This document shows positions 1 through 64,000 of a stretch of DNA of 64,000 bases, in pieces. The translations under genes were made by a program, and so were the position numbers. The stretch covers positions 192,001-256,000 of the forward strand of contig JBOEGF010000032.1 in assembly GCA_050633305.1 (NCBI GenBank). Direction: 5' to 3'. Each line of letters starts with the position of its first letter. The first letter of the stretch is position 1. Under the pieces are notes generated by a model. That model searched no databases. It was not told the DNA's origin and was given only the letters and a program-made list of their open reading frames with translations. The DNA comes from Nannocystales bacterium. Its GTDB lineage: Bacteria; Myxococcota_A; Polyangia; Nannocystales; Nannocystaceae.

Positions 1-240
1 GAGGTAGTGCGCCATCCCAGTGTTGTCGGCGGGGTCATTCTTCGCCCCCGTGTTGACGACCACCGCACCGAACACCTCGGGGCGCTCGTGGTTCTCGCTG
101 AGAAAGACTCGGAAGCCGTTGTCCAACGTCACCGAGGTGACCGCGAGCGGATCCGTCGACCGCGGTGCTGGGCTGTCTGCCGGCTCGGGGACCGAGGCCG
201 CGAAAAGCACGGCAGACAGCGCAAAAAGAGCGAAGCCCAT
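1..240 (-). CDS. M16-family zinc peptidase (insulinase-like), N-terminal part, runs off the window edge
   Basis: My translation from the ATG at 240 gives MGFALFALSAVLFAA...TLDNGFRVFLSENHERPEVFGAVVVNTGAKNDPADNTGMAHYL. This is a signal peptide, the LDNG start typical of M16 peptidases, and the first half of the HxxEH motif at the window edge. Not in the ORF track. Confidence 0.85.
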   Translation of the reverse strand, partial: MGFALFALSAVLFAASVPEPADSPAPRSTDPLAVTSVTLDNGFRVFLSENHERPEVFGAVVVNTGAKNDPADNTGMAHYL

Positions 241-605
241 GCGGGGACCCTAGCAGCAGGTCCCCGGACACCGTGCGGTTCCCGGACGTGCCGCCGCGCG
301 CGGCAGTTGACGGGCACGCGGCGCACCGTCCGATGTCCGACAGGGCGACCTCGAAGCGTCTTCGCGAGCCCAGCCCGCGTGAGCGGGGATTGGGAAGCCT
401 GCGACTCTCATCGAGATCGACGGAGTGCTTCGTCACCCCCTTACCACGCAGCGTTCGAGCGCGCGACGCGGTCGTCCGCTCAACAACTGCACATCCGCCG
501 AGCACGACGAGCACAAGACTCCACGAAAGGGTTCGTAGGATCCTTCGGCCCACGACGGACGGTACCGTGATCGGCGTGAAACGTGGGCGCCCCGACCGAA
601 GCGCT

Positions 606-1244
606 TCAGAATGCCCACCCGGCGACCAGTCTCGCCGACATCGCCTGGTTCCACGGTGAGAGCCCAACATGGCCGCTGGGGAACCACGACCAATCGAGCC
701 CGACCTCCCCACCCATCACAAGGCCAGCCTTCTCGGAGGGCGAGAACATCGCACCGAGCGCCAGCCCCATGGTCAGTCCGTGCTCGAGAACGCGTCCGAC
801 CTCGCACGGCGCGCGGACGCAACGCAGCGTCGCGGTCCGGATCGCATACCCGGGCGCGCCCCCGACGTAGCCGAACGCCACGTCATTCTCGAGTCCGAGT
901 CGTACGACGGGACTCAGGCGGTAGAGCTGACCGCGCGAGTTTCGAGGCCGAGTCCCGGCCGCGATGCCACCGGTGGCGACCGACGCATCCTCGGGATCGC
1001 CGAGCCATCCGTGGACCACGTGGTCGAACCCGAAACCGAGCATGGCTTTGAAGCTCGAGTCGCCGTAAAGCGACGCAAGAACCGCGGCCCCGTACGTCGG
1101 ATGCCGCGCCGGGGCTTTCTGCCCGGGCGGGGCGAGGACCTCTGCCGCCACGCCGAGCTCGACCACTCCTCGCTTCGGCGCAGGACCTGCTGGAGCCCAC
1201 ACCAACAGCCCGCCGGTGAGCACGCTTCCCAACACGAGGACCAC
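606..1244 (-). CDS. Putative outer-membrane beta-barrel protein
   Basis: Hydrophobic N-terminus from the GTG at about 1244, alternating amphipathic strands, and a C-terminal ARLVAGWAF BAM-type signal. Start uncertain. Confidence 0.55.
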   Translation of the reverse strand: MVLVLGSVLTGGLLVWAPAGPAPKRGVVELGVAAEVLAPPGQKAPARHPTYGAAVLASLYGDSSFKAMLGFGFDHVVHGWLGDPEDASVATGGIAAGTRPRNSRGQLYRLSPVVRLGLENDVAFGYVGGAPGYAIRTATLRCVRAPCEVGRVLEHGLTMGLALGAMFSPSEKAGLVMGGEVGLDWSWFPSGHVGLSPWNQAMSARLVAGWAF

Positions 1245-1392
1245 TGTGTCGCATCCGCAGGGTCCGGCGAAATTTCTGAGCGCCGCGGGCAACGGAGTCG
1301 AGCGCGGCCCGGTGGTATAAGCCTGCCATCCGAGCCCCGCGTCACCCGAACGACGGCGGCCCCACTCCTGCCCATCGAGGAACGCGCCTGGC

Positions 1393-1755
1393 ATGACCTA
1401 CGACGAGTTCAACCGGTTCTGTGAGTCCCTTCGAGGGACCAGCTACGTCATGCAATGGGGCGGCTCGCATGTCTGGAAAGTGGGGGCAAAGGTGTTCGCC
1501 ATCGGGGGTTTGGCCGCCGACTCCCCCGCGTTCATCTTCAAGGTCGACGCGATGGACTTCGCCGTTCTGTGTGACCAGCCGGGCCTGCGCCCCGCCCCAT
1601 ACTTCGCCTCGCGTGGCATGAAGTGGGTGCAGCACTTCTCCCCCGACGGCCCGCCCGATGCGGAGCTGCGGGGGTTCCTGCAAGCGTCGCATCGCATTGT
1701 TGCGGCGGGTCTGACCCGTAAGGCTCGGCGCGAGCTGGGGTTCGAGTCCCGCTGA
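1393..1755 (+). CDS. MmcQ/YjbR family DNA-binding protein
   Basis: 120 aa with QWGGSHVWKVGAKVFA and PGLRPAPYFASRGMKWV motifs. Confidence 0.85.
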   Translation: MTYDEFNRFCESLRGTSYVMQWGGSHVWKVGAKVFAIGGLAADSPAFIFKVDAMDFAVLCDQPGLRPAPYFASRGMKWVQHFSPDGPPDAELRGFLQASHRIVAAGLTRKARRELGFESR

Positions 1756-1880
1756 GAAGCCGACTTCCGGCACCGGCCGGAGGGGTCAGTGAGCCCCCCT
1801 CCCACTGCCGAGCCCACCGTGCTCGCTGAGAGCGCGCTGCGATGGCAGCGGATGGGCGCAGCCGTACACTGGAACGCGCA

Positions 1881-2441
1881 ATGTCCAAGATCGAGTTCAA
1901 CATCCGGGATCTGAACACCGGCGAGGTTGTGTGCGCCGAATTCCCGGACCTTGCGACGGCAGAGACTTGGCTCGTCGACCGACCGGCCTTCACGCAAGTG
2001 CTGAGGCTGGTGACCGCACTCGAGCCGAAGACGGAGGCGCGGCTTCGGGAGGCGATGCGTCCGCTGGATGACCAAGAGCGCGCCGTGATGCTGAAAGCTG
2101 AGAGCGCGGCCGAGGCGGAGCGCATGGCCGAGGTTGCACGGCTGCAGGAGATCCAAGACAACACACCCAAGGACCCAGACCGTCCGATGACCCTTCAGTG
2201 GGCACTCGAATCCGGGCTCTCGGTGAGCGACGCCAATGATGATCGCGAGATCACGGACGCCGCACGCAAGGCGGTCCTCGCTTGGATCGCCGAGCGCGAC
2301 ACGTGGGTCCAGGATCGTGGCCAGCGGGTCGCCGCCGCGAGCGTTTCGGTGTGGCCTGGGCCAATCCCCGGCGGCAAGGAGGCCGAACGAATTCCTCCGG
2401 GGGGCACGTTCGTCACCGGCAGCCGAACCCCGGATGCGTGA
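1881..2441 (+). CDS. Hypothetical protein
   Basis: Natural-looking composition and GC-rich third positions from MSKIEFNIRD; no family recognised. Confidence 0.65.
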   Translation: MSKIEFNIRDLNTGEVVCAEFPDLATAETWLVDRPAFTQVLRLVTALEPKTEARLREAMRPLDDQERAVMLKAESAAEAERMAEVARLQEIQDNTPKDPDRPMTLQWALESGLSVSDANDDREITDAARKAVLAWIAERDTWVQDRGQRVAAASVSVWPGPIPGGKEAERIPPGGTFVTGSRTPDA

Positions 2442-2521
2442 GGAGAACGCACGAGTCACATCAAGGCCCTCCTCGGGTGGCAGCCCCGGCAGCTCCGTCG
2501 GACGCGTCGTTCGAGCCGACC

Positions 2522-3136
2522 TCAGCCCCAGCCGATGGCGTATCGGGTCTGACCCGGCTCGTCGTCGACGAGGTCTGCGTACTGCTGCTCCGCCCGGCAA
2601 GCGGTGAGCGCCGCGCGAAAGGACGCGACCAACGACACGCGAAACGGTCGCGAGTAGAGCCCCGGGGGGTAGGCAAGTGTGACTTGGGCTGAGCGTTTGT
2701 CCCCCGACGTGAGCAGCTCACTGCCCTCATGGAACGTCTTCCATCGGCGGGTCGCGCTCATGAAAAGGAGCGTCGGGGAGAACAAGAGCATCAAGGCACG
2801 GAAGAGCGGGCGTCGGTAGATCCGAAGCTGACGCTCGTAGTTCCACGCAAGAAACTCGTCGTCGGTCGCGTGCACCCGATCGCGGACCATGGTGAGCGCG
2901 AGGACAACCTCGACCGAGGGCATCCAGTCATCGGGGTCGATGTCGGCCGCCTCGCGTCCCTGGAGCGGGACATCGATTCCGTCTCCCTCGAAGAGGTCGG
3001 GAAACCGCTCCAGCATGTCGCGGAGGAACACCGCCCGACTTCGACACGCCGGAAACGACGCAAGTCCTTCAGGCAACGCCTCCAGGTATGCAGCCGCCTC
3101 CGGATACCTGGTGGCATCGACTCGCCCCGCTCGCAT
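2522..3136 (-). CDS. Conserved myxobacterial-type hypothetical protein (possibly DUF2378/V4R-like fold)
   Basis: YLEALPEGLASFPAC...WMP...RWKTFHEGSEL pattern; start uncertain. Confidence 0.55.
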   Translation of the reverse strand: MRAGRVDATRYPEAAAYLEALPEGLASFPACRSRAVFLRDMLERFPDLFEGDGIDVPLQGREAADIDPDDWMPSVEVVLALTMVRDRVHATDDEFLAWNYERQLRIYRRPLFRALMLLFSPTLLFMSATRRWKTFHEGSELLTSGDKRSAQVTLAYPPGLYSRPFRVSLVASFRAALTACRAEQQYADLVDDEPGQTRYAIGWG

Positions 3137-3299
3137 CGGCCCTGACGGCACCTCGGATTCGTAATGCGTCGCCTCGTTATGGTCAAGCGATGTGGACGGC
3201 CCGGAAACGGACACGAGAGTCCAACCTCGGGACGCCGCGCGAGCACCAAGGCATCCCCCGAGCATGCGATGTCCAGCTCGGGGAAGACCGGAGCAGGCC

Positions 3300-4202
3300 T
3301 CACTCCGTGTAGATGAAAAGGTCGTCGCCGTCGGTCACCGTCACGACGACCAGTGTGTCGAGCGTGAGCTCCGGACCGAGCCCCTCGTACGCGGTTTGAA
3401 GGCTCTGCGCATGCATCGGGCCGTACGCGAGGATGTGGAGGATCTGTTTCTCCCACGCATCCACAGGCGCGACGTTGGCCGTGCTCTGCGGAATGTCCGA
3501 GAGTTTGTCCTCGAGAAGGGCCTGCGCCTGCTTCACCGAGTACGGGTCCTCCAGCGGGAACCCCTGCCCGCGCGTGACGCTGACCCCGATCTTGGTGCCG
3601 TCGAACTCGACCAGGAGATCGGTACGGGTTCCCTCTTCGTCATACACGATCTCCGTCTCGGTCTTGAGCAGCTCAGCGGACTCGCAGCGTGCAAGGACAT
3701 CGAACGAGATGACCTCCGAGTACAGCGAGCTGCCTCCCAGGTTGCCCGCATCGAACACCGCCTGGGCCCCGGGCGTGAGGAGCTCGTAGTCGAACCCGTC
3801 CTCGCCGAAGTCCAGCGTGTTGACCACGAACCCAGGGTCCTCCCCGGTGAGGGCGGCGACATCGAGCACCCCGCAGTCCCCCATCAACGCCCCCAAGCCC
3901 TCGTCTGCACCTGTCGAGGTGTCGTCTGCGGTAGCGGTACTCTCCGAAGACGAGCCCGTCGTGCCGGTGCTTCCGCCTCCCGTCGTACCGGTGTCCTCGC
4001 CCGATGAACCGGTCCCCAAAGGAACCGTACTCGCAGACGTCGAGGTCTCCTCGGCGGAGACTCCGGTCGTTCCGGTCTCCGTCTCTGCTCCCGCCCCGGT
4101 CGAACCGGACCCCGCGTCAATCCCCCCACCGTCGCAACCGAGCACACCGAGGGCGAGTGCCAGCACCAAGCCGAGCGTTCCGTCGAGTCCGCGAGCCGTC
4201 AT
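3300..4202 (-). CDS. Lipoprotein with Thr/Gly/Ser linker and a C-terminal AAC4-like (restriction-endonuclease-like fold) domain
   Basis: Lipobox VLGC, low-complexity linker, then NLGGSSLYSEVISFDVL...LLKTETEIVY...TDLLV...IGVSVTRG. Confidence 0.65.
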   Translation of the reverse strand: MTARGLDGTLGLVLALALGVLGCDGGGIDAGSGSTGAGAETETGTTGVSAEETSTSASTVPLGTGSSGEDTGTTGGGSTGTTGSSSESTATADDTSTGADEGLGALMGDCGVLDVAALTGEDPGFVVNTLDFGEDGFDYELLTPGAQAVFDAGNLGGSSLYSEVISFDVLARCESAELLKTETEIVYDEEGTRTDLLVEFDGTKIGVSVTRGQGFPLEDPYSVKQAQALLEDKLSDIPQSTANVAPVDAWEKQILHILAYGPMHAQSLQTAYEGLGPELTLDTLVVVTVTDGDDLFIYTE

Positions 4203-4298
4203 GCGGAGACGTTCCCCCGCACCGCGGGTCGGGGCAAGAACAAACCGCTCGCGTCATCCAACTGCAGGGGTCGGACGACGCGGGCGGTGCGGATGAGC

Positions 4299-5363
4299 TC
4301 AGCCGCCGAACTTGCCGAACGCGCCGAGGTCGCGGAATGCCTGGACCAGTCGGTCCCGCATGCCCTTCTCGCCCAGGTGCACCCAGGCGCGAGGGTCGAT
4401 GTGTTTCTTGTTGGGCTTGTCCGCGCCCTCGGGGTTGCCAAGCTGTGTCTTGAGGTAGGCGTCCTTCTCGTCCATGTACGTTTTCACAGGGTGGCAGAAC
4501 GCCCACTGCGTGTCGGTGTCGATGTTCATCTTCACGACGCCGTAGGAGACCGCCTCGGCGATTTCCTCAGGCGTGGACCCCGACCCCCCGTGGAAGACGA
4601 AGTGCAGCGGCTTGGGCCCACCACCATGCTTCGCCGCGACCGCGTCTTGCGAATCCTTGAGGATCCCCGGACGCAACTGAACGTTGCCCGGCTTGTAGAC
4701 CCCGTGGGTGTTGCCGAACGAGGCAGCGACGGAGAACGAGCCGACCGAGTGTAGTTTCTCGTACGCGGCAAGGACCTCGGATGGCTGGGTGTACAGCTTG
4801 GAGTCGTCGAGGTCGGAGTTGTCGACGCCATCCTCTTCGCCCCCCGTGACACCAAGCTCGATCTCCAGCGCCATGTCGATCTTGTTGAGCCGCGCCAACA
4901 TGTCGGCGCTGATCTGCAGGTTCTCCTCGAGCGTCTCTTCGCTGAGGTCCAACATGTGCGAGCTGTACAGGGGCTTGCCCGTTTGCTCGAAGTACGCCTC
5001 ACCAGCGGAGACCATGCCCTCGACCCACGGGATCAGCTTCTTGGCCGCGTGGTCGGTGTGCAGGACGACCGCGACACCATAGGCTTCGGCGATCGAGCGA
5101 ACGTAGTGCGCAGCGGCGACCGCCCCGGCGACCCCGCCGTCCCCCTTGTCCAAGAACTTGCCGCCGAAGAAGTGGGCACCACCGTTGGACAGCTGAACGA
5201 TGACCGGGGCCTTCGCTTCTCGCGCCGCCGCAAGGGCTGCGTTGGCGCTGTGGGACCCGATCACGTTGACTGCCGGGAGCGCACAGGTGTGCTCCTGACA
5301 GTAGTCGTAAAGGTCGGTAAGTGCGGTTCCAGTGACAATGCCGGGCTCGAGTTTGAATGCCAT
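4299..5363 (-). CDS. fbaA: Class II fructose-bisphosphate aldolase
   Basis: LPAVNV, HTDH, HMLDLSEE, ELGVTGGEEDG, FGNTHGVYKPGN, VFHGGSGS and KMNIDTD motifs. Confidence 0.96.
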   Translation of the reverse strand: MAFKLEPGIVTGTALTDLYDYCQEHTCALPAVNVIGSHSANAALAAAREAKAPVIVQLSNGGAHFFGGKFLDKGDGGVAGAVAAAHYVRSIAEAYGVAVVLHTDHAAKKLIPWVEGMVSAGEAYFEQTGKPLYSSHMLDLSEETLEENLQISADMLARLNKIDMALEIELGVTGGEEDGVDNSDLDDSKLYTQPSEVLAAYEKLHSVGSFSVAASFGNTHGVYKPGNVQLRPGILKDSQDAVAAKHGGGPKPLHFVFHGGSGSTPEEIAEAVSYGVVKMNIDTDTQWAFCHPVKTYMDEKDAYLKTQLGNPEGADKPNKKHIDPRAWVHLGEKGMRDRLVQAFRDLGAFGKFGG

Positions 5364-5459
5364 TGCGATGCGCTCCGTGAACGCGCGCAGCCTACCGCGA
5401 GAGGTGGACCGCCGGGTTTACGCCGTACCGGGAGGTTCCCCACCCTTCCACAAGAACAA

Positions 5460-5499
5460 AATCGAACATTGACAACATCAAAGTGATCAATGTTTGATT
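5460..5499. promoter_or_regulatory. AT-rich inverted repeat (candidate operator) in the divergent fbaA / DUF2330 promoter region
   Basis: AATCGAACATTGA (5460-5472) and TCAATGTTTGATT (5487-5499): 13-bp arms with one mismatch, 14-bp spacer, overlapping a TTGACA hexamer at 5469. Confidence 0.5.
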
Positions 5500-5504
5500 G
5501 CAAC

Positions 5505-7310
5505 ATGCCTCGCCTCGCCTTCTCCGCGTTTTGCGCACCAGTCGTCGCGCTCCTCGCCCACCTGGCGGCACCCAACACGGCGGCAGCCTGCGGCGGAACC
5601 TTCTGTGACGGAGGGGGGCCCCAGGGGATGCCCGTGGACCAGACCGGCGAGACCATCGTCTTTGCGCAGGGCGGCGGCTTCGTCGAGGCGCACGTGCAGA
5701 TCAACTACGACGGCGGCGACGCGGATCAGTTCTCGTGGATTGTCCCAGTCCCGGTTGTCCCCGAGATCGAGGTGGGCTCCCTGGCGTTCATCAACTCGCT
5801 CCGCACCGCGACGGTTCCCAGCTACGGCATCGTCAACGGGACCAACGAATGCGACGGCGGGGCGACGGGACTCTCCACCGGGTTCATCACCGACCCCGAT
5901 GGTGGCGGCGTCTCCATCGACCCGGGTGTTGACGTCATCGAACTCTCGACGGCCGGGTCCTTCGAGTACGCCATCCTGCAAGGCGGAACATCCACCACGA
6001 TGATGCAGTGGCTTGAGGCCAACGGCTACGCCCCCAACCCCTTGGCCCCCGACCTGTTCGATGCCTACATCAACGAGGGGTCGGTGTTCGTGGCGTTCCG
6101 CTTGCGGCACCTCGCTGGGATCGAAGATCTTCACCCCGTCGTCATCCGCTACGAAGGAGACGAGCCCTGCATCCCCTTGCGCCTCACCGCAGTCGCGGCC
6201 AAGGAGGACATGGACATCCGCGCGATCTTCCTCGGAGAATCGCGCGTCCTTCCGACGAACTACCGACACGTGCGGCTCAACAACTTGCAGCTGAACTGGC
6301 TGCAACAGTCTCCGAACTATCGCGACGTCGTCTCAGCGGCCCTGGACGAAGCGGGCGGACGCGGATTCGTCACCGAATACGCGGGCAACAGCAGCGTGGT
6401 CGACCCAACCCCGGTCGACGCAAGCCTATTCGACCCCGACGCCTTCATTGGGGCCGACCCCCTGAGCGTCGTCGAGATTCTCAAGGTGCAGGGATTGGTC
6501 ATCTGCACGGACACCTGCGAGTACACCCACGAGCTGATCCCAGTCCTGTTGCGAGAGTTCTTCCCTGCACCGACCGGCATCGACCCCAACACGCTGTACG
6601 CGTGCTTGAGCTGCTACGAGCGCCTCGTGGACCTCAGCGGCTGGGACGAAGCGGCATTCATCCAACGATATCGCGAGTACATCAGCGGCCCGATGGACCA
6701 CGCAACCGACCTCCTCGAGACGTGGCCCTACCTCACCCGGCTGTACAGCCGCATCTCCCCATCAGAGATGACCACCGACCCGATGTTCGCCGAAGTCGAA
6801 GGCTTGGGCCCCATCCCCAACATTCTCGGTGCCCAGCGCAACACGGATGCCTGCTGCAACGACTCCGTGGTCCTGCCCGATGGCGCGACCGTTCGCCTCA
6901 ACGCCGGCAACTGGCCCGGCTGGGGCAAGGACATGCCGAACGCAGCGGTCATACAGCAGTACCAGCCTGGAGGTCCCCCCGCAGACGAGGTCAACAACCT
7001 CGCAGCGATCAACGCCGCGCTCAACGCCCACAACCAGGCTGTGAAAGTCCCGCAGCAGTGCGACGGCGAGACAGACGGACCGATGGGAAGCACGGGCACC
7101 GAAGGCGACAGCGGCGTGTTGTCTGGCGGCGGGAGCACCAGTGGCCCGGCAACGTCGGACTCCGCCTCGCCCGCGGGTGACACCTCGAGCGGCGCCGCTC
7201 CGGGAGCGCTCGACGACGACGGAGGATGCCGGTCCGGCGGAGGCGGCTCGGGTTGGCTCGCGACCCTGCTCGGCATCGCGCTCGCTGCAACCCGGAGACG
7301 ACGTCGATGA
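5505..7310 (+). CDS. DUF2330-domain surface protein with MYXO-CTERM-like sorting signal
   Basis: Signal peptide plus ACGGTFC, VDQTGETIVF, FSWIVPVP, WLEANGY, PCIPLRLT, GFVTEYAG; C-terminus GC-x-GGGG, hydrophobic stretch, RRRRR. Confidence 0.85.
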   Translation: MPRLAFSAFCAPVVALLAHLAAPNTAAACGGTFCDGGGPQGMPVDQTGETIVFAQGGGFVEAHVQINYDGGDADQFSWIVPVPVVPEIEVGSLAFINSLRTATVPSYGIVNGTNECDGGATGLSTGFITDPDGGGVSIDPGVDVIELSTAGSFEYAILQGGTSTTMMQWLEANGYAPNPLAPDLFDAYINEGSVFVAFRLRHLAGIEDLHPVVIRYEGDEPCIPLRLTAVAAKEDMDIRAIFLGESRVLPTNYRHVRLNNLQLNWLQQSPNYRDVVSAALDEAGGRGFVTEYAGNSSVVDPTPVDASLFDPDAFIGADPLSVVEILKVQGLVICTDTCEYTHELIPVLLREFFPAPTGIDPNTLYACLSCYERLVDLSGWDEAAFIQRYREYISGPMDHATDLLETWPYLTRLYSRISPSEMTTDPMFAEVEGLGPIPNILGAQRNTDACCNDSVVLPDGATVRLNAGNWPGWGKDMPNAAVIQQYQPGGPPADEVNNLAAINAALNAHNQAVKVPQQCDGETDGPMGSTGTEGDSGVLSGGGSTSGPATSDSASPAGDTSSGAAPGALDDDGGCRSGGGGSGWLATLLGIALAATRRRRR

Positions 7311-8218
7311 CGCGCCCGACACTTCTCAGTGTGCTGGTGTTGGGCGGCTGTACCGCATCCGTCACCGCGGGCGGGGGTCCCGACGCATCGGGGTCGTCCA
7401 GCTCGTCCGGACCGACGGTCGTCGAAACAAGCACCGGCACCACCGCGGGGCTCGACGAGAGCACGACGGCGACAGATCCCGCCTCATCCAGCACCACGGT
7501 GTCGGCATGGGAGACCGAGGGCGCGGACGAGGGGTACGCGACGACCGGAAACTGCGGCTTCACGTGCCCGCCGCCCCCAGGACCTGGAGGCGGATTTGGG
7601 TGCAACTTTTCGGACCAAGACTGCTTCGAGGGCGAGAAGTGTGCCCCATGGGCCAACGATGGCGGAGTCGTCTGGAACGCCCTGCGCTGCGTCCCGGTCG
7701 CCGACCGCCCTCACGTGTTGGGCGAAGACTGCACCGTCGAAGGCTCATTCGTCTCCGGCGTGGACAGCTGCGATGTGGGGTTGGTCTGCACGGTGACGGG
7801 CACCGACAGCCTTCGCTCCAACGCCGGCACCTGTACCCAACTGTGCAACGCCGGTCCGTGCCCGGACGGTACGTTGTGTACGGTCCCCGGCACTCTCAAC
7901 GTCGGAGCCTGTGGCGAGATCTGTGATCCGTTGGCGGATGGCGCCTGCCCACCGGGCCTGGGCTGCTTGCCCGCGGGACTCGGATTCGCGTGCCACCTCG
8001 CGTTCAACACTGGGAACGACGAGCCCTGCACTGCGGTCGCCGACTGCGGATTGACGCACGTTTGCACGCAGGCGTCACAGTGCGGCGGTGAACCGGGGGA
8101 CACGTGCTGTGCTCAGCTGTGCGACCTCGAGTCGCCGGACTGCCCAACCGGCCAAACCTGCACCGACTACGGCTCACCGCTCGCCGCCTACGCGACGGTC
8201 GGGTTCTGCGAAGGCTAG
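7307..8218 (+). CDS. Cys-rich lipoprotein (Nannocystaceae-type)
   Basis: ATGA overlap with the upstream gene, lipobox LGGC, Ser/Thr linker, QDCFEGEKCAPWANDGG and repeated Cys modules. Confidence 0.8.
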   Translation: MTRPTLLSVLVLGGCTASVTAGGGPDASGSSSSSGPTVVETSTGTTAGLDESTTATDPASSSTTVSAWETEGADEGYATTGNCGFTCPPPPGPGGGFGCNFSDQDCFEGEKCAPWANDGGVVWNALRCVPVADRPHVLGEDCTVEGSFVSGVDSCDVGLVCTVTGTDSLRSNAGTCTQLCNAGPCPDGTLCTVPGTLNVGACGEICDPLADGACPPGLGCLPAGLGFACHLAFNTGNDEPCTAVADCGLTHVCTQASQCGGEPGDTCCAQLCDLESPDCPTGQTCTDYGSPLAAYATVGFCEG

Positions 8219-9895
8219 CTAAGGCCCGCCCTGCGCCGTGGCCTGCTCCATCGCATCGAGCAGGGCCGCGCGTGAGGCCGGCTTGCGAACGAACAGTGCG
8301 TGCTCCCGCTCTAGGTCCACGTCCCGCATCGCATCCTCAACGTGTCCCGACATATACACGACGCGTAGATCCGGCTCGGTCATCCGAAGCTGGCGGACGA
8401 GGTCGGGCCCGGTCATCCCAGGCATGAGAACGTCGGTGAGCACCAGGTGAAACGGTTCGGGCGCTTCCTCCCAGCGAGCCAGCGCTTCGGCTCCGTTCGC
8501 CGCCGCCACGAGCCTGTGGCCCGCCCGGGACAACATGACCTCGAGCGCACGACGGACCAACGCATCGTCCTCGACCAGCAACACCCGCAACCGCCGACGG
8601 TCCTCGGGCCCCACCGTGTCGTCTGTCGTCTCACGCAGCTCCGCCGAGCGTCTCGTCAGCGGGAGGAACACCTCGAAACTCGATCCCACGCCCAACTCGG
8701 AGGAGAGCCGCACGTGGCCACCGTGTTGGGTGATGATTGCGTGCACGGTGGCCAGACCGATCCCGCTGCCGCGCCCACGGTCCTTGGTGGTGAAGAACGG
8801 TTCGAACACCCTGCTCTGGACCTCCGGGCTCATCCCCGAGCCTTCGTCGCTCACGGTCAGCACCGCGTATCGCCCCGGCGGGATGACCCCCGTCGCGGCG
8901 CCCGTCGGCTCGGTCACCGTGTCTGCCCACAACTGAATCCTCAACCGGCCACCATCGGGCATCGCGTCCTGGGCGTTGATCGCCAGGTTGAGCAACACCT
9001 GCAGTAGGTGGTCCCGGTCGCCCTCAATGGGCTCAACCGTCCGGTCCGCCTCCACCACAATCTCGACGTTCTCCCGGATCAAGCGGCCCAGCACCTGCTC
9101 GGCTCCCCGGACGACGTCGATCGGCCGCATTACGTCGTACGTGGCCGGTCCGCGCCGGCTGAACGCGACCAGCTCGCTCGCCAGCGAAGCACCGCGCTTG
9201 GCCGCCGTACGGATCGCGCGGAGATCGTCGTATTGCGGATGGCCCACGCCGGTGTCCTGCATGACGTCGTCGACGCGTGCCAGCACGACGGCAAGCACGT
9301 TGTTGAAGTCATGCGCAATGCCACCGGCGAGCCGGCCCAAGCTCTCGAGTTTTTGCCCCGCGACCGCCTGGTCCGAGAGGGTTTTCTGACGTTCTCGTGC
9401 GATGTTGCGGACCCGTCGAACCAGCCAGAGCGTGAGCATCACAAGACCGACCTGCGAAAGCCACCGCGTGAACAAGGGAGGCCGGCTCCCGCGAGGGGTC
9501 CAGTCGCACGCTTCGGCCACTGCCAAGAGCGTAGTCAAGACAACAACCACCGCACCCCATCCCAGGGCGACACGGCCTCGCCCGACCATCGAGGCGATCA
9601 TGGGAATGAGCGCGAGCCAGGCCGTGATCTCCATGAGCAGCCCACCGCGGATCCAAGCCAGCGCGAGGACGACACAGAGCACGAGCGCTCCGGTGTAGTT
9701 GCCGACCCAGTACAGCAAGCCCGGTCGGTGCTTCACGAGGAGAGCCGGGGCCGCCATCGTGGCGCCCACGATCAAAACCCACGCGCCCGCGTGGTTGCCC
9801 CCCGAGTACGCGACACCGGCCAGGCCAGCCATCAGCCCGACGCTGATGCCGAGGAGGGTCCGAAGCACCCCCCATGCGCGTGGCCCGTCATGCAT
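8219..9895 (-). CDS. Membrane hybrid histidine kinase with receiver domain
   Basis: Several TM helices, H-box AHDFNN, N-box NLAINAQDAM, DEGSGM, FEPFFTTK, GSGIGL, receiver LLVEDD...DVLMP...KP. Start estimated. Confidence 0.9.
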   Translation of the reverse strand: MHDGPRAWGVLRTLLGISVGLMAGLAGVAYSGGNHAGAWVLIVGATMAAPALLVKHRPGLLYWVGNYTGALVLCVVLALAWIRGGLLMEITAWLALIPMIASMVGRGRVALGWGAVVVVLTTLLAVAEACDWTPRGSRPPLFTRWLSQVGLVMLTLWLVRRVRNIARERQKTLSDQAVAGQKLESLGRLAGGIAHDFNNVLAVVLARVDDVMQDTGVGHPQYDDLRAIRTAAKRGASLASELVAFSRRGPATYDVMRPIDVVRGAEQVLGRLIRENVEIVVEADRTVEPIEGDRDHLLQVLLNLAINAQDAMPDGGRLRIQLWADTVTEPTGAATGVIPPGRYAVLTVSDEGSGMSPEVQSRVFEPFFTTKDRGRGSGIGLATVHAIITQHGGHVRLSSELGVGSSFEVFLPLTRRSAELRETTDDTVGPEDRRRLRVLLVEDDALVRRALEVMLSRAGHRLVAAANGAEALARWEEAPEPFHLVLTDVLMPGMTGPDLVRQLRMTEPDLRVVYMSGHVEDAMRDVDLEREHALFVRKPASRAALLDAMEQATAQGGP

Positions 9896-10004
9896 ACCCC
9901 AGCCGATGGTACCCCTGGAAACCCGTTGAGCGGGTCGGCACGAATTGGGACGGCGTCGGCCCCCGGGCGTAACCGTGTTGGCCGGTCGGCGTACTGCGGC
10001 AGCC

Positions 10005-10703
10005 ATGCGCTCGCTGTTTCGCTTGCCCGCCCTTCTCCCGGCTCTCGCACTTCTCCTCCCAGCCTGTGACGACAACAGCGGATCGGAGCCGCCGAGCTCC
10101 GGCACGACGACCTCCACGCCGAGCAGTGAGGGCTCTGGGACCTCGGTAGGTTCTGGTGCGACCTCCGACACACCGACATCGACCACAACGACGTCGAGCA
10201 CCACGCCGAACACCGACACCACCGGGGACAGCCTCACCACCGGGACAACCGGCGGCGACACAGTCGGAGGAACGGAAACCTCCGACGCTTCGACCGGTGA
10301 TCCGGTCGTCCCGCCACCACCGGTCGGGGCAGCCGCGTTGCTGCCATGGCTCGAGGCGGGGAACTACAGCCGATGGGACGCGGAAGCCGAGCGTCACCCT
10401 TCGCAAGGACCGCACTTCGACGGCGTCCGGACCTTCGTCAACGCGACGCTCCTCGACTCGCTCGAGGCCGGCAGTGACGACCATCCCGTCGGATCGTCGG
10501 TGGTCAAAGAGCTCTACGGAGCGGGTCCGGACGTCGGCGGATGGGCGGTGATGGTGAAGGTCGCAGCGGGGAGCAGCGTCGACAGCTGGTACTGGTACGA
10601 GTCCTTTCAAGGCACCACGTACGCGGATGACACGGGCGTCAGCCTCTGCGGAAACTGTCATGGCCGAGGCGTGGACTTCGTCCGCACCACTCTGCCCCTG
10701 TGA
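10005..10703 (+). CDS. Lipoprotein with cytochrome P460-family c-type heme domain
   Basis: Lipobox LPAC, Thr-rich linker, HFDGVRTFVN, PVGSSVVKELY, AVMVK, WYWYE and a C-terminal CGNCH heme motif. Confidence 0.75.
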   Translation: MRSLFRLPALLPALALLLPACDDNSGSEPPSSGTTTSTPSSEGSGTSVGSGATSDTPTSTTTTSSTTPNTDTTGDSLTTGTTGGDTVGGTETSDASTGDPVVPPPPVGAAALLPWLEAGNYSRWDAEAERHPSQGPHFDGVRTFVNATLLDSLEAGSDDHPVGSSVVKELYGAGPDVGGWAVMVKVAAGSSVDSWYWYESFQGTTYADDTGVSLCGNCHGRGVDFVRTTLPL

Positions 10704-10769
10704 GCGCGCTCGCCCGCTGGGATGGGTCCGCGGGGCCTTGGGCTTGGCTTTTTCAGCGCGGTCCGCCGC

Positions 10770-11521
10770 TGTCTGCACCGGTCCCTGCGAGTTCGCGTAG
10801 CCCCCCAAGATCTCCACTCGCGATAGGCCGCCGACTCCGCGGAGTCGCAGAGGACCCCTGCGACGTCGTGCTCCACATGCTTCGTGTCGCGGACGTCGAG
10901 TTCAACGATGGAGCCATTGGGAAACTCCTGGAGCGTCCTGTTCACATTCGCCTTGTCGAGGAACGAGATGTTGTCGCCGAACTTCACCACGAAGCGGTCG
11001 TGGCTGTCGTCCCCGACCGTCGAGGTTTGATCGGCCCAAAACGGGTGCTGAAAGTGCACGCGCAACACGGACACCACGCCGACCAACACTCCACCGAGCA
11101 GGTCCGCGAACATGCCGGAGAACGTGACGATGCACGGCAGACCACCCGACTGGACGTTCGCGGAGCTGCGTACGATGACTGACATGACCGGCAGCCCGCC
11201 CACCACGTTGCCGCAGCTTGAGCCAGCAGTTCGCGGCTCGCCGGTGATGTCCGCTTGAGCGGGTGGAGCTTGGCGACGGCCTGGGACACAAGAGGGTCTC
11301 CACGCTGCGGATCGCCGCGAGCACCCCGGCGCTCCGCCATACCGCCGAACCGGACAGCGGCGCGATGAGCAACCCCCCAACGTTCCCCGCGATGAGCCCC
11401 GACAGGCGCGGAGCGTGTGGGAAGCGTGCGCGATCCCCAAGCGCAGAGGGAGCGCGATCGGGAACGCGACCAGTCCGACGGGGAGATCGAACCGTAGGTT
11501 GTCGAGAACTCGCAGCGACAC
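10770..11521 (-). pseudogene. Eroded SulP-family anion transporter pseudogene
   Basis: SulP fragments lie in three frames: DLPVGLVAFPIALPLRLGIAHAS; SGLIAGNVGGLLIAPLSGS...SVETLLC; KLHPLKRTSPASRELLAQ; GGLPVMSVIVRSSANVQSGG; and a STAS-like ISFLDKANV. Total length is far short of a full transporter. Boundaries approximate. Confidence 0.8.
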
Positions 11522-11640
11522 GGCGCCGGCGGTCCGGGTTCGCGTCAGGCATGAGTCGTGATCAGCGTACGACAGTGATCTACGCGGTCTCAGGCCGAAC
11601 GCCGCCCACACGCCGCAGGCCTGCATGGTACGGTGTCTCT

Positions 11641-11901
11641 ATGAAGGACCTGCGTTGTGCCATGGCGGCCCTCTTCTTCGCCTTGGCGCTCGGCCCAGCG
11701 TGTGACGACGAGGGCGAGCCCACCGACGAGGCCGACAGCATGGACGTGCCCGAGGCCGTGGAGGGTTGTCCGGATGGAGACGACCTCGTCGCCATTGGAG
11801 AAACGCGGGCCTGTGAGTGCGACGACGGCACCGAGGCAGACCAAACCTGCCTGTCTACGGGTGAATACGCAGACTGCAAGTGTGCCGGCGGCGGCTGGTG
11901 A
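11641..11901 (+). CDS. Small Cys-rich lipoprotein
   Basis: MKDLRCAMAALFFALALGPAC lipobox, then GETRACECDDG...QTC...YADCKC module. Confidence 0.75.
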   Translation: MKDLRCAMAALFFALALGPACDDEGEPTDEADSMDVPEAVEGCPDGDDLVAIGETRACECDDGTEADQTCLSTGEYADCKCAGGGW

Positions 11902-12216
11902 ACCGATCCGCCTGGGCATGAACCGAGCACGGATCCGCCGTGCAAACCGCGCAGTCCTCGGTTCGCGCGCCCTGGCCGGCCCTCGAACGTGGGTGAGCCG
12001 CCGGTCTGCGGAGCCGGAGTCCAGGCGCGCGAACAGATCCGCACGGCGCGATGTCGCGAGTTCGGGACCCGTGGCACGGCCGCCCTGGGAAGGTGTGCGC
12101 CGCCGTGGAGGGACGGGCGCTCACCGGCTTCCGTGGAAGATCGTACGACACGGTCTCACCTGAGTGTCACCAGTACGACGGAGGCGCCTGGTCCTGATAC
12201 CCTCGGGGGCGCCTCA

Positions 12217-13554
12217 ATGCCCGCTCACTCGGTCGAACTCCCCCGCGCGCTCAAGCCGCTGCTCGGGACCGTCGTAGCCAAGCGCTATGTCGTGGACGGA
12301 TTCCTCGGCATGGGCGGGATGGCCGTGGTCTTCAGTGGTCGCCACGCGACCCTCGACCGCAAGGTCGCGATCAAGTTCATGCGGCCAGAGTACAGCCTCA
12401 ACGCGGACGTCTCTCGGCGCTTCGATCGCGAGGCACGAGCCGCCTCGAACTTCGACCACCCCAACTGCATCGAGGTCTTCGACTGCGGTGAGACGAACCA
12501 TGGCCTGAAGTTCATCGTCATGCCGTTGCTCGAGGGCGTGGAGCTCGGCTCGGTCCTAGGCCAGCCCTACCCCGCCCCCCAGGTCGTGTGGCTCGGCATC
12601 CAATTGCTCCGTGGCCTGGAACACGCGCACGGGCACGGCGTGGTGCACCGTGACCTCAAGCCCGACAACATCTTCGTCACTTTGGATCACGAGCATCGCG
12701 AGCTGCTCAAGATCGTCGACTTCGGCATTGCGAAGCTGCTGAAGAAGCAGGTCTCCGACGGTTTGCAGACCAAGGTCGGAGCCATCGTCGGCACGCCGGC
12801 GTACATGAGCCCGGAGCAGGCGATGGGGACCGGCATCGACGACCGCGCCGATCTCTACTCCCTCGGCGTCATCCTCTACCACCTGCTCGCAGGCGAGGCG
12901 CCGTTCCGCGCCGCCGACCCTCGAGGCCTGTTGTTCCAGCAAGTCTCGATGGAGGCAAAGCCGCTGCCGAGCGAAGTCCCCGAGCTTGTCACGCGCCTGG
13001 TTACGGCGTTGATGGCCAAAGAGCGGGACGACCGTCCGCCGTCCGCGACCGCCGCCCTTGGGGCCTTCGAACGGGTCTGGCGCCAGCTCCAGGAGGACAA
13101 GACGCCCTGGATTCAGATGGTCGAGGCCCGCAAGTCGGCGCTTCCAGCCACCCCGCTACCGAAGCCGCCGCCGGCCTCCGTCCCTCGGGTGCCCTCACCG
13201 CCTCCGGCCCCTCCGGTCCCCGCCGCCGGCGGAACCCAAATCTACCGGCCGCAGGACGTGCCGACTGCGCCCGAGCCCAGCCCCAAGCCGCCTCGTATGC
13301 AACCGGCGGCGCGTGGCGTACAGCGTCCTCGCGCCTCGCAGACCCCCTCCCCACCTCCTGCAGCCCCGCCCGCTGCAGCGGATCCCAACAAGCTCGACGA
13401 GATGGACGCCGCGCTTCGCAAGTTCCTCGATGGGCAGACGATCACCGCCGAGGACAACCTCCGCAGCGGGATCTTCGACGTTCCCGACGGTGGATGGGGA
13501 GACGAGATTCTGCTCCCGGGGCAGAAGTCCAACGACGATCCCGACGACGCCTGA
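12217..13554 (+). CDS. Hanks-type Ser/Thr protein kinase with Pro-rich tail
   Basis: LGMGGMAVV, VAIK, HRDLKPDN, DFG, GTPAYMSPEQ, DLYSLG; no TM helix. Confidence 0.93.
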   Translation: MPAHSVELPRALKPLLGTVVAKRYVVDGFLGMGGMAVVFSGRHATLDRKVAIKFMRPEYSLNADVSRRFDREARAASNFDHPNCIEVFDCGETNHGLKFIVMPLLEGVELGSVLGQPYPAPQVVWLGIQLLRGLEHAHGHGVVHRDLKPDNIFVTLDHEHRELLKIVDFGIAKLLKKQVSDGLQTKVGAIVGTPAYMSPEQAMGTGIDDRADLYSLGVILYHLLAGEAPFRAADPRGLLFQQVSMEAKPLPSEVPELVTRLVTALMAKERDDRPPSATAALGAFERVWRQLQEDKTPWIQMVEARKSALPATPLPKPPPASVPRVPSPPPAPPVPAAGGTQIYRPQDVPTAPEPSPKPPRMQPAARGVQRPRASQTPSPPPAAPPAAADPNKLDEMDAALRKFLDGQTITAEDNLRSGIFDVPDGGWGDEILLPGQKSNDDPDDA

Positions 13555-13569
13555 ACCGCGGCCCTCGGA

Positions 13570-14568
13570 ATGGGGGCGCCCCGGCGAAGCGTTGCGGCTT
13601 CGATGGGTTGGGCAAGTCTACTCCTGGTGATCACAGCGCTGGCCGGCACGGCTTCGGAGATACCTCCGGGGCTGGGCGAGGTCGCGCGCTTGGCCTCGGA
13701 TCCCGCGCCGGACAAGCTGACCAACGACACCCACTACCTGGTCTCGAACGAGCGCCGCCTCGACCTGCTTCAGGACGACATCGCCGGGAACGGTGGGGTC
13801 TACGTCGGGGTCGGAGCCGCGCAGAACTACCTCCTCGCGGGCTGGGCTGAGCCCTCGTTCACGGTGCTGGTCGACTTCGATCAAGACGTGGTCGACCTGC
13901 ATCGGCTTCACATCGCCTTCCTCGCGCATGCGGGCGACGGCACCGAGTTCGAGGCGCTGTGGGGCGAAGACGCCGAACCGGTCGTAGCTCGCCTGCTCGC
14001 TGTCGCTGCGCCGAACGTGACCGCACGAGTGCGGCTCCAAGGGTTGTACGAGCGTGCGCGGGCCGAGGTCGCAACCTCCCTCGCCAAGACCCGGACACGC
14101 TTCGATGAACTCGGCGTTCGCAGCATCCTCAACGACGACACCCAGTACAACCATGTCGCGGCGCTCGCACGGACGGGGCGCGTCATCGCCAAGCGCGGCG
14201 ACTTCACCGAGGCAGGCGTGATCGCCCAACTCGGGCAAGTCCTCGAGCAAGCGAACGCCCGCGTTGGGGTGCTCTACCTCAGCAACATCGAGCAGTACTT
14301 CATGTACGGCCGTGGCTTCCGCGACAACGTCGATGGACTCCCCATGGATGCCCAGACCACCGTGCTTCGAACCCTGCCCGCCAAGCCGGCGGGGTTCGAG
14401 TACATCACCCAGCGCGGCGACCACATGCAGGCCTGGGTCCAGCGGAAGAACGTCCGCTCGGTCTACCGCATCCGGGGAATGAAGCCCGGCTTGGAGCGAC
14501 CCGCGAGTACACGTATCGAGGCAGGCGCCCCCCCGCTGCGCCCATTGCGCGTGCGTGAACCCAAATAA
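13570..14568 (+). CDS. Secreted hypothetical protein, possibly methyltransferase-like fold
   Basis: Signal-like N-terminus; YLVSNE, GGVYVGVGAAQNY, VDFD, GDF and LYLSNIEQY motifs. Confidence 0.6.
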   Translation: MGAPRRSVAASMGWASLLLVITALAGTASEIPPGLGEVARLASDPAPDKLTNDTHYLVSNERRLDLLQDDIAGNGGVYVGVGAAQNYLLAGWAEPSFTVLVDFDQDVVDLHRLHIAFLAHAGDGTEFEALWGEDAEPVVARLLAVAAPNVTARVRLQGLYERARAEVATSLAKTRTRFDELGVRSILNDDTQYNHVAALARTGRVIAKRGDFTEAGVIAQLGQVLEQANARVGVLYLSNIEQYFMYGRGFRDNVDGLPMDAQTTVLRTLPAKPAGFEYITQRGDHMQAWVQRKNVRSVYRIRGMKPGLERPASTRIEAGAPPLRPLRVREPK

Positions 14569-14570
14569 AA

Positions 14571-14582
14571 GGTTGATGAACC
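14571..14582. promoter_or_regulatory. Short palindrome GGTT-GATG-AACC in an AT-rich patch upstream of the nicotinamidase operon
   Basis: AAATAAAAGGTTGATGAACCGTAAATAGGAG stands out against the high-GC background. Confidence 0.3.
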
Positions 14583-14623
14583 GTAAATAGGAGTCACGAT
14601 GGGATCGAAGGAAATCGAACCCC

Positions 14624-15421
14624 GTGAAGACCCACCTCGTCATCATCGACCCACAGAACGACTTCTGCGACCCCTCGGGGGCGCTCTTCGTGCCCGGTGC
14701 AGAGCGCGACATCGATGCTCTCGCAGCCTTGCTCGACCGTATCGGCGACCAACTCGAGGACGTCCACGTCACCCTCGACTCGCACCGCAAGGTCGATATC
14801 AGCCATCCCATGTGGTGGAGAAGCGCCGCGGGGCAACGGCCAGACCCGTTCACGCGCATTACCGCTGACGACCTCAAGCAAGGCCGTTGGACAACCGCCC
14901 GCCCCACGTTGCACGACCGCTCGCTCGCCTACCTCGAGGCACTCGAGACCCTCGGTCGGTACCCACACACGATCTGGCCCTACCACTGCCTGATCGGAGA
15001 CGAGGGGCACTGCATCGCGCCCAAGCTCGCCTCGGCCCTTCACGCGTGGGAGGACCGGTTCGCCGTCGTCGACGTCATCACCAAGGGCAGCAACCCCTGG
15101 ACCGAGCACTTCTCCGGCGTGCAGGCGGAGGTGCCCGACCCACAAGACCCCGGCACCCAACTCAACAGTGGGTTCGTCTCCACGCTCCAGGATGCGGACG
15201 TCATTCTCATGGCCGGAGAGGCCCTCTCGCACTGCCTGGCCAACACCGTGCGGGACATCGCGCAACAGTTTGGCGCACCGGAGCTCATCCAGAAAATCCA
15301 CCTTCTCACCGACGCCTCGAGTCCGGTGCCAGGGTTCGAGGCGGAGGCCGACGCCTTCGTTCGCGACCTGTCCGCCCAGGGCATGAAGCTGATCACCACG
15401 CAAGACGCCCTCGCGGCCTGA
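14624..15421 (+). CDS. Nicotinamidase-like cysteine hydrolase (isochorismatase superfamily)
   Basis: IIDPQNDFC...GAL, metal ligands LDSH and WPYHC, catalytic Lys in TKG and Cys in GEALSHC. Confidence 0.85.
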   Translation: MKTHLVIIDPQNDFCDPSGALFVPGAERDIDALAALLDRIGDQLEDVHVTLDSHRKVDISHPMWWRSAAGQRPDPFTRITADDLKQGRWTTARPTLHDRSLAYLEALETLGRYPHTIWPYHCLIGDEGHCIAPKLASALHAWEDRFAVVDVITKGSNPWTEHFSGVQAEVPDPQDPGTQLNSGFVSTLQDADVILMAGEALSHCLANTVRDIAQQFGAPELIQKIHLLTDASSPVPGFEAEADAFVRDLSAQGMKLITTQDALAA

Positions 15422-15433
15422 AAGGACAAGACC

Positions 15434-16189
15434 ATGCCCCGATTCGACAACCCCGCCATGGACAACCCCGCCATGGACAACCACCCCATGCCCGGCTCCA
15501 CGTATGCGTTCTCCGCGGCTCGTCCAACCGACCTGGGCGCGAGCGAGTACACCCTCGTCGCCCTCGCCGCCGACAGCAGCAGCAGTGTCGGAGGGTTTGC
15601 CAAGGACATCGAGCAGTGCGTCGCAGAGGTCGTGCGGTCCTGCGGTCGCTCACCACGCTCGGACAATCTGATGCTCCGATTCACCACGTTCAACCATCAG
15701 GTCCGCGAAGTCCACGGCTACCGACCGCTGGTGGCGTGCTCCCCCTCCGACTACAAGGGCTCAATTCGCGCGCAAGGAAGCACCGCATTGTGCGACGCGG
15801 CCTACACCGCCGTCGCTTCGCTGTGCACGTATGGCGCGCAGCTCGAAGGACACGACTTCGACGTCAACGGCATCATCTTCGTGGTCACGGACGGCTGCGA
15901 GAACGCGAGCCGCTCCACGCCGAAAGAGGTCCGCAAGGCCATCGAAAGCGCGCGCAAGCTCGCCCATCTCTCGTCGCTGACGACGGTGCTCGTCGGCGTC
16001 GGCGTGAAGGATCACGGGCTGGGGCAGATGTTGGACGACTTCCGGAAGCAGGCCGGCTTCGATCGGTACGTCGAACTCGATAAGGCAGACGCCTCCTCCT
16101 TGGCCGCGCTTGCGGATTTCGTATCGAAGAGCATCGCCGTCCAATCCCAGGCACTCGCCACCGGGGCCCAGCCCGCCATCGGATTCTGA
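15434..16189 (+). CDS. vWA-domain protein (TerY-like)
   Basis: MIDAS DxSxS (ADSSSS), GSTALCDA and VVTDG; AAGGA RBS upstream. Confidence 0.85.
   Translation: MPRFDNPAMDNPAMDNHPMPGSTYAFSAARPTDLGASEYTLVALAADSSSSVGGFAKDIEQCVAEVVRSCGRSPRSDNLMLRFTTFNHQVREVHGYRPLVACSPSDYKGSIRAQGSTALCDAAYTAVASLCTYGAQLEGHDFDVNGIIFVVTDGCENASRSTPKEVRKAIESARKLAHLSSLTTVLVGVGVKDHGLGQMLDDFRKQAGFDRYVELDKADASSLAALADFVSKSIAVQSQALATGAQPAIGF
15446..15490 (+). repeat. 15-bp in-frame tandem repeat x3 (DNPAM DNPAM DNHPM)
   Basis: GACAACCCCGCCATG twice, then GACAACCACCCCATG. Confidence 0.9.
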
Positions 16190-16191
16190 GC

Positions 16192-16947
16192 ATGCTGCAC
16201 ATCGACGCGCACTTCGCCCGTGGCTATACGCATCCGGTCTGCCAAGACTACGCGGTCGCGGGTGCCCGCATCGCCGTGCTCTGCGACGGATGCTCGGGCG
16301 CCCCGGACTCGGACGTCGGCGCCCGGCTGCTCGCACACGCGGCCCTGAACACCCCGCCCGGAGGTCTCCACGACAGGGCGTGGCTGGAGCGTAGTGAGTC
16401 CGCGCGTAGCGTCCTGGGTCTGGGTATGACCGCCCTCGACGCGACCTGCATCGTGGCAGAAGCGGACGACGATGCGATCACCGTGACGATGTTCGGCGAC
16501 GGTGTCGTCGCGGCCCGGCGCTGCGATGGATCCCTCGCGGTCATCGAAGTCTCGTACCCGCGCAGCGCCCCGCCCTACCCGAGCTACGCACTGTGCCCGC
16601 AGCGGAAGCAAGCCTACGATGACGAGGGACTCGGAGTCCCGACGCTGCACACGACCGGTTGCGCCCCCTCGACCGTCCCGGGGGGTCCCGGGCTGTCGTG
16701 GGTCTTTCCGCGTGCGCAGTGGCGTTCCGTGCTTGTCGGCAGTGATGGGCTCGGAGCCTTCCGACAGTCGGACCAAACCATCGTCCCCGCGCCCGATGTT
16801 GTCTCCGCGCTGTTCCGCTACCCCAGCCCCCGCGGCGCGTTCGTCACCCGCCGCCTACGCAAGTTCCTCGCCAAGGAAGCCCCGACTCTGGGACTTCAAC
16901 CCGAGGATGACGTCGCAGTCGCAGCACTGTGTTGGGAGAACCCATGA
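16192..16947 (+). CDS. PP2C-family protein phosphatase (TerY-P type)
   Basis: HPVCQDY, LCDGCS, FGDG, GSDG and EDDVAV metal-binding motifs. Confidence 0.85.
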   Translation: MLHIDAHFARGYTHPVCQDYAVAGARIAVLCDGCSGAPDSDVGARLLAHAALNTPPGGLHDRAWLERSESARSVLGLGMTALDATCIVAEADDDAITVTMFGDGVVAARRCDGSLAVIEVSYPRSAPPYPSYALCPQRKQAYDDEGLGVPTLHTTGCAPSTVPGGPGLSWVFPRAQWRSVLVGSDGLGAFRQSDQTIVPAPDVVSALFRYPSPRGAFVTRRLRKFLAKEAPTLGLQPEDDVAVAALCWENP

Positions 16948-18638
16948 GCGAGCGTGTGCACGTCAACGGCAAATCGATCGAACTCCGGCCCGAGCATTTC
17001 GTGGCAGCCGGGGGTCAGGGTCGCGTGTTTGCGCTGGGGGACGTGGCGTTCAAGCTCTTCTCCGACCCCGCCGCGGCGCTGCCCCCAGACAAGCTTCGCG
17101 CCCTAAACGCGCTCAAGGGCCCGCACGTTGCGGCTCCGGTGCACACCATCACAGACGGACGCGGCTCGAGCGTTGGCTACACCATGCCGTTCTTCCGCGG
17201 CGCGCACTCGTGGGCACAGCTGTGCACCCCCGTGTATCGCCGTCGCGTCGGGCTCGACGACAGGGCCGCCATGGGACTCGTGCGCTCGCTGGGTGCCGCC
17301 CTCGCCCAGATTCATCGGCAAGGCGCGACGGTCGTCGACTTGAGCGAGAACAACGTGTTGGTCCGCGACACCGCGGTCTGTCTCATCGACCTCGACAGTT
17401 GGCAGACCCGGGACCACCCAGCCACGGCGGTCACGCCAGCGATCCTCAGCCCGCATGCCCCCCCGGGACACTTCGACACCAACACCGACTGGTTCTCGTT
17501 CGCGGTCCTCGCTTGCACGCTCCTGTTGGGTATCCACCCCTTCAAAGGCAAACACCCGAACGTTCGGGGGATCGCTGCGCGCATGCAGGCCGGCCTGAGC
17601 GTATTCGATGCCAGCGTCCGCACCCCTTCGGTCTGCAAGCGACCCGAAACTCTGCCCGCCACACTCCGGGCGTGGTTGGAGTTGGCTCTTCACCGCGGCG
17701 GGTCTGCCCCGCCACCCCTGGGCCCTCTACCCAGCCCCGCCGACGTGAGCGGAAGTCGTCCCACGGATGCGGTTCGCTACCCGGCCCCGATTCGATGGGT
17801 CGTGGTGGGACCGCAGCGCGTGCATGTGGCCACGAGCACCGCGGCGTTCGACGATTCCCAGTGCTGGCATGATGATGGCCAAGTCCTCCGCGCACTCGGG
17901 CGCGCTCGCACGGGTCAGCCGTTTGTCCTGCAGTGCTCGTCCGACGGTGGCACCGAGCTACGGATGCAGGGCTGCGATGCTCGGGTTCCGCTGACCGCGG
18001 CCTACGACGAGATCCTCAGCCACCGAGGACGCGTTTTTGCCCGGGTCGGAGGGCGGCTGGTCGAGCTCGAGGCCCAACGGATCGGCGACCGCCCAATCCT
18101 GCTCACCCGTGAGGTAGCGCGGGTCCTGCCCTTGGCGACCCGACTCTTTCCCGGCGTGGCTGTGCAAAACGCGCTCGGGTCATGGCGCGCCTCGTTGCTG
18201 GGCCACCCCTCAGGGGCGCCCCAGGTTCCGCTCCCCGCGCTGGACGCCTGCGAGGTTCTTGACGCTCGCCGGGCAGGAACGCGCCTCATGGTGTTGTGCC
18301 AGCGCGAAGGGGTCGTTTCGCGCCATTCGTTCGTCCTATCGCCCGACGGCGCCGTCTCAGAACACGCGGTGCAGCGCAATGCAGACCCCTGGGACACCAC
18401 GTTCGTCGCAATCGGAGATCTGTACGTAGAAGTAGGTGAAACCGGCCTGGTTCAACGTTCCGGCGACCAGGTCCAGCCCTGGCAGGCCCCGGGTGGCAAC
18501 CGACAAGATCTCGACCTCCATTCAGATGGTCAGCGGGTCTTCGCGTCCTCGGGTCGCGACCTGCAGGAGCTACGAGCGCCGCCGCCACAGGTGTATGGCT
18601 CGCAGACCCTCGGATTTGACGCCACGCGTTGCCGGTGA
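16944..18638 (+). CDS. YegI/TerY-P-type atypical protein kinase with beta-rich C-terminal domain
   Basis: ATGA overlap with the PP2C gene; AGGQGRVF, VAFK, VVDLSENNVLV, IDLDSW, TDWFSFAVL and GIHPFKG. Confidence 0.8.
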   Translation: MSERVHVNGKSIELRPEHFVAAGGQGRVFALGDVAFKLFSDPAAALPPDKLRALNALKGPHVAAPVHTITDGRGSSVGYTMPFFRGAHSWAQLCTPVYRRRVGLDDRAAMGLVRSLGAALAQIHRQGATVVDLSENNVLVRDTAVCLIDLDSWQTRDHPATAVTPAILSPHAPPGHFDTNTDWFSFAVLACTLLLGIHPFKGKHPNVRGIAARMQAGLSVFDASVRTPSVCKRPETLPATLRAWLELALHRGGSAPPPLGPLPSPADVSGSRPTDAVRYPAPIRWVVVGPQRVHVATSTAAFDDSQCWHDDGQVLRALGRARTGQPFVLQCSSDGGTELRMQGCDARVPLTAAYDEILSHRGRVFARVGGRLVELEAQRIGDRPILLTREVARVLPLATRLFPGVAVQNALGSWRASLLGHPSGAPQVPLPALDACEVLDARRAGTRLMVLCQREGVVSRHSFVLSPDGAVSEHAVQRNADPWDTTFVAIGDLYVEVGETGLVQRSGDQVQPWQAPGGNRQDLDLHSDGQRVFASSGRDLQELRAPPPQVYGSQTLGFDATRCR

Positions 18639-18668
18639 CGGACCCGGCGCGATAGCATCGCGCTGCCT

Positions 18669-21353
18669 GTGAACCCCGATGCCCACCCGCTGTCTGCGAG
18701 CTTGCGCGGCGGCGAAACCGGAGCGAGCTACGAGATTCTCGGCAAGCTCGCCACCGGCGGTATGGCGGAGCTGTTCTTGGCGCGTGCCCCCACGCCCAAC
18801 GGCCGCCCCGGTCCCGTCGTCGTCCTCAAGCGCATCCTCCCGCACCTCGCAGAAGATCCTGAGTTTGTCCGGATGTTTCGCGACGAGGCATACCTCGCCG
18901 CGACGCTGAAGCACCCGAACATCGCGCAGGTCTTCGACATCGGCCGAGAAGGAGAGGACTACTTCTTCACAATGGAGTACGTGCACGGAGAGAACCTCCG
19001 GGCGATCCTCCGTGCGGCGCAGAAGCGGGGCGAGAGCATCCCGCTCACCCACATCCTCACCGTCGCGATGGGGCTCACCGCCTCGCTGCACCACGCGCAC
19101 GAGCAGACGGACGACCAAGGGCGTCCGCTTCATATCGTGCACCGGGACGTGTCCCCGACGAACGTCTTGGTCGCCTACGACGGCTCCCTCAAGATCGTCG
19201 ACTTCGGCATCGCCAAAGCGGCCGCGGGTACCCACGTCACCCAAGCCGGCATGCTCAAGGGCAAGGCGTCATACATGTCGCCCGAGCAGTGCCGGGCCAG
19301 CAAGGTCGATCGGCGAAGCGACGTCTTTGCGATCGGCATTCTTCTGTACGAGATGACCACGCTCACCCGCCTGTTCAAGGGGGACAACGAGCTCGCCATC
19401 CTTCATCAGGTTCTCTCAGGTGCCGTCGACGCACCTTCGAGCCGCCGCCCGGGCTATCCGCCAGAACTCGAGCGCATCGTCCTCAAGGCGCTCGCACCCG
19501 AACCGGATCATCGATACGCCACGGCGCACGATCTCCAGGCCGACCTGGCCCGTTTCGGCCAGCAAAACGGCCTAAGGCCGTCGACCCCCGCACTCGGTCA
19601 GTTCCTACGCGGCCTGTTCGGAAACAAGCCCCTGCCCTGGCAGGACGCGCCGACCGCCCCTGCCCCAGAGGTCAACCTGGTGGCCTCCCCTGCCATCCCC
19701 GCGGCCCCGGGCTCCCACGCCGACGACGGCGACCTCACCGTCACCCGCGACGTCAATGCCCCAGCGCCCGCGCAGGCGCCTCCCTCCCCCCGGCCTTCAG
19801 CCCAGCCCTCAGCCCCCGCACCGGCCGCCGCGCGACCTGCTCGGGGACCCGCCTCGCGGAGCCCTGCGGCCAAGCCCTGGCGGCCCGGTGGAAACCGGCG
19901 GCCTCCCGCGCCTCCCGCCGGTGCCCCGCAACCTCGGGTGACCCCAGCACGTGGGCGTCCGGCCGCGCCACCGCCGAATCCCCACGCTGCAGCCCCCCAA
20001 CCCGGCGCCATTCCGAATACCGCCAAACAGGCTCGTCTGGGCGAGGCGCCCTCGCACGCTCCAAGTCGTCCCACGGCTCCCCGCACGCCGAGCGTCGCGA
20101 AGCCGCCATCACCCCGTCCTCCGGTACCGCGCCCCGCCTCGGCGCGAGCTCCCTCCGTGCCTGCAGCCAAGGCCCCGGCTCCCGCACCTGTGCCGCGACC
20201 GGTTCCGCGACCGGCAGCACGACCCGCCGGAGCCCGCCCGCCCGCGCCGGCCCGCCCGCCGGCCTCCGCAGCCTCGTACGCCCCGCCCCCGCCGGACTAC
20301 GACATCGACCCCGAAGAGAGCAAGACGGCGATCGCAGGGGACGCCTACGACCCCATGCTGGAGGCGAAGACACGCGTCAGCGGCCACTCCGCGGACGATG
20401 TCAAAGCGTTCCTTGCCGCCGCCGCTCCAGCGAACCTGGCGTCCACCGAGTCGGCGAGCCAAACGCTCGCCGCCAAGACGCAGGTCGCACCAACCTCAGC
20501 CGAGGCCGTCCGTGCATTCATCGCCGCCGGGCCACCTGCTGACCTCGTAGGCGACCGGCCCGATCCGCTCGTCGCCAAGACCCAGCTCGCTCCCGCCACC
20601 GCGGCCGAACTTGCGGCGCTTGCCGCCGCCGCCAAGAAAGCGGAACAGCGCGACCTGTTCAGCACTCCCGCAGCGCCCACTCGCCCCGGCGGGAAGCTGC
20701 CTCCGCAGCCGCAGCCCTCATCGGTCACGATCCCCGCCTCCGGGCCCAGCAAACAGCCGCGCCGACCCAGCGTCCCTGCGCCCGCAGACCTCCCTCCCCC
20801 CGGAGGGAGCCACGCGGCCCCCCGGGCCCCCGCTCCGAGCCCAGCCCCGCAAGACCTCCCGCCTCCCGGTGGCCAGGCCGCGCAGGCAAACCGCCGCGAC
20901 ACGATCATGAATGCGCCGGTGCAACCTGCTGCACTCGGCGGTCCGGTCCGCACCCTCGCCCCCGGCGCCCCTGCGCGAGCCGGGTACGCCGCCGAAGCAG
21001 ACCTCGACGACGCCGCGACCATGCGGATGAACGTCAACGACGCGATCGCGGGTGCGGCCCCGTCCCCCGCCCCGAGCCCTGCAACCCATCAGGCGCCCGA
21101 GCCTGCTGTCCTTGCGACCCAGCCGCAGCAACGCTCTCCGCTGGGTCCCCCGATGGCGCCCATCCAGCAGTGGCAAGGCGCCACGCCTCAGGGTGTCCCG
21201 TCCGGTCATACCGTCCCGATGCCGATGGTCGACCTGGACGACGAGCCTCTGGTTGTTCCCGGGCGCAACGCGAAGCTGATCGCCATGGTCGTTACGGTCA
21301 TCGTCGGACTCGCCGTGGGCGCGGCCGTGGTCGGGTTCTTCCTGCTCGACTAG
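18669..21353 (+). CDS. Ser/Thr protein kinase with long Pro/Ala-rich region and C-terminal TM anchor
   Basis: LATGGMAELF, VLKR, HRDVSPTN, DFG, KGKASYMSPEQ; hydrophobic C-terminus. Confidence 0.92.
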   Translation: MNPDAHPLSASLRGGETGASYEILGKLATGGMAELFLARAPTPNGRPGPVVVLKRILPHLAEDPEFVRMFRDEAYLAATLKHPNIAQVFDIGREGEDYFFTMEYVHGENLRAILRAAQKRGESIPLTHILTVAMGLTASLHHAHEQTDDQGRPLHIVHRDVSPTNVLVAYDGSLKIVDFGIAKAAAGTHVTQAGMLKGKASYMSPEQCRASKVDRRSDVFAIGILLYEMTTLTRLFKGDNELAILHQVLSGAVDAPSSRRPGYPPELERIVLKALAPEPDHRYATAHDLQADLARFGQQNGLRPSTPALGQFLRGLFGNKPLPWQDAPTAPAPEVNLVASPAIPAAPGSHADDGDLTVTRDVNAPAPAQAPPSPRPSAQPSAPAPAAARPARGPASRSPAAKPWRPGGNRRPPAPPAGAPQPRVTPARGRPAAPPPNPHAAAPQPGAIPNTAKQARLGEAPSHAPSRPTAPRTPSVAKPPSPRPPVPRPASARAPSVPAAKAPAPAPVPRPVPRPAARPAGARPPAPARPPASAASYAPPPPDYDIDPEESKTAIAGDAYDPMLEAKTRVSGHSADDVKAFLAAAAPANLASTESASQTLAAKTQVAPTSAEAVRAFIAAGPPADLVGDRPDPLVAKTQLAPATAAELAALAAAAKKAEQRDLFSTPAAPTRPGGKLPPQPQPSSVTIPASGPSKQPRRPSVPAPADLPPPGGSHAAPRAPAPSPAPQDLPPPGGQAAQANRRDTIMNAPVQPAALGGPVRTLAPGAPARAGYAAEADLDDAATMRMNVNDAIAGAAPSPAPSPATHQAPEPAVLATQPQQRSPLGPPMAPIQQWQGATPQGVPSGHTVPMPMVDLDDEPLVVPGRNAKLIAMVVTVIVGLAVGAAVVGFFLLD

Positions 21354-21380
21354 CGAGCGCGAGCCCGGCACGCTCCATCT

Positions 21381-21869
21381 GTGACCACCCGTCTGTGCTT
21401 CGTCTGCTTGGGCAACATCTGCCGCTCCCCGACCGCGGAGGGCGTGTTTCGCCACCTCCTCACGCAGCGGGACGATAGCGCACCGTATGCGTTCGAGAGC
21501 GCAGGAACCGCTGCGCACCACACGGGCGAAGCACCTGATCATCGCGCGACCGAAACCGCAGCACGCCGCGGGATCCGACTCGCGGGTGCGGCGGCACAGT
21601 TCACCGCAGAGGACTTCGCACGGTTCGACTGGGTCGTCGCGATGGACGGCGCCAACAAGCGTGACCTCCTCTCCCGAGCGACATCCGAGCAGGACGCCGC
21701 GAAGGTCGTGATGTTGCGAGACTGGGACCCCCACAGCGGCGGTCCGCACGACCTCGACGTTCCGGATCCCTACTATGGCGGCGCCTCCGGCTTCGACGAT
21801 GTGCTCGACATCTGCCTCCGCTCATGCGCGGCCTTGTTGGATGACCTCGAGGCTCGCTCGCGTGCGTGA
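21381..21869 (+). CDS. Low-molecular-weight protein-tyrosine phosphatase
   Basis: P-loop VCLGNICRSP and DPYYG. Confidence 0.94.
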   Translation: MTTRLCFVCLGNICRSPTAEGVFRHLLTQRDDSAPYAFESAGTAAHHTGEAPDHRATETAARRGIRLAGAAAQFTAEDFARFDWVVAMDGANKRDLLSRATSEQDAAKVVMLRDWDPHSGGPHDLDVPDPYYGGASGFDDVLDICLRSCAALLDDLEARSRA

Positions 21870-22710
21870 GTCTCTGGACCGACACCTCACCCGCGTGCTG
21901 GGTTCGAACGTCACCACGCGGCGACGAGTATCCGGTGGGGACACATGCGACGCATGGCGCGTCCAGCTCACGGATGGACGGACGGTCTTTGCGAAGGAAC
22001 ACACCAACGCGGGCTCGATGTTCGACATCGAAGCGTTCGGCCTGCAATGGCTCGCTCAAGCGCTGGCCCTGCGGGTCCCCGAGGTGGTCCACACTTCCTC
22101 GCGAGCGCTCGTGCTGGAGTTCGTCGAATCGGGGACTCGAAGCGCTTCGTTCGACGAAACGCTGGGGCGAGGCCTGGCGCAACTGCACGCCCTCGCGCCG
22201 CCTTCGTTCGGTCTGGCTCGGCACGGTGTTCTTGCCTCACTGCCCCAAGACAACACTCCCGAGCCCGATTGGGCGACGTTCTACGGGGTACGACGCCTCG
22301 TCCCGATGCTTGCGCTGTGCGTCGAACGTGGGCACCTCCCGGCCGAGGCTCGCGGCGAACTCGATGCACTGCTCCGCGTCCTTCCCCAACGGCTCGGTCC
22401 GCCGGAGCCCCCGGCCCGCCTCCACGGAGACCTCTGGTCGGGAAACGTCATCGTCGACGCTCGCGGGGCACCGGTGCTCGTCGATCCGGCCGTGTACGGA
22501 GGCCACCGCGAGACCGACCTCGCGATGATGCGCCTGTTCGGGGGGTTTTCTCCCGCGACCTTCGCGGCCTACGAAGAGGCGGCCCCCCTCGAACCCGAGA
22601 GTCGGGACCGAGTCGAGCTCCATCAGCTCTACCCGGTCTTGGTGCACGCAGCGTTGTTCGGGGGCCACTACGGCGGTGCAGCACGCCGCACCCTCACCCG
22701 GTACGCCTAG
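21862..22710 (+). CDS. Fructosamine kinase family protein
   Basis: VSGGD, FAK, EAFGL, LHGDLWSGN, DPAVYGGHRETDLAM and YPVLVHAALFG; overlaps the PTP gene. Confidence 0.92.
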   Translation: MRESLDRHLTRVLGSNVTTRRRVSGGDTCDAWRVQLTDGRTVFAKEHTNAGSMFDIEAFGLQWLAQALALRVPEVVHTSSRALVLEFVESGTRSASFDETLGRGLAQLHALAPPSFGLARHGVLASLPQDNTPEPDWATFYGVRRLVPMLALCVERGHLPAEARGELDALLRVLPQRLGPPEPPARLHGDLWSGNVIVDARGAPVLVDPAVYGGHRETDLAMMRLFGGFSPATFAAYEEAAPLEPESRDRVELHQLYPVLVHAALFGGHYGGAARRTLTRYA

Positions 22711-22752
22711 GCAGGCCTGGACCGACCCGCCCCCGCGAACCGCGGGCGGCGC

Positions 22753-24123
22753 TCACGAGGGGCGCTTGGCCTTGAACTCTTTGACGTCGATCGACGCGAG
22801 CAGGTCGGGTGGCAGCCGATTGCGGGTGAAGCTGCGGGCGGGGAGCAGCGCCCGTGTGGCGTCGATCCCCATCTTGGCGCTTCGCCCATCTTCGTGCCGA
22901 CACGACGGGTCCAAAGGGGTGCCCTGCTGGTCAGCCAAGATATGGACCTTTTGATCGGCCTGGGTTTGCAGCGCGACCGCAGCCATCACCTGGCGGAGGT
23001 CTCCAGGATCCACGTCGCCGTCGACGACAATGACATGCTTGGCGTAGATGTCCGCCGCGAGCATCGCCTCGATCAGGCGCCGCGGCTCGTCGTCATCAGC
23101 CTTGTCGATCGCCACCACGGCCGTCAAGGGTGCCGGGAGCGCCAGACCCACGAGCGTCTTCGCCACAGCCAGGGCGGTCTTTCGGGTCCGATGCTCGATT
23201 GCCGGCATCGAGAGCACGAGGTGCTCCATGTGCCCCGAGATGATGTCCTGAAACAGGAAGTCTTGACGGTGTGTCATCGCGGACACCCTGAAGACAGGCG
23301 TCTGCGCCACCCCAGTGCCGTAGCCCGTGAACTCCCCGAACGGCCCCTCTCGCATCCGCTCATCGTGGGTCACGACCCCTTCGAGGACGAGTTCGGCCCC
23401 CGCCGGAACACTGAGACCGGGCTGGCTGACACACGGAACGATGTCGAGCGCCGCTTGGAGCAGCCCGCCGATCACATCGTACTCTTCGTCGTCCGCCGAA
23501 CCCGAGTACAGCGCGCCCAGGGCAAACAGCGGATGCACACCCAGGATCACCGCGACGGGCATGTCTTCGCCGCGAGCGACGTACTTCGCGAAGATGCCGT
23601 CGAGGTGTTTGCCCTTCTCCATCAGGATCCCGGTGCGGTCCCGCCCGGCGATCATCATGCGGTGGTAGCTGAGGTTGGTCTTGCCCGTCTCCGGGTCCCG
23701 AGCCAGGACGATCGCCGCGGTGAGGTACGGTTCCTGCGCGTCGTCGAGGTGGTAGGTCATCGACGGCAGAATGCCCAGATCGATGTCGGCTCCCTGGAGC
23801 ACCACCTCCTGGCAGGGCGCGGCCTCGACCGTTCGCGGCGGGATCGGAGCCTCGGCTCGCTCCCCGAACGTAGCCGAGACCTCGGAGACCGAACACCCAA
23901 GCGCCAACGCCAAGCGGCCCATCGAGCCGCACACATTGGTGACCACGGTGCGTTCGCAGCCCGCGACGTTCCGAAACACGAGCAGCGGCGATCGCCCACG
24001 CTCTTCGAGCTTCGCGACGATCGCAGCGGTCTCGTACTTGGGCTGAACCTCCCGCTCGACATCCACGACGTCCGCGCGCCGTTTCGTGCGTACGGCCTCG
24101 ATGAACGTCCGAAGGTCGCTCAT
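22753..24123 (-). CDS. UbiD-family (prFMN-dependent) decarboxylase
   Basis: NLSYHRM, VPAGAELVLEG, EGPFGEFTGY, VIVVDGDVD, PLDPS and KMGIDAT. Confidence 0.9.
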   Translation of the reverse strand: MSDLRTFIEAVRTKRRADVVDVEREVQPKYETAAIVAKLEERGRSPLLVFRNVAGCERTVVTNVCGSMGRLALALGCSVSEVSATFGERAEAPIPPRTVEAAPCQEVVLQGADIDLGILPSMTYHLDDAQEPYLTAAIVLARDPETGKTNLSYHRMMIAGRDRTGILMEKGKHLDGIFAKYVARGEDMPVAVILGVHPLFALGALYSGSADDEEYDVIGGLLQAALDIVPCVSQPGLSVPAGAELVLEGVVTHDERMREGPFGEFTGYGTGVAQTPVFRVSAMTHRQDFLFQDIISGHMEHLVLSMPAIEHRTRKTALAVAKTLVGLALPAPLTAVVAIDKADDDEPRRLIEAMLAADIYAKHVIVVDGDVDPGDLRQVMAAVALQTQADQKVHILADQQGTPLDPSCRHEDGRSAKMGIDATRALLPARSFTRNRLPPDLLASIDVKEFKAKRPS

Positions 24124-25724
24124 GCCGGGGGCGTCTCCGCAGCTTCCTTACGCAGCTTGCCGCGGCTGACCTTGCCCGAGCCCGTCTTGGGCAAGGGAAC
24201 GTCCCGAAAGACGAACACCTTCGGCACCCGAACGAACGGCAGCGACTCCAGGCACAGCGCCTTGAGGGCACTCGCCTCGAGGGGCTCACCTTCGGTCAAG
24301 CAAATGTAGGCGACGATTCGTTCACCGAGCGTGGGGTCCTTGATGCCGATAACGGCGACCTCTTCCACGCGAGGGTGAGCCGCCAACACGGCTTCGATCT
24401 CCTGCGGGAAGATGCGCTCACCGGCGCTCTTGATCATCTCGGAGCTGCGACCGGCGAGGTAGAGATGGCCGTCGTCGTCGAGGTAGGCCAAGTCACCGGT
24501 GCGCAACCGACCTTGAGCGTCGATCTTCCCCAGCTCGCGATGATCCCCCGAGACGTACCCGAGCATGATGTTGGGTCCACCTGCGGCGACCTCCCCGATT
24601 TCGTTGGGGCCCACCGGTTGCTCGTCGCTGCCGAGGATCTCCAGCGTGGTTCCTGGCAGCGCCTTGCCGACCGAGAATTTTCCATCGGTTGCCTTGACGA
24701 ACAGCTCGTCGGGCCCGATGTACGTGATCCGCGGCGACGCCTCGGTCTGTCCGTATGCGATGTGGATGCCGGTTTGCGGGAGCATCTCGTCCAACCGCTT
24801 CAGCTCCTCGATGGGGAGCGCACCGCCGGTGATCAGCACGTAGCGAAGCGCCTCCGGAGGCGTCTTGGACATCTTGGAGCGGTCCATGAGCTGCTTGAAG
24901 TGGAACGGAACGCCCGAGAAGCCAGTGGTCTTGTGTTCGACGAGTTCGAGCAGGACCTTCTGCGGGAAGGCGAATCCGGCGGAGAACACGATCGTCCCGC
25001 CGATCATCGCGTGCCACAGAAGCTGCATCCGGCCATGGATGTAGTGCAGGGGCACCACGACGAGGATGCTGTCCTCGGCGGTCAACCCCATGAGGGCGTT
25101 GCCGGCCTCGAGATTCGAGGAGAAGTTCTTGTGCGACAGCGTGACGCCGTTGGGGCGACCTGTCGTTCCAGACGTGTAGACGATGAGCGCAGGATCGTCG
25201 GCAGCGACCGCGCTTGGCTGCGGCGTCCCACCGGCTCCGAGGATCGTCTCCAAAGCGACGACCTCGCGGTCCTGTCCATGCTCCGGCCCAGGCCCGGCAA
25301 GTGACTCAACGAGGGGCTCCGTCGTCAGCACAAGCCCCGGCAGCGTGAGCGCAGACTCTCCGACGCAGTGCTTGTTGGCGGGTGCAGCATCGACGCAGAT
25401 CGCCTTGGGGCTGGCCTCGTCGAGCACCGCCTGGATGGTCGATCGACCGGCGAGTCCAGGGACGTCAACCGTCGCGGCGCCCGCTTTGAGGGTGCCCCAG
25501 AACCAGCACAGGGCTGGGAGGGTGTTGTCGCAGAGCAACGCGACACGGTCCCCCGGACCAATGCCACGACTCTGCAGGAAGGATGCGACGGCGTCGCTTC
25601 GGCGGTCCAACTCGGCGAAGGAGATACGGTCTTCGCCCTCCACGCCGCTGGGACCCGAGAAGATGGCGGCTGGCTTGTCGGGATGCTTTTGGGCATCCGC
25701 GCGCAGCCATTCGAACAGCAGCAT
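24120..25724 (-). CDS. Class I adenylate-forming enzyme (acyl-CoA/acyl-ACP ligase)
   Basis: YTSGTTGRPNG, YGQTEA, RTGDLA, GRSSEMIKSAGERI and LPKTGSGK. Confidence 0.92.
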   Translation of the reverse strand: MLLFEWLRADAQKHPDKPAAIFSGPSGVEGEDRISFAELDRRSDAVASFLQSRGIGPGDRVALLCDNTLPALCWFWGTLKAGAATVDVPGLAGRSTIQAVLDEASPKAICVDAAPANKHCVGESALTLPGLVLTTEPLVESLAGPGPEHGQDREVVALETILGAGGTPQPSAVAADDPALIVYTSGTTGRPNGVTLSHKNFSSNLEAGNALMGLTAEDSILVVVPLHYIHGRMQLLWHAMIGGTIVFSAGFAFPQKVLLELVEHKTTGFSGVPFHFKQLMDRSKMSKTPPEALRYVLITGGALPIEELKRLDEMLPQTGIHIAYGQTEASPRITYIGPDELFVKATDGKFSVGKALPGTTLEILGSDEQPVGPNEIGEVAAGGPNIMLGYVSGDHRELGKIDAQGRLRTGDLAYLDDDGHLYLAGRSSEMIKSAGERIFPQEIEAVLAAHPRVEEVAVIGIKDPTLGERIVAYICLTEGEPLEASALKALCLESLPFVRVPKVFVFRDVPLPKTGSGKVSRGKLRKEAAETPPA

Positions 25725-25763
25725 GATGAAGCTCCTTGGCTGAAGAGACGCCGACCGCCACGC

Positions 25764-25806
25764 GGTCTCGGCCAGACCGGGTTCAGACCCGGATCAGACC
25801 GAGGCC
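25764..25806 (-). other. Stable stem-loop immediately downstream of the ACP gene
   Basis: Minus strand GGCCTCGGTC-TGAT-CCGGGT-CTGA-ACCCGG-TCT-GGCCGAGACC: perfect 6-bp inner stem plus imperfect 10-bp outer stem, no U-tract. Confidence 0.6.
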
Positions 25807-25814
25807 GAACGGGC

Positions 25815-26051
25815 TCAGCCGTTCTTGTTCTTTTCGATGTAGGCGGTGAGGGCTTTGGCGGAGCCGAAGTTGTCCGGAGTGATGTCGTCGATCTCGACAT
25901 CGAATCCGTACTGGCCTTCGATCCACACGACCAACTCCATCACGGCGGTGGAGTCGATGACACCCTGCAGGCTGGACTCGGCATCGATGTCGGTCTTGCC
26001 CGGGGCCAGCTCTTTGGTGATGTAGGTGAGGAGGTCTTGCTCGGTGCTCAT
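25815..26051 (-). CDS. Stand-alone acyl carrier protein
   Basis: 78 aa acidic protein with GVIDSTAVMELV (phosphopantetheine Ser) and DITPDNFGS. Confidence 0.9.
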   Translation of the reverse strand: MSTEQDLLTYITKELAPGKTDIDAESSLQGVIDSTAVMELVVWIEGQYGFDVEIDDITPDNFGSAKALTAYIEKNKNG

Positions 26052-26092
26052 GGTTCGTTCCCTGATGGATACCCTGAAAAAGAAAGGGGGTT

Positions 26093-27259
26093 TCAGAAGC
26101 GCAGGACGTCGCCGACGCGGTGTTCTTCGATGCGTCGTTCGTCGACGAGGATCCCCAGCCCTGGGCATGAGTCCGGCCCATCTTTGGGGCCGGCGGTGGG
26201 CTCGTCGCTTCGGGCGCGATGGTCGCTGGATTCGTCCAAGATGTCCACCTCCAGCAGGAACACATTCTGTCCCTTTCCGTCCAAGCACGCGAAGCCAGCC
26301 TCGCAGCGGCCAAACACCTCGCTGGCCCTCGACAACACCCCGGTTTCGCCGACCATCGTCCCGAGGTGGATCTCCACGCCCGCCGCCCGCGCCCTCTCGC
26401 ACAAGCGATGCGCGGCCCACACCCCACCGTTCTTCCCCAGGCGGACGTTGAAGATGGCAGCCGCATCGCGATCGATCAGCTGCCGCGCGTCCTCGAGGCT
26501 GCGCAAGGACTCGTCTGCCATTACGGGGATGCCAGTCTCCTGCTGAATCCGATGCAGTCCGTCGATATCGGCCGCCTCGATTGGTTGCTCGATCGACGCG
26601 ATCGCGGCGACCGACTGTAGTTCTTTGAGACGATCGATCGCGTCGGTGGCGGTCCAAGCAGCATTCGCGTCCAAACGCAACGGCAGCGTTTTGAAGACCT
26701 TGACGATCGCCGCCAACCGCTCGGCGTCGTCATCGAGGCCGACCTTGACCTTCACGTGCTTCTTGCCGGAGAGCCGGAGCGTGGCGCAGTAGCGCGCGAG
26801 CTTCGCCGTCGGATGTTCGAACCCGACGATGACACCGGCGGGGAGCTCCGGTCCCGCCTCCCCACCCAAGGCTGCCGAGACCGGCTGTCCCAGGGACTGA
26901 CCCACAGCGTCGAGCAGTGCGAGGTCGAAGCCACACAGCGTCGCGAGTCGAGGTCCACGCGCCTCGGCCTGCGCCTCGAGCCACCCGGTAGCGTCGGGCC
27001 AGGACGCAAAGCTCTGCCCGAGCAACGCCTTCGCCATCGTGGGTCCGTCGTCGCGGAGGACGTCGTCCATCGACTCCCCCGTGACGTACTTGCGAGGCTG
27101 AATCTCGCCCCAGCCCCGAGACCCGTCGTCGCCCACGACGGTGACCAGAGCCGCGTCGGCATGAGCACGCTCGTGCAACGCGTGCTTGAACGACCGCTTG
27201 AGCGGAATGCGAACGTGCTGGAGGTGAACGGCTTCGATGCGCATCGGCCAGTCCTTCAT
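26093..27259 (-). CDS. Enolase superfamily enzyme (muconate cycloisomerase / dipeptide epimerase subgroup)
   Basis: GWGE, KVKVG (KxK), LDAN, IEQP, MADES and NVRLGKNGG. Confidence 0.88.
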   Translation of the reverse strand: MKDWPMRIEAVHLQHVRIPLKRSFKHALHERAHADAALVTVVGDDGSRGWGEIQPRKYVTGESMDDVLRDDGPTMAKALLGQSFASWPDATGWLEAQAEARGPRLATLCGFDLALLDAVGQSLGQPVSAALGGEAGPELPAGVIVGFEHPTAKLARYCATLRLSGKKHVKVKVGLDDDAERLAAIVKVFKTLPLRLDANAAWTATDAIDRLKELQSVAAIASIEQPIEAADIDGLHRIQQETGIPVMADESLRSLEDARQLIDRDAAAIFNVRLGKNGGVWAAHRLCERARAAGVEIHLGTMVGETGVLSRASEVFGRCEAGFACLDGKGQNVFLLEVDILDESSDHRARSDEPTAGPKDGPDSCPGLGILVDERRIEEHRVGDVLRF

Positions 27260-28038
27260 GCCATGGACACGCCGCCGCAGACGTTCAACGACTGCCCGGT
27301 CATGCCGCGTCCCTCGGGGGACATCAGGAAAAGCGCCAAGCCGCCGACTTCACGCGCCGTGATGAGCCGCTTCTGCGGACTCTCTTCGAGAACCTCTTCC
27401 ATGTAGCTCTCCGCGTCCTTCCCGAACAGCTTGGCCCGCTTCTCCATGGCATCGCGTACGAGATCCGTGTCGACGAACCACGGACAGATCGCGTTGACCG
27501 TGATCCCGAGCTTTCCCACCTCGATCGCGACCGACTTGGTGAATCCCAAGACCGCCGCCTTCGAGGATGCGTACGCGCTGTAGTACGCGGCGCCAACCTT
27601 GGCCGAGACCGATGAAACGTTGATCACCCGGCCGGACTTCTGGCGAATCATCTGGCGCAGCGCCAGTCGCGTCAGGGAGATCACGGGGAACAGGTTGACG
27701 TCGTACAGCTCGCGCACCCGCGCGTCTTTCGACATCACGAGGTTGGCCACGTAGTTCGTGCCCGCGTTGTTCACCAACACGTCGAGCCGCCCAAACGTTT
27801 CGGTCGCCGCCTTGATCAAGGCTTTCTGAGCCGCCTCGTCCGTGACGTCGGTGGGGACCGCGAGCGCCGTACCGCCCGCGGCCTCGATCTCCGACGCGAC
27901 GCGTTCGATTTGGTCCGCGCTGCGGGCCGCGAGCACCACCTTGGCCCCCGCGGCGGCGGACATTTTGGCGACGGTCTCGCCGATACCGCGCCCCGCTCCG
28001 GTCACGAGCACGACCTGTTCGGTGAGGCTGATGTTCAC
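27256..28038 (-). CDS. SDR family oxidoreductase
   Basis: TGAGRGIG, NNAG, SS, YASSK and TGQSLNVCGG. Confidence 0.92.
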   Translation of the reverse strand: MNISLTEQVVLVTGAGRGIGETVAKMSAAAGAKVVLAARSADQIERVASEIEAAGGTALAVPTDVTDEAAQKALIKAATETFGRLDVLVNNAGTNYVANLVMSKDARVRELYDVNLFPVISLTRLALRQMIRQKSGRVINVSSVSAKVGAAYYSAYASSKAAVLGFTKSVAIEVGKLGITVNAICPWFVDTDLVRDAMEKRAKLFGKDAESYMEEVLEESPQKRLITAREVGGLALFLMSPEGRGMTGQSLNVCGGVSMA

Positions 28039-28747
28039 GCAGAGCAACACACCGGGCCACGCTCCGCTTGTCAACGACAGACTGGTCCACGACGTCGGGT
28101 CCGAGTGACATCGCGATATCACGCGAGGATGTCGTCAGGTCGTACTACGGCGCCGCTCCCAGGGTCAGAGACCTTCGGGACGCCGAGGGTCCCAACACGC
28201 GGGGGCCAGCGTAGAGCGTTTGGGTCCCGCGGATCCGAGGCGGCGGGTACCGCGAGGATCTCCTCGCCGCGGCCGGCTCAACCGAACCGGTCCCGAAGAC
28301 GGCCAGCGCCGGTCACAACGGCGCGCCGACGGTTCGAGATGCATGGGATGGCTTTCTCCGCGGCGAAGCGTCTGCAGCGGTGACCTTCGGGGTGTTGACC
28401 GACCGTGGTCGTGGACACTCGCCTCACGAACGCCTCGGCCGACCGGTTGTGGCCAGCTCCGCGACCTCGCACCTTCGGCACCGAGTGGATGCATCGGCCC
28501 GACGCGAGCACAGTCTCCGAAGACCTGACCTCTACAGACATATCCCATCCAGCGGTCCTCCCACGGAGCATCTGTCGTCCCGCGCGATCAGAGAACCATC
28601 ATCGTGGCCACCAGGATGCCGACGAAGCGGGGACCGCGGTAGCCGAAGGTCGGCCCGTCGCGGATTGGCATCTACGAGCGTCATCAACGTCCCCGCGCTC
28701 ACACATTGAGCCCGGTCGCGACGGTGGGTCCCCGCTATGCTGCGGTT

Positions 28748-30112
28748 ATGGTCGCTCGCCCCCATGTCCTCGCACTCCTGTTGGGCCCTCTCGCGCTCGC
28801 CGGCGCATGTGGCGACAATGACTCTGACCAGGCCACAGCTGACACCCTGGACGAATCGGGCATCAACCTGACGTTTACGGGAACGGACACGGCGCAAGAC
28901 GACGACGGAGATGAGACCGAGGATCTCCTCGATGTGGGGGCTGACACCGACGGCCCGGATCCGACCGCTGGCGGAGACTGCCCCGGCGGCGGCGGGACGA
29001 CCAACGACGACGACGCCTACAGCATCATCTGGATCGCCAACTCTCCAGAGGGCACGGTCTCGAAGATCGACACCCGCACCGAGACCGAGCTTGCTCGCTA
29101 CTTGTCGGGACCCGCCCCCGGTGGAACCGACGACCCGTCGAGAACCTCGGTGAACCTCTCCGGAGACGTCGCGGTGACCAACCGGTCTGGGAGCGTCACG
29201 AAGATCGCGAGCGTCCCGGAGAACTGTGTCGACAGCAACGCAAACGGAGTCATCGACACCTCGAGCGGAGCCGACGACGTCAAGGCGTGGGGCGAAGACG
29301 AATGTGTCCTGTGGCATTTGCCGCTGGGTGGCGACGGCAACAACACCCACGGCCCGCGTCCGACCGCCTGGGATGGAGGCGCAGGCGCGTCGGGGGGCAA
29401 CTGCGCCGGCCCTGACGAGAACCTGTGGGTGGGCTTCTGGGATGCGGTCGGGAACAACGGAGAGTTCCGTCGCATCGACGGCAAGACAGGCGTCATCGTC
29501 GACAGCGTCTCGGTCCCGCTGTGGAACAGTGGCGGTACAGACTACGGACCGTATGGCGGCGCCGTCGACGGAGACGGCAACTTGTGGGCCATCGGCCTGT
29601 GGGAGAACCTGATCCGCATCGACGCGCAAACCCTGGAGGTCCAGCGCTGGTCGGTGCCCGAGGGCGCCGAGCCGTACGGCATCGCGATCGATGCTCAGGG
29701 CCGTCCGTGGACCGCGGGGTGGTCCGGGATGATCACCCGCTTCGATCCCGCGACGGCACAGTTCGAGACTATCGTGACCAGCAACGGTCGGCGCATGCGA
29801 GGCCTCCAAGTCGACCGGGACGGCACCGTGTGGATCGCGGCCAACAACCCCTGCGGCGCCATCTCCGTGGACGTCGACAGCATGGCGATCATCGACGAGA
29901 ACATCGCCTTGCCGGAATGCGTCGGGCCCGTCGGCGTCAGCATCGATGTCGACGGCAGCGTCTGGCTACCGGATCGAGAAGGCAACAAGGCCTACAAGCT
30001 CAACCCCACCACGCTCCAGTCGACCACGATCACGGGTCTCGTCGGGCCCTACACCTACTCCGACATGACCGGCGCAGGGTTGGGCCTGGTCGTCGACCCC
30101 CCCGTCGGCTGA
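28748..30112 (+). CDS. Lipoprotein with Vgb-lyase-like beta-propeller
   Basis: Lipobox AGAC, acidic linker, IWIANSPEGTVSKIDT, SRTSVN, repeated xDxxGxxW blades and PYTYSDMTG. Confidence 0.8.
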   Translation: MVARPHVLALLLGPLALAGACGDNDSDQATADTLDESGINLTFTGTDTAQDDDGDETEDLLDVGADTDGPDPTAGGDCPGGGGTTNDDDAYSIIWIANSPEGTVSKIDTRTETELARYLSGPAPGGTDDPSRTSVNLSGDVAVTNRSGSVTKIASVPENCVDSNANGVIDTSSGADDVKAWGEDECVLWHLPLGGDGNNTHGPRPTAWDGGAGASGGNCAGPDENLWVGFWDAVGNNGEFRRIDGKTGVIVDSVSVPLWNSGGTDYGPYGGAVDGDGNLWAIGLWENLIRIDAQTLEVQRWSVPEGAEPYGIAIDAQGRPWTAGWSGMITRFDPATAQFETIVTSNGRRMRGLQVDRDGTVWIAANNPCGAISVDVDSMAIIDENIALPECVGPVGVSIDVDGSVWLPDREGNKAYKLNPTTLQSTTITGLVGPYTYSDMTGAGLGLVVDPPVG

Positions 30113-30142
30113 CGGTTGGCGCTGCGCGAGCGCAGTATCCTG

Positions 30143-30934
30143 CTATCGCGTTGCCAGAGCGAGGCTCTGCTCGACCGAGCCGACCTCTCCGCTCGCATCG
30201 AAGAGGCTGCCCTGGTTCATTCCGATGCCGCACGCGTGCCCCTGTGCACGAGCGCGTAGACCGATCCACTCCCCCTCGAAGGGTCGGAACAGGCGCACGT
30301 TGAGGTCCGCGTTCACAAAGATGTACTCCAACGCCGGCAGAGCGGTGCAGATGCCATTTTGCGCATCGGCGATGAGCGCTACGGACTCCACGCACGAGGT
30401 CCGACGGCCTGCGACGAGCGGCACTCGGGGGCGGGCCCAGATCGCGACCGGGCCCGCCGCGTTCCATGTTCCCTCGACGTGCCGGACCTCGACCCCCTGG
30501 AAGTAGCCGACCGGGTGCGGATACGGGAACGGGAGCGTGGGCGCGTCGTTCGGTGGCGGCGGTGTCGGCCGAGGCTCGCAATGCGGCTCGGGCACCCGCA
30601 GTGGCGCGAGCGCGATCCGCATTCCCGTCGCCACCGCTACGCACTCTCCTTCACACCGCATCGTCGCGCGGACCCAGTCGACACGTCGGCCGCCTCGAAC
30701 CGGCTCGATGTCGACCTTCACCACCCCGATCGGCACCGGCCGGAGCAGCTCCACGGTGGTCCGGACCAGCAACCGCGTGTCGGCGTTGTCGCCATACGAG
30801 GCCATCGCTCCGGCCAACAGGGCCGCCGGCGGCCCGCCATGCTGAAACCCCGCGGCCCACGGTCCCTGGGTCAGCGCGGTCGCTTCGTATCCGTCGTCGG
30901 TCGGTGTGTAGAACGCTTCCGGAAGGGAGCCCAT
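30143..30934 (-). CDS. Acyl-CoA thioesterase-like (double hotdog) protein
   Basis: GPWAAGFQHGGPPAALL, VELLRPVP, LIADAQNG and FVNADL. Confidence 0.85.
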   Translation of the reverse strand: MGSLPEAFYTPTDDGYEATALTQGPWAAGFQHGGPPAALLAGAMASYGDNADTRLLVRTTVELLRPVPIGVVKVDIEPVRGGRRVDWVRATMRCEGECVAVATGMRIALAPLRVPEPHCEPRPTPPPPNDAPTLPFPYPHPVGYFQGVEVRHVEGTWNAAGPVAIWARPRVPLVAGRRTSCVESVALIADAQNGICTALPALEYIFVNADLNVRLFRPFEGEWIGLRARAQGHACGIGMNQGSLFDASGEVGSVEQSLALATR

Positions 30935-30951
30935 GGCTCGTCGTTACCACC

Positions 30952-32091
30952 TCAGGCTGCGATCGCAGGTCCCGTCCACGCAGTGGGAGCCTGCACGGAC
31001 AGACCGAGCAGACAGCGCAACGCCTGCACACAGCGAGGTGCGGCGTGCCCGTCTCCGTACGGGTTGCAGCGTGGCTGAGCACGGCGCAGAGCAGCGTCGT
31101 CGTACAACCAACGACGCGCGCTTCGCTCGATCTGGTCCGACTGCCACCCGACCAACTTCGCCCATCCATGCTCGAGAGCCTCGGGCCGTTCTGTCGTGCG
31201 GCGGGTGACCAACACCGGCACCCCGACGCTCGGGGCCTCCTCTTGAATGCCTCCGGAGTCGGTGATGGCAAACCGGCACCGCCGCAGCAGCCACAGCAGC
31301 TCGCCGTGATCCAGCGGGGGCAGCCGTCGCACGTTTCTTGCGGCCAGCAACGGTCCAACGAGAGGATCGAGGGCTGGGTTGGGATGCGCAGGCATCACGA
31401 TCTCCACCTCGGGCGCCGCGCGAGCGAAGGCGGCGACAGCCTTGATGACTTCGGTGGCCCCAGCGGGAAAGCTCTCCCGTCGATGATGGGTGAACAGGAC
31501 GCGGGTCCGAGGAGTCTCCAACCCGCGCAGGCGGTCGGTGGGCGAGGCATCCAGAGGCAGGCTCGCCAGCGTGTGGTGAACCGCATCCACGATGGTGTTG
31601 CCTGTCACGACAACCCGGTGACGAGGGACTCCTTCTTCGTACAGGTTCGTGGCGGCCCGCGGCGTCGGCGCAAGATGGAGCGTCGCGAGCTCGGCGACGC
31701 GGACCCGATGCGACTCCTCGGGCCACGGATGCTCGAGGGATCCGCTGCGCAGGCCCGCCTCGAGGTGCGCGAACGGGACTCCGACTTCATCGCTCGCCTC
31801 GGCGGCGGCCACGACCGATCCGGTATCGCCCTGGGCGAGCACCGCGTCGGGACGATGCTCGCCCAGGGCCGCCATGACCCGCTCGCGGAGCGCGGAAGAC
31901 TCGGCCCCCTGTGCCGGCCCGTCGGGCGGAAGGACCCCCAGCGCGGCGGCGTGGGGAGCCACCAAACCGGCGTGCTGTCCGGTCCACATCACGCGGAACT
32001 CGAGGTCCGCCGCGCCTGCAGCCGCGCGGATCACCGGGGCCAGTTTGACCGCCTCCGGTCGCGTGCCGACCACCACCAACACCCGCTTCAC
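30952..32091 (-). CDS. wecB: UDP-N-acetylglucosamine 2-epimerase (non-hydrolysing)
   Basis: GTRPEAVKLAP, TGQH, QGDT, HLEAGLRS, PWPEE, HRRES, TDSGGIQEEA, TERPE and NPYGDG. Confidence 0.94.
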   Translation of the reverse strand: MKRVLVVVGTRPEAVKLAPVIRAAAGAADLEFRVMWTGQHAGLVAPHAAALGVLPPDGPAQGAESSALRERVMAALGEHRPDAVLAQGDTGSVVAAAEASDEVGVPFAHLEAGLRSGSLEHPWPEESHRVRVAELATLHLAPTPRAATNLYEEGVPRHRVVVTGNTIVDAVHHTLASLPLDASPTDRLRGLETPRTRVLFTHHRRESFPAGATEVIKAVAAFARAAPEVEIVMPAHPNPALDPLVGPLLAARNVRRLPPLDHGELLWLLRRCRFAITDSGGIQEEAPSVGVPVLVTRRTTERPEALEHGWAKLVGWQSDQIERSARRWLYDDAALRRAQPRCNPYGDGHAAPRCVQALRCLLGLSVQAPTAWTGPAIAA

Positions 32092-32158
32092 CCGCCCAGC
32101 GTATCAACGAATTGCCGGCGCTTCGCATGGCAGTGGCGTCGAAGGTAGGGTTCCGCAG

Positions 32159-34825
32159 ATGCGCGCACGCTCCGTCACGCTTCTGACCGCCACCCTCGTG
32201 GCTTCGGCGTGCGGCGATGGCCCTGAGCAGTCGCCGGCCAAGCCGACGGTCGCCGCGCCTTCAGCGGACTCCGCCTGCGACGAGCCCGCCCCCGCCCTGG
32301 CCTGGACCCTCGAACCCCGTTCGGATGGTTCACTCGCCCTGAGCGTCGACCGGTCAACCTTCTTGGTGCTTCGACACGGTGCGCTGCGGGCCGCGGGAAG
32401 CAACGCCAAGCCTTCGGTTCGCAAGCTCCCCTCCGAAGCGGACACCCTCGCCTTCGAGGTCACGTTCGAGTCCCTCCCGGTCGTGATCCGAGGGCTCGCG
32501 AGCCTCCCCACGCCGTCCCAAGTCCGCCTCGAATACACGTTCGAGGCCCGGCAAGCGTTGCGAGATGTGCTGGGTGTCGGCCTTCAGGTCGACCTCGACG
32601 CGCAGACCTGGTCGCTCCCCACCGACGCGCTGGAGATCATCGAGGGACGAGACCTCCGGGTCTCGAGTCCCGCCCTCGGCCAGGTGGAGGTCGCCTTTGA
32701 TCGCGACGGAGCGGTTCCTCGCACCGCCCGCGATCACACTCGCCCGACCCGGGTTCGCTCGGCCTGGCTCGCTGGCGATAGCCCGGCGGGTACCACAACC
32801 GCGGCGGTCACCCTCACGGTCCCTGGGACACTCGCCCTGCAGCCTCCGCTCGCCGCACGGTACGGCCCCCGAAACCTTGCGCAGTGGCACCGCGACGCCT
32901 TGGTTCACGACGATTGGCCCGTCGACCTCAGCCACCTCAATGCCGCACACGGCCGTGCCGGAAGCCACGGCCCCGTGCGCGTCGACGGAGAGAGCCTGCG
33001 CTTCGAGGATGGAACAGAGGCGAGATTTTGGGGCACCAACCTCGCAGCATCCGCGCTGTTCAAGGCCGACGACGCAACGATCATTCGCGAGGCCAAACGG
33101 CTCTGTGCCCTCGGCTACAACCTCGTCCGGCTCCACCACCACGATGCAGCGTGGACGGATCGCAACGTCTTCGACACCTCCGAAGGCAACACCCAGAAGC
33201 TCGACGCCAAAGCGTTGGACCGCCTCGATTTTTGGATCGACACCCTGGCCTCCGAGGGCATCTATGTCTGGCTCGACCTGCACACCGGGCGCAGTTTCCT
33301 ACCTGGGGATGCGATCCCCGGATATGCCGACATGCTCTCGGGTCCCCACCCCAAGCAGGCACGAGGCTTCCAGTACATCAACCCACGGGTCGGAGCCCTG
33401 CTCGAAGGATTCGCGGAGTCGTATCTCCGCCGCAAGAACCCCTACACGGGACGTCCTTGGGCGCAGGAACCCGCGGTGGTCGGCCTCCTTCTCACCAATG
33501 AAAACGACCTGACGCATCATTTTGGTGTCGCATTTCGTCCAGAGACCGGCCGCGAGACCCACATCGCGCTGTTCGACGCGCTCGCGAAGGACATCACCGC
33601 CGAGCTCGGTCTCCCCAGGGACGCAGTGCGCAGCGTCCATCGACCTGGCCCAGGGAAAGTCCTGCTCGCTGAGATGCAACATCGTTGGGACGCACGCGCC
33701 CTAGCCCACCTACGCGGGCTTGGGGCCACGGCGCCCGCGGTGACTACGAATTTCTGGGGCTACGAGTCCTTGCTCAGCCTCCCGCCACTGGCCTCGGGGG
33801 ACATGCTCGATGCCCACAGCTACGGAAAAACGGAAGCGCTGAGCAAGAACCCGCACCGCACAGCGCACTGGCTGCACCACATCGCGGCGGCCCAGGTCTC
33901 GGGCAAACCGCTGACCGTGACCGAGTGGGCCGTCCCCAAACCGGCCGCCGATCGACACAGCGCGGGACTGTGGATCGCGGCGTTGGGCGGTCTTCAAGGT
34001 TGGGATGCCCTGCTGGCGTACAACTACGCCCAAACCCCCCTGGCTTCGGCCCCCACTCGTCAGACCCAGTGGGACCAGCGTGTCGATCCGGCGCAGCTGG
34101 GCCTGGCGCCCACCGCCGCGTTGATGTTCCGCCGGGGCGACATCGCCCTCGCGCGGACAACCACCGCGCTCGTGCCGTCGCTCGACGCCGTCTACGGTGC
34201 GCACACCAGCCCGAAACGTCAGGCTTCGCTGAGGACCGCGGCCGAGCAGACGCGGATGGTCATCGTGTTGCCCGACCATCCGCAACTCGACTGGGACACG
34301 GCAGGCACCGTGCCAAGCGGCGCCACCGTAGTCACCGACCTCGACGAAGACTTGCTCGATCCGTCCGCCACCTCGATCCGTTCGGACACCGGAGAGCTGG
34401 AACGAGACTGGACCCAAGGCGTTCTTCGCATCGACAGCCCACGAGTCCAGGCAGCGTCCGGATGGCTCGGCGGCAAGACCATCACCCTCGGAGACCTTCG
34501 GGTTCGGGTCGAGACCCCCACGGCAACCGTGTCGGCGATCTCCCTGGACGACGCCCCCCTCGCCGGAAGCCGGCGAATCCTCGTGACCGCGGTCGGCCGG
34601 GCCGAACCGCAGCCGGATGGGCACGTGCGGAGCGAGCCGATCTCCGGTGAGATCGCGCTTCGCACGCAGTCCAACGTGAAGATCGCGGCCCTGGGGGCCC
34701 GATCCCGAGCGTGGGATATCCCCGAGGACGCCGAAGCCATCCCCGGGACGCGGGAGGGCGCCTGGGTGCGCCTTCCCCTTCCCGATGCGCCCACGCACTG
34801 GTTCATCCTTGTTTTGGGCCCCTAA
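32159..34825 (+). CDS. Lipoprotein glycoside hydrolase, clan GH-A (GH5-like)
   Basis: Lipobox ASAC, RFWGTNL, GYNLVRLHH, GIYVWLDLH, acid/base TNEND and nucleophile VTEW. Confidence 0.8.
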   Translation: MRARSVTLLTATLVASACGDGPEQSPAKPTVAAPSADSACDEPAPALAWTLEPRSDGSLALSVDRSTFLVLRHGALRAAGSNAKPSVRKLPSEADTLAFEVTFESLPVVIRGLASLPTPSQVRLEYTFEARQALRDVLGVGLQVDLDAQTWSLPTDALEIIEGRDLRVSSPALGQVEVAFDRDGAVPRTARDHTRPTRVRSAWLAGDSPAGTTTAAVTLTVPGTLALQPPLAARYGPRNLAQWHRDALVHDDWPVDLSHLNAAHGRAGSHGPVRVDGESLRFEDGTEARFWGTNLAASALFKADDATIIREAKRLCALGYNLVRLHHHDAAWTDRNVFDTSEGNTQKLDAKALDRLDFWIDTLASEGIYVWLDLHTGRSFLPGDAIPGYADMLSGPHPKQARGFQYINPRVGALLEGFAESYLRRKNPYTGRPWAQEPAVVGLLLTNENDLTHHFGVAFRPETGRETHIALFDALAKDITAELGLPRDAVRSVHRPGPGKVLLAEMQHRWDARALAHLRGLGATAPAVTTNFWGYESLLSLPPLASGDMLDAHSYGKTEALSKNPHRTAHWLHHIAAAQVSGKPLTVTEWAVPKPAADRHSAGLWIAALGGLQGWDALLAYNYAQTPLASAPTRQTQWDQRVDPAQLGLAPTAALMFRRGDIALARTTTALVPSLDAVYGAHTSPKRQASLRTAAEQTRMVIVLPDHPQLDWDTAGTVPSGATVVTDLDEDLLDPSATSIRSDTGELERDWTQGVLRIDSPRVQAASGWLGGKTITLGDLRVRVETPTATVSAISLDDAPLAGSRRILVTAVGRAEPQPDGHVRSEPISGEIALRTQSNVKIAALGARSRAWDIPEDAEAIPGTREGAWVRLPLPDAPTHWFILVLGP

Positions 34826-34831
34826 CGCACC

Positions 34832-34884
34832 GACCGGTTTGAATTCGGCCTGCAACGCACGCCTCTGGCCGTTTCAAACCGATC
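34832..34884 (+). other. Long imperfect hairpin between the glycoside hydrolase and kinase genes
   Basis: GACCGGTTTGAATTCGGCC ... GGCCGTTTCAAACCGATC, about 18-bp imperfect stem. Confidence 0.6.
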
Positions 34885-34944
34885 GCCGCTCTAGCCGATC
34901 TTGTGGTCGTCCTTTGCTTGGAAGCGGCGGGTGTACGACATAGA

Positions 34945-37900
34945 ATGGCGGGGTCGTACCCCCCCACTGGGCACGGCGGACGAGAGCAACGCGTGTCTGA
35001 CGAGCGGGCAGCCTTCGCAGGACAGATCACCGACCTCCCGGTGGTGGAACTCCTACGAACCATCTCCAATGGGAAAAAGACGGGAGTCGCCCGTTTTGAG
35101 ACGAACCTCGGCACGGCGACCGTGTGGTTTCGAGAGGGCACCCTCGTCGACGCCGACATGGGGCGGTTCCACATGGGCGACGCGGTCCGGCGACTGATCG
35201 CGACGGATGCAGGCTCGTTCGAGGTTGAGTTCAAGCCCGTCACCCGCCGCCGATTGATCCAAGAGAACACCTCGGATCTCCTCGCGCATACACCCCAGCC
35301 CGCGTCCAAACCCACAGCGAAACCCGCCCCCGCGACGGGGTCTAAGCGGGAGTCCAAGCCCAAGCTTCCGCCCTTGGCCGACGATGCCCGCACTGGGCCG
35401 AGACCTCGGACACGCGCCGCCGCGGGATGGAAACCGACCGCCGGTGGCACGGGTCGCGATGGTGGCGCGGGAGCGGCGTCGCCCGACATGCTGCGCCGCC
35501 TCGAGGCGCTCCGGCGGGCGGCCGATCGTCAGCCACCTCGCCCGGACGTCCTGAACACGACCGCGGCATTGGGGACCCGGAGCCCCGTGAAGTCCGAACC
35601 GACCGGGCGCTCCACGGGCGAGACCCCCCAAGCCGGCCTCGAAGCGCTCAACCGCCTCGCGCAGAAAGCTGCCAAGACCCAGGCAGATCCAGCGAGTTCA
35701 GCCACATCGCCCAACGCGCCGGAGCCCAAGGCTCCGCGGACGGAGCAGAACGGTCCCCCCGAGGCGGAGCGCCAAACAGATCGCGCCCAAGGCCGCGGCG
35801 GCCGCCTCGACGCCGTCCCCCCGGCCACACCGCACGCCACCCCGGCCACGCCGCCTCAGCCGATCGAAGTTGAGAGCGAGCTGGATCTCGAGATGGCCAC
35901 GCGAGCGGTTCAGGCACCCCAAGCACCCCAGGCGACCCCCGCCCCCGCGGCGGCCCCATCCACGCCGAGCCAGCCGGAGCCGGCCCCGCCTCCCCCCGCG
36001 ACGCCGCGCGAAGCCGTGACCGCGCGGCCGGGACGAAGTCGGGGTCCACGGCCGACCGCGGCGATCGAGTCCCGTCGAGCCAAACGAACCTCGTCCGGCA
36101 TTCCCGCGCAGTCAAGCGCTCGCACCGGCGAGACCACGACCCCCGGCCGGACCAAGAAGGACGCCAACGGTTGGACCTTCGTCGATCCCAACCTCGCGAA
36201 AGAGGCCCAGGTCGAAGAGGACCACCGGGCCGACCAGACGATGATGCGGATGGGTCCGCTTCAGCTCCCGCAGGCCGCGAGCAAACGTCCGGGCGGAAAG
36301 CGGAAGCCCCCACGCGCGCAACCGGCGAATCGCCAGGCACACCCGACCCGGGTCGATCCATCGGAGGACCTGAGCGACCCGCTGCCCATCGGGACATCCT
36401 GGTCTGCACCAGCACACGTCGCAGCACCGCGCAGCAAGCCGATCGACAGCGAGCGCAACGACTCCGCTGGCGGTGAGATCGGAAAGGGCAGCCGACCCAG
36501 CGCCGGAAAGACCGTCGTCGCGTTCGCCCCGGATGCGCCGTCCAACCCGGATCCCGGCGGCACCATGACCCACGGGTTCCGTCCGATCACCGACGCCGAG
36601 GGTCCCGACGGCCAGGTACCCGGGCCCAACGCCGCAGGGCTCGCCCCTCGCAGTCCTGCGGCCCCCAAGCGAAAGCCCAGCGGGACGACGCCGCCAGGAG
36701 ACGCGACGAGTGCCGGCGGTGGCGCGCAGGTGGGCCGCTACGAGGTCCTGCTGCGGATCGCCCGAGGCGGCATGGGCACCGTCTACCTGTGCCAGGTCAC
36801 CGGCACCGGGGGCTTCCGCCGCCTCTTCGCACTGAAGGTCATTCGCGACCATCTCAGTCGCAACGAAGAGTACGTGCGGATGCTGCTCCAAGAAGCACGC
36901 ATCGCCTCCCGGCTGCACCACCCCAACGTCGTCGGCATCGTCGACATCGGCAACCTCGCCAACCAGCACTACCTGGTGATGGACTACGTCGAGGGCTGCA
37001 CGCTCTCCGAGCTCCTCAAGGTTCACCGCAAGACACGACCTCCACACCTCATCATTCCAATCGTTCTCGATGCGCTCACGGGTCTACACGCAGCGCACTC
37101 GCTGACCGATGACGATGGCTCCCCGCTCACCCTCGTGCACTGCGACTTCTCTCCGCAGAACATGCTCGTGGGCACCAACGGGATCTGCCAGATCACCGAC
37201 TTCGGGATCGCGCGGGCCTCCAACGCGCTCCCCGAGCGGTCAAGCATCACCCGCGGCAAGCCGGCCTACCTCGCGCCGGAGCAGATCACGGGGCGGCCAT
37301 TCGATCATCGGGCCGACATCTTCGCGTCGGGTGTCGTGCTGTGGAACGCCCTCACCGGGGAGCAACTCTTCAAGGGCGACACGCCCGAGGAGGTGCTCGA
37401 CAAGGTGCTCAACATGCAGATCCCCGCGCCGAGCACGGTGGGCCTGCGCCCACCCAAGAAGCTGGACAAGGTCGTACTGCGCGCCCTTGAGCGCGACCCT
37501 GCCCGGCGCTACCAGAGCGCCGAGGAGATGCTGATCGAGCTCCGCAAAGTCGCGATCGGCAGCGACCTGCTCGCCCCGTCCAGCGAGGTGGCGCAGTGGG
37601 TCGCGGACACGTTCGGTGCCCAGCTCGAGCTTCGGCGCCAAGCGGCGGGGCTCTCCCCCAACAACACCGCGTCGGCAAAGCAACCCGCTGCACCCGCAGA
37701 GGTGACCGCGCTCGCCCTGCGAGACGACGCACCGGGGGCGGACGACTCCGCCACGCATGCGTTGCTCTCGCACCAAGGCCCGGCCTCCGATGCGTCGAAC
37801 ACGATGATGCTGCAGTCGGGCAAGGCCCCTGCTGCCGCTCCGACGGAACGGGCGAGCGATGCGGTGCTCGGCGACCGCGCGCGAAAGATCGTCATTGGGA

Positions 37901-38502
37901 TGGTCGTCTCCGCGTGCGCGACCCTCGTCGCGATCGCCGTCGTCCGTCCGGAACTCCTGACCGGCGGCATGCTCGACGAGGGCGGCGAGTACATCGACCT
38001 GGGCCCCTCGGAGGGCGACCCCAACTTCGACGAATCCCTCGATGATCCGGCTGTTGCCCCGAAGCCAGCGGCCAAGCCCGCGACACCCAATGATCCCAAG
38101 GCCCCCAAGGCCCCCGAGGCCCCCAAGGTCGGCGCCGAGGTCCCAACGCCCGGGACGGATGTCCCCGAGCCCCCCCCCGCCGACCTCGACCCGCTCCCCG
38201 AGTTGACGCCGGAGCCGGTCGAAGAACCCAGCACCCCGCGACCGGAAGCGCCGCGCAAACCGACGACGCCCAAGTCAGGCGACAAGCCGGCCAAACCCGC
38301 GACGCCCAAGCCCGGCAGCAAGCCGGCCAAGCCCAAGTCGGGCGGCGAGACCTCGAAGAAGCCCAAGGCTCAGGACAAGCCCGGGGCCCAAGGCAAGCCG
38401 AAGGCCGACGACAAACCCAAGGCCGACGACAAGCCCAAGTCCGACGACAAACCCAAGGCCGACGCGCCCGAGCTGCCCAGCGCGCCGAAGTTCGACTTCT
38501 GA
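34945..38502 (+). CDS. DUF4388 domain + Ser/Thr kinase + TM + Pro/Lys-rich extracytoplasmic tail
   Basis: N-terminal GQITDLPVVELL...KTG...WFREG; kinase IARGGMGTV, ALK, HCDFSPQN, DFG, GKPAYLAPEQ; TM IVIGMVVSACATLVAIAVV. Start may instead be the GTG near 34993. Confidence 0.88.
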   Translation: MAGSYPPTGHGGREQRVSDERAAFAGQITDLPVVELLRTISNGKKTGVARFETNLGTATVWFREGTLVDADMGRFHMGDAVRRLIATDAGSFEVEFKPVTRRRLIQENTSDLLAHTPQPASKPTAKPAPATGSKRESKPKLPPLADDARTGPRPRTRAAAGWKPTAGGTGRDGGAGAASPDMLRRLEALRRAADRQPPRPDVLNTTAALGTRSPVKSEPTGRSTGETPQAGLEALNRLAQKAAKTQADPASSATSPNAPEPKAPRTEQNGPPEAERQTDRAQGRGGRLDAVPPATPHATPATPPQPIEVESELDLEMATRAVQAPQAPQATPAPAAAPSTPSQPEPAPPPPATPREAVTARPGRSRGPRPTAAIESRRAKRTSSGIPAQSSARTGETTTPGRTKKDANGWTFVDPNLAKEAQVEEDHRADQTMMRMGPLQLPQAASKRPGGKRKPPRAQPANRQAHPTRVDPSEDLSDPLPIGTSWSAPAHVAAPRSKPIDSERNDSAGGEIGKGSRPSAGKTVVAFAPDAPSNPDPGGTMTHGFRPITDAEGPDGQVPGPNAAGLAPRSPAAPKRKPSGTTPPGDATSAGGGAQVGRYEVLLRIARGGMGTVYLCQVTGTGGFRRLFALKVIRDHLSRNEEYVRMLLQEARIASRLHHPNVVGIVDIGNLANQHYLVMDYVEGCTLSELLKVHRKTRPPHLIIPIVLDALTGLHAAHSLTDDDGSPLTLVHCDFSPQNMLVGTNGICQITDFGIARASNALPERSSITRGKPAYLAPEQITGRPFDHRADIFASGVVLWNALTGEQLFKGDTPEEVLDKVLNMQIPAPSTVGLRPPKKLDKVVLRALERDPARRYQSAEEMLIELRKVAIGSDLLAPSSEVAQWVADTFGAQLELRRQAAGLSPNNTASAKQPAAPAEVTALALRDDAPGADDSATHALLSHQGPASDASNTMMLQSGKAPAAAPTERASDAVLGDRARKIVIGMVVSACATLVAIAVVRPELLTGGMLDEGGEYIDLGPSEGDPNFDESLDDPAVAPKPAAKPATPNDPKAPKAPEAPKVGAEVPTPGTDVPEPPPADLDPLPELTPEPVEEPSTPRPEAPRKPTTPKSGDKPAKPATPKPGSKPAKPKSGGETSKKPKAQDKPGAQGKPKADDKPKADDKPKSDDKPKADAPELPSAPKFDF
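38395..38463 (+). repeat. 18-bp degenerate repeat encoding KPK(A/S)DD, about 4 copies
   Basis: KPKADDKPKADDKPKSDDKPKAD at the kinase C-terminus. Confidence 0.8.
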
Positions 38503-38563
38503 GCCGTCGCGCCCCCCGGGGTGCGCACGCGCGCCGTCCGTCAGCGGGTTGGGAGCCGGCGGC

Positions 38564-40033
38564 TCAGCTTGCGCCCTTGTGGAACAAAACCGTCGGCACG
38601 GTCTTCAGCAGGATCTTGATGTCGAGCCAGAAGCTCCAGCTGTCGATGTACTCGAGGTCCAGTTGCATCCACTCGTCGAAGTCGACCTGGTTGCGGCCAC
38701 TGACCTGCCACAGCCCCGTGAGTCCCGGTTTGACCGAGAGACGGCGACGCTGCCACGCCTCGTAGTCGTCCACCTCCGACGGCAACGGAGGCCTCGGTCC
38801 TACGAGACTCATGTCGCCCATCACGATGTTGAAGAACTGCGGAAGCTCGTCGATGCTCGTCTTGCGAATGAACCGACCGACCGCGGTGATTCGTGGATCC
38901 CGCTTGATCTTGAACACCGGCCCGCCCATTTCATTGAGGTGCATCAACGCGGCCTTCTTGGCCTCGGCGTCGATCACCATCGAGCGGAACTTGTACATGG
39001 TGAACTTGCGACCGCTGCGACCCGCGCGGACCTGCTTGAACAGTACCGGGCCCTTCGAGTCGAGCTTGATGGCCAGCGCCGCGACGATCATGATCGGGCC
39101 GGCGAGGACGATGCCGACCACACCGCCCAGGATGTCCAGCAGCCGCTTGCCCACCAACTGAGCCTCTGCCGTCGGCGTTCGGCGGAGTCCGATCATCGGC
39201 TGGTTCACGCCCGAGACGTTCGCCAGCTCCATCTTGCCGCTCGCCGGAACCTGGGGGGGAAGCGTGAGAAGCACGTCGACGCCTCGGTCGTCGCACGCGG
39301 AGAGCGCCTCGCGGAACGTGTCTGGAGACTTTCCGGGGACCGCGAAGACGACCTCATCCACTGGCATCCGGTCCAGCAGGGCATCCAAGGAGCCGACATA
39401 GCCCAAGCGGGGACGGGCCTGTGGGCTGCTCGACTCGCCCATCACGCCAACGAAGCCCTGAATCTCGAGCCGGATCGGGCTTGCTTCGCTGAGCTGTTGC
39501 GCGAACTCGACCGCCCGCGGGCCGGTTCCGACGATCACCACGCGGTGGGCGTCACCGCGCCGGCGCCGGGCCATACGCACGGCCTCCAACAGCAGCACCC
39601 GACCCGAGGTGAGCGCGATCAACTGAAGCACCGCGAACAGGATCACGAACGTCCGAGAAATGAACGTCAGCTTGAAGAGGAAGGCGAGCAGGATCAGCAT
39701 CCCGACGCCCATCGTGGCGGCCTGTAGGTATCGCCACGCGATGCGACGGTGCGCGATTCGGAAGTCGTAGGACTTCGTGTACTGGAGCGAGAGCGCCCAA
39801 AGCGGCAGCAATGCGAGCAGCAGGAGCTGGTAGTCCTCCGGCGCCAAAGGCGGGGGACGCTCCCCGTACCACGCAACCACGCGGCGCACGAAGCCCGACA
39901 CCTCGGCGGGATCGCGAGCGGCCTGTCCCACCCAACTACGGAGGAACAGAGCGAGAACGAAGGCCCCGGCGCTGACGATCGTATCGACCCCCAGGAGCAC
40001 GCGACGGACAAAGGTGGTTCTGCGACGCCACAT
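38564..40033 (-). CDS. Priming polyprenyl glycosylphosphotransferase (WcaJ/WbaP/EpsZ-like sugar transferase)
   Basis: N-terminal TMs, CoA-binding-like VVIVGTG, KRLLDI, YKFRSM, DPRIT, RKTSIDELPQ, GDMSLVGPRP and KPGLTGLWQV. Confidence 0.93.
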   Translation of the reverse strand: MWRRRTTFVRRVLLGVDTIVSAGAFVLALFLRSWVGQAARDPAEVSGFVRRVVAWYGERPPPLAPEDYQLLLLALLPLWALSLQYTKSYDFRIAHRRIAWRYLQAATMGVGMLILLAFLFKLTFISRTFVILFAVLQLIALTSGRVLLLEAVRMARRRRGDAHRVVIVGTGPRAVEFAQQLSEASPIRLEIQGFVGVMGESSSPQARPRLGYVGSLDALLDRMPVDEVVFAVPGKSPDTFREALSACDDRGVDVLLTLPPQVPASGKMELANVSGVNQPMIGLRRTPTAEAQLVGKRLLDILGGVVGIVLAGPIMIVAALAIKLDSKGPVLFKQVRAGRSGRKFTMYKFRSMVIDAEAKKAALMHLNEMGGPVFKIKRDPRITAVGRFIRKTSIDELPQFFNIVMGDMSLVGPRPPLPSEVDDYEAWQRRRLSVKPGLTGLWQVSGRNQVDFDEWMQLDLEYIDSWSFWLDIKILLKTVPTVLFHKGAS

Positions 40034-40207
40034 AGGTGGGCAAGGCCAGACGAGCGCAACCGGGCGGCGGGACCGAGCGAAATGCGCAGCGACCGCGACC
40101 GAGGGGCATGGTGTCAGGTTTCGACGACCGTGAAAAGGCCGAGAACGCGCCTCATGCGTTCCCGATCGTGACCCGACGATGGGTCCCGCGGAAGCCCGCG
40201 GCGCGGT

Positions 40208-42277
40208 ATGCTAACCACCTTCCCGAGCCCGATGGTCAACTCGAATCGAACTGGCCGAACTCTCGTTCCCGGCATGCAACACGCCTCCCAGGGCACCGGC
40301 CACGGTCTCGGCGGCCCGGCTGGGGGCGCGGGCGGCAATGGAGCGGGCCTCGACGCCATGTTGGAGGTTGTCGGAGACAGCCCCGCGGCGGGATCGGCCC
40401 ACGCGTTCTTCCTCGTGATCAGTGGGTCCGAACCGGGCCGGCTTCACGTCCTGGAAAAACAGGAGCTGGTGATCGGTCGCAGCAAATACGCCGACATCCG
40501 CATCAGCGAGCGGGCGATGTCCCAGCAGCACGCCAAGGTCGTGCAAACCGCGGAAGGACATCGGCTCTACGACTTGGGCTCCACCAACGGGACGTTCGTC
40601 AACGACAACCAGATCGAGTCCGTCGACCTGCGTGCGGGCGACGTCGTCCGCACCGGTGAGACGGTGTTCACGTACATGGCCTCGGGCTCCGGCGCCCCGA
40701 TGGATGGTGGCGTTGGCGGACGTGGCGACAGCACCGTCGCCCTCCCCAACCGGCCACGAGGAGCCGCCCCGCCCCCCGCCGCAACACCCCTGATCGCTGC
40801 GCCACTGCCGGGCGCGCAGCCCACCGGCGGCGGTGCACTGGCCCTGCGTTCACAGGTTGCCCCCGCCGCGGTGGCGATGACGCCTCAGGTCATCGGTGTC
40901 CCCGCCGCCGCCCCCGTCGACGAGGAGAGCGATCCCATCGGGATGCTCATCAAGGTCCTCGACTTCGCGAAGCGGTATTGGCTGCAGATCGCGATCTTCA
41001 CAGTCCTCGGCGCCGGGTTGGGCGTCGCGAGTTACAAGTTCGCAAAGCCGCCGGCGGTCGCCACGTTCGAGGTGCAGCTCATCCAGCCGCCGACCGACAA
41101 CATGATGACCAAGGGCCGACGGATGAACTTCGAGTTCTTCCGGTCCGCCCAGAAGAGCTTCCGCCGCCCGGCGATCATTCGCGCATCGCTCGAGGCGCTC
41201 GGCGAAGAAGACTCCTCGCAGAACCGACTGCGGAAGGTCCGCGACTCCCTGGTCTTCAAGCAGGCCAACCGTCGGCAAGCCAAAGATGTCTACGAAGGCA
41301 GCTACAAGGCTGCAACGGCTGACGACGCGCTCGAGTACCTGCGCGTCCACCTCAAGATCTTCATCGATGCCGAGATCGACAAGGCCATGAAGGTCTTGCA
41401 CGTCGAGGTGGAGACGCTGGAGAAGAAGCTCAAGCAGGCGGACGAGGACCTCAGCGCCACCGAGCAGGCGGTGATGGCGTTCCGCCAAGAGCACAGCGAG
41501 GGCCTGCCCGAGCAAGCCCAAGCGATGTACCAGGAGTTGATGACCCTGCGCTCCGCGAAGGGAGCCACGGCGGGCGCCGTCACGCGGGCATCCGAGGAGC
41601 TTCGAAACCGACGCAAGCAGCTCAAGTCCAAGGCGCCCGAGTTGCAGACCCGCATCGACCTGGCGCGCCCCTACGAGGACTCGATCTCCGAGATCAACCG
41701 ATCCCTGGGAGAAGCCCGGGCAGCAGGGAAGGCCTCCCAGCACCCCGACGTCATCAAGCTCAAGCGACAAAAAGCCAGCCTCGAGAAACAGCGGGATCAG
41801 GTCCTCAAGAACGGCGGCAGCAAGATCGTTCGCGAGAGCAACCCGGCGTATGAGGGCCGACGTGAGGCCAAGGACTCGGCCGAGGCTGAACTCCGAATCG
41901 CACAGTCTCAGCTCGGTCGCCTGACCAACGACATGGACCGGGCCAAGAAACTGGTCGCGGCGCTGCCCAGGCTCCAGCGCGAGTACGCGGAGCTGACACG
42001 CAGCTACGAGGCCACCACCGCCGTCCGCAAGCGCGTGTTCGACAACCTCGAGTCGAGCCGGATCCAGCTCGACCTCGAGCGCGCGTCCGCTGCGACCCGG
42101 TACGACATCACGACGCCGCCGAACGTCGAGCCGGTCAAGAAGGTCAAGACGATCGTTACACGGGCGGGCGCGCTGGGCATCCTCGGGTTCGGGTTTGCGA
42201 TTTTCCTGGGCTTGCTGCGCGACCTCCGTCGGGTGCTCGCCACCCGCATGGCACAGCGCGGCTCCGGGCGCGCCTAG
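40208..42277 (+). CDS. FHA domain fused to a polysaccharide co-polymerase (Wzc/GumC-like, no tyrosine-kinase domain)
   Basis: FHA motifs IGRS, SQQHA, DLGSTNGTFVN; Pro/Ala linker; TM1 WLQIAIFTVLGAGLGV; long coiled coil with HPDV and LPRLQREYAELTRSYE; TM2 GALGILGFGFAIFLGLL; short tail. Start uncertain. Confidence 0.82.
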   Translation: MLTTFPSPMVNSNRTGRTLVPGMQHASQGTGHGLGGPAGGAGGNGAGLDAMLEVVGDSPAAGSAHAFFLVISGSEPGRLHVLEKQELVIGRSKYADIRISERAMSQQHAKVVQTAEGHRLYDLGSTNGTFVNDNQIESVDLRAGDVVRTGETVFTYMASGSGAPMDGGVGGRGDSTVALPNRPRGAAPPPAATPLIAAPLPGAQPTGGGALALRSQVAPAAVAMTPQVIGVPAAAPVDEESDPIGMLIKVLDFAKRYWLQIAIFTVLGAGLGVASYKFAKPPAVATFEVQLIQPPTDNMMTKGRRMNFEFFRSAQKSFRRPAIIRASLEALGEEDSSQNRLRKVRDSLVFKQANRRQAKDVYEGSYKAATADDALEYLRVHLKIFIDAEIDKAMKVLHVEVETLEKKLKQADEDLSATEQAVMAFRQEHSEGLPEQAQAMYQELMTLRSAKGATAGAVTRASEELRNRRKQLKSKAPELQTRIDLARPYEDSISEINRSLGEARAAGKASQHPDVIKLKRQKASLEKQRDQVLKNGGSKIVRESNPAYEGRREAKDSAEAELRIAQSQLGRLTNDMDRAKKLVAALPRLQREYAELTRSYEATTAVRKRVFDNLESSRIQLDLERASAATRYDITTPPNVEPVKKVKTIVTRAGALGILGFGFAIFLGLLRDLRRVLATRMAQRGSGRA

Positions 42278-42329
42278 AGAGCACCCTCGGCCCGCCCCCG
42301 CGGGTCCGGGGCGGCAAAGCCGGTCCGGC

Positions 42330-43694
42330 TCAGCGACGACCGCCGCTGGCGGCATCGGAGTTTCCGCGCGTCGACCGGGTGACCGCGCCCTGGCCACCGC
42401 CGCCAACCTCTTGCCCGCCGCGGGCTGTGCCGGCTCCGATTCGGTAGGCGACGTACAGCCAGGCTTCGGACTGGCCTAGGGAGAAGTCCTCCGCTGCGAG
42501 GTGGGGGGCGCGGGCCGTCGCCAGCAGTCCGAACTCGAACTGCTGCTCGTCCGAGATCTGGTACGTGACCGGGAGCGCGACCCGGAACTGGCTCTCCGTG
42601 ACCGGCCGAGTCGATTCCCCGTCCAAGCTCTCCCGCGGCGCTCGTGGATCCCGGGTGGCGTTGGTGATCGCCCCGACCATCCCGCGAATGGACCAACGCG
42701 GAGGCAGGGACACCTGGACCGATGCGTTGAGCGTCGCACGCGGGCTGAGGTCGATCTGAACGCGATCGAAGTAGGGGGTGAGACCAGCCGAGAGCGTCGC
42801 GTCCACGCTGTGGCTCGCGCTGCGAACGAGCCCGCCGGTCACCGATGCCAAAGCGACGGGCAGCACGGGCACGTCGTCGGTTCGAGTGTTGCCGAGCCCG
42901 GCCGATCCGAACACGCCCGCGCCCACCGTCGATTGCAGCGACGGACGGATGTCGCGGCGCCACTGTCCCACCGCTTGCGCGGTCATGAACTGCGTGTCGC
43001 CAGAGTTGTAGTCGAAGTAACCCGGGGTGACCTCGACCTCCACGGAGTCGGCTTGCGAGACTCGAGTGTCGAGCGACACCGCTCCATTGATGCTGAGCTG
43101 CTCGGGAATTCCTGCCGAGGACAACTGCTGGCTGTCGTCAGTGACCTCGGGGATGCCCAAGGGTGTCCGGTAGACGATGTCCGTTCGAAGCCCCAGCGTG
43201 TGGCGGCGGGTGAGTCGGCCCTCAGCGCTCAGGCCCGCCGAGCCCACCGCGATCTGAAGGACCGATGCCTCTGTCCGTGAGACGTTCGGAGCATCGGCTC
43301 CGTCGCCGATGATCTCCGGTGCCGCGTTGTACCCGACCTCCCCGACGCTGCCGCCGAGGTTCACGCCCAACGTCCAGCGAGCGTCCACAGGCTGCCGCAC
43401 GGTTGCGTACGCTTGATGCAGAAGCAACGGGAGGTCGGCATCGAGCAGGTTGGGTTCACGATGCTGAACCCGAGGCGTGTAGCCGAGATTGAACAAGGTT
43501 CCACGGCGGGACTCGACCTCCATGTCGACGTCGGGAGTCAGAATCACAAGGACCGTCGGGACCGCCGACTCTTGGGGGGCGGGTGGCGCCCAACCACCGC
43601 GAACCTCGATCGCCGCACCACCAGACACATCCACACGGGACGCGGCGGGGTCCGCTGCGAACCACAGCGCGGCGAGAAGGCTCAACGAACTCAT
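42330..43694 (-). CDS. Putative outer-membrane beta-barrel porin for polysaccharide export
   Basis: Signal peptide, many amphipathic strands (FNLGYTP, WTLGVNLGGS), directly downstream of the OPX gene. Confidence 0.65.
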   Translation of the reverse strand: MSSLSLLAALWFAADPAASRVDVSGGAAIEVRGGWAPPAPQESAVPTVLVILTPDVDMEVESRRGTLFNLGYTPRVQHREPNLLDADLPLLLHQAYATVRQPVDARWTLGVNLGGSVGEVGYNAAPEIIGDGADAPNVSRTEASVLQIAVGSAGLSAEGRLTRRHTLGLRTDIVYRTPLGIPEVTDDSQQLSSAGIPEQLSINGAVSLDTRVSQADSVEVEVTPGYFDYNSGDTQFMTAQAVGQWRRDIRPSLQSTVGAGVFGSAGLGNTRTDDVPVLPVALASVTGGLVRSASHSVDATLSAGLTPYFDRVQIDLSPRATLNASVQVSLPPRWSIRGMVGAITNATRDPRAPRESLDGESTRPVTESQFRVALPVTYQISDEQQFEFGLLATARAPHLAAEDFSLGQSEAWLYVAYRIGAGTARGGQEVGGGGQGAVTRSTRGNSDAASGGRR

Positions 43695-43704
43695 CGGGGT
43701 CGAC

Positions 43705-44325
43705 CTACTCGACTACGAGGACATCGCCGTCACGCAACACGATCTTGCTCGGGCATTCCACGCCGCCAGCGAGGTCGTAGTAGTTGAACCGCACCCGGAC
43801 CCGCTGCGGGTACTTGCGCACGAGGTAGATGCTCTTCACGTCGGCGAACTCGGTCAGGCCACCGGCGAGGGCGAGGGCCGCGAGCAGCCCCTCTTCGTGC
43901 TCCATCGGGAACCGACCCGGGCTGCGAACTTCTCCGACCACCGACACATACGGAAAACGCTGGTTGACGACCGAGATGTTCGCGTCCGGGTTGACGACAA
44001 TGCCGTTGAGACGTGCGTTGAGTTTTCGCTCCGCCGCCTCGAGCGTCAGGTCGGCGACCTCGAGCGCACCGACGAGGGGCAGAATCACGCTTCCATCGGC
44101 GGTGACCGTGTAGGGATCCCGCGCCTGCAATTCTTCCATGCGCGGAACCGTGACCACCACCTGGTCGCCTGCGCGCAGCGGTGTATCGCCCACCGACACG
44201 TCGGCATCCGGGACGTCTTTGCACTGCACGTACGGATGTTGCGGCTTGCAGCCGGACAGGGCCAGGACGCCAGCGATGGCGAGAATCATCGTTCCAAGGG
44301 GTCGCGTGCCCACGAGCGCCATCAT
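43705..44325 (-). CDS. Short OPX/Wza-like polysaccharide export protein (Poly_export + one SLBB domain)
   Basis: LRAGDQVVV, VTADGSVILPLVG, VVGEVRSPG, ALAGGLTEFAD, LRDGDVLVVE; ends without an outer-membrane helix; lipobox-like LSGC. Confidence 0.88.
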   Translation of the reverse strand: MMALVGTRPLGTMILAIAGVLALSGCKPQHPYVQCKDVPDADVSVGDTPLRAGDQVVVTVPRMEELQARDPYTVTADGSVILPLVGALEVADLTLEAAERKLNARLNGIVVNPDANISVVNQRFPYVSVVGEVRSPGRFPMEHEEGLLAALALAGGLTEFADVKSIYLVRKYPQRVRVRFNYYDLAGGVECPSKIVLRDGDVLVVE

Positions 44326-44498
44326 CGACCCGAGGCGACCCAAGCGCAACCTGGTGGGAGACGAGGACACTCGCGCCCTGCAATTGTCCAGGATCGCGCC
44401 ATCGGGGCCATCCCCTGGCCCGTCCTAACACCTCGGGTTCGCCATGAAACCGTGGCCATCGGTACATCTGACGGTATGCTTGTATGGAGGGACCCACG

Positions 44499-44858
44499 AT
44501 GGACGAGACCGCCAACGACACGAGCGCCGCAGAGCGCCGCGAATTCCCGCGGATCCAGGCGCCCATCTACTGCAGGCCGGCACACCGCCGCTTGCGGCGT
44601 CGCAAGGTGGTCGACGTAGGGCTCGGAGGCATGCGGGTCTACAGCGACGAACCGTTCGCCATCGGCGCTCGGTTCGAAGTCGAGCTGTTCATGTCCGACG
44701 GGGACAGTGTCAATTGCCTCACCGAGGTCATGTGGACCCGGCCGATCCCCGGTGGCCAGCCCGCCCCCTTCGATGTCGGCCTGAAGTTCCTCCACGTCCC
44801 CGAAGCTGGGTACGCGAAGCTGACGGCCCTGCTCGAAGTCTCAGGCGACCGCAGCTAG
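44499..44858 (+). CDS. Stand-alone PilZ domain protein
   Basis: ERREFPR (RxxxR) and DVGLGG (variant of DxSxxG), plus EVMW and GLKF. Confidence 0.85.
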   Translation: MDETANDTSAAERREFPRIQAPIYCRPAHRRLRRRKVVDVGLGGMRVYSDEPFAIGARFEVELFMSDGDSVNCLTEVMWTRPIPGGQPAPFDVGLKFLHVPEAGYAKLTALLEVSGDRS

Positions 44859-44913
44859 ACAAACCCCGCCCCGTCGCCCGTCCCTCCTGAGGGGGCTCAG
44901 GGCGAAGCCAGCG

Positions 44914-45750
44914 CTACGACGTGAGCTGATCCAGCACCGCCGCAACGTTGTCGCGCCAGTGTGGCATCGGACCCAACAACGCCTCGGTCGGCGCGAGATC
45001 CAGGACCGAGTACGCCGGCCGCACCGCAGGCCTTGGAAAGGCCTCGGACGAACAGGGCTGGACGTCGCAGTCGGGGTTCACGGTGGCAATCACCGCCGCC
45101 GCAAACTCATGCCACGTGCACTCGCCACCATCGGTGACATGCAGCGTTCCCCGAGCACCCGCCTCGAGCAGGCCCAGCGACGCGGACGCAAGATGCTGCG
45201 CGCTGGTGGGTCGCCCTCGCTGGTCGTCGACGACCTGAAGGGTGTCCCGCTCGGCACCCAACTTGCGCATCGTGAGTACGAAGTTCTTTCCCCAGGGCGC
45301 ATACAGCCAGCTCGTGCGCAAGATGAGGTGCTCGGCATTCGACGCCCGGATGAGCGTCTCGCCATGCGCCTTGCCCCGACCGTATGCGTTGACCGGGTCG
45401 TGCGCGCCATCCGTCGGGTATGGGACGGTCGCATCGCCAGCAAAGACGTAGTCGGTGCTGTAGTGCACGAGCACGCTGCCTGCCTCCGCACAACAGGCCG
45501 CCAGCCGCCCGACCGCATCGCCGTTGAGCGCAGTGGCCTGCGCCTCTTGGGCCTCGGCACCATCGACGTCGGTCCAGGCAGCGCAGTTGATCACACGGCC
45601 GTACCCGCCCTCTGAAACGCGGGCCAGCGACGCCTCGGACGTGAGGTCGAAGTCTGGGAACGAGACCGACTCGAAGGGCAGCCCCTTCTCCTCGAGCAGG
45701 TTCTTCCACGCCTGGCCCAGCATCCCATCGGGGCTGATCAGTAGGTCCAT
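44914..45750 (-). CDS. rmlD: dTDP-4-dehydrorhamnose reductase
   Basis: GMLG, NCAAWTDVDGAE, STDYVF, YGRGK, LRTSWLY, VDDQRGRPT and RPAYSVL. Confidence 0.93.
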   Translation of the reverse strand: MDLLISPDGMLGQAWKNLLEEKGLPFESVSFPDFDLTSEASLARVSEGGYGRVINCAAWTDVDGAEAQEAQATALNGDAVGRLAACCAEAGSVLVHYSTDYVFAGDATVPYPTDGAHDPVNAYGRGKAHGETLIRASNAEHLILRTSWLYAPWGKNFVLTMRKLGAERDTLQVVDDQRGRPTSAQHLASASLGLLEAGARGTLHVTDGGECTWHEFAAAVIATVNPDCDVQPCSSEAFPRPAVRPAYSVLDLAPTEALLGPMPHWRDNVAAVLDQLTS

Positions 45751-45751
45751 C

Positions 45752-46321
45752 TCAGCCGACCTCCGGCTCGGAAAACGGTGGAAGCGTGTCGGGGGGGATC
45801 GCAGAGAGTCGCGGATACACTTTGTCTTTCTCCGAGAGGGAGGGCTCCGCGACGGGCCATTCGATGCCGACCTCGGGGTCGTTCCACAACACCCCGTGTT
45901 CGCACTCCGGGTGGTATCCGTCGGTGCACTTGTACGAGAACAGCGCTTCGTCGGAGGTCACGCAAAAGCCGTGAGCAAACCCGGGGGGAACGTAGAACTG
46001 GCGGTGGTTGTCGGCGGAAAGCGTCACCCCGACCCATTGCCCGAACGTCGGGGATCCGCGCCGAACATCGACTGCGACGTCGAACACCTCGCCTTGCAGC
46101 ACTTGAACGAGCTTTCCTTGCCCGTGGGGATGCTGCAGATGCAACCCGCGCAGCACCCCTCGCGACGACTTGGAGAGGTTGTCCTGAACGAACGGAGCGG
46201 CGATGCCAGCCTCCGCGTACCGCTGTGTCGAGTATGTCTCCTTGAAGAAGCCGCGGCTGTCCCCGAACACCCGGGGTTCGATGATCACGAGCCCGGGGAT
46301 CTTGGTGGTCTCGACCTTCAC
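45752..46321 (-). CDS. rmlC: dTDP-4-dehydrorhamnose 3,5-epimerase
   Basis: [41 protein letters not shown] and LSEKD. Confidence 0.96.
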
Positions 46322-47217
46322 CGAAGTGACTCCGAGGCGTTGGCCAACCGCGCAAGGTACTGGCCGTACTCGGTCTTCTTGAGCGGGTCAGCCAACGCTG
46401 CGAGGGCCTCCGTGTCGATCCAGCCCGCGCGGTACGAGATTTCCTCGGGGCATGCGATCTGCAGCCCCTGGCGTTGCTCGATCGTCTGGATGAAGTTGGC
46501 CGCCTGCATGAGCGCGTCGGGGTTGCCAGTGTCGAGCCACGCGAACCCGCGGCCGAGTCGCTCGACCCGCAGCTTGTCCTGCTCGAGGTACCGACGGTTG
46601 AGGTCAGTGATCTCCAGCTCCCCACGAGGCGAGGGTTTGAGCGATGCCGCGAGGTCGCAGACCTGGTTGTCGTAGAAGTACAAGCCGGTGACGGCCCAGT
46701 TGGACTTGGGCTTGGCCGGTTTCTCCTCGAGGCTGAGGCAGCGCCCTTCCCCGTCGATTTCCGCCACGCCGTAGGCTTGTGGTTCCTTGACCCAGTAGCC
46801 AAACACCGTGGCACCCTCCTGAGTCGAGGCCGCCTTGCCCAGCAGCTCGGGCAGGCTCGCGCCGTAGAAGATGTTGTCGCCCAGGACCAGGCAGCACCCT
46901 TCGTCGCCAACGAAGTCCTTGCCGATGATGAACGCCTGCGCGAGCCCGTCGGGGCTGGGCTGAACGGCCCACTGGATGTTCATGCCCCACTGGCTTCCGT
47001 CGCCAAGCAGCCGCTGGAACATCTCTTGCTCGTGCGGAGTCGTGATGATCAGGACGTCCCGAATCCCCGACAGCATCAGCGTCGAGAGCGGGTAGTAGAT
47101 CATCGGCTTGTCGTACACCGGCATCAGCTGCTTGCTGACGCCCTTGGTGAGCGGATGCAACCGGGTTCCCGACCCGCCTGCGAGGATGATGCCCTTTGTG
47201 ATTCCAGTGCTGCTCAT
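46318..47217 (-). CDS. rmlA: Glucose-1-phosphate thymidylyltransferase
   Basis: [52 protein letters not shown] and GFAWLDTG. Confidence 0.97.
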
Positions 47218-47275
47218 CGATTCGCTTCAACTGTTCGTCGGTTGACTGTCGGTCGGGCCGCGCGAGGCGGCCGGC

Positions 47276-48325
47276 CTAGTCGGCGCGGTTGGTGTAGTTC
47301 TTCTCGATCCAGTTGCGGTACTCGCCGCTGCGCACCTGCCCAATCCATTCGGGATTGTCGAGGTACCAGTGGACCGTCTTGCGGAATCCGGTCTCGAACG
47401 TCTCGGCCGGAGACCAGCTCAACTCGGTCTCGATCTTGGTGGCATCGATCGCGTAGCGAAGGTCGTGCCCGGGTCGGTCCTTGACGTAGGTGATCAGCGA
47501 CTCGAGTTCGCGGGTCGGCTTGCCTTGGCGCTCGGCGACCAGCTTGCAGATGATCTTCACCACGTCGATGTTGCGGACCTCGTTGTTCCCACCGATGTTG
47601 TACGTGTCGCCGACCTTGCCCTCGTTGACCACTTTCCAGATGGCTTCGCAGTGGTCGGTCACGTACAGCCAGTCGCGCACGTTGAGCCCCTCGCCATACA
47701 CCGGAAGCGGCTTGCCCTCGGCCGCGTTGAGCGTGATCACTGGGATGAGCTTCTCGGGGAACTGCAGCGGACCGTAGTTGTTGGAGCAGTTCGTGATCTT
47801 GACCGGGAGGCCATAGGTGCGGTGGTACGCACGCACCAGGTGATCGCTGGATGCTTTCGAGGCCGAGTACGGGCTCGAGGGGTCGTAACGGGTGTCCTCG
47901 ACGAACATCCCAGTCTCCCCCAGGGAACCGTAGACCTCGTCGGTGCTGACGTGATGGAACAGCCCGTTGTCCTTGCCCCACCGTTTGCGAGCCTCTTCCA
48001 GCAGGTTGAACGTGCCGATGATGTTGCTCTCGATGAAGGCGCGCGGGCCCTCGATCGACCGGTCGACATGGCTCTCGGCAGCGAAGTGCACGACCGCGTC
48101 GGGCTTGTGCTCCTCGAACGCTTCGGCGACGGCCTTCGCGTCCGCGATGTCGAGCTGGACGAAGCTGTAGTTCGCGGCGTCCGCGATACCCGCAAGGCTC
48201 CCGAGGTTGGCCGCGTACGTCAGCTTGTCGGCGTTGATGAAATGATGCTCGCCGTGCCGCGGCACGAGGAGATTGAGGAAGTTGGCGCCGATAAATCCCG
48301 CGCCTCCAGTGACCATGATCCGCAT
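47276..48325 (-). CDS. rmlB: dTDP-glucose 4,6-dehydratase
   Basis: [47 protein letters not shown] and DRPGHD. Confidence 0.97.
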
Positions 48326-48415
48326 TGATTCGTTCCTCGCACCGTCGTTCTAACCGTCCGAGGGCGTCCTTCGCAATGGCCGTCGGCGTGATGCGGCGCC
48401 GACGTCACGGCGATT

Positions 48416-50377
48416 TCACAGCAGGTCCAAGAACGCAGCGAGCACGTCTTGGTCTTCGGAAGAGAGCGACTCGCCACCTTCGCCCCCGTGCACGCCATCC
48501 GTCCCCACACGAACCGCCGCGAGCACGTCCTGCACGTCCGAAGCACCACCTTGGGTGAGGTACGGCCGCTTCACCCACAAGCGCCGCAAGGACGGCACCC
48601 GAGCGCCATCCTCGTGCACGTAGGGCTGCACGCCGGTGCGGTACCGGTCCTCAGATGCCCACAACAACGTCCCTCCTCCGAAGATGTCGGACTCCCAGGC
48701 CGCCGCCGAGACCCGAGAGCCGGGGTCGTCCGCCACGGTTCGTGCTTGGTGGCAGGCCTCGCACAACGCCTCGAAGCGCGACGCGCCGCGGCGTTCCAGG
48801 GGTGTGAACGCGCTGCGCCCCTGCGCCGCGGGGTTGGGCTCGGGCGTGAAGGCGGCGAGAAACTCCAACACCGCCGCGCGCAGCTGCGCGGGATCATACC
48901 GCGGCGCCTGGGTCAGGGTCGCCAGCCACGGGAATTCAGCAGTCTCTAGTGCGAACCACGGATCCTGCGGCGTGTTGGCGTTGGCCACCCGGAACTCGTT
49001 GTGAATCATCCCGGTCGTCGTGCGATCGAGGGCGCGCGAGAAATGCGGTTGATTGCCCACCAATCCGCGAAGAGTCTTCGTGGTGGCATAGACCTCCCCA
49101 CGCCCCGTGAAGTGCACCCGGCCATCCACCGTTCCTTCGAAGTGGCAGGTCTCGCAGGTGAAGCGGCTGCCAGGACCGTCAGAGCTCGCCTGCGGGGCCA
49201 TCAACGTCGTGAACACGAGCGCCTCGCCGAGGCGAACGGCTTCCGTCCGCGGGTCGTGGGGACCGACGGGGAGTCCCGTCGCGTGCCGCTGGGCGTCGAG
49301 GTGGACCCATTGGTCCAAGAGAGGATCGGCGGCCAGGACCTCGGCGCCTCGCATCGAAAACGCGGTGAGCCCCGCCGGCACCGTCCACGTCTCCACCGCG
49401 GGCTCGTCTCCACCAACCCGCACGGCGGCCATCGAATCGGCCCCGGCCCCTGTCACCCACAGCGTGTCTTCATGCCAGGCGAGGTGCTTGGGGGTGACGA
49501 CCCCGTGCGCACCCACGTTGACCGCCGCAAGTCGGCGCAGCACCCCGTCCTCGAGGCGAACGTGAAACACGAACGAGTCGACGTAGCCGAATCCCCCAGC
49601 GCTGCGATCGAGAGGATGATCCTCCACCCCCGCGAGCCCCAGCTCCAAGGCGCCGGCAACCGTCCTCGGTGCGACCGCCCAGATCGGTCCGTCGTGTTGA
49701 ACCTGAGCCACCGTTCGGAGTTCGCTCGACGAGGACGGCTCGAGGGCAAACACGCGCACCGCGTGCTCGAGCAGGCAGTTGGCGATGATCCACGATCCGT
49801 GTCGCTGAACATCGATGGCCCCCTCGCACCGGATGGGCTCGCCCGTGCTCCCCTCGGGCGAGACGGTCAGGATCTGCCCACGGTGTCGATCGGCCACGAC
49901 CCAGCCGCCCTCGGGTCGAACGACCACCGCGCGGAGTGCCTGGACTCCCTCGACCGGAACTCGCTGCTGCACGACGAACTTCCCATCGACATCGCGGACA
50001 ACCACGACCTCGTTGGACCGCTCACCGACGATGTGCAACGTCTCGCCATCACGGTCCCAACCCACGGCCCCGTCAACGACCGCCAGACGCTCGCGCTCTT
50101 CCCCTTGGGGTCCGAGCCGCACAACCGCGCCGGGTCCGCGGAGCAGGCCCACGAACCCCTCGTCTGCCCAAGGGAGGACGAGGGTCGGGTCCGCGCCAGA
50201 GACCGAAGACCAGGCGGGCTGCGGCTGCGTCCGCAGCTCTCGTTCCCGAGCGCGCACAGGAGCCAATGCCGCCGAGACCGGGTTGTCGGACTCCGAATCA
50301 GCGTCACCGGGCCGGGGCGTGGCCTCGTCGTCACTGCAGGCACACAGGCACAGCACGAACGCGAGAAGCGTCCGCAC
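48416..50377 (-). CDS. Lipoprotein with beta-propeller and di-heme cytochrome c (peroxidase/MauG-like) domain
   Basis: Lipobox LCAC, propeller-like repeats, LGEALVF...CETCH, RGASRF...CEACH and VPSLRRL...PY. Confidence 0.78.
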   Translation of the reverse strand: MRTLLAFVLCLCACSDDEATPRPGDADSESDNPVSAALAPVRARERELRTQPQPAWSSVSGADPTLVLPWADEGFVGLLRGPGAVVRLGPQGEERERLAVVDGAVGWDRDGETLHIVGERSNEVVVVRDVDGKFVVQQRVPVEGVQALRAVVVRPEGGWVVADRHRGQILTVSPEGSTGEPIRCEGAIDVQRHGSWIIANCLLEHAVRVFALEPSSSSELRTVAQVQHDGPIWAVAPRTVAGALELGLAGVEDHPLDRSAGGFGYVDSFVFHVRLEDGVLRRLAAVNVGAHGVVTPKHLAWHEDTLWVTGAGADSMAAVRVGGDEPAVETWTVPAGLTAFSMRGAEVLAADPLLDQWVHLDAQRHATGLPVGPHDPRTEAVRLGEALVFTTLMAPQASSDGPGSRFTCETCHFEGTVDGRVHFTGRGEVYATTKTLRGLVGNQPHFSRALDRTTTGMIHNEFRVANANTPQDPWFALETAEFPWLATLTQAPRYDPAQLRAAVLEFLAAFTPEPNPAAQGRSAFTPLERRGASRFEALCEACHQARTVADDPGSRVSAAAWESDIFGGGTLLWASEDRYRTGVQPYVHEDGARVPSLRRLWVKRPYLTQGGASDVQDVLAAVRVGTDGVHGGEGGESLSSEDQDVLAAFLDLL

Positions 50378-50382
50378 GCCGG

Positions 50383-50634
50383 CTACCAGCCGCCTTCGTC
50401 TTTCTTCTCAGCGCCGTCCTTGGCCTCTGGTTTGTCGGCCTTGGCGTCGTCCTTCTTGTCGTCGGCCTTGGCGTCGTCCTTCTTGTCGCCAGCCTTGGCG
50501 TCGTCCTTCTTGTCGCCAGCCTTGGCATCGTCCTTCTTGTCAGCCTTGGCGTCGTCCTTCTTGGCGTCGTCGCACGCGACAACGCCGAGGCACAGAGGGA
50601 GGGCGAGGAGTGTGGTGAGGATGCGGACGTTCAT
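50383..50634 (-). CDS. Small lipoprotein made of Lys/Asp/Ala repeats
   Basis: Signal peptide with VVAC lipobox, then KKDDAKA(G/D)D repeats; ATGA overlap with the kinase stop codon. Confidence 0.75.
   Translation of the reverse strand: MNVRILTTLLALPLCLGVVACDDAKKDDAKADKKDDAKAGDKKDDAKAGDKKDDAKADDKKDDAKADKPEAKDGAEKKDEGGW
50431..50571 (-). repeat. 21-24-bp tandem repeat encoding KKDDAKA(G/D)D, about 5 copies
   Basis: Repeated CCTTGGCGTCGTCCTTCTTG units on the + strand. Confidence 0.85.
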
Positions 50635-52199
50635 GGAACTTCGGGCGCTGCGGGGTCGTCTTCGGAACTCGCCGCCGCAGCCCGAGCCGCGGCGACTGCC
50701 TTGAGCAGCGATGCCGAATCATAGGGTTTGTGCAGCAGCCCGTCGACACCCGCCTCTCGCAACGAACGCTCGCGATCCCCGTCGATGTAGCCCGAGCTGA
50801 TCAGGACCGGAACGTTCGGCGCCAGCGCGTGGAGCCGGTGGAACGCCTGTTCTCCGTCCATCTGCGGCATGTCGAGATCGAGGATGACCAGGTCAACCCG
50901 GTCGGCATTGCTGGAGTAGAGATCCACCGCCTGAGCACCGTCACAGGCTTCGAGGACCTCGAGGCCAGCATGTTGCAAGACCCGCCGAGTCGCGGCCCGT
51001 ATCAGGGACTCGTCGTCGGCCAGCAAGACCACCCCCCGCAGCCGGACCCCCGTCCGGGAGGTATGTCGTGGATCCACCTCGGGTCGGCTGGACCCGCACG
51101 GCATCAGGACCTCGAAGGTGGTCCCGCGGCCGGTCTCACTCTCGATCCGGATGTGCCCTCCGTGATCGCGCACGATCGCATGAACCGTCGCCAACCCGAG
51201 GCCGGTTCCCTTGCCTCGTGGCTTGGTCGTGAAAAACGGCTCGAAGACACGCGCTCGAACCCCGGCGTCCATCCCGACGCCCTCGTCGATCACCCGCAAC
51301 GACGCGACGTCGCCGTGGGTCAGCAGGTCCGTCCCGCCCAAGTCCACCTCTGGGTGGGACGCACGTCGCACCTCGATGCTCAGGCCACCCCCCTCGGGCA
51401 TCGCGTCGCCGGCGTTGATGCACAGGTTCATCAAGATCTGTAGCAGCTGCGAAGGATCACCGACCACCGTGATGTCCTCCTCGACCGCGGTCTCGAGCTC
51501 GATGGAGCGATGAAGGGTTCGGCGCAGCAGTCGCTCAGCATCCACCACAATGCTCGCCAAGGACACCGTCTCGTGGCGACGCTGACCGCTGCGGGCAAAC
51601 GCCAACAGCTGGCGCGTCAGATCCACCGCCCGTCGGGACGCGGTTTCGATATCAGCCAGCGAAGCCCGCAACCGCTCTTCTGTGACCGGGCCCAGCTTCT
51701 GGAGCCCCTGCAGGTGTGTGGTGTTGGCCAAGACCACCCCGAGCAGATTGTTGAAGTCATGGGCGATTCCCCCAGAGAGCTGCCCCAATGCCTGCAGCTT
51801 CTGAGCCTGGATGCGTTGGTCCTCGAACCGGTCCCGGTTCGCGAACAGCAACACCGTCCGTGACCCGACCGCAATCTTATCCCCGAAGTTCAGCGCCGAC
51901 TCTTCGATCCGCTCCCCGTTGACGAAGGTCCCGTTGCGGCTCCCGAGGTCCTCGATCGTGTATCCGCCGTCGGTGCGGCGCACCCGAGCGTGGTGTCGGG
52001 AGACCCCGTCGTCGAGAAGCTCGATCGGCGACCCGGAGCCTCGACCCAGCGTAATCTCGCCCCCGACCACGTACCTGCGACCCGAGGCGTGCCCGACGAG
52101 GACCACCAACTGCGCGTCCTCGACGGACGCGTCTCTCACACGTTCGAGCGCCGGGGTCCGCCGGATTCGAAGGGTCGAGTGGTCGAACGTCTCACCCAC
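50631..52199 (-). CDS. Cytoplasmic FHA-histidine kinase-receiver hybrid
   Basis: FHA LGRG...VSRHHA...DLGSRNGTFVN; AHDFNN; NLCINAGDAM; FEPFFTTK; GTGLGL; receiver LLADDE...DLDMP...KP. Start estimated. Confidence 0.9.
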   Translation of the reverse strand: MGETFDHSTLRIRRTPALERVRDASVEDAQLVVLVGHASGRRYVVGGEITLGRGSGSPIELLDDGVSRHHARVRRTDGGYTIEDLGSRNGTFVNGERIEESALNFGDKIAVGSRTVLLFANRDRFEDQRIQAQKLQALGQLSGGIAHDFNNLLGVVLANTTHLQGLQKLGPVTEERLRASLADIETASRRAVDLTRQLLAFARSGQRRHETVSLASIVVDAERLLRRTLHRSIELETAVEEDITVVGDPSQLLQILMNLCINAGDAMPEGGGLSIEVRRASHPEVDLGGTDLLTHGDVASLRVIDEGVGMDAGVRARVFEPFFTTKPRGKGTGLGLATVHAIVRDHGGHIRIESETGRGTTFEVLMPCGSSRPEVDPRHTSRTGVRLRGVVLLADDESLIRAATRRVLQHAGLEVLEACDGAQAVDLYSSNADRVDLVILDLDMPQMDGEQAFHRLHALAPNVPVLISSGYIDGDRERSLREAGVDGLLHKPYDSASLLKAVAAARAAAASSEDDPAAPEVP

Positions 52200-52347
52200 G
52201 TCCTGAGCATTGTACGCGGCCCCGTAGCCCCCCCGCACCCCCGTTCCATGTCGCCAGCGCTCCGAATCGGGCCGGTTGAAACGCCACAGCCGCACGGCTG
52301 TCGACGCATTCTCGAGGGTCTGCCACACTCCCGGGCCAGACCTCATC

Positions 52348-54623
<2,276 letters not shown>

Positions 54624-54627
<4 letters not shown>

Positions 54628-55577
54628 CCAAGAACTCGAAGACCCACAAGCCAGCCTCCCGCCGTAGCGTCGATGACCTCGAGCATCCCGCCGGGCCCAC
54701 CAAGGATGCCTATGAGGAGGAACTGGCCGAGCTTCAGCTGCAGATGCTGAGGATTCAGTGCGCATACCGAGCCCAGGGTCGTCGCGCGATCCTTGCCTTC
54801 GAAGGCACGGACGCGGCAGGCAAGGGGGGCGCGATTCGTCGGATGACCGCACGTCTCGACCCCCGTGGCGTCAAGGTCCACGCAATCGGGGCACCGACGA
54901 AAGAGGAACAGGGACGTCACTACCTGTACCGTTTCTGGCGAGAACTACCCGTCCCCGGTCAGCTCGCGGTGTTCGACCGCTCCTGGTACGGGCGGGTGTT
55001 GGTCGAACGGGTCGAGGGCTTCTGCAAGGAAGAGGCGTGGAGCCGCGCCTACGATGAGATCAACGCCTTTGAGAAGATGCTCGTCGACGACGGGGCGGTC
55101 CTGATCAAAGTGCTGTTGTGCATCGACCGTGGAGAGCAACACGAGCGCTTCGCCGACCGACTCCACGACCCGGTCAAGCGCTGGAAGTTCACCCGCGATG
55201 ACCTGCGCAACCGCAACCGGTGGGACGACTACGTTTCCGCTTTCGACGAGATGCTGGTGCGTACCGACACGACCGACGCCCCCTGGGTCGTCATCGGCGC
55301 CAACACCAAGCGCCACGCTCGGCTCGCGACCCTGCGTGCCGTCACGCAGCGACTCTCCGCCGACGTGGACCTGACCGCACCGCTCGCACCGCACGCGTTG
55401 ATTCGCGAGGCCACGGCGAGCCTTGGGCTGCCACTCCCCCCCGACGTCGCGCCCGCGGACCCGAGCAAAGACGTCCGAGGCGAGGACGCCGAGGGGCCCA
55501 AGAAGAAGGCCCGAAAGAAGGACAAGAAGAAGCGGAAGAACGCCGGCAAGCCGGGGAAAGAGAAGAAGAAAAAGTAG
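54624..55577 (+). CDS. ppk2: Polyphosphate kinase 2 family (single domain, class II-like) with Lys-rich tail
   Basis: Walker A FEGTDAAGKGG, LDPRG, FDRSWYGRVLVERVEG, KRWK and APW; ATGA overlap with ppk1. Confidence 0.92.
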
Positions 55578-55605
55578 CGTTCCGGTGCCGGGCCGAGCAC
55601 GGCCC

Positions 55606-56859
55606 TCACAGCGCTTGCTGCACGTCTTCTTTGCCGGAGTCTCGCTCGCGCGAGATGAAGGCTCCGATGCCGCTGTCGGCGCTGCGGGCCCGTGCGAAGT
55701 AGGCCTCAGCCCCCTCGGTCTCTCCACCGTCGAGCGCACACAGCCCGAGCCCCGCCAGGGCACGGGCGCGGATCTTGGCGTCGTCGTGATCGAGTAGACC
55801 CCGGTACACGGTCCGTGCCGGTCCGCACCGGCCCTTGCGACGATTTCCGTCCGCGGCGGCGAGCGACCCCGTAGGGGTCTCATCTGCGCCAGGGACAGCC
55901 GCCCCCCCGCTGGGGGCCTTGGACTTGGGCTTGGACTTCGTGGGCTTGGGCGCGGGGCCGGGCTGGGGTGCGGGCGCGTCCTGCTTCTTGCCCGACGAGC
56001 GCGACGGCGCGGTCTCGCTCGGCTTGGCTTGGCGCTCGTTGGCGGCCGGGCGAGCGCCCCCTTTGGACTTCTCGTAGATCACCTTGTCCGAAGGATCGAG
56101 CGCGCTCTTCGACTCCGACGGCCCCGCTCCAGCCGAGGGGGAACTCGGAATCACCGCAGACTCAGACTCAGACTCAGGTTCGGGTTCGGGTTCGGGCTCA
56201 GCGTTGAGTTCTTCCTCGATCGACCGCTCGCCCGCACCCACGCCCCGGTCGAGGGCCGCGGAGCCACGAAGTCGGCCCCGGGTCAGGCCCCTATCTCCAC
56301 CGAGACGCTCGTCGTCCTCGTCGGCCAACGCAACCGGCTCGGCCGCGGCCCGCAGTTCACTTCCACGCTCGAGGAGCGCTCCGTCGTTGGCGAAGGCCTG
56401 CTTGTCATCGTCCTTGCCCTGCTCGGCCTCTGCCGTTTCCGCCTGGGCAACGGTCGCGGTGCCCGGCTCGGCGTCGCGGAGCGTGCCTTGGACCATCACC
56501 AAGACCAGTGCTGCGCTCGCGCCGACGGCCAACGTCGGAACCCACAGCGAAAGCCGCTTCCACCACGGGGTATCGGAGGTATCGGGGGTCGTGGACCCCG
56601 CCGCTCCGTCGCGGGGCGTCGCCGACAGGGCGGGCAACGCGGCTTCGTCGCGGGCGACGGCCAACACCGAGTCGAGTACACCCGCAGGGACGTCGACCGG
56701 TGGGAGCGCCTCACGGGACAGCTGCAACAGATCGCGATACTCGGAGAGTCGGCTCGAGACGGCGACGTCGTCCTCGAACTCGAGCGGGATCCCCGAGAGT
56801 TCCAGGTCTTCGAGCGCGTCCTCGAGCGCGTCGAGTTGAACCGGGGAGAACTCGCCCAT
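55606..56859 (-). CDS. Putative membrane anti-sigma factor with C-terminal TPR-like helices
   Basis: Start overlaps the sigma stop codon; helical N-terminal domain, one TM (LWVPTLAVGASAALVLVMV), disordered linker, TPR-like end. Confidence 0.7.
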   Translation of the reverse strand: MGEFSPVQLDALEDALEDLELSGIPLEFEDDVAVSSRLSEYRDLLQLSREALPPVDVPAGVLDSVLAVARDEAALPALSATPRDGAAGSTTPDTSDTPWWKRLSLWVPTLAVGASAALVLVMVQGTLRDAEPGTATVAQAETAEAEQGKDDDKQAFANDGALLERGSELRAAAEPVALADEDDERLGGDRGLTRGRLRGSAALDRGVGAGERSIEEELNAEPEPEPEPESESESAVIPSSPSAGAGPSESKSALDPSDKVIYEKSKGGARPAANERQAKPSETAPSRSSGKKQDAPAPQPGPAPKPTKSKPKSKAPSGGAAVPGADETPTGSLAAADGNRRKGRCGPARTVYRGLLDHDDAKIRARALAGLGLCALDGGETEGAEAYFARARSADSGIGAFISRERDSGKEDVQQAL

Positions 56860-57599
56860 CAGCTCTGGCCTCCGGCGGGTGTCTGGCCTCCGGCGGGTGT
56901 CTGGCCTCCGGCGGGTGTCTTGCCTCCAGCGGGTGTCTTGCCTCCGTCGGGTGTCTTGCCTCCGTCAGAAGCAGGGGCCGCATGGTGGAGGTCGCCCAGT
57001 TCGCTGCGCAGCTTCTCCAGCGCGTAGCGCATGCGGCTCTTGACCGTGTTCTCTGGGATCTCGACGGTCTCGGAGATCTCTCGGAACGAAAGCCCACTGA
57101 CCTGGCGCAGGAGGAAGACTTCGCGCTGCTCCACGGGGAGCTTGGCCACGGCCTCCTTCAACCGCTTGCGGATCGTCGGAGCCTCGGCAGCCTCATCGGT
57201 CGGCACCTCGTTGGAGGGGATGCTGGAGATCATGGCCGACCCCGCATCGCCGTCTGAGCCCTTCCGTGGGGCGTCGAGGGACTGATGTCGACGGAACTTG
57301 GCTCGACGACTCTCGTCCACGCAGAGGTTGCGAGCAATCGAGTACAGCCACGTCGTGAACTTCGCCGAGGGCGTGTAGCGTTCCTTCGCGCGAACCACTC
57401 GCAAGAAGACCTCTTGGAGGAGTTCCTCGGCCCGAGGTTGAAGCCGGACGCTCCGAAGCAGGAAGTTGTAGACGCCGCGCTGGTGCCGAGCGACCAACGT
57501 CTCGAACGCGGAAGCATCTCCGGCACAGAACGCCTGCATGAGCGCTTCGTCACCGGTGGTGTCCACGGCTGGGGCGTGTGCGCTTGAGGAGGCGTCCAT
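56859..57599 (-). CDS. ECF RNA polymerase sigma factor
   Basis: DEALM...GDASAFETLV, AEELLQEVFLRV, FTTWLYSIARN, LPVEQREVFLL...GLSFREI...NTVKSRMRYA. Confidence 0.94.
   Translation of the reverse strand: MDASSSAHAPAVDTTGDEALMQAFCAGDASAFETLVARHQRGVYNFLLRSVRLQPRAEELLQEVFLRVVRAKERYTPSAKFTTWLYSIARNLCVDESRRAKFRRHQSLDAPRKGSDGDAGSAMISSIPSNEVPTDEAAEAPTIRKRLKEAVAKLPVEQREVFLLRQVSGLSFREISETVEIPENTVKSRMRYALEKLRSELGDLHHAAPASDGGKTPDGGKTPAGGKTPAGGQTPAGGQTPAGGQS
56864..56966 (-). repeat. 18-bp in-frame tandem repeat encoding GG(K/Q)TP(D/A), about 5.5 copies
   Basis: Repeated GGGTGTCT(G/T)GCCTCC units on the + strand at the sigma C-terminus. Confidence 0.9.
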
Positions 57600-57860
57600 C
57601 GAGACAGAACTCCGTACCTGTCACACGGACAGGGACGGTCGGCAAAGTGTGCCGCCCGGGCGGGCCCCGCTGCAAGCGGCACCGACGATTGGGGCGACGG
57701 CATGCTGCCGCGAGGGCTCCCCGACGCGCGCACGCGACGGCTCAGCCCTCGGGTGAGGACGCGGGTTCTCATGGCGCTCGATGTCCGCCAGTACGGACGA
57801 AGCGCACAAAACGGTCTGCGGCCGACGGCCCCGTGCCGCGCGTGTTCCTCTGAAGCGCTC

Positions 57861-58685
57861 TCAGGCCTCTTCGAGGGCCCGGGCGCGGCTGTTGGCGCCC
57901 GAACGGGCCATGACCCAGCGCAAGATAAAGCGCGGGATCACCGAGGTGATCCGCATCAGGATCCGGTTGAGACGCCCCGGATAGACAACCGCGCGACCGC
58001 GCCGAAATCCCCGAAGGGCTTCGTCTGCGCAGGTGTCGGCGTCGATCCTCAACACGCCCGGCGATGCCTTCACCCCGCCCCTTGCCCCGGCGATCTCCCG
58101 GAACTCGGTCGCCACCGGTCCCGGACACACCTCCGTCACGGTCACTCCCGCCGATGCCACCTCCGCCCGCAACGCGTCCGTGAAGCCCGCGACGAAGTGC
58201 TTGGTCCCGGCATAGGTGGCCACGCCCGGTTGGTAGAGGTGGCCGAGAACCGAGCCGACGTTGAGCACGCCTCCGTGCCCGCGCTCGACCATGCCAAGCA
58301 CCAGTCTGGTGGTGAGCTGAACGACCGCGGTCACATTGACCGCGATCATCTGTCGGAGCTTGCTCAGGTCCGCATCTTCGAGACGGGCCCGGTCGCCAAA
58401 CCCCGCGTTGTTGATGAGCACATCGACGCCCCCCTCTTCCACCAACCGATCGCACAGCGCGTCCACGGCTTCCGCGTCCGCCAGGTCGCAGGTCACGACG
58501 TCGACCTCGAGCCCGATCCTCACCCGGAGAAGCTCGTCGGCAAGGGCTTCGAGCCGGTCGGTGCGGCGTGCGACGAGGATGATGCGACGAGCCTCGACAC
58601 AGACTCGGCGTGCAAGTGCACGTCCGATTCCCGCCGAGGCTCCCGTGATGAGCACCGTGCCCGACAAGGGCGGTCGCTCGGTCAC
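57861..58685 (-). CDS. SDR family oxidoreductase (DltE-like)
   Basis: TGASAGIG, LVARR, NNAGFG, YAGTK and CPGPVATEF. Confidence 0.92.
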   Translation of the reverse strand: MTERPPLSGTVLITGASAGIGRALARRVCVEARRIILVARRTDRLEALADELLRVRIGLEVDVVTCDLADAEAVDALCDRLVEEGGVDVLINNAGFGDRARLEDADLSKLRQMIAVNVTAVVQLTTRLVLGMVERGHGGVLNVGSVLGHLYQPGVATYAGTKHFVAGFTDALRAEVASAGVTVTEVCPGPVATEFREIAGARGGVKASPGVLRIDADTCADEALRGFRRGRAVVYPGRLNRILMRITSVIPRFILRWVMARSGANSRARALEEA

Positions 58686-59347
58686 GATTGAATCAGGACG
58701 CCGGAGGCCGTGAGAACGTGCTCGGTGCGCTCGCCCGAGACCTTGTCCGGGTCACCGCCGCCGTCCTTCTCCAGGTGCTTGACCTGATCTTCGTTGAACG
58801 TCCGGGAGGTGAGCGTGCCCTCGACCTGGACCTTCTTGCCGCGGCTGTCCATCGGGACGTTGAAGCCGTGATCCTTCATCAGGATCCGAGCGGAGACGTC
58901 GCCGTCCTTGACGACCATCCAGCAGCCCTTTTTCTGACAGACCGCTTCGACCTCACCGGAGACGAGGATGCCGTCCTTGGACTTGGCCGCGACCGCCTTC
59001 GCCAGAGGAACAGGGTCGGTGGTGTTGGTGAACGGCTCGCCAAAGTGGCCGCCGGACTTGGCGGCCAGCGTGCCTTCACCGTCGGCTTGCTCGCCGTGCG
59101 GGCACCCTTCCTCGGCCTCGGCATCCGCGGCGTCCTTTTCGCCCTCGGCGTAGATGCAGCCGTTGGCCTCCCCGTCCTCGGCCTTCTCGGGCTCAGCGGC
59201 GGCGACCTTGCCGGCCGCCTTGTCGCCGGCCTTCTCGGACGCCTCGGTCTTCGCCTTGGCCGCATCCGCCGTCTTGTCGGCCGCGGGCTTGTTGCTATCG
59301 CAAGCCGTGACCGCGAGGATGCAGGAGATCAGCGCAAGCTTCTTCAT
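58682..59347 (-). CDS. DUF4920-domain lipoprotein
   Basis: Lipobox VTAC; GEVEAVCQKKGCWM, MKDHGFNVP and ASGV motifs. Confidence 0.85.
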   Translation of the reverse strand: MKKLALISCILAVTACDSNKPAADKTADAAKAKTEASEKAGDKAAGKVAAAEPEKAEDGEANGCIYAEGEKDAADAEAEEGCPHGEQADGEGTLAAKSGGHFGEPFTNTTDPVPLAKAVAAKSKDGILVSGEVEAVCQKKGCWMVVKDGDVSARILMKDHGFNVPMDSRGKKVQVEGTLTSRTFNEDQVKHLEKDGGGDPDKVSGERTEHVLTASGVLIQS

Positions 59348-59432
59348 CGCTCGGAATGTTCCCCGAAATGCGCACGAGCGCAACGCGACCGGGCTCACAC
59401 CGGTCGCGCGATATACTGCATGACGACCGGTT

Positions 59433-60728
59433 TCAACCGGCCGAGGCAGAACCGCCCGCAGAACCGCCCGCGGAGGCGCTCGCAGAGGCTTTCACCTCCA
59501 CAGAGACATTGACATTCGCTTTCACGCTGGTCGCTGCATCGAATGCAGCCTTGAACGGCGCTGCCACGCACGCGGTCACCCGCGCACCGATGGCCGGAGA
59601 CGCCTTGAGTTGGCCGACTGTCGCCTGCACGCCGTCGACGACAGCCTTGGCGTTCGCCGCCACCGACAACGCTTGGTCCTTCATGCCGATGGCGATGTTG
59701 AGGACAGCGGGCAGGTTGGCCTCGAGCGCGGCTTTGTACTGGGCGGCCAGCTTGGCATCGGCGGCGCCATCGATCCGCACGGCGATGCGCGGTGGCGTGC
59801 ACTCGACCTCGGCTTGAACCGACGCGTCACAGTGCGCATTGCACTCTGCGCTGGCCTTGGGTGGCGTCATTTCGCCCTCGCACTTGGGCGCTTTCATCTC
59901 CACCGAACAGTCACCACGGCAGGTGCCTTCGCATGAAGCAGCCGCCGCCATCTCGCAGCTTCCGCCGCACTCTCCGCCGCACGACCCTTCGGCCCCGGCG
60001 CTGCAAGAACCCTTGCATTTGCCCTCGCAAGCGGCGCCGTCGACCTTTTTGCCGTCGCACTTCCCGGTGCATTCCCCCGCGCAGGACCCCTTGAACTTGG
60101 CCGAACAGCTGCCGCTGCAGGTTCCCTCGCAGCTCGCAGCCGCGGACATGTCACAGGTTCCCGAGCATTCCGCTTCGCACGATCCCGAGAGTTTTCCGGC
60201 CTCGCACTCCACCTTCACGCTGCCCGGCTCGATCGACGCGTCGCACTCCGCGGCGCAGTCCGCCATCGCGTCCATGGAAGCGGCGCAATGGGGTGGCTGC
60301 ACGTCGAGGACGACCTTGAACCCGCCGCCGAGCTTGCCCTTAATGTCGACCATCGCCTTCATCGCCGCGTCGCAGGCCGCCTTGCCTGTCGCAAAATCGC
60401 CGCTGGCACCAAGATCGTTCGCCAACCCACCACAGGCGGCCTTGAGGTCAGCGTCGAGTTTCTTCGCGAACCCGTCGAGACTGACCGCCGCCATGACGCC
60501 GGACTTCAGCTTCGCGCCGACGGCCGCATCGATGCCGAACTCGGCAGCCCAGTCGACCTTGGCGATGGCGGCCGCCGAGGTCACGTTGGGGCAAGACCCC
60601 GCAGCCTTCGCCGCTCCCGCGACGTCCTTGGGGATGGCGGAGCCCCCGGCACTGAGGTCGCAGGAAGCGACGAGTGCAGCTGGAGCAAGGGTGGCGAGGA
60701 AAAGCGTAGCGGTCTGGAGTCGCACCAT
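59433..60728 (-). CDS. Cys-rich myxobacterial lipoprotein with CxGxCxGxC repeats
   Basis: Lipobox VASC, about 31 Cys by my count, repeated C-x-G-x-C-x-G-x-C units, helical C-terminus ending in an Ala/Ser/Gly tail. Confidence 0.8.
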   Translation of the reverse strand: MVRLQTATLFLATLAPAALVASCDLSAGGSAIPKDVAGAAKAAGSCPNVTSAAAIAKVDWAAEFGIDAAVGAKLKSGVMAAVSLDGFAKKLDADLKAACGGLANDLGASGDFATGKAACDAAMKAMVDIKGKLGGGFKVVLDVQPPHCAASMDAMADCAAECDASIEPGSVKVECEAGKLSGSCEAECSGTCDMSAAASCEGTCSGSCSAKFKGSCAGECTGKCDGKKVDGAACEGKCKGSCSAGAEGSCGGECGGSCEMAAAASCEGTCRGDCSVEMKAPKCEGEMTPPKASAECNAHCDASVQAEVECTPPRIAVRIDGAADAKLAAQYKAALEANLPAVLNIAIGMKDQALSVAANAKAVVDGVQATVGQLKASPAIGARVTACVAAPFKAAFDAATSVKANVNVSVEVKASASASAGGSAGGSASAG

Positions 60729-61013
60729 GGTCGTTTCCGGCGCCGAGCGTAACAGGCGCCTCCGAACGCGAGTAGCGGCCAAGTAGCCGTAGGTGGGCCT
60801 TCCTGCTGCGCGCTCCTACCCTCTTGGCCCCTGTCTGCGTCACCGTTGGTTATGGGGTGCGCTCGCAGGCCCCTCGGTGGAATACTGACCTCCACGCAAG
60901 CCGTCTTGGCCGGGACGACCTCCGGCAAGACCCCTGCCCCGGGTCCGTGCGTTGGAGGCGGCGGGACTTTTTCGCCCACCCCCTCGGTCCCCACGGCGAA
61001 GACCTCGACTCCG

Positions 61014-62780
61014 ATGCCCTCCCCCTCCCCCACTTCCGAGGTTCAGGTCGAACCGCAACTCGGCCGCTGGGCCGCGGCGTCCAACGTACGCCGCGTCGTC
61101 GAGGAGAGCCTCACGTTGACCGCCATCCTCGGCGCCGCGACGCTCGTCGCAATCGGACTACGGAGACTCCCCGACGCCGTGACCCACATCGGTCTCGACT
61201 GGCGGTCCGCCCAAGATGGCCTGGAGACCGCCGGCCTCGCCCTCATCGCCACGGTGGGGTGCGGCATGATCCTCCGCGCCTATCTCCGATACCGACAGCG
61301 ACGAACCGACTCGGGGATGATCGCGAGACGACTCGACCAGCGGCACGAAACCCGCGACCTCTTCACCACGGCGCTCGCCGTCGAGCGAGGCCAAGTCCAC
61401 GGAAACGCAGGCCTCGAAGGCGTGGTCACGGCCCGTGCGCGCACCGTCTTGCCCGAGATGGCCGCGCCGATCGAGCGATTCGAAGCCCCGGCCTCGGCGT
61501 TCGCAGCGATGGGCCTCGCCGCCGCGCTCGTGGCGTTGCTGCCGATGGACGCGGCCGCCGACGCGGCTGGGGTCGACCAAGCGGCCGAGGCCGTCGACGT
61601 GGTTGTGGCCCCTCCCCTCCCTGAGGATGTCCTCGAGTCCCTACGGGCCCGCGCAAAATCCCTCGAGCGGCTCGAGTACACGCCGGGGCTCAAGGACGAC
61701 GCTCGCGAGGCGATGGCACAGGCCCGAAAGCGTTTGGAGGCGCTCAGCGAGGACCCGGACCGCAGTTTGTCCGAACTTGCCCGAGCTCAAAAAGCGCTCG
61801 AAGATCTGGAGCGACAGGCGCGAGAGCAAGGCCTGCACGACAAGGAAAAGCTCAAGAGCATGAACGACGCGGAGCTGGCCGAGCAGCTCGCGAAGTCCAT
61901 GCAGCGTGGCGAGACGGACACCGCCGCCGAGATGGCCGAGGAGTTCTCACGGCGTCTGGATGAAGCCTCGACCGCAGAACAGGAGCGCATCGCCCGGGCG
62001 CTGGAACGAGCACTGAGGCGCAACCCCGAGTCGTCCTCAAGCGGTGAGAAAGGACCGTCACGTGCCGAATCTGAGGCGCGTGCACGCGATCGCAACCGGC
62101 TCGACGAGCTGGCGGAGAACCTGGCCGATGGGGACACTGGGTCCGCACGCGCTGGCCTCGACAACCTCGCCGAAGAGATGCGGGAGAGGGGGGGCAGCGA
62201 GAGCCTCGAAGAGTCGCTGGGGGATGCTGCAGAAGAGGTCCGCGAAGCCCGGGAACGCCAACTCGACGAGATGAACGGCGAGGGCGAAGGCGAAGGCGAA
62301 GGCGAAGGCGAAGGCGAAGGCGAAGGCGAAGGCGAAGGCGCCGGAGCAGGGCAAGCGCCAGGAAGCGCTCCTGGGGCAGCCCCCGGAGAAGGTGAGGGCG
62401 AAGGCGCCGGCAAGGGCAAAGCACCCGGCGGAAAGGACGGCGACAAGGCCCCCGGGATGAGCTCCCCACTGGGCCCCCCCGGCGGAAAACCAGGCCCTGG
62501 GGGCGGCGATGGCAAGGCCGACACCAAAGGCACCGTCCAACCCAGCACCGAAGCCAGCGGCCTCGCCCCGCAGCGTGTGCAAGCGCGTCCGCGCGGCCCA
62601 GCGCAGGGGTCCGTTCGAGCCATCCGGCGCTACTCGGAGGGTTACCGCGACACCCGCGAGTACAAGGACCTGCACGACAAATACTCCTCCGTCGCGGAGT
62701 CCGCGGTCCGACGCGAAGAGATTCCGCTGACTCGCCGCGACTACATTCGAAGCTACTTCCAGGCCGTCCGCGGCCGCTGA
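61014..62780 (+). CDS. MoxR-associated membrane protein with coiled coil and Gly/Glu-rich region
   Basis: Three hydrophobic segments, ARRLD...RDLFTTAL, coiled coil, and C-terminal EEIPLTRRDYIRSYF. Start uncertain (ORF open from 60846). Confidence 0.72.
   Translation: MPSPSPTSEVQVEPQLGRWAAASNVRRVVEESLTLTAILGAATLVAIGLRRLPDAVTHIGLDWRSAQDGLETAGLALIATVGCGMILRAYLRYRQRRTDSGMIARRLDQRHETRDLFTTALAVERGQVHGNAGLEGVVTARARTVLPEMAAPIERFEAPASAFAAMGLAAALVALLPMDAAADAAGVDQAAEAVDVVVAPPLPEDVLESLRARAKSLERLEYTPGLKDDAREAMAQARKRLEALSEDPDRSLSELARAQKALEDLERQAREQGLHDKEKLKSMNDAELAEQLAKSMQRGETDTAAEMAEEFSRRLDEASTAEQERIARALERALRRNPESSSSGEKGPSRAESEARARDRNRLDELAENLADGDTGSARAGLDNLAEEMRERGGSESLEESLGDAAEEVREARERQLDEMNGEGEGEGEGEGEGEGEGEGEGAGAGQAPGSAPGAAPGEGEGEGAGKGKAPGGKDGDKAPGMSSPLGPPGGKPGPGGGDGKADTKGTVQPSTEASGLAPQRVQARPRGPAQGSVRAIRRYSEGYRDTREYKDLHDKYSSVAESAVRREEIPLTRRDYIRSYFQAVRGR
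62277..62336 (+). repeat. Hexanucleotide microsatellite GGCGAG + (GGCGAA)9 encoding (GE)10
   Basis: Direct reading of a perfect repeat tract. Confidence 0.95.
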
Positions 62781-62788
62781 TTCCCCCC

Positions 62789-63802
62789 ATGAGCCAGACC
62801 GTCACTCCGATCACCGAACAACAACTCGTCGCCGCCGCGGAGAGCCTGGGCGCACTCAAGACCGAGATCGAGCGGCGGGTGTTTGGCCAGAGCGACCTGG
62901 TCCTCCAGGCGATTGTAGGGCTGCTGGCGCGCGGCAACATCCTCATCGAAGGACAGCCTGGCCTGGGGAAGACGCTTCTCGTCAAGGTGCTCTCCGAAGC
63001 ATTGGCGATGCAGTTCTCCCGGATTCAGTTCACGCCAGACCTGATGCCCGCCGACATCACAGGCAGTCAGACCCTCGCGCATGACGAGCATGGACGGGCA
63101 AATCTCGAGTTCCGCGCCGGACCGATCTTCGCAAACATGGTCCTGGCCGACGAGGTCAACCGGGCAACCCCCAAGACCCAATCGGCCCTGCTCGAGGCCA
63201 TGCAGGAGCACTCCGTCACCGTCGCAGGGCAGAAACGCGACCTTCCTGCCCCGTTTATCGTCGCCGCAACCCAGAACCCCATCGAGATGGAGGGCACCTA
63301 CCCGCTCCCCGAAGCGCAGCTCGACCGGTTCCTCCTCAAGCTCGAGGTTCAGTTCCCAAAGTTCGAAGACCTCCGCGAGATCGGGCTGCGCACCACAGGG
63401 TCGGCCGAGGCCACGACCAACGTCGTGATGACCCGGCAGCAGCTGCTGGACCTCCAGGCGCTCACCCGCGAGATCGTCGTCGCCCCACACGTCGCCGAGT
63501 ACTGCGCTCAGGTCACGATGGCGACGCACCCAAGTTCGCCGCAGGCACCCGAGCAGGTGCGCCGTTTCGTCCGCTACGGCGCGAGTCCTCGCGCCATGCA
63601 AGCCCTCATTCTCGCGGGGCGGGCCTATGCACTCCTGTCCGGGCGAGGCTGGGTGAGCGAAGACGATGTCCGCGCGGTCGCCCACCCCGTGCTCCGCCAC
63701 CGTATGATTCCAACCTTCGACGCCAAACTCGAAAGCGTCACCAACAACGATCTGGTCGACGTGCTGCTCGGCTCGATCGCCCCCGTACGCGCCGCCGGAT
63801 GA
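62789..63802 (+). CDS. moxR: MoxR family AAA+ ATPase
   Basis: EGQPGLGKT, RIQFTPDLMPADITG, LADEVNRATPKTQSALLEAMQE and ATQNPIEMEGTYPLPEAQLDRF. Confidence 0.95.
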   Translation: MSQTVTPITEQQLVAAAESLGALKTEIERRVFGQSDLVLQAIVGLLARGNILIEGQPGLGKTLLVKVLSEALAMQFSRIQFTPDLMPADITGSQTLAHDEHGRANLEFRAGPIFANMVLADEVNRATPKTQSALLEAMQEHSVTVAGQKRDLPAPFIVAATQNPIEMEGTYPLPEAQLDRFLLKLEVQFPKFEDLREIGLRTTGSAEATTNVVMTRQQLLDLQALTREIVVAPHVAEYCAQVTMATHPSSPQAPEQVRRFVRYGASPRAMQALILAGRAYALLSGRGWVSEDDVRAVAHPVLRHRMIPTFDAKLESVTNNDLVDVLLGSIAPVRAAG

Positions 63803-64000
63803 GAGTTGACCGCACCGCATTGGCGCGCTTCGCCGAGCTTCGCCTGCACGCCCCAAGCGTGGCGACCTCGCTGCAACAGGGCGACCGGCGTTCGCCCTTC
63901 TTGGGTCGTGGGCTGGAGTTCGCGGACTACCGTGAGTACGATCCCGGCGACGATATCCGCCTGATCGACTGGAACGTCTACCTGCGCCTGGGACAGGTGC
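63799..64000 (+). CDS. DUF58 family protein, partial (runs off the window)
   Basis: My translation from the ATG at 63799 contains GRGLEFADYREYDPGDDIRLIDWNV; ATGA overlap with moxR. Confidence 0.92.
   Translation, partial: MRVDRTALARFAELRLHAPSVATSLQQGDRRSPFLGRGLEFADYREYDPGDDIRLIDWNVYLRLGQV

Follow-up and report, generated by a model that had tools for sequence, protein, structure and literature searches.

The open reading frame (ORF) at 40208-42277 of the 64,000-nucleotide stretch of Nannocystales DNA analyzed here (the window) encodes a two-TM polysaccharide co-polymerase (PCP) that is fused to an FHA domain and carries no tyrosine kinase. Across genomes, an intact FHA accompanies one neighboring kinase subfamily, suggesting threonine phosphorylation as the likely switch of the export machine. 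On balance, and by slightly better than an even chance, we favor a Wzx/Wzy co-polymerase that would be switched by the neighboring membrane Ser/Thr kinase via phosphothreonine binding. Wzx/Wzy biology has yet to explain how the phosphorylation cycles of co-polymerases drive polymerization and export. Co-polymerases that lack a BY-kinase (BYK) and are phosphorylation-independent are already known (EpsV/EcpK), hence the missing BYK alone is not the novelty. We found no description of an FHA-co-polymerase in the open-access literature, supplementary figures on myxobacterial orthologues and most subscription journals aside, and the main texts of PMC12004946 and PMC9601211 contain neither "FHA" nor "forkhead".

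The frame is open for 689 aa with a GC3 of 0.76-0.96 throughout, and the window contains no N. M9 is probably the real start, because the homologues begin there. An FHA domain with phosphothreonine-binding residues had been proposed in the initial annotation, and the profile search agrees (PF00498 at residues 88-149, E 1.6e-15). G90, R91, S105, H108, N127 and G128 are all found, so that the domain has the conserved FHA set of GR, SxxH and NG blocks, as given in the available text of PMC4238996, together with the beta-sandwich fold (Z 20 to GarA/OdhI, VIA). The domain is likely a phosphothreonine reader, judging by these residues. The linker that follows (residues 161-240) is disordered (pLDDT <50).

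The two hydrophobic segments (mean hydropathy 1.57 and 1.9) are separated by ∼370 mostly helical residues. The body was said to end about 20 aa past TM2, and indeed the tail has 22 residues, no Walker A pattern is present in the protein and the last Tyr is residue 632. Its reading as a co-polymerase also holds: the body matches the chain-length determinant model TIGR03007 at E 5e-28, below the cut-off, and the family profile matches Wzc (E 4e-7 to 1e-6) and PslE (E 1e-4). In fold comparisons, Foldseek returned Wzc (9r68; E 4e-9, with a TM score of only 0.28) and VIA returned KpsE (Z 14.1 over 241 residues). Pfam Wzz and GNVR did not match the co-polymerase even at E 1, hence an InterPro architecture search for FHA plus Wzz/GNVR would probably miss the family. 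An assembly artefact was ruled out as the origin of the fusion, since the FHA is in the same chain in 59/60 close homologues (E<1e-39), the exception being a 390-aa fragment.

The protein has what is expected of a PCP, namely two TMs around a helical periplasmic domain, homology and fold matches to solved PCPs, and a Wzx/Wzy context with an OPX. It does not have the fused BY-kinase with Walker A/A′/B motifs and Tyr cluster that marks PCP-2a (Wzc), nor the stand-alone, usually adjacent BY-kinase of PCP-2b (CapAB; source genome 92% complete), nor the NF041864 match that marks EpsV orthologues. It is a PCP and works like a PCP-2, yet it falls outside PCP-2a, PCP-2b and EpsV orthology by their defining tests.

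The features of the locus are collected in Table 1. The priming transferase gene is divergent from the co-polymerase gene, the predicted beta-barrel and OPX genes are convergent with it, and the membrane Ser/Thr kinase, the GH5 hydrolase and WecB lie beyond the priming transferase. The OPX is an EpsY-like protein of 221 aa, and no family match was found for the predicted beta-barrel. Wzy, Wzx and GT2 genes are present in the same locus of relatives, and Wzy and Wzx homologues lie side by side on contig C24 of the source genome. The locus fits the short-OPX/beta-barrel export type described in the available text of PMC9601211.

Table 1. Features of the FHA-co-polymerase locus (window positions) and PCP-OPX fusions of relatives.
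Feature	Position	Strand	Remarks
WecB epimerase	30952-32091	-	conserved beside kinase
GH5 hydrolase	ORF 31649-34825	+	conserved beside kinase
Membrane Hanks-type Ser/Thr kinase	34903..38502	+	inferred partner
Kinase parts			DUF4388; kinase domain 613-874; juxtamembrane T967 motif; TM 996-1014
Kinase catalytic residues			K645, E664, non-RD H746-C-D748, N753, DFG 766-768
Priming phosphoglycosyl transferase	38564..40033	-	TIGR03025 above cut-off; EpsZ/WcaJ-like
FHA-co-polymerase gene	40208..42277	+	689 aa; likely start 40232 (M9)
N-terminal Thr-rich motif, second candidate phosphosite	40247..40273	+	residues 14-22; conservation restricted to the closer homologues of the window's family
FHA domain	40391..40687	+	residues ~62-160; pThr-binding residues R91, S105, H108, N127
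Linker motif T176-V-A-L, candidate self-phosphosite	40733..40744	+	T-hydrophobic-x-hydrophobic
TM1	40988..41044	+	residues 261-279
Periplasmic co-polymerase body	41045..42151	+	alpha/beta base and long helices, ~370 aa
TM2 and 22-residue Arg-rich tail	42152..42274	+	TM2 = 649-667; no BYK
Predicted outer-membrane beta-barrel, EpsX-like role	42330..43694	-	sequence pattern and conserved position beside OPX
Short D1D2-type OPX lipoprotein	43705..44370	-	EpsY model E 9e-23, below cut-off; Poly_export and SLBB
Stand-alone PilZ protein	44484..44858	+	locus-conserved in the window's family
rmlB-A-C-D (dTDP-rhamnose) genes	44914..48325	-	
PCP-OPX fusions	L264:8509-11070, L267, L268:8840-11407, L269, L274, L275, L277, L278, L279, L283; P0156, P0168, P0175		split: L288, L290

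The PilZ protein (44484-44858) is a possible c-di-GMP input beside a phosphothreonine input. An FHA-histidine kinase-receiver hybrid (50631-52763, - strand), found near the locus in nine relatives' stretches, could read the same kinase as a second reader. PPK1 and PPK2 polyphosphate kinases are in tandem at 52276-55577. At 14624-21869, isochorismatase-like, vWA, PP2C phosphatase and kinase genes stand in a row, followed by a second kinase and a probable low-molecular-weight phosphatase; the row, which we take to resemble a vWA-phosphatase-kinase stress module, has no link to the polysaccharide locus. On contig C24 (76000-95999, L207), a phosphatase-like gene, presumably PHP-type, adjoins a long OPX and sugar-pathway genes and probably serves one of two fused Wzc systems.

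No BY-kinase was found within the 64-kb window, as the initial annotation had stated; the TIGR01007 matches on the contig lie outside. The genome-wide search for a stand-alone BY-kinase that it had proposed returned none in the source genome (92% complete), whose two BY-kinases (contigs C19 and C7) are each fused to another co-polymerase. The remaining TIGR01007 matches of this genome were rejected as BY-kinases by their sequence; we take them to be ParA/Soj-, FlhG- and Mrp-like. The BYK profile had no match in the FHA-PCP loci examined, and a BYK was present in 0/147 family representatives. Over 54 FHA-PCP genomes, most BYK matches fall in long fused frames and six genomes have none; the short BYK frames of G673 and G592 were set aside as what look like frameshifted fused Wzc genes. 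Split PCP and BYK-like pairs occur in three relatives (G011, G600 and G618), and the BYK-like genes of the latter two sit behind their own co-polymerase.

Pseudokinases were sought with an EcpK-like profile built from small proteins in EpsV/Wzy_EPS-type clusters; position, together with a weak match to BYK (hhalign E 0.003, probability 11%), served to identify the seed. The profile recovered 7/7 EpsY-type control genomes (three held out) and 0/41 FHA-PCP genomes, with the proviso that the seed identity is weak and a more distant pseudokinase could escape. The BYK profile missed the EcpK-like protein, so a remote pseudokinase could escape that search too. No match of the co-polymerase to the EpsV model NF041864 was found at E 0.1 or better; the homologue of G347 reaches E 2e-6 only, and a Myxococcaceae EpsV-like protein 6e-113.

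The co-polymerase body is present in 30/72 genomes of the order and in 70/400 genomes of the class sample, distributed over four families (f1, f76, f80 and f2). A profile search (E<1e-30) gave 179 clusters at 50% identity. Among 147 new representatives, short length or a truncated N-terminus kept the FHA from being judged in 38, and the 109 judgeable ones comprise 87 with an intact, 15 with a decayed, two with a partial and five with no FHA. In one family member (P0071), the FHA is replaced by an unrelated membrane and repeat region, which makes up the N-terminal 345 residues and has no Pfam match. A contig search seeded on the FHA motif mainly recovered unrelated FHA genes (79/80 matches). 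Second copies of the FHA-co-polymerase were observed in G048 (L140), G046 (L174) and G031 (L173); the FHA of the G048 and G046 copies is decayed, and export genes are absent from the surroundings of the G048 copy.

Nineteen genomes retain the locus with neither a working FHA nor the kinase. In 12 of them, from two families, the co-polymerase is fused in frame to the short OPX: TM2 is followed by a short loop, by another hydrophobic segment, the third, in which a lipobox is retained, and by the OPX. Ten of these frames are unbroken and two are frameshifted upstream; all 12 genomes lack the kinase subfamily as well as a working FHA. The fusion may join PCP and OPX covalently into one conduit, or be a polyprotein that is cleaved.

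The kinase at 34903-38502 has the catalytic Lys, alphaC Glu, catalytic Asp/Asn and DFG of Hanks-type enzymes. These residues are invariant in 20/20 aligned subfamily kinases, all of them non-RD, unlike the HRD of 227/265 kinase-like ORFs of the source genome. In a quick tree, the locus kinases of families f1 and f2 group apart from 29 source-genome paralogues (SH-aLRT 94-97). When the co-polymerase-adjacent kinases of G347 and G009 were searched against the source genome, the window kinase was the best match (314 vs. 199 and 300 vs. 186 bits); in the reverse search the adjacent kinase came second, another family member scoring slightly or clearly higher. With 265 kinase-like ORFs and 61 FHA-like ones in the source genome, other partners are possible.

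The best 40 candidates per genome were scored with a subfamily profile, and, with the reverse searches added, a subfamily kinase was found in 43/47 intact-FHA genomes and in 0/19 genomes with only a decayed or absent FHA. This tally leaves out G005, G006 and G069 (FHA not typed) and G618 (frameshifted). In-clade kinases scored at least 388 bits, even for genomes outside the model, and genomes with a decayed or lost FHA at most 274 bits. The four genomes with an intact FHA in which the kinase was not found among the best 40 candidates are G048 (95% complete), G665 (95%, best 325 bits), G031 (71%) and G697 (70%). The kinase shares the co-polymerase locus in 35/43 genomes, over three families and several arrangements of the genes; it often lies immediately upstream in the same orientation (with a 4-bp overlap in G347), and in the other eight genomes it is kept away from the locus. 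The FHA state predicted from kinase status was correct at four of four unseen loci; at a fifth locus, that of the 70% complete G697, the FHA is intact although the kinase was not found. On the body tree the FHA decayed four times, by different substitutions; three of the four changes of state fall in genomes lacking the kinase and the fourth in second copies that are orphans. There are only 2-3 contrasts that are independent on the phylogeny, and the sign test does not reach significance (p at least 0.5). These patterns suggest that the kinase is likely the dedicated partner of the FHA-co-polymerase. Control by Ser/Thr phosphorylation through this kinase (placed at 34945-38502 in the initial annotation) thus gains from the synteny over three families, the absence of the kinase where the FHA is decayed and a Thr motif that tracks intact FHAs; the gating of export itself, which had been part of the same proposal, we only infer.

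That motif lies in the linker. T176 is Thr in at least 90% of 32 kinase-linked homologues, within otherwise variable linkers. The motif was present with 34/48 intact vs. 2/21 decayed FHAs in the discovery set (shuffles 3.8 and 1.4), and with 42/87 vs. 0/15 in largely held-out representatives (shuffles 5.9 and 0.6), which overlap the discovery set only slightly (Fisher p 3e-4, not corrected for kinship). It is absent from 14/48 and 45/87 intact FHAs, those of G347 and G009 among them. Many FHA domains prefer a hydrophobic residue at pT+3. The N-terminal Thr-rich motif is limited to closer homologues, and T176 is therefore preferred as the candidate self-site. On the kinase side, the T967-type juxtamembrane motif was found in 18/30 locus kinases (shuffles 3.8) vs. 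4/41 paralogues (shuffles 3.7), and is absent from the other 12 locus kinases. AlphaFold left the unphosphorylated linker undocked on the FHA (pLDDT <50), and the complex prediction for the kinase domain and juxtamembrane segment with the FHA (score 0.00, mark 0.32) counts neither way.

We propose that the non-RD kinase would autophosphorylate at T967 and that the FHA would dock on the phosphorylated T967, bringing the co-polymerase linker to the kinase. The kinase would then phosphorylate T176, and the FHA of the same or a neighboring protomer would capture pT176. Capture could tighten or loosen the presumed octamer ring, with either direction (on or off) compatible with the model, and the change in the ring would tune polymerization and hand-over to the short OPX/beta-barrel translocon. 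Such a step would stand in, as an optional layer, for the Tyr-phosphorylation-driven ring opening of Wzc. The kinase-less relatives keep the whole locus, so that phosphorylation looks regulatory rather than obligatory, and the 19 genomes without a working FHA or kinase argue that the step is not mechanically required. Probably, then, phosphorylation adds a regulatory layer and does not replace the obligatory kinase cycle of Wzc like for like. More tentatively, and with somewhat less than an even chance, the family could form a fourth PCP-2 control class, in which the ring is opened and closed by inter-protomer FHA-pThr links made by its own non-RD membrane kinase. This would be a convergent re-invention of the Wzc tyrosine cycle, and lineages that drop the kinase would let the FHA decay, many then fusing co-polymerase and OPX.

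The same observations were weighed against other readings. The FHA might serve docking or localization only, binding the autophosphorylated kinase or another pThr protein and so placing or assembling the export machine without ring switching. Synteny and co-loss are explained equally well in this way, the juxtamembrane Thr motif is specific to locus kinases, and the linker motif is missing from many intact FHAs; left unexplained, however, is why kinase-linked homologues conserve their linker Thr so strongly and why it disappears where the FHA decays, and we regard this reading as unlikely, if worth keeping in sight. Less probable still is an effector role, with the free FHA regulating a neighboring enzyme (the priming transferase or Wzy) and self-occupation by pT176 switching it off, so that control would fall on initiation and not on the ring. 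In its favor, GarA and OdhI come closest in FHA fold, no neighbor is more constant than the priming transferase, and a self-site fits the logic, which in GarA is of this type. The fold is nevertheless common to all FHA domains, no partner surface was identified, and loci work with the FHA wholly lost (G612, G627 and G654).

A quite improbable reading places the usual cycle under a BY-kinase or EcpK-like pseudokinase from another part of the genome, which would bind the Arg-rich tail and leave the FHA an accessory role. According to the available text of PMC12004946, the tail of EpsV is similar, with 25 residues and Arg anchors, and the gene for its partner EcpK lies apart from that of EpsV. 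Pseudokinases are hard to detect, as the missed EcpK-like protein illustrates, the source genome is 92% complete, and the split pairs of three relatives are of this kind. Against this stand the EcpK-like profile, which recovered every EpsY-type control and none of the 41 FHA-PCP genomes, the fusion of both source-genome BYKs to other co-polymerases, the position of the G600 and G618 BYK-like genes behind a co-polymerase of their own, and the lack of a match to the EpsV model. In the 12 relatives with a PCP-OPX fusion the tail runs into the OPX, hence no free tail is there for a trans kinase. There is hardly more than a slight chance that FHA and kinase are linked simply by inheritance of gene order, with no coupling of function: the independent contrasts are few and myxobacteria have hundreds of kinases, but the linkage survives several rearrangements, the kinase was kept after moving away in eight genomes, and decay of FHA, linker motif and kinase coincide.

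If the switch by the neighboring kinase is correct, it would tie one of the myxobacterium's ∼250 kinases to a defined output. The family shows the machine in three natural states, (i) FHA with a dedicated kinase, (ii) decayed FHA without the kinase and (iii) co-polymerase fused to the OPX, so that one could test whether the machine needs ring cycling mechanically or uses it only for regulation. The residues for such tests are R91, S105 and T176 of the co-polymerase, and K645 and T967 of the kinase.

Among known systems, E. coli Wzc (PCP-2a; PDB 9r62, 9r64 and 9r68) resembles the FHA-PCP in its two TMs, helical periplasmic body, profile and fold match, and Wzx/Wzy context. Unlike Wzc, the FHA-PCP has no C-terminal BY-kinase, Walker motifs or Tyr tail and has an N-terminal FHA instead, and its inferred partner kinase is a separate, Hanks-type membrane protein. 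In M. xanthus, as far as the available text of PMC12004946 and PMC9601211 goes, the co-polymerase of the EpsV/EcpK and EpsY/EpsX system is likewise BYK-less and has a short tail containing Arg, and its neighbors are a priming transferase, a short OPX and a predicted beta-barrel. EpsV uses the pseudokinase EcpK through its 25-residue tail, and its control is described as phosphorylation-independent (PMC12004946, available text). EpsV differs in its 37-residue N-terminal extension, for which that text mentions no FHA; the FHA-PCP, unlike EpsV, has no NF041864 match, and the EcpK-like profile matched in 0/41 FHA-PCP genomes.

In S. aureus, a Ser/Thr kinase also influences a co-polymerase system, PknB phosphorylating Thr8 of CapB (PMC6441080, available text). 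There, a global kinase damps a BY-kinase; unlike CapAB/PknB, the FHA-PCP has no BYK, its reader is built into the co-polymerase and its kinase is locus-linked. The closest working analogy is M. tuberculosis Rv1747/PknF, an FHA export protein whose linker threonines are phosphorylated by a kinase of the same locus (PMC8339232; locus pairing in PMC4238996; available text of both). Rv1747 differs in being an ABC transporter with two FHAs, without homology to the FHA-PCP outside the FHA. In Bdellovibrio DgcB (PMC6733907, available text) and in GarA/OdhI, the FHA likewise binds its own threonine peptide, possibly between chains; these proteins are soluble and their site is N-terminal to the FHA, in contrast to T176, which is C-terminal. 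The phosphorylated linker of Rv1747 (PMC8339232) and the self-tail of DgcB (PMC6733907), as far as described in the available text, are precedents that support the proposed capture of T176.
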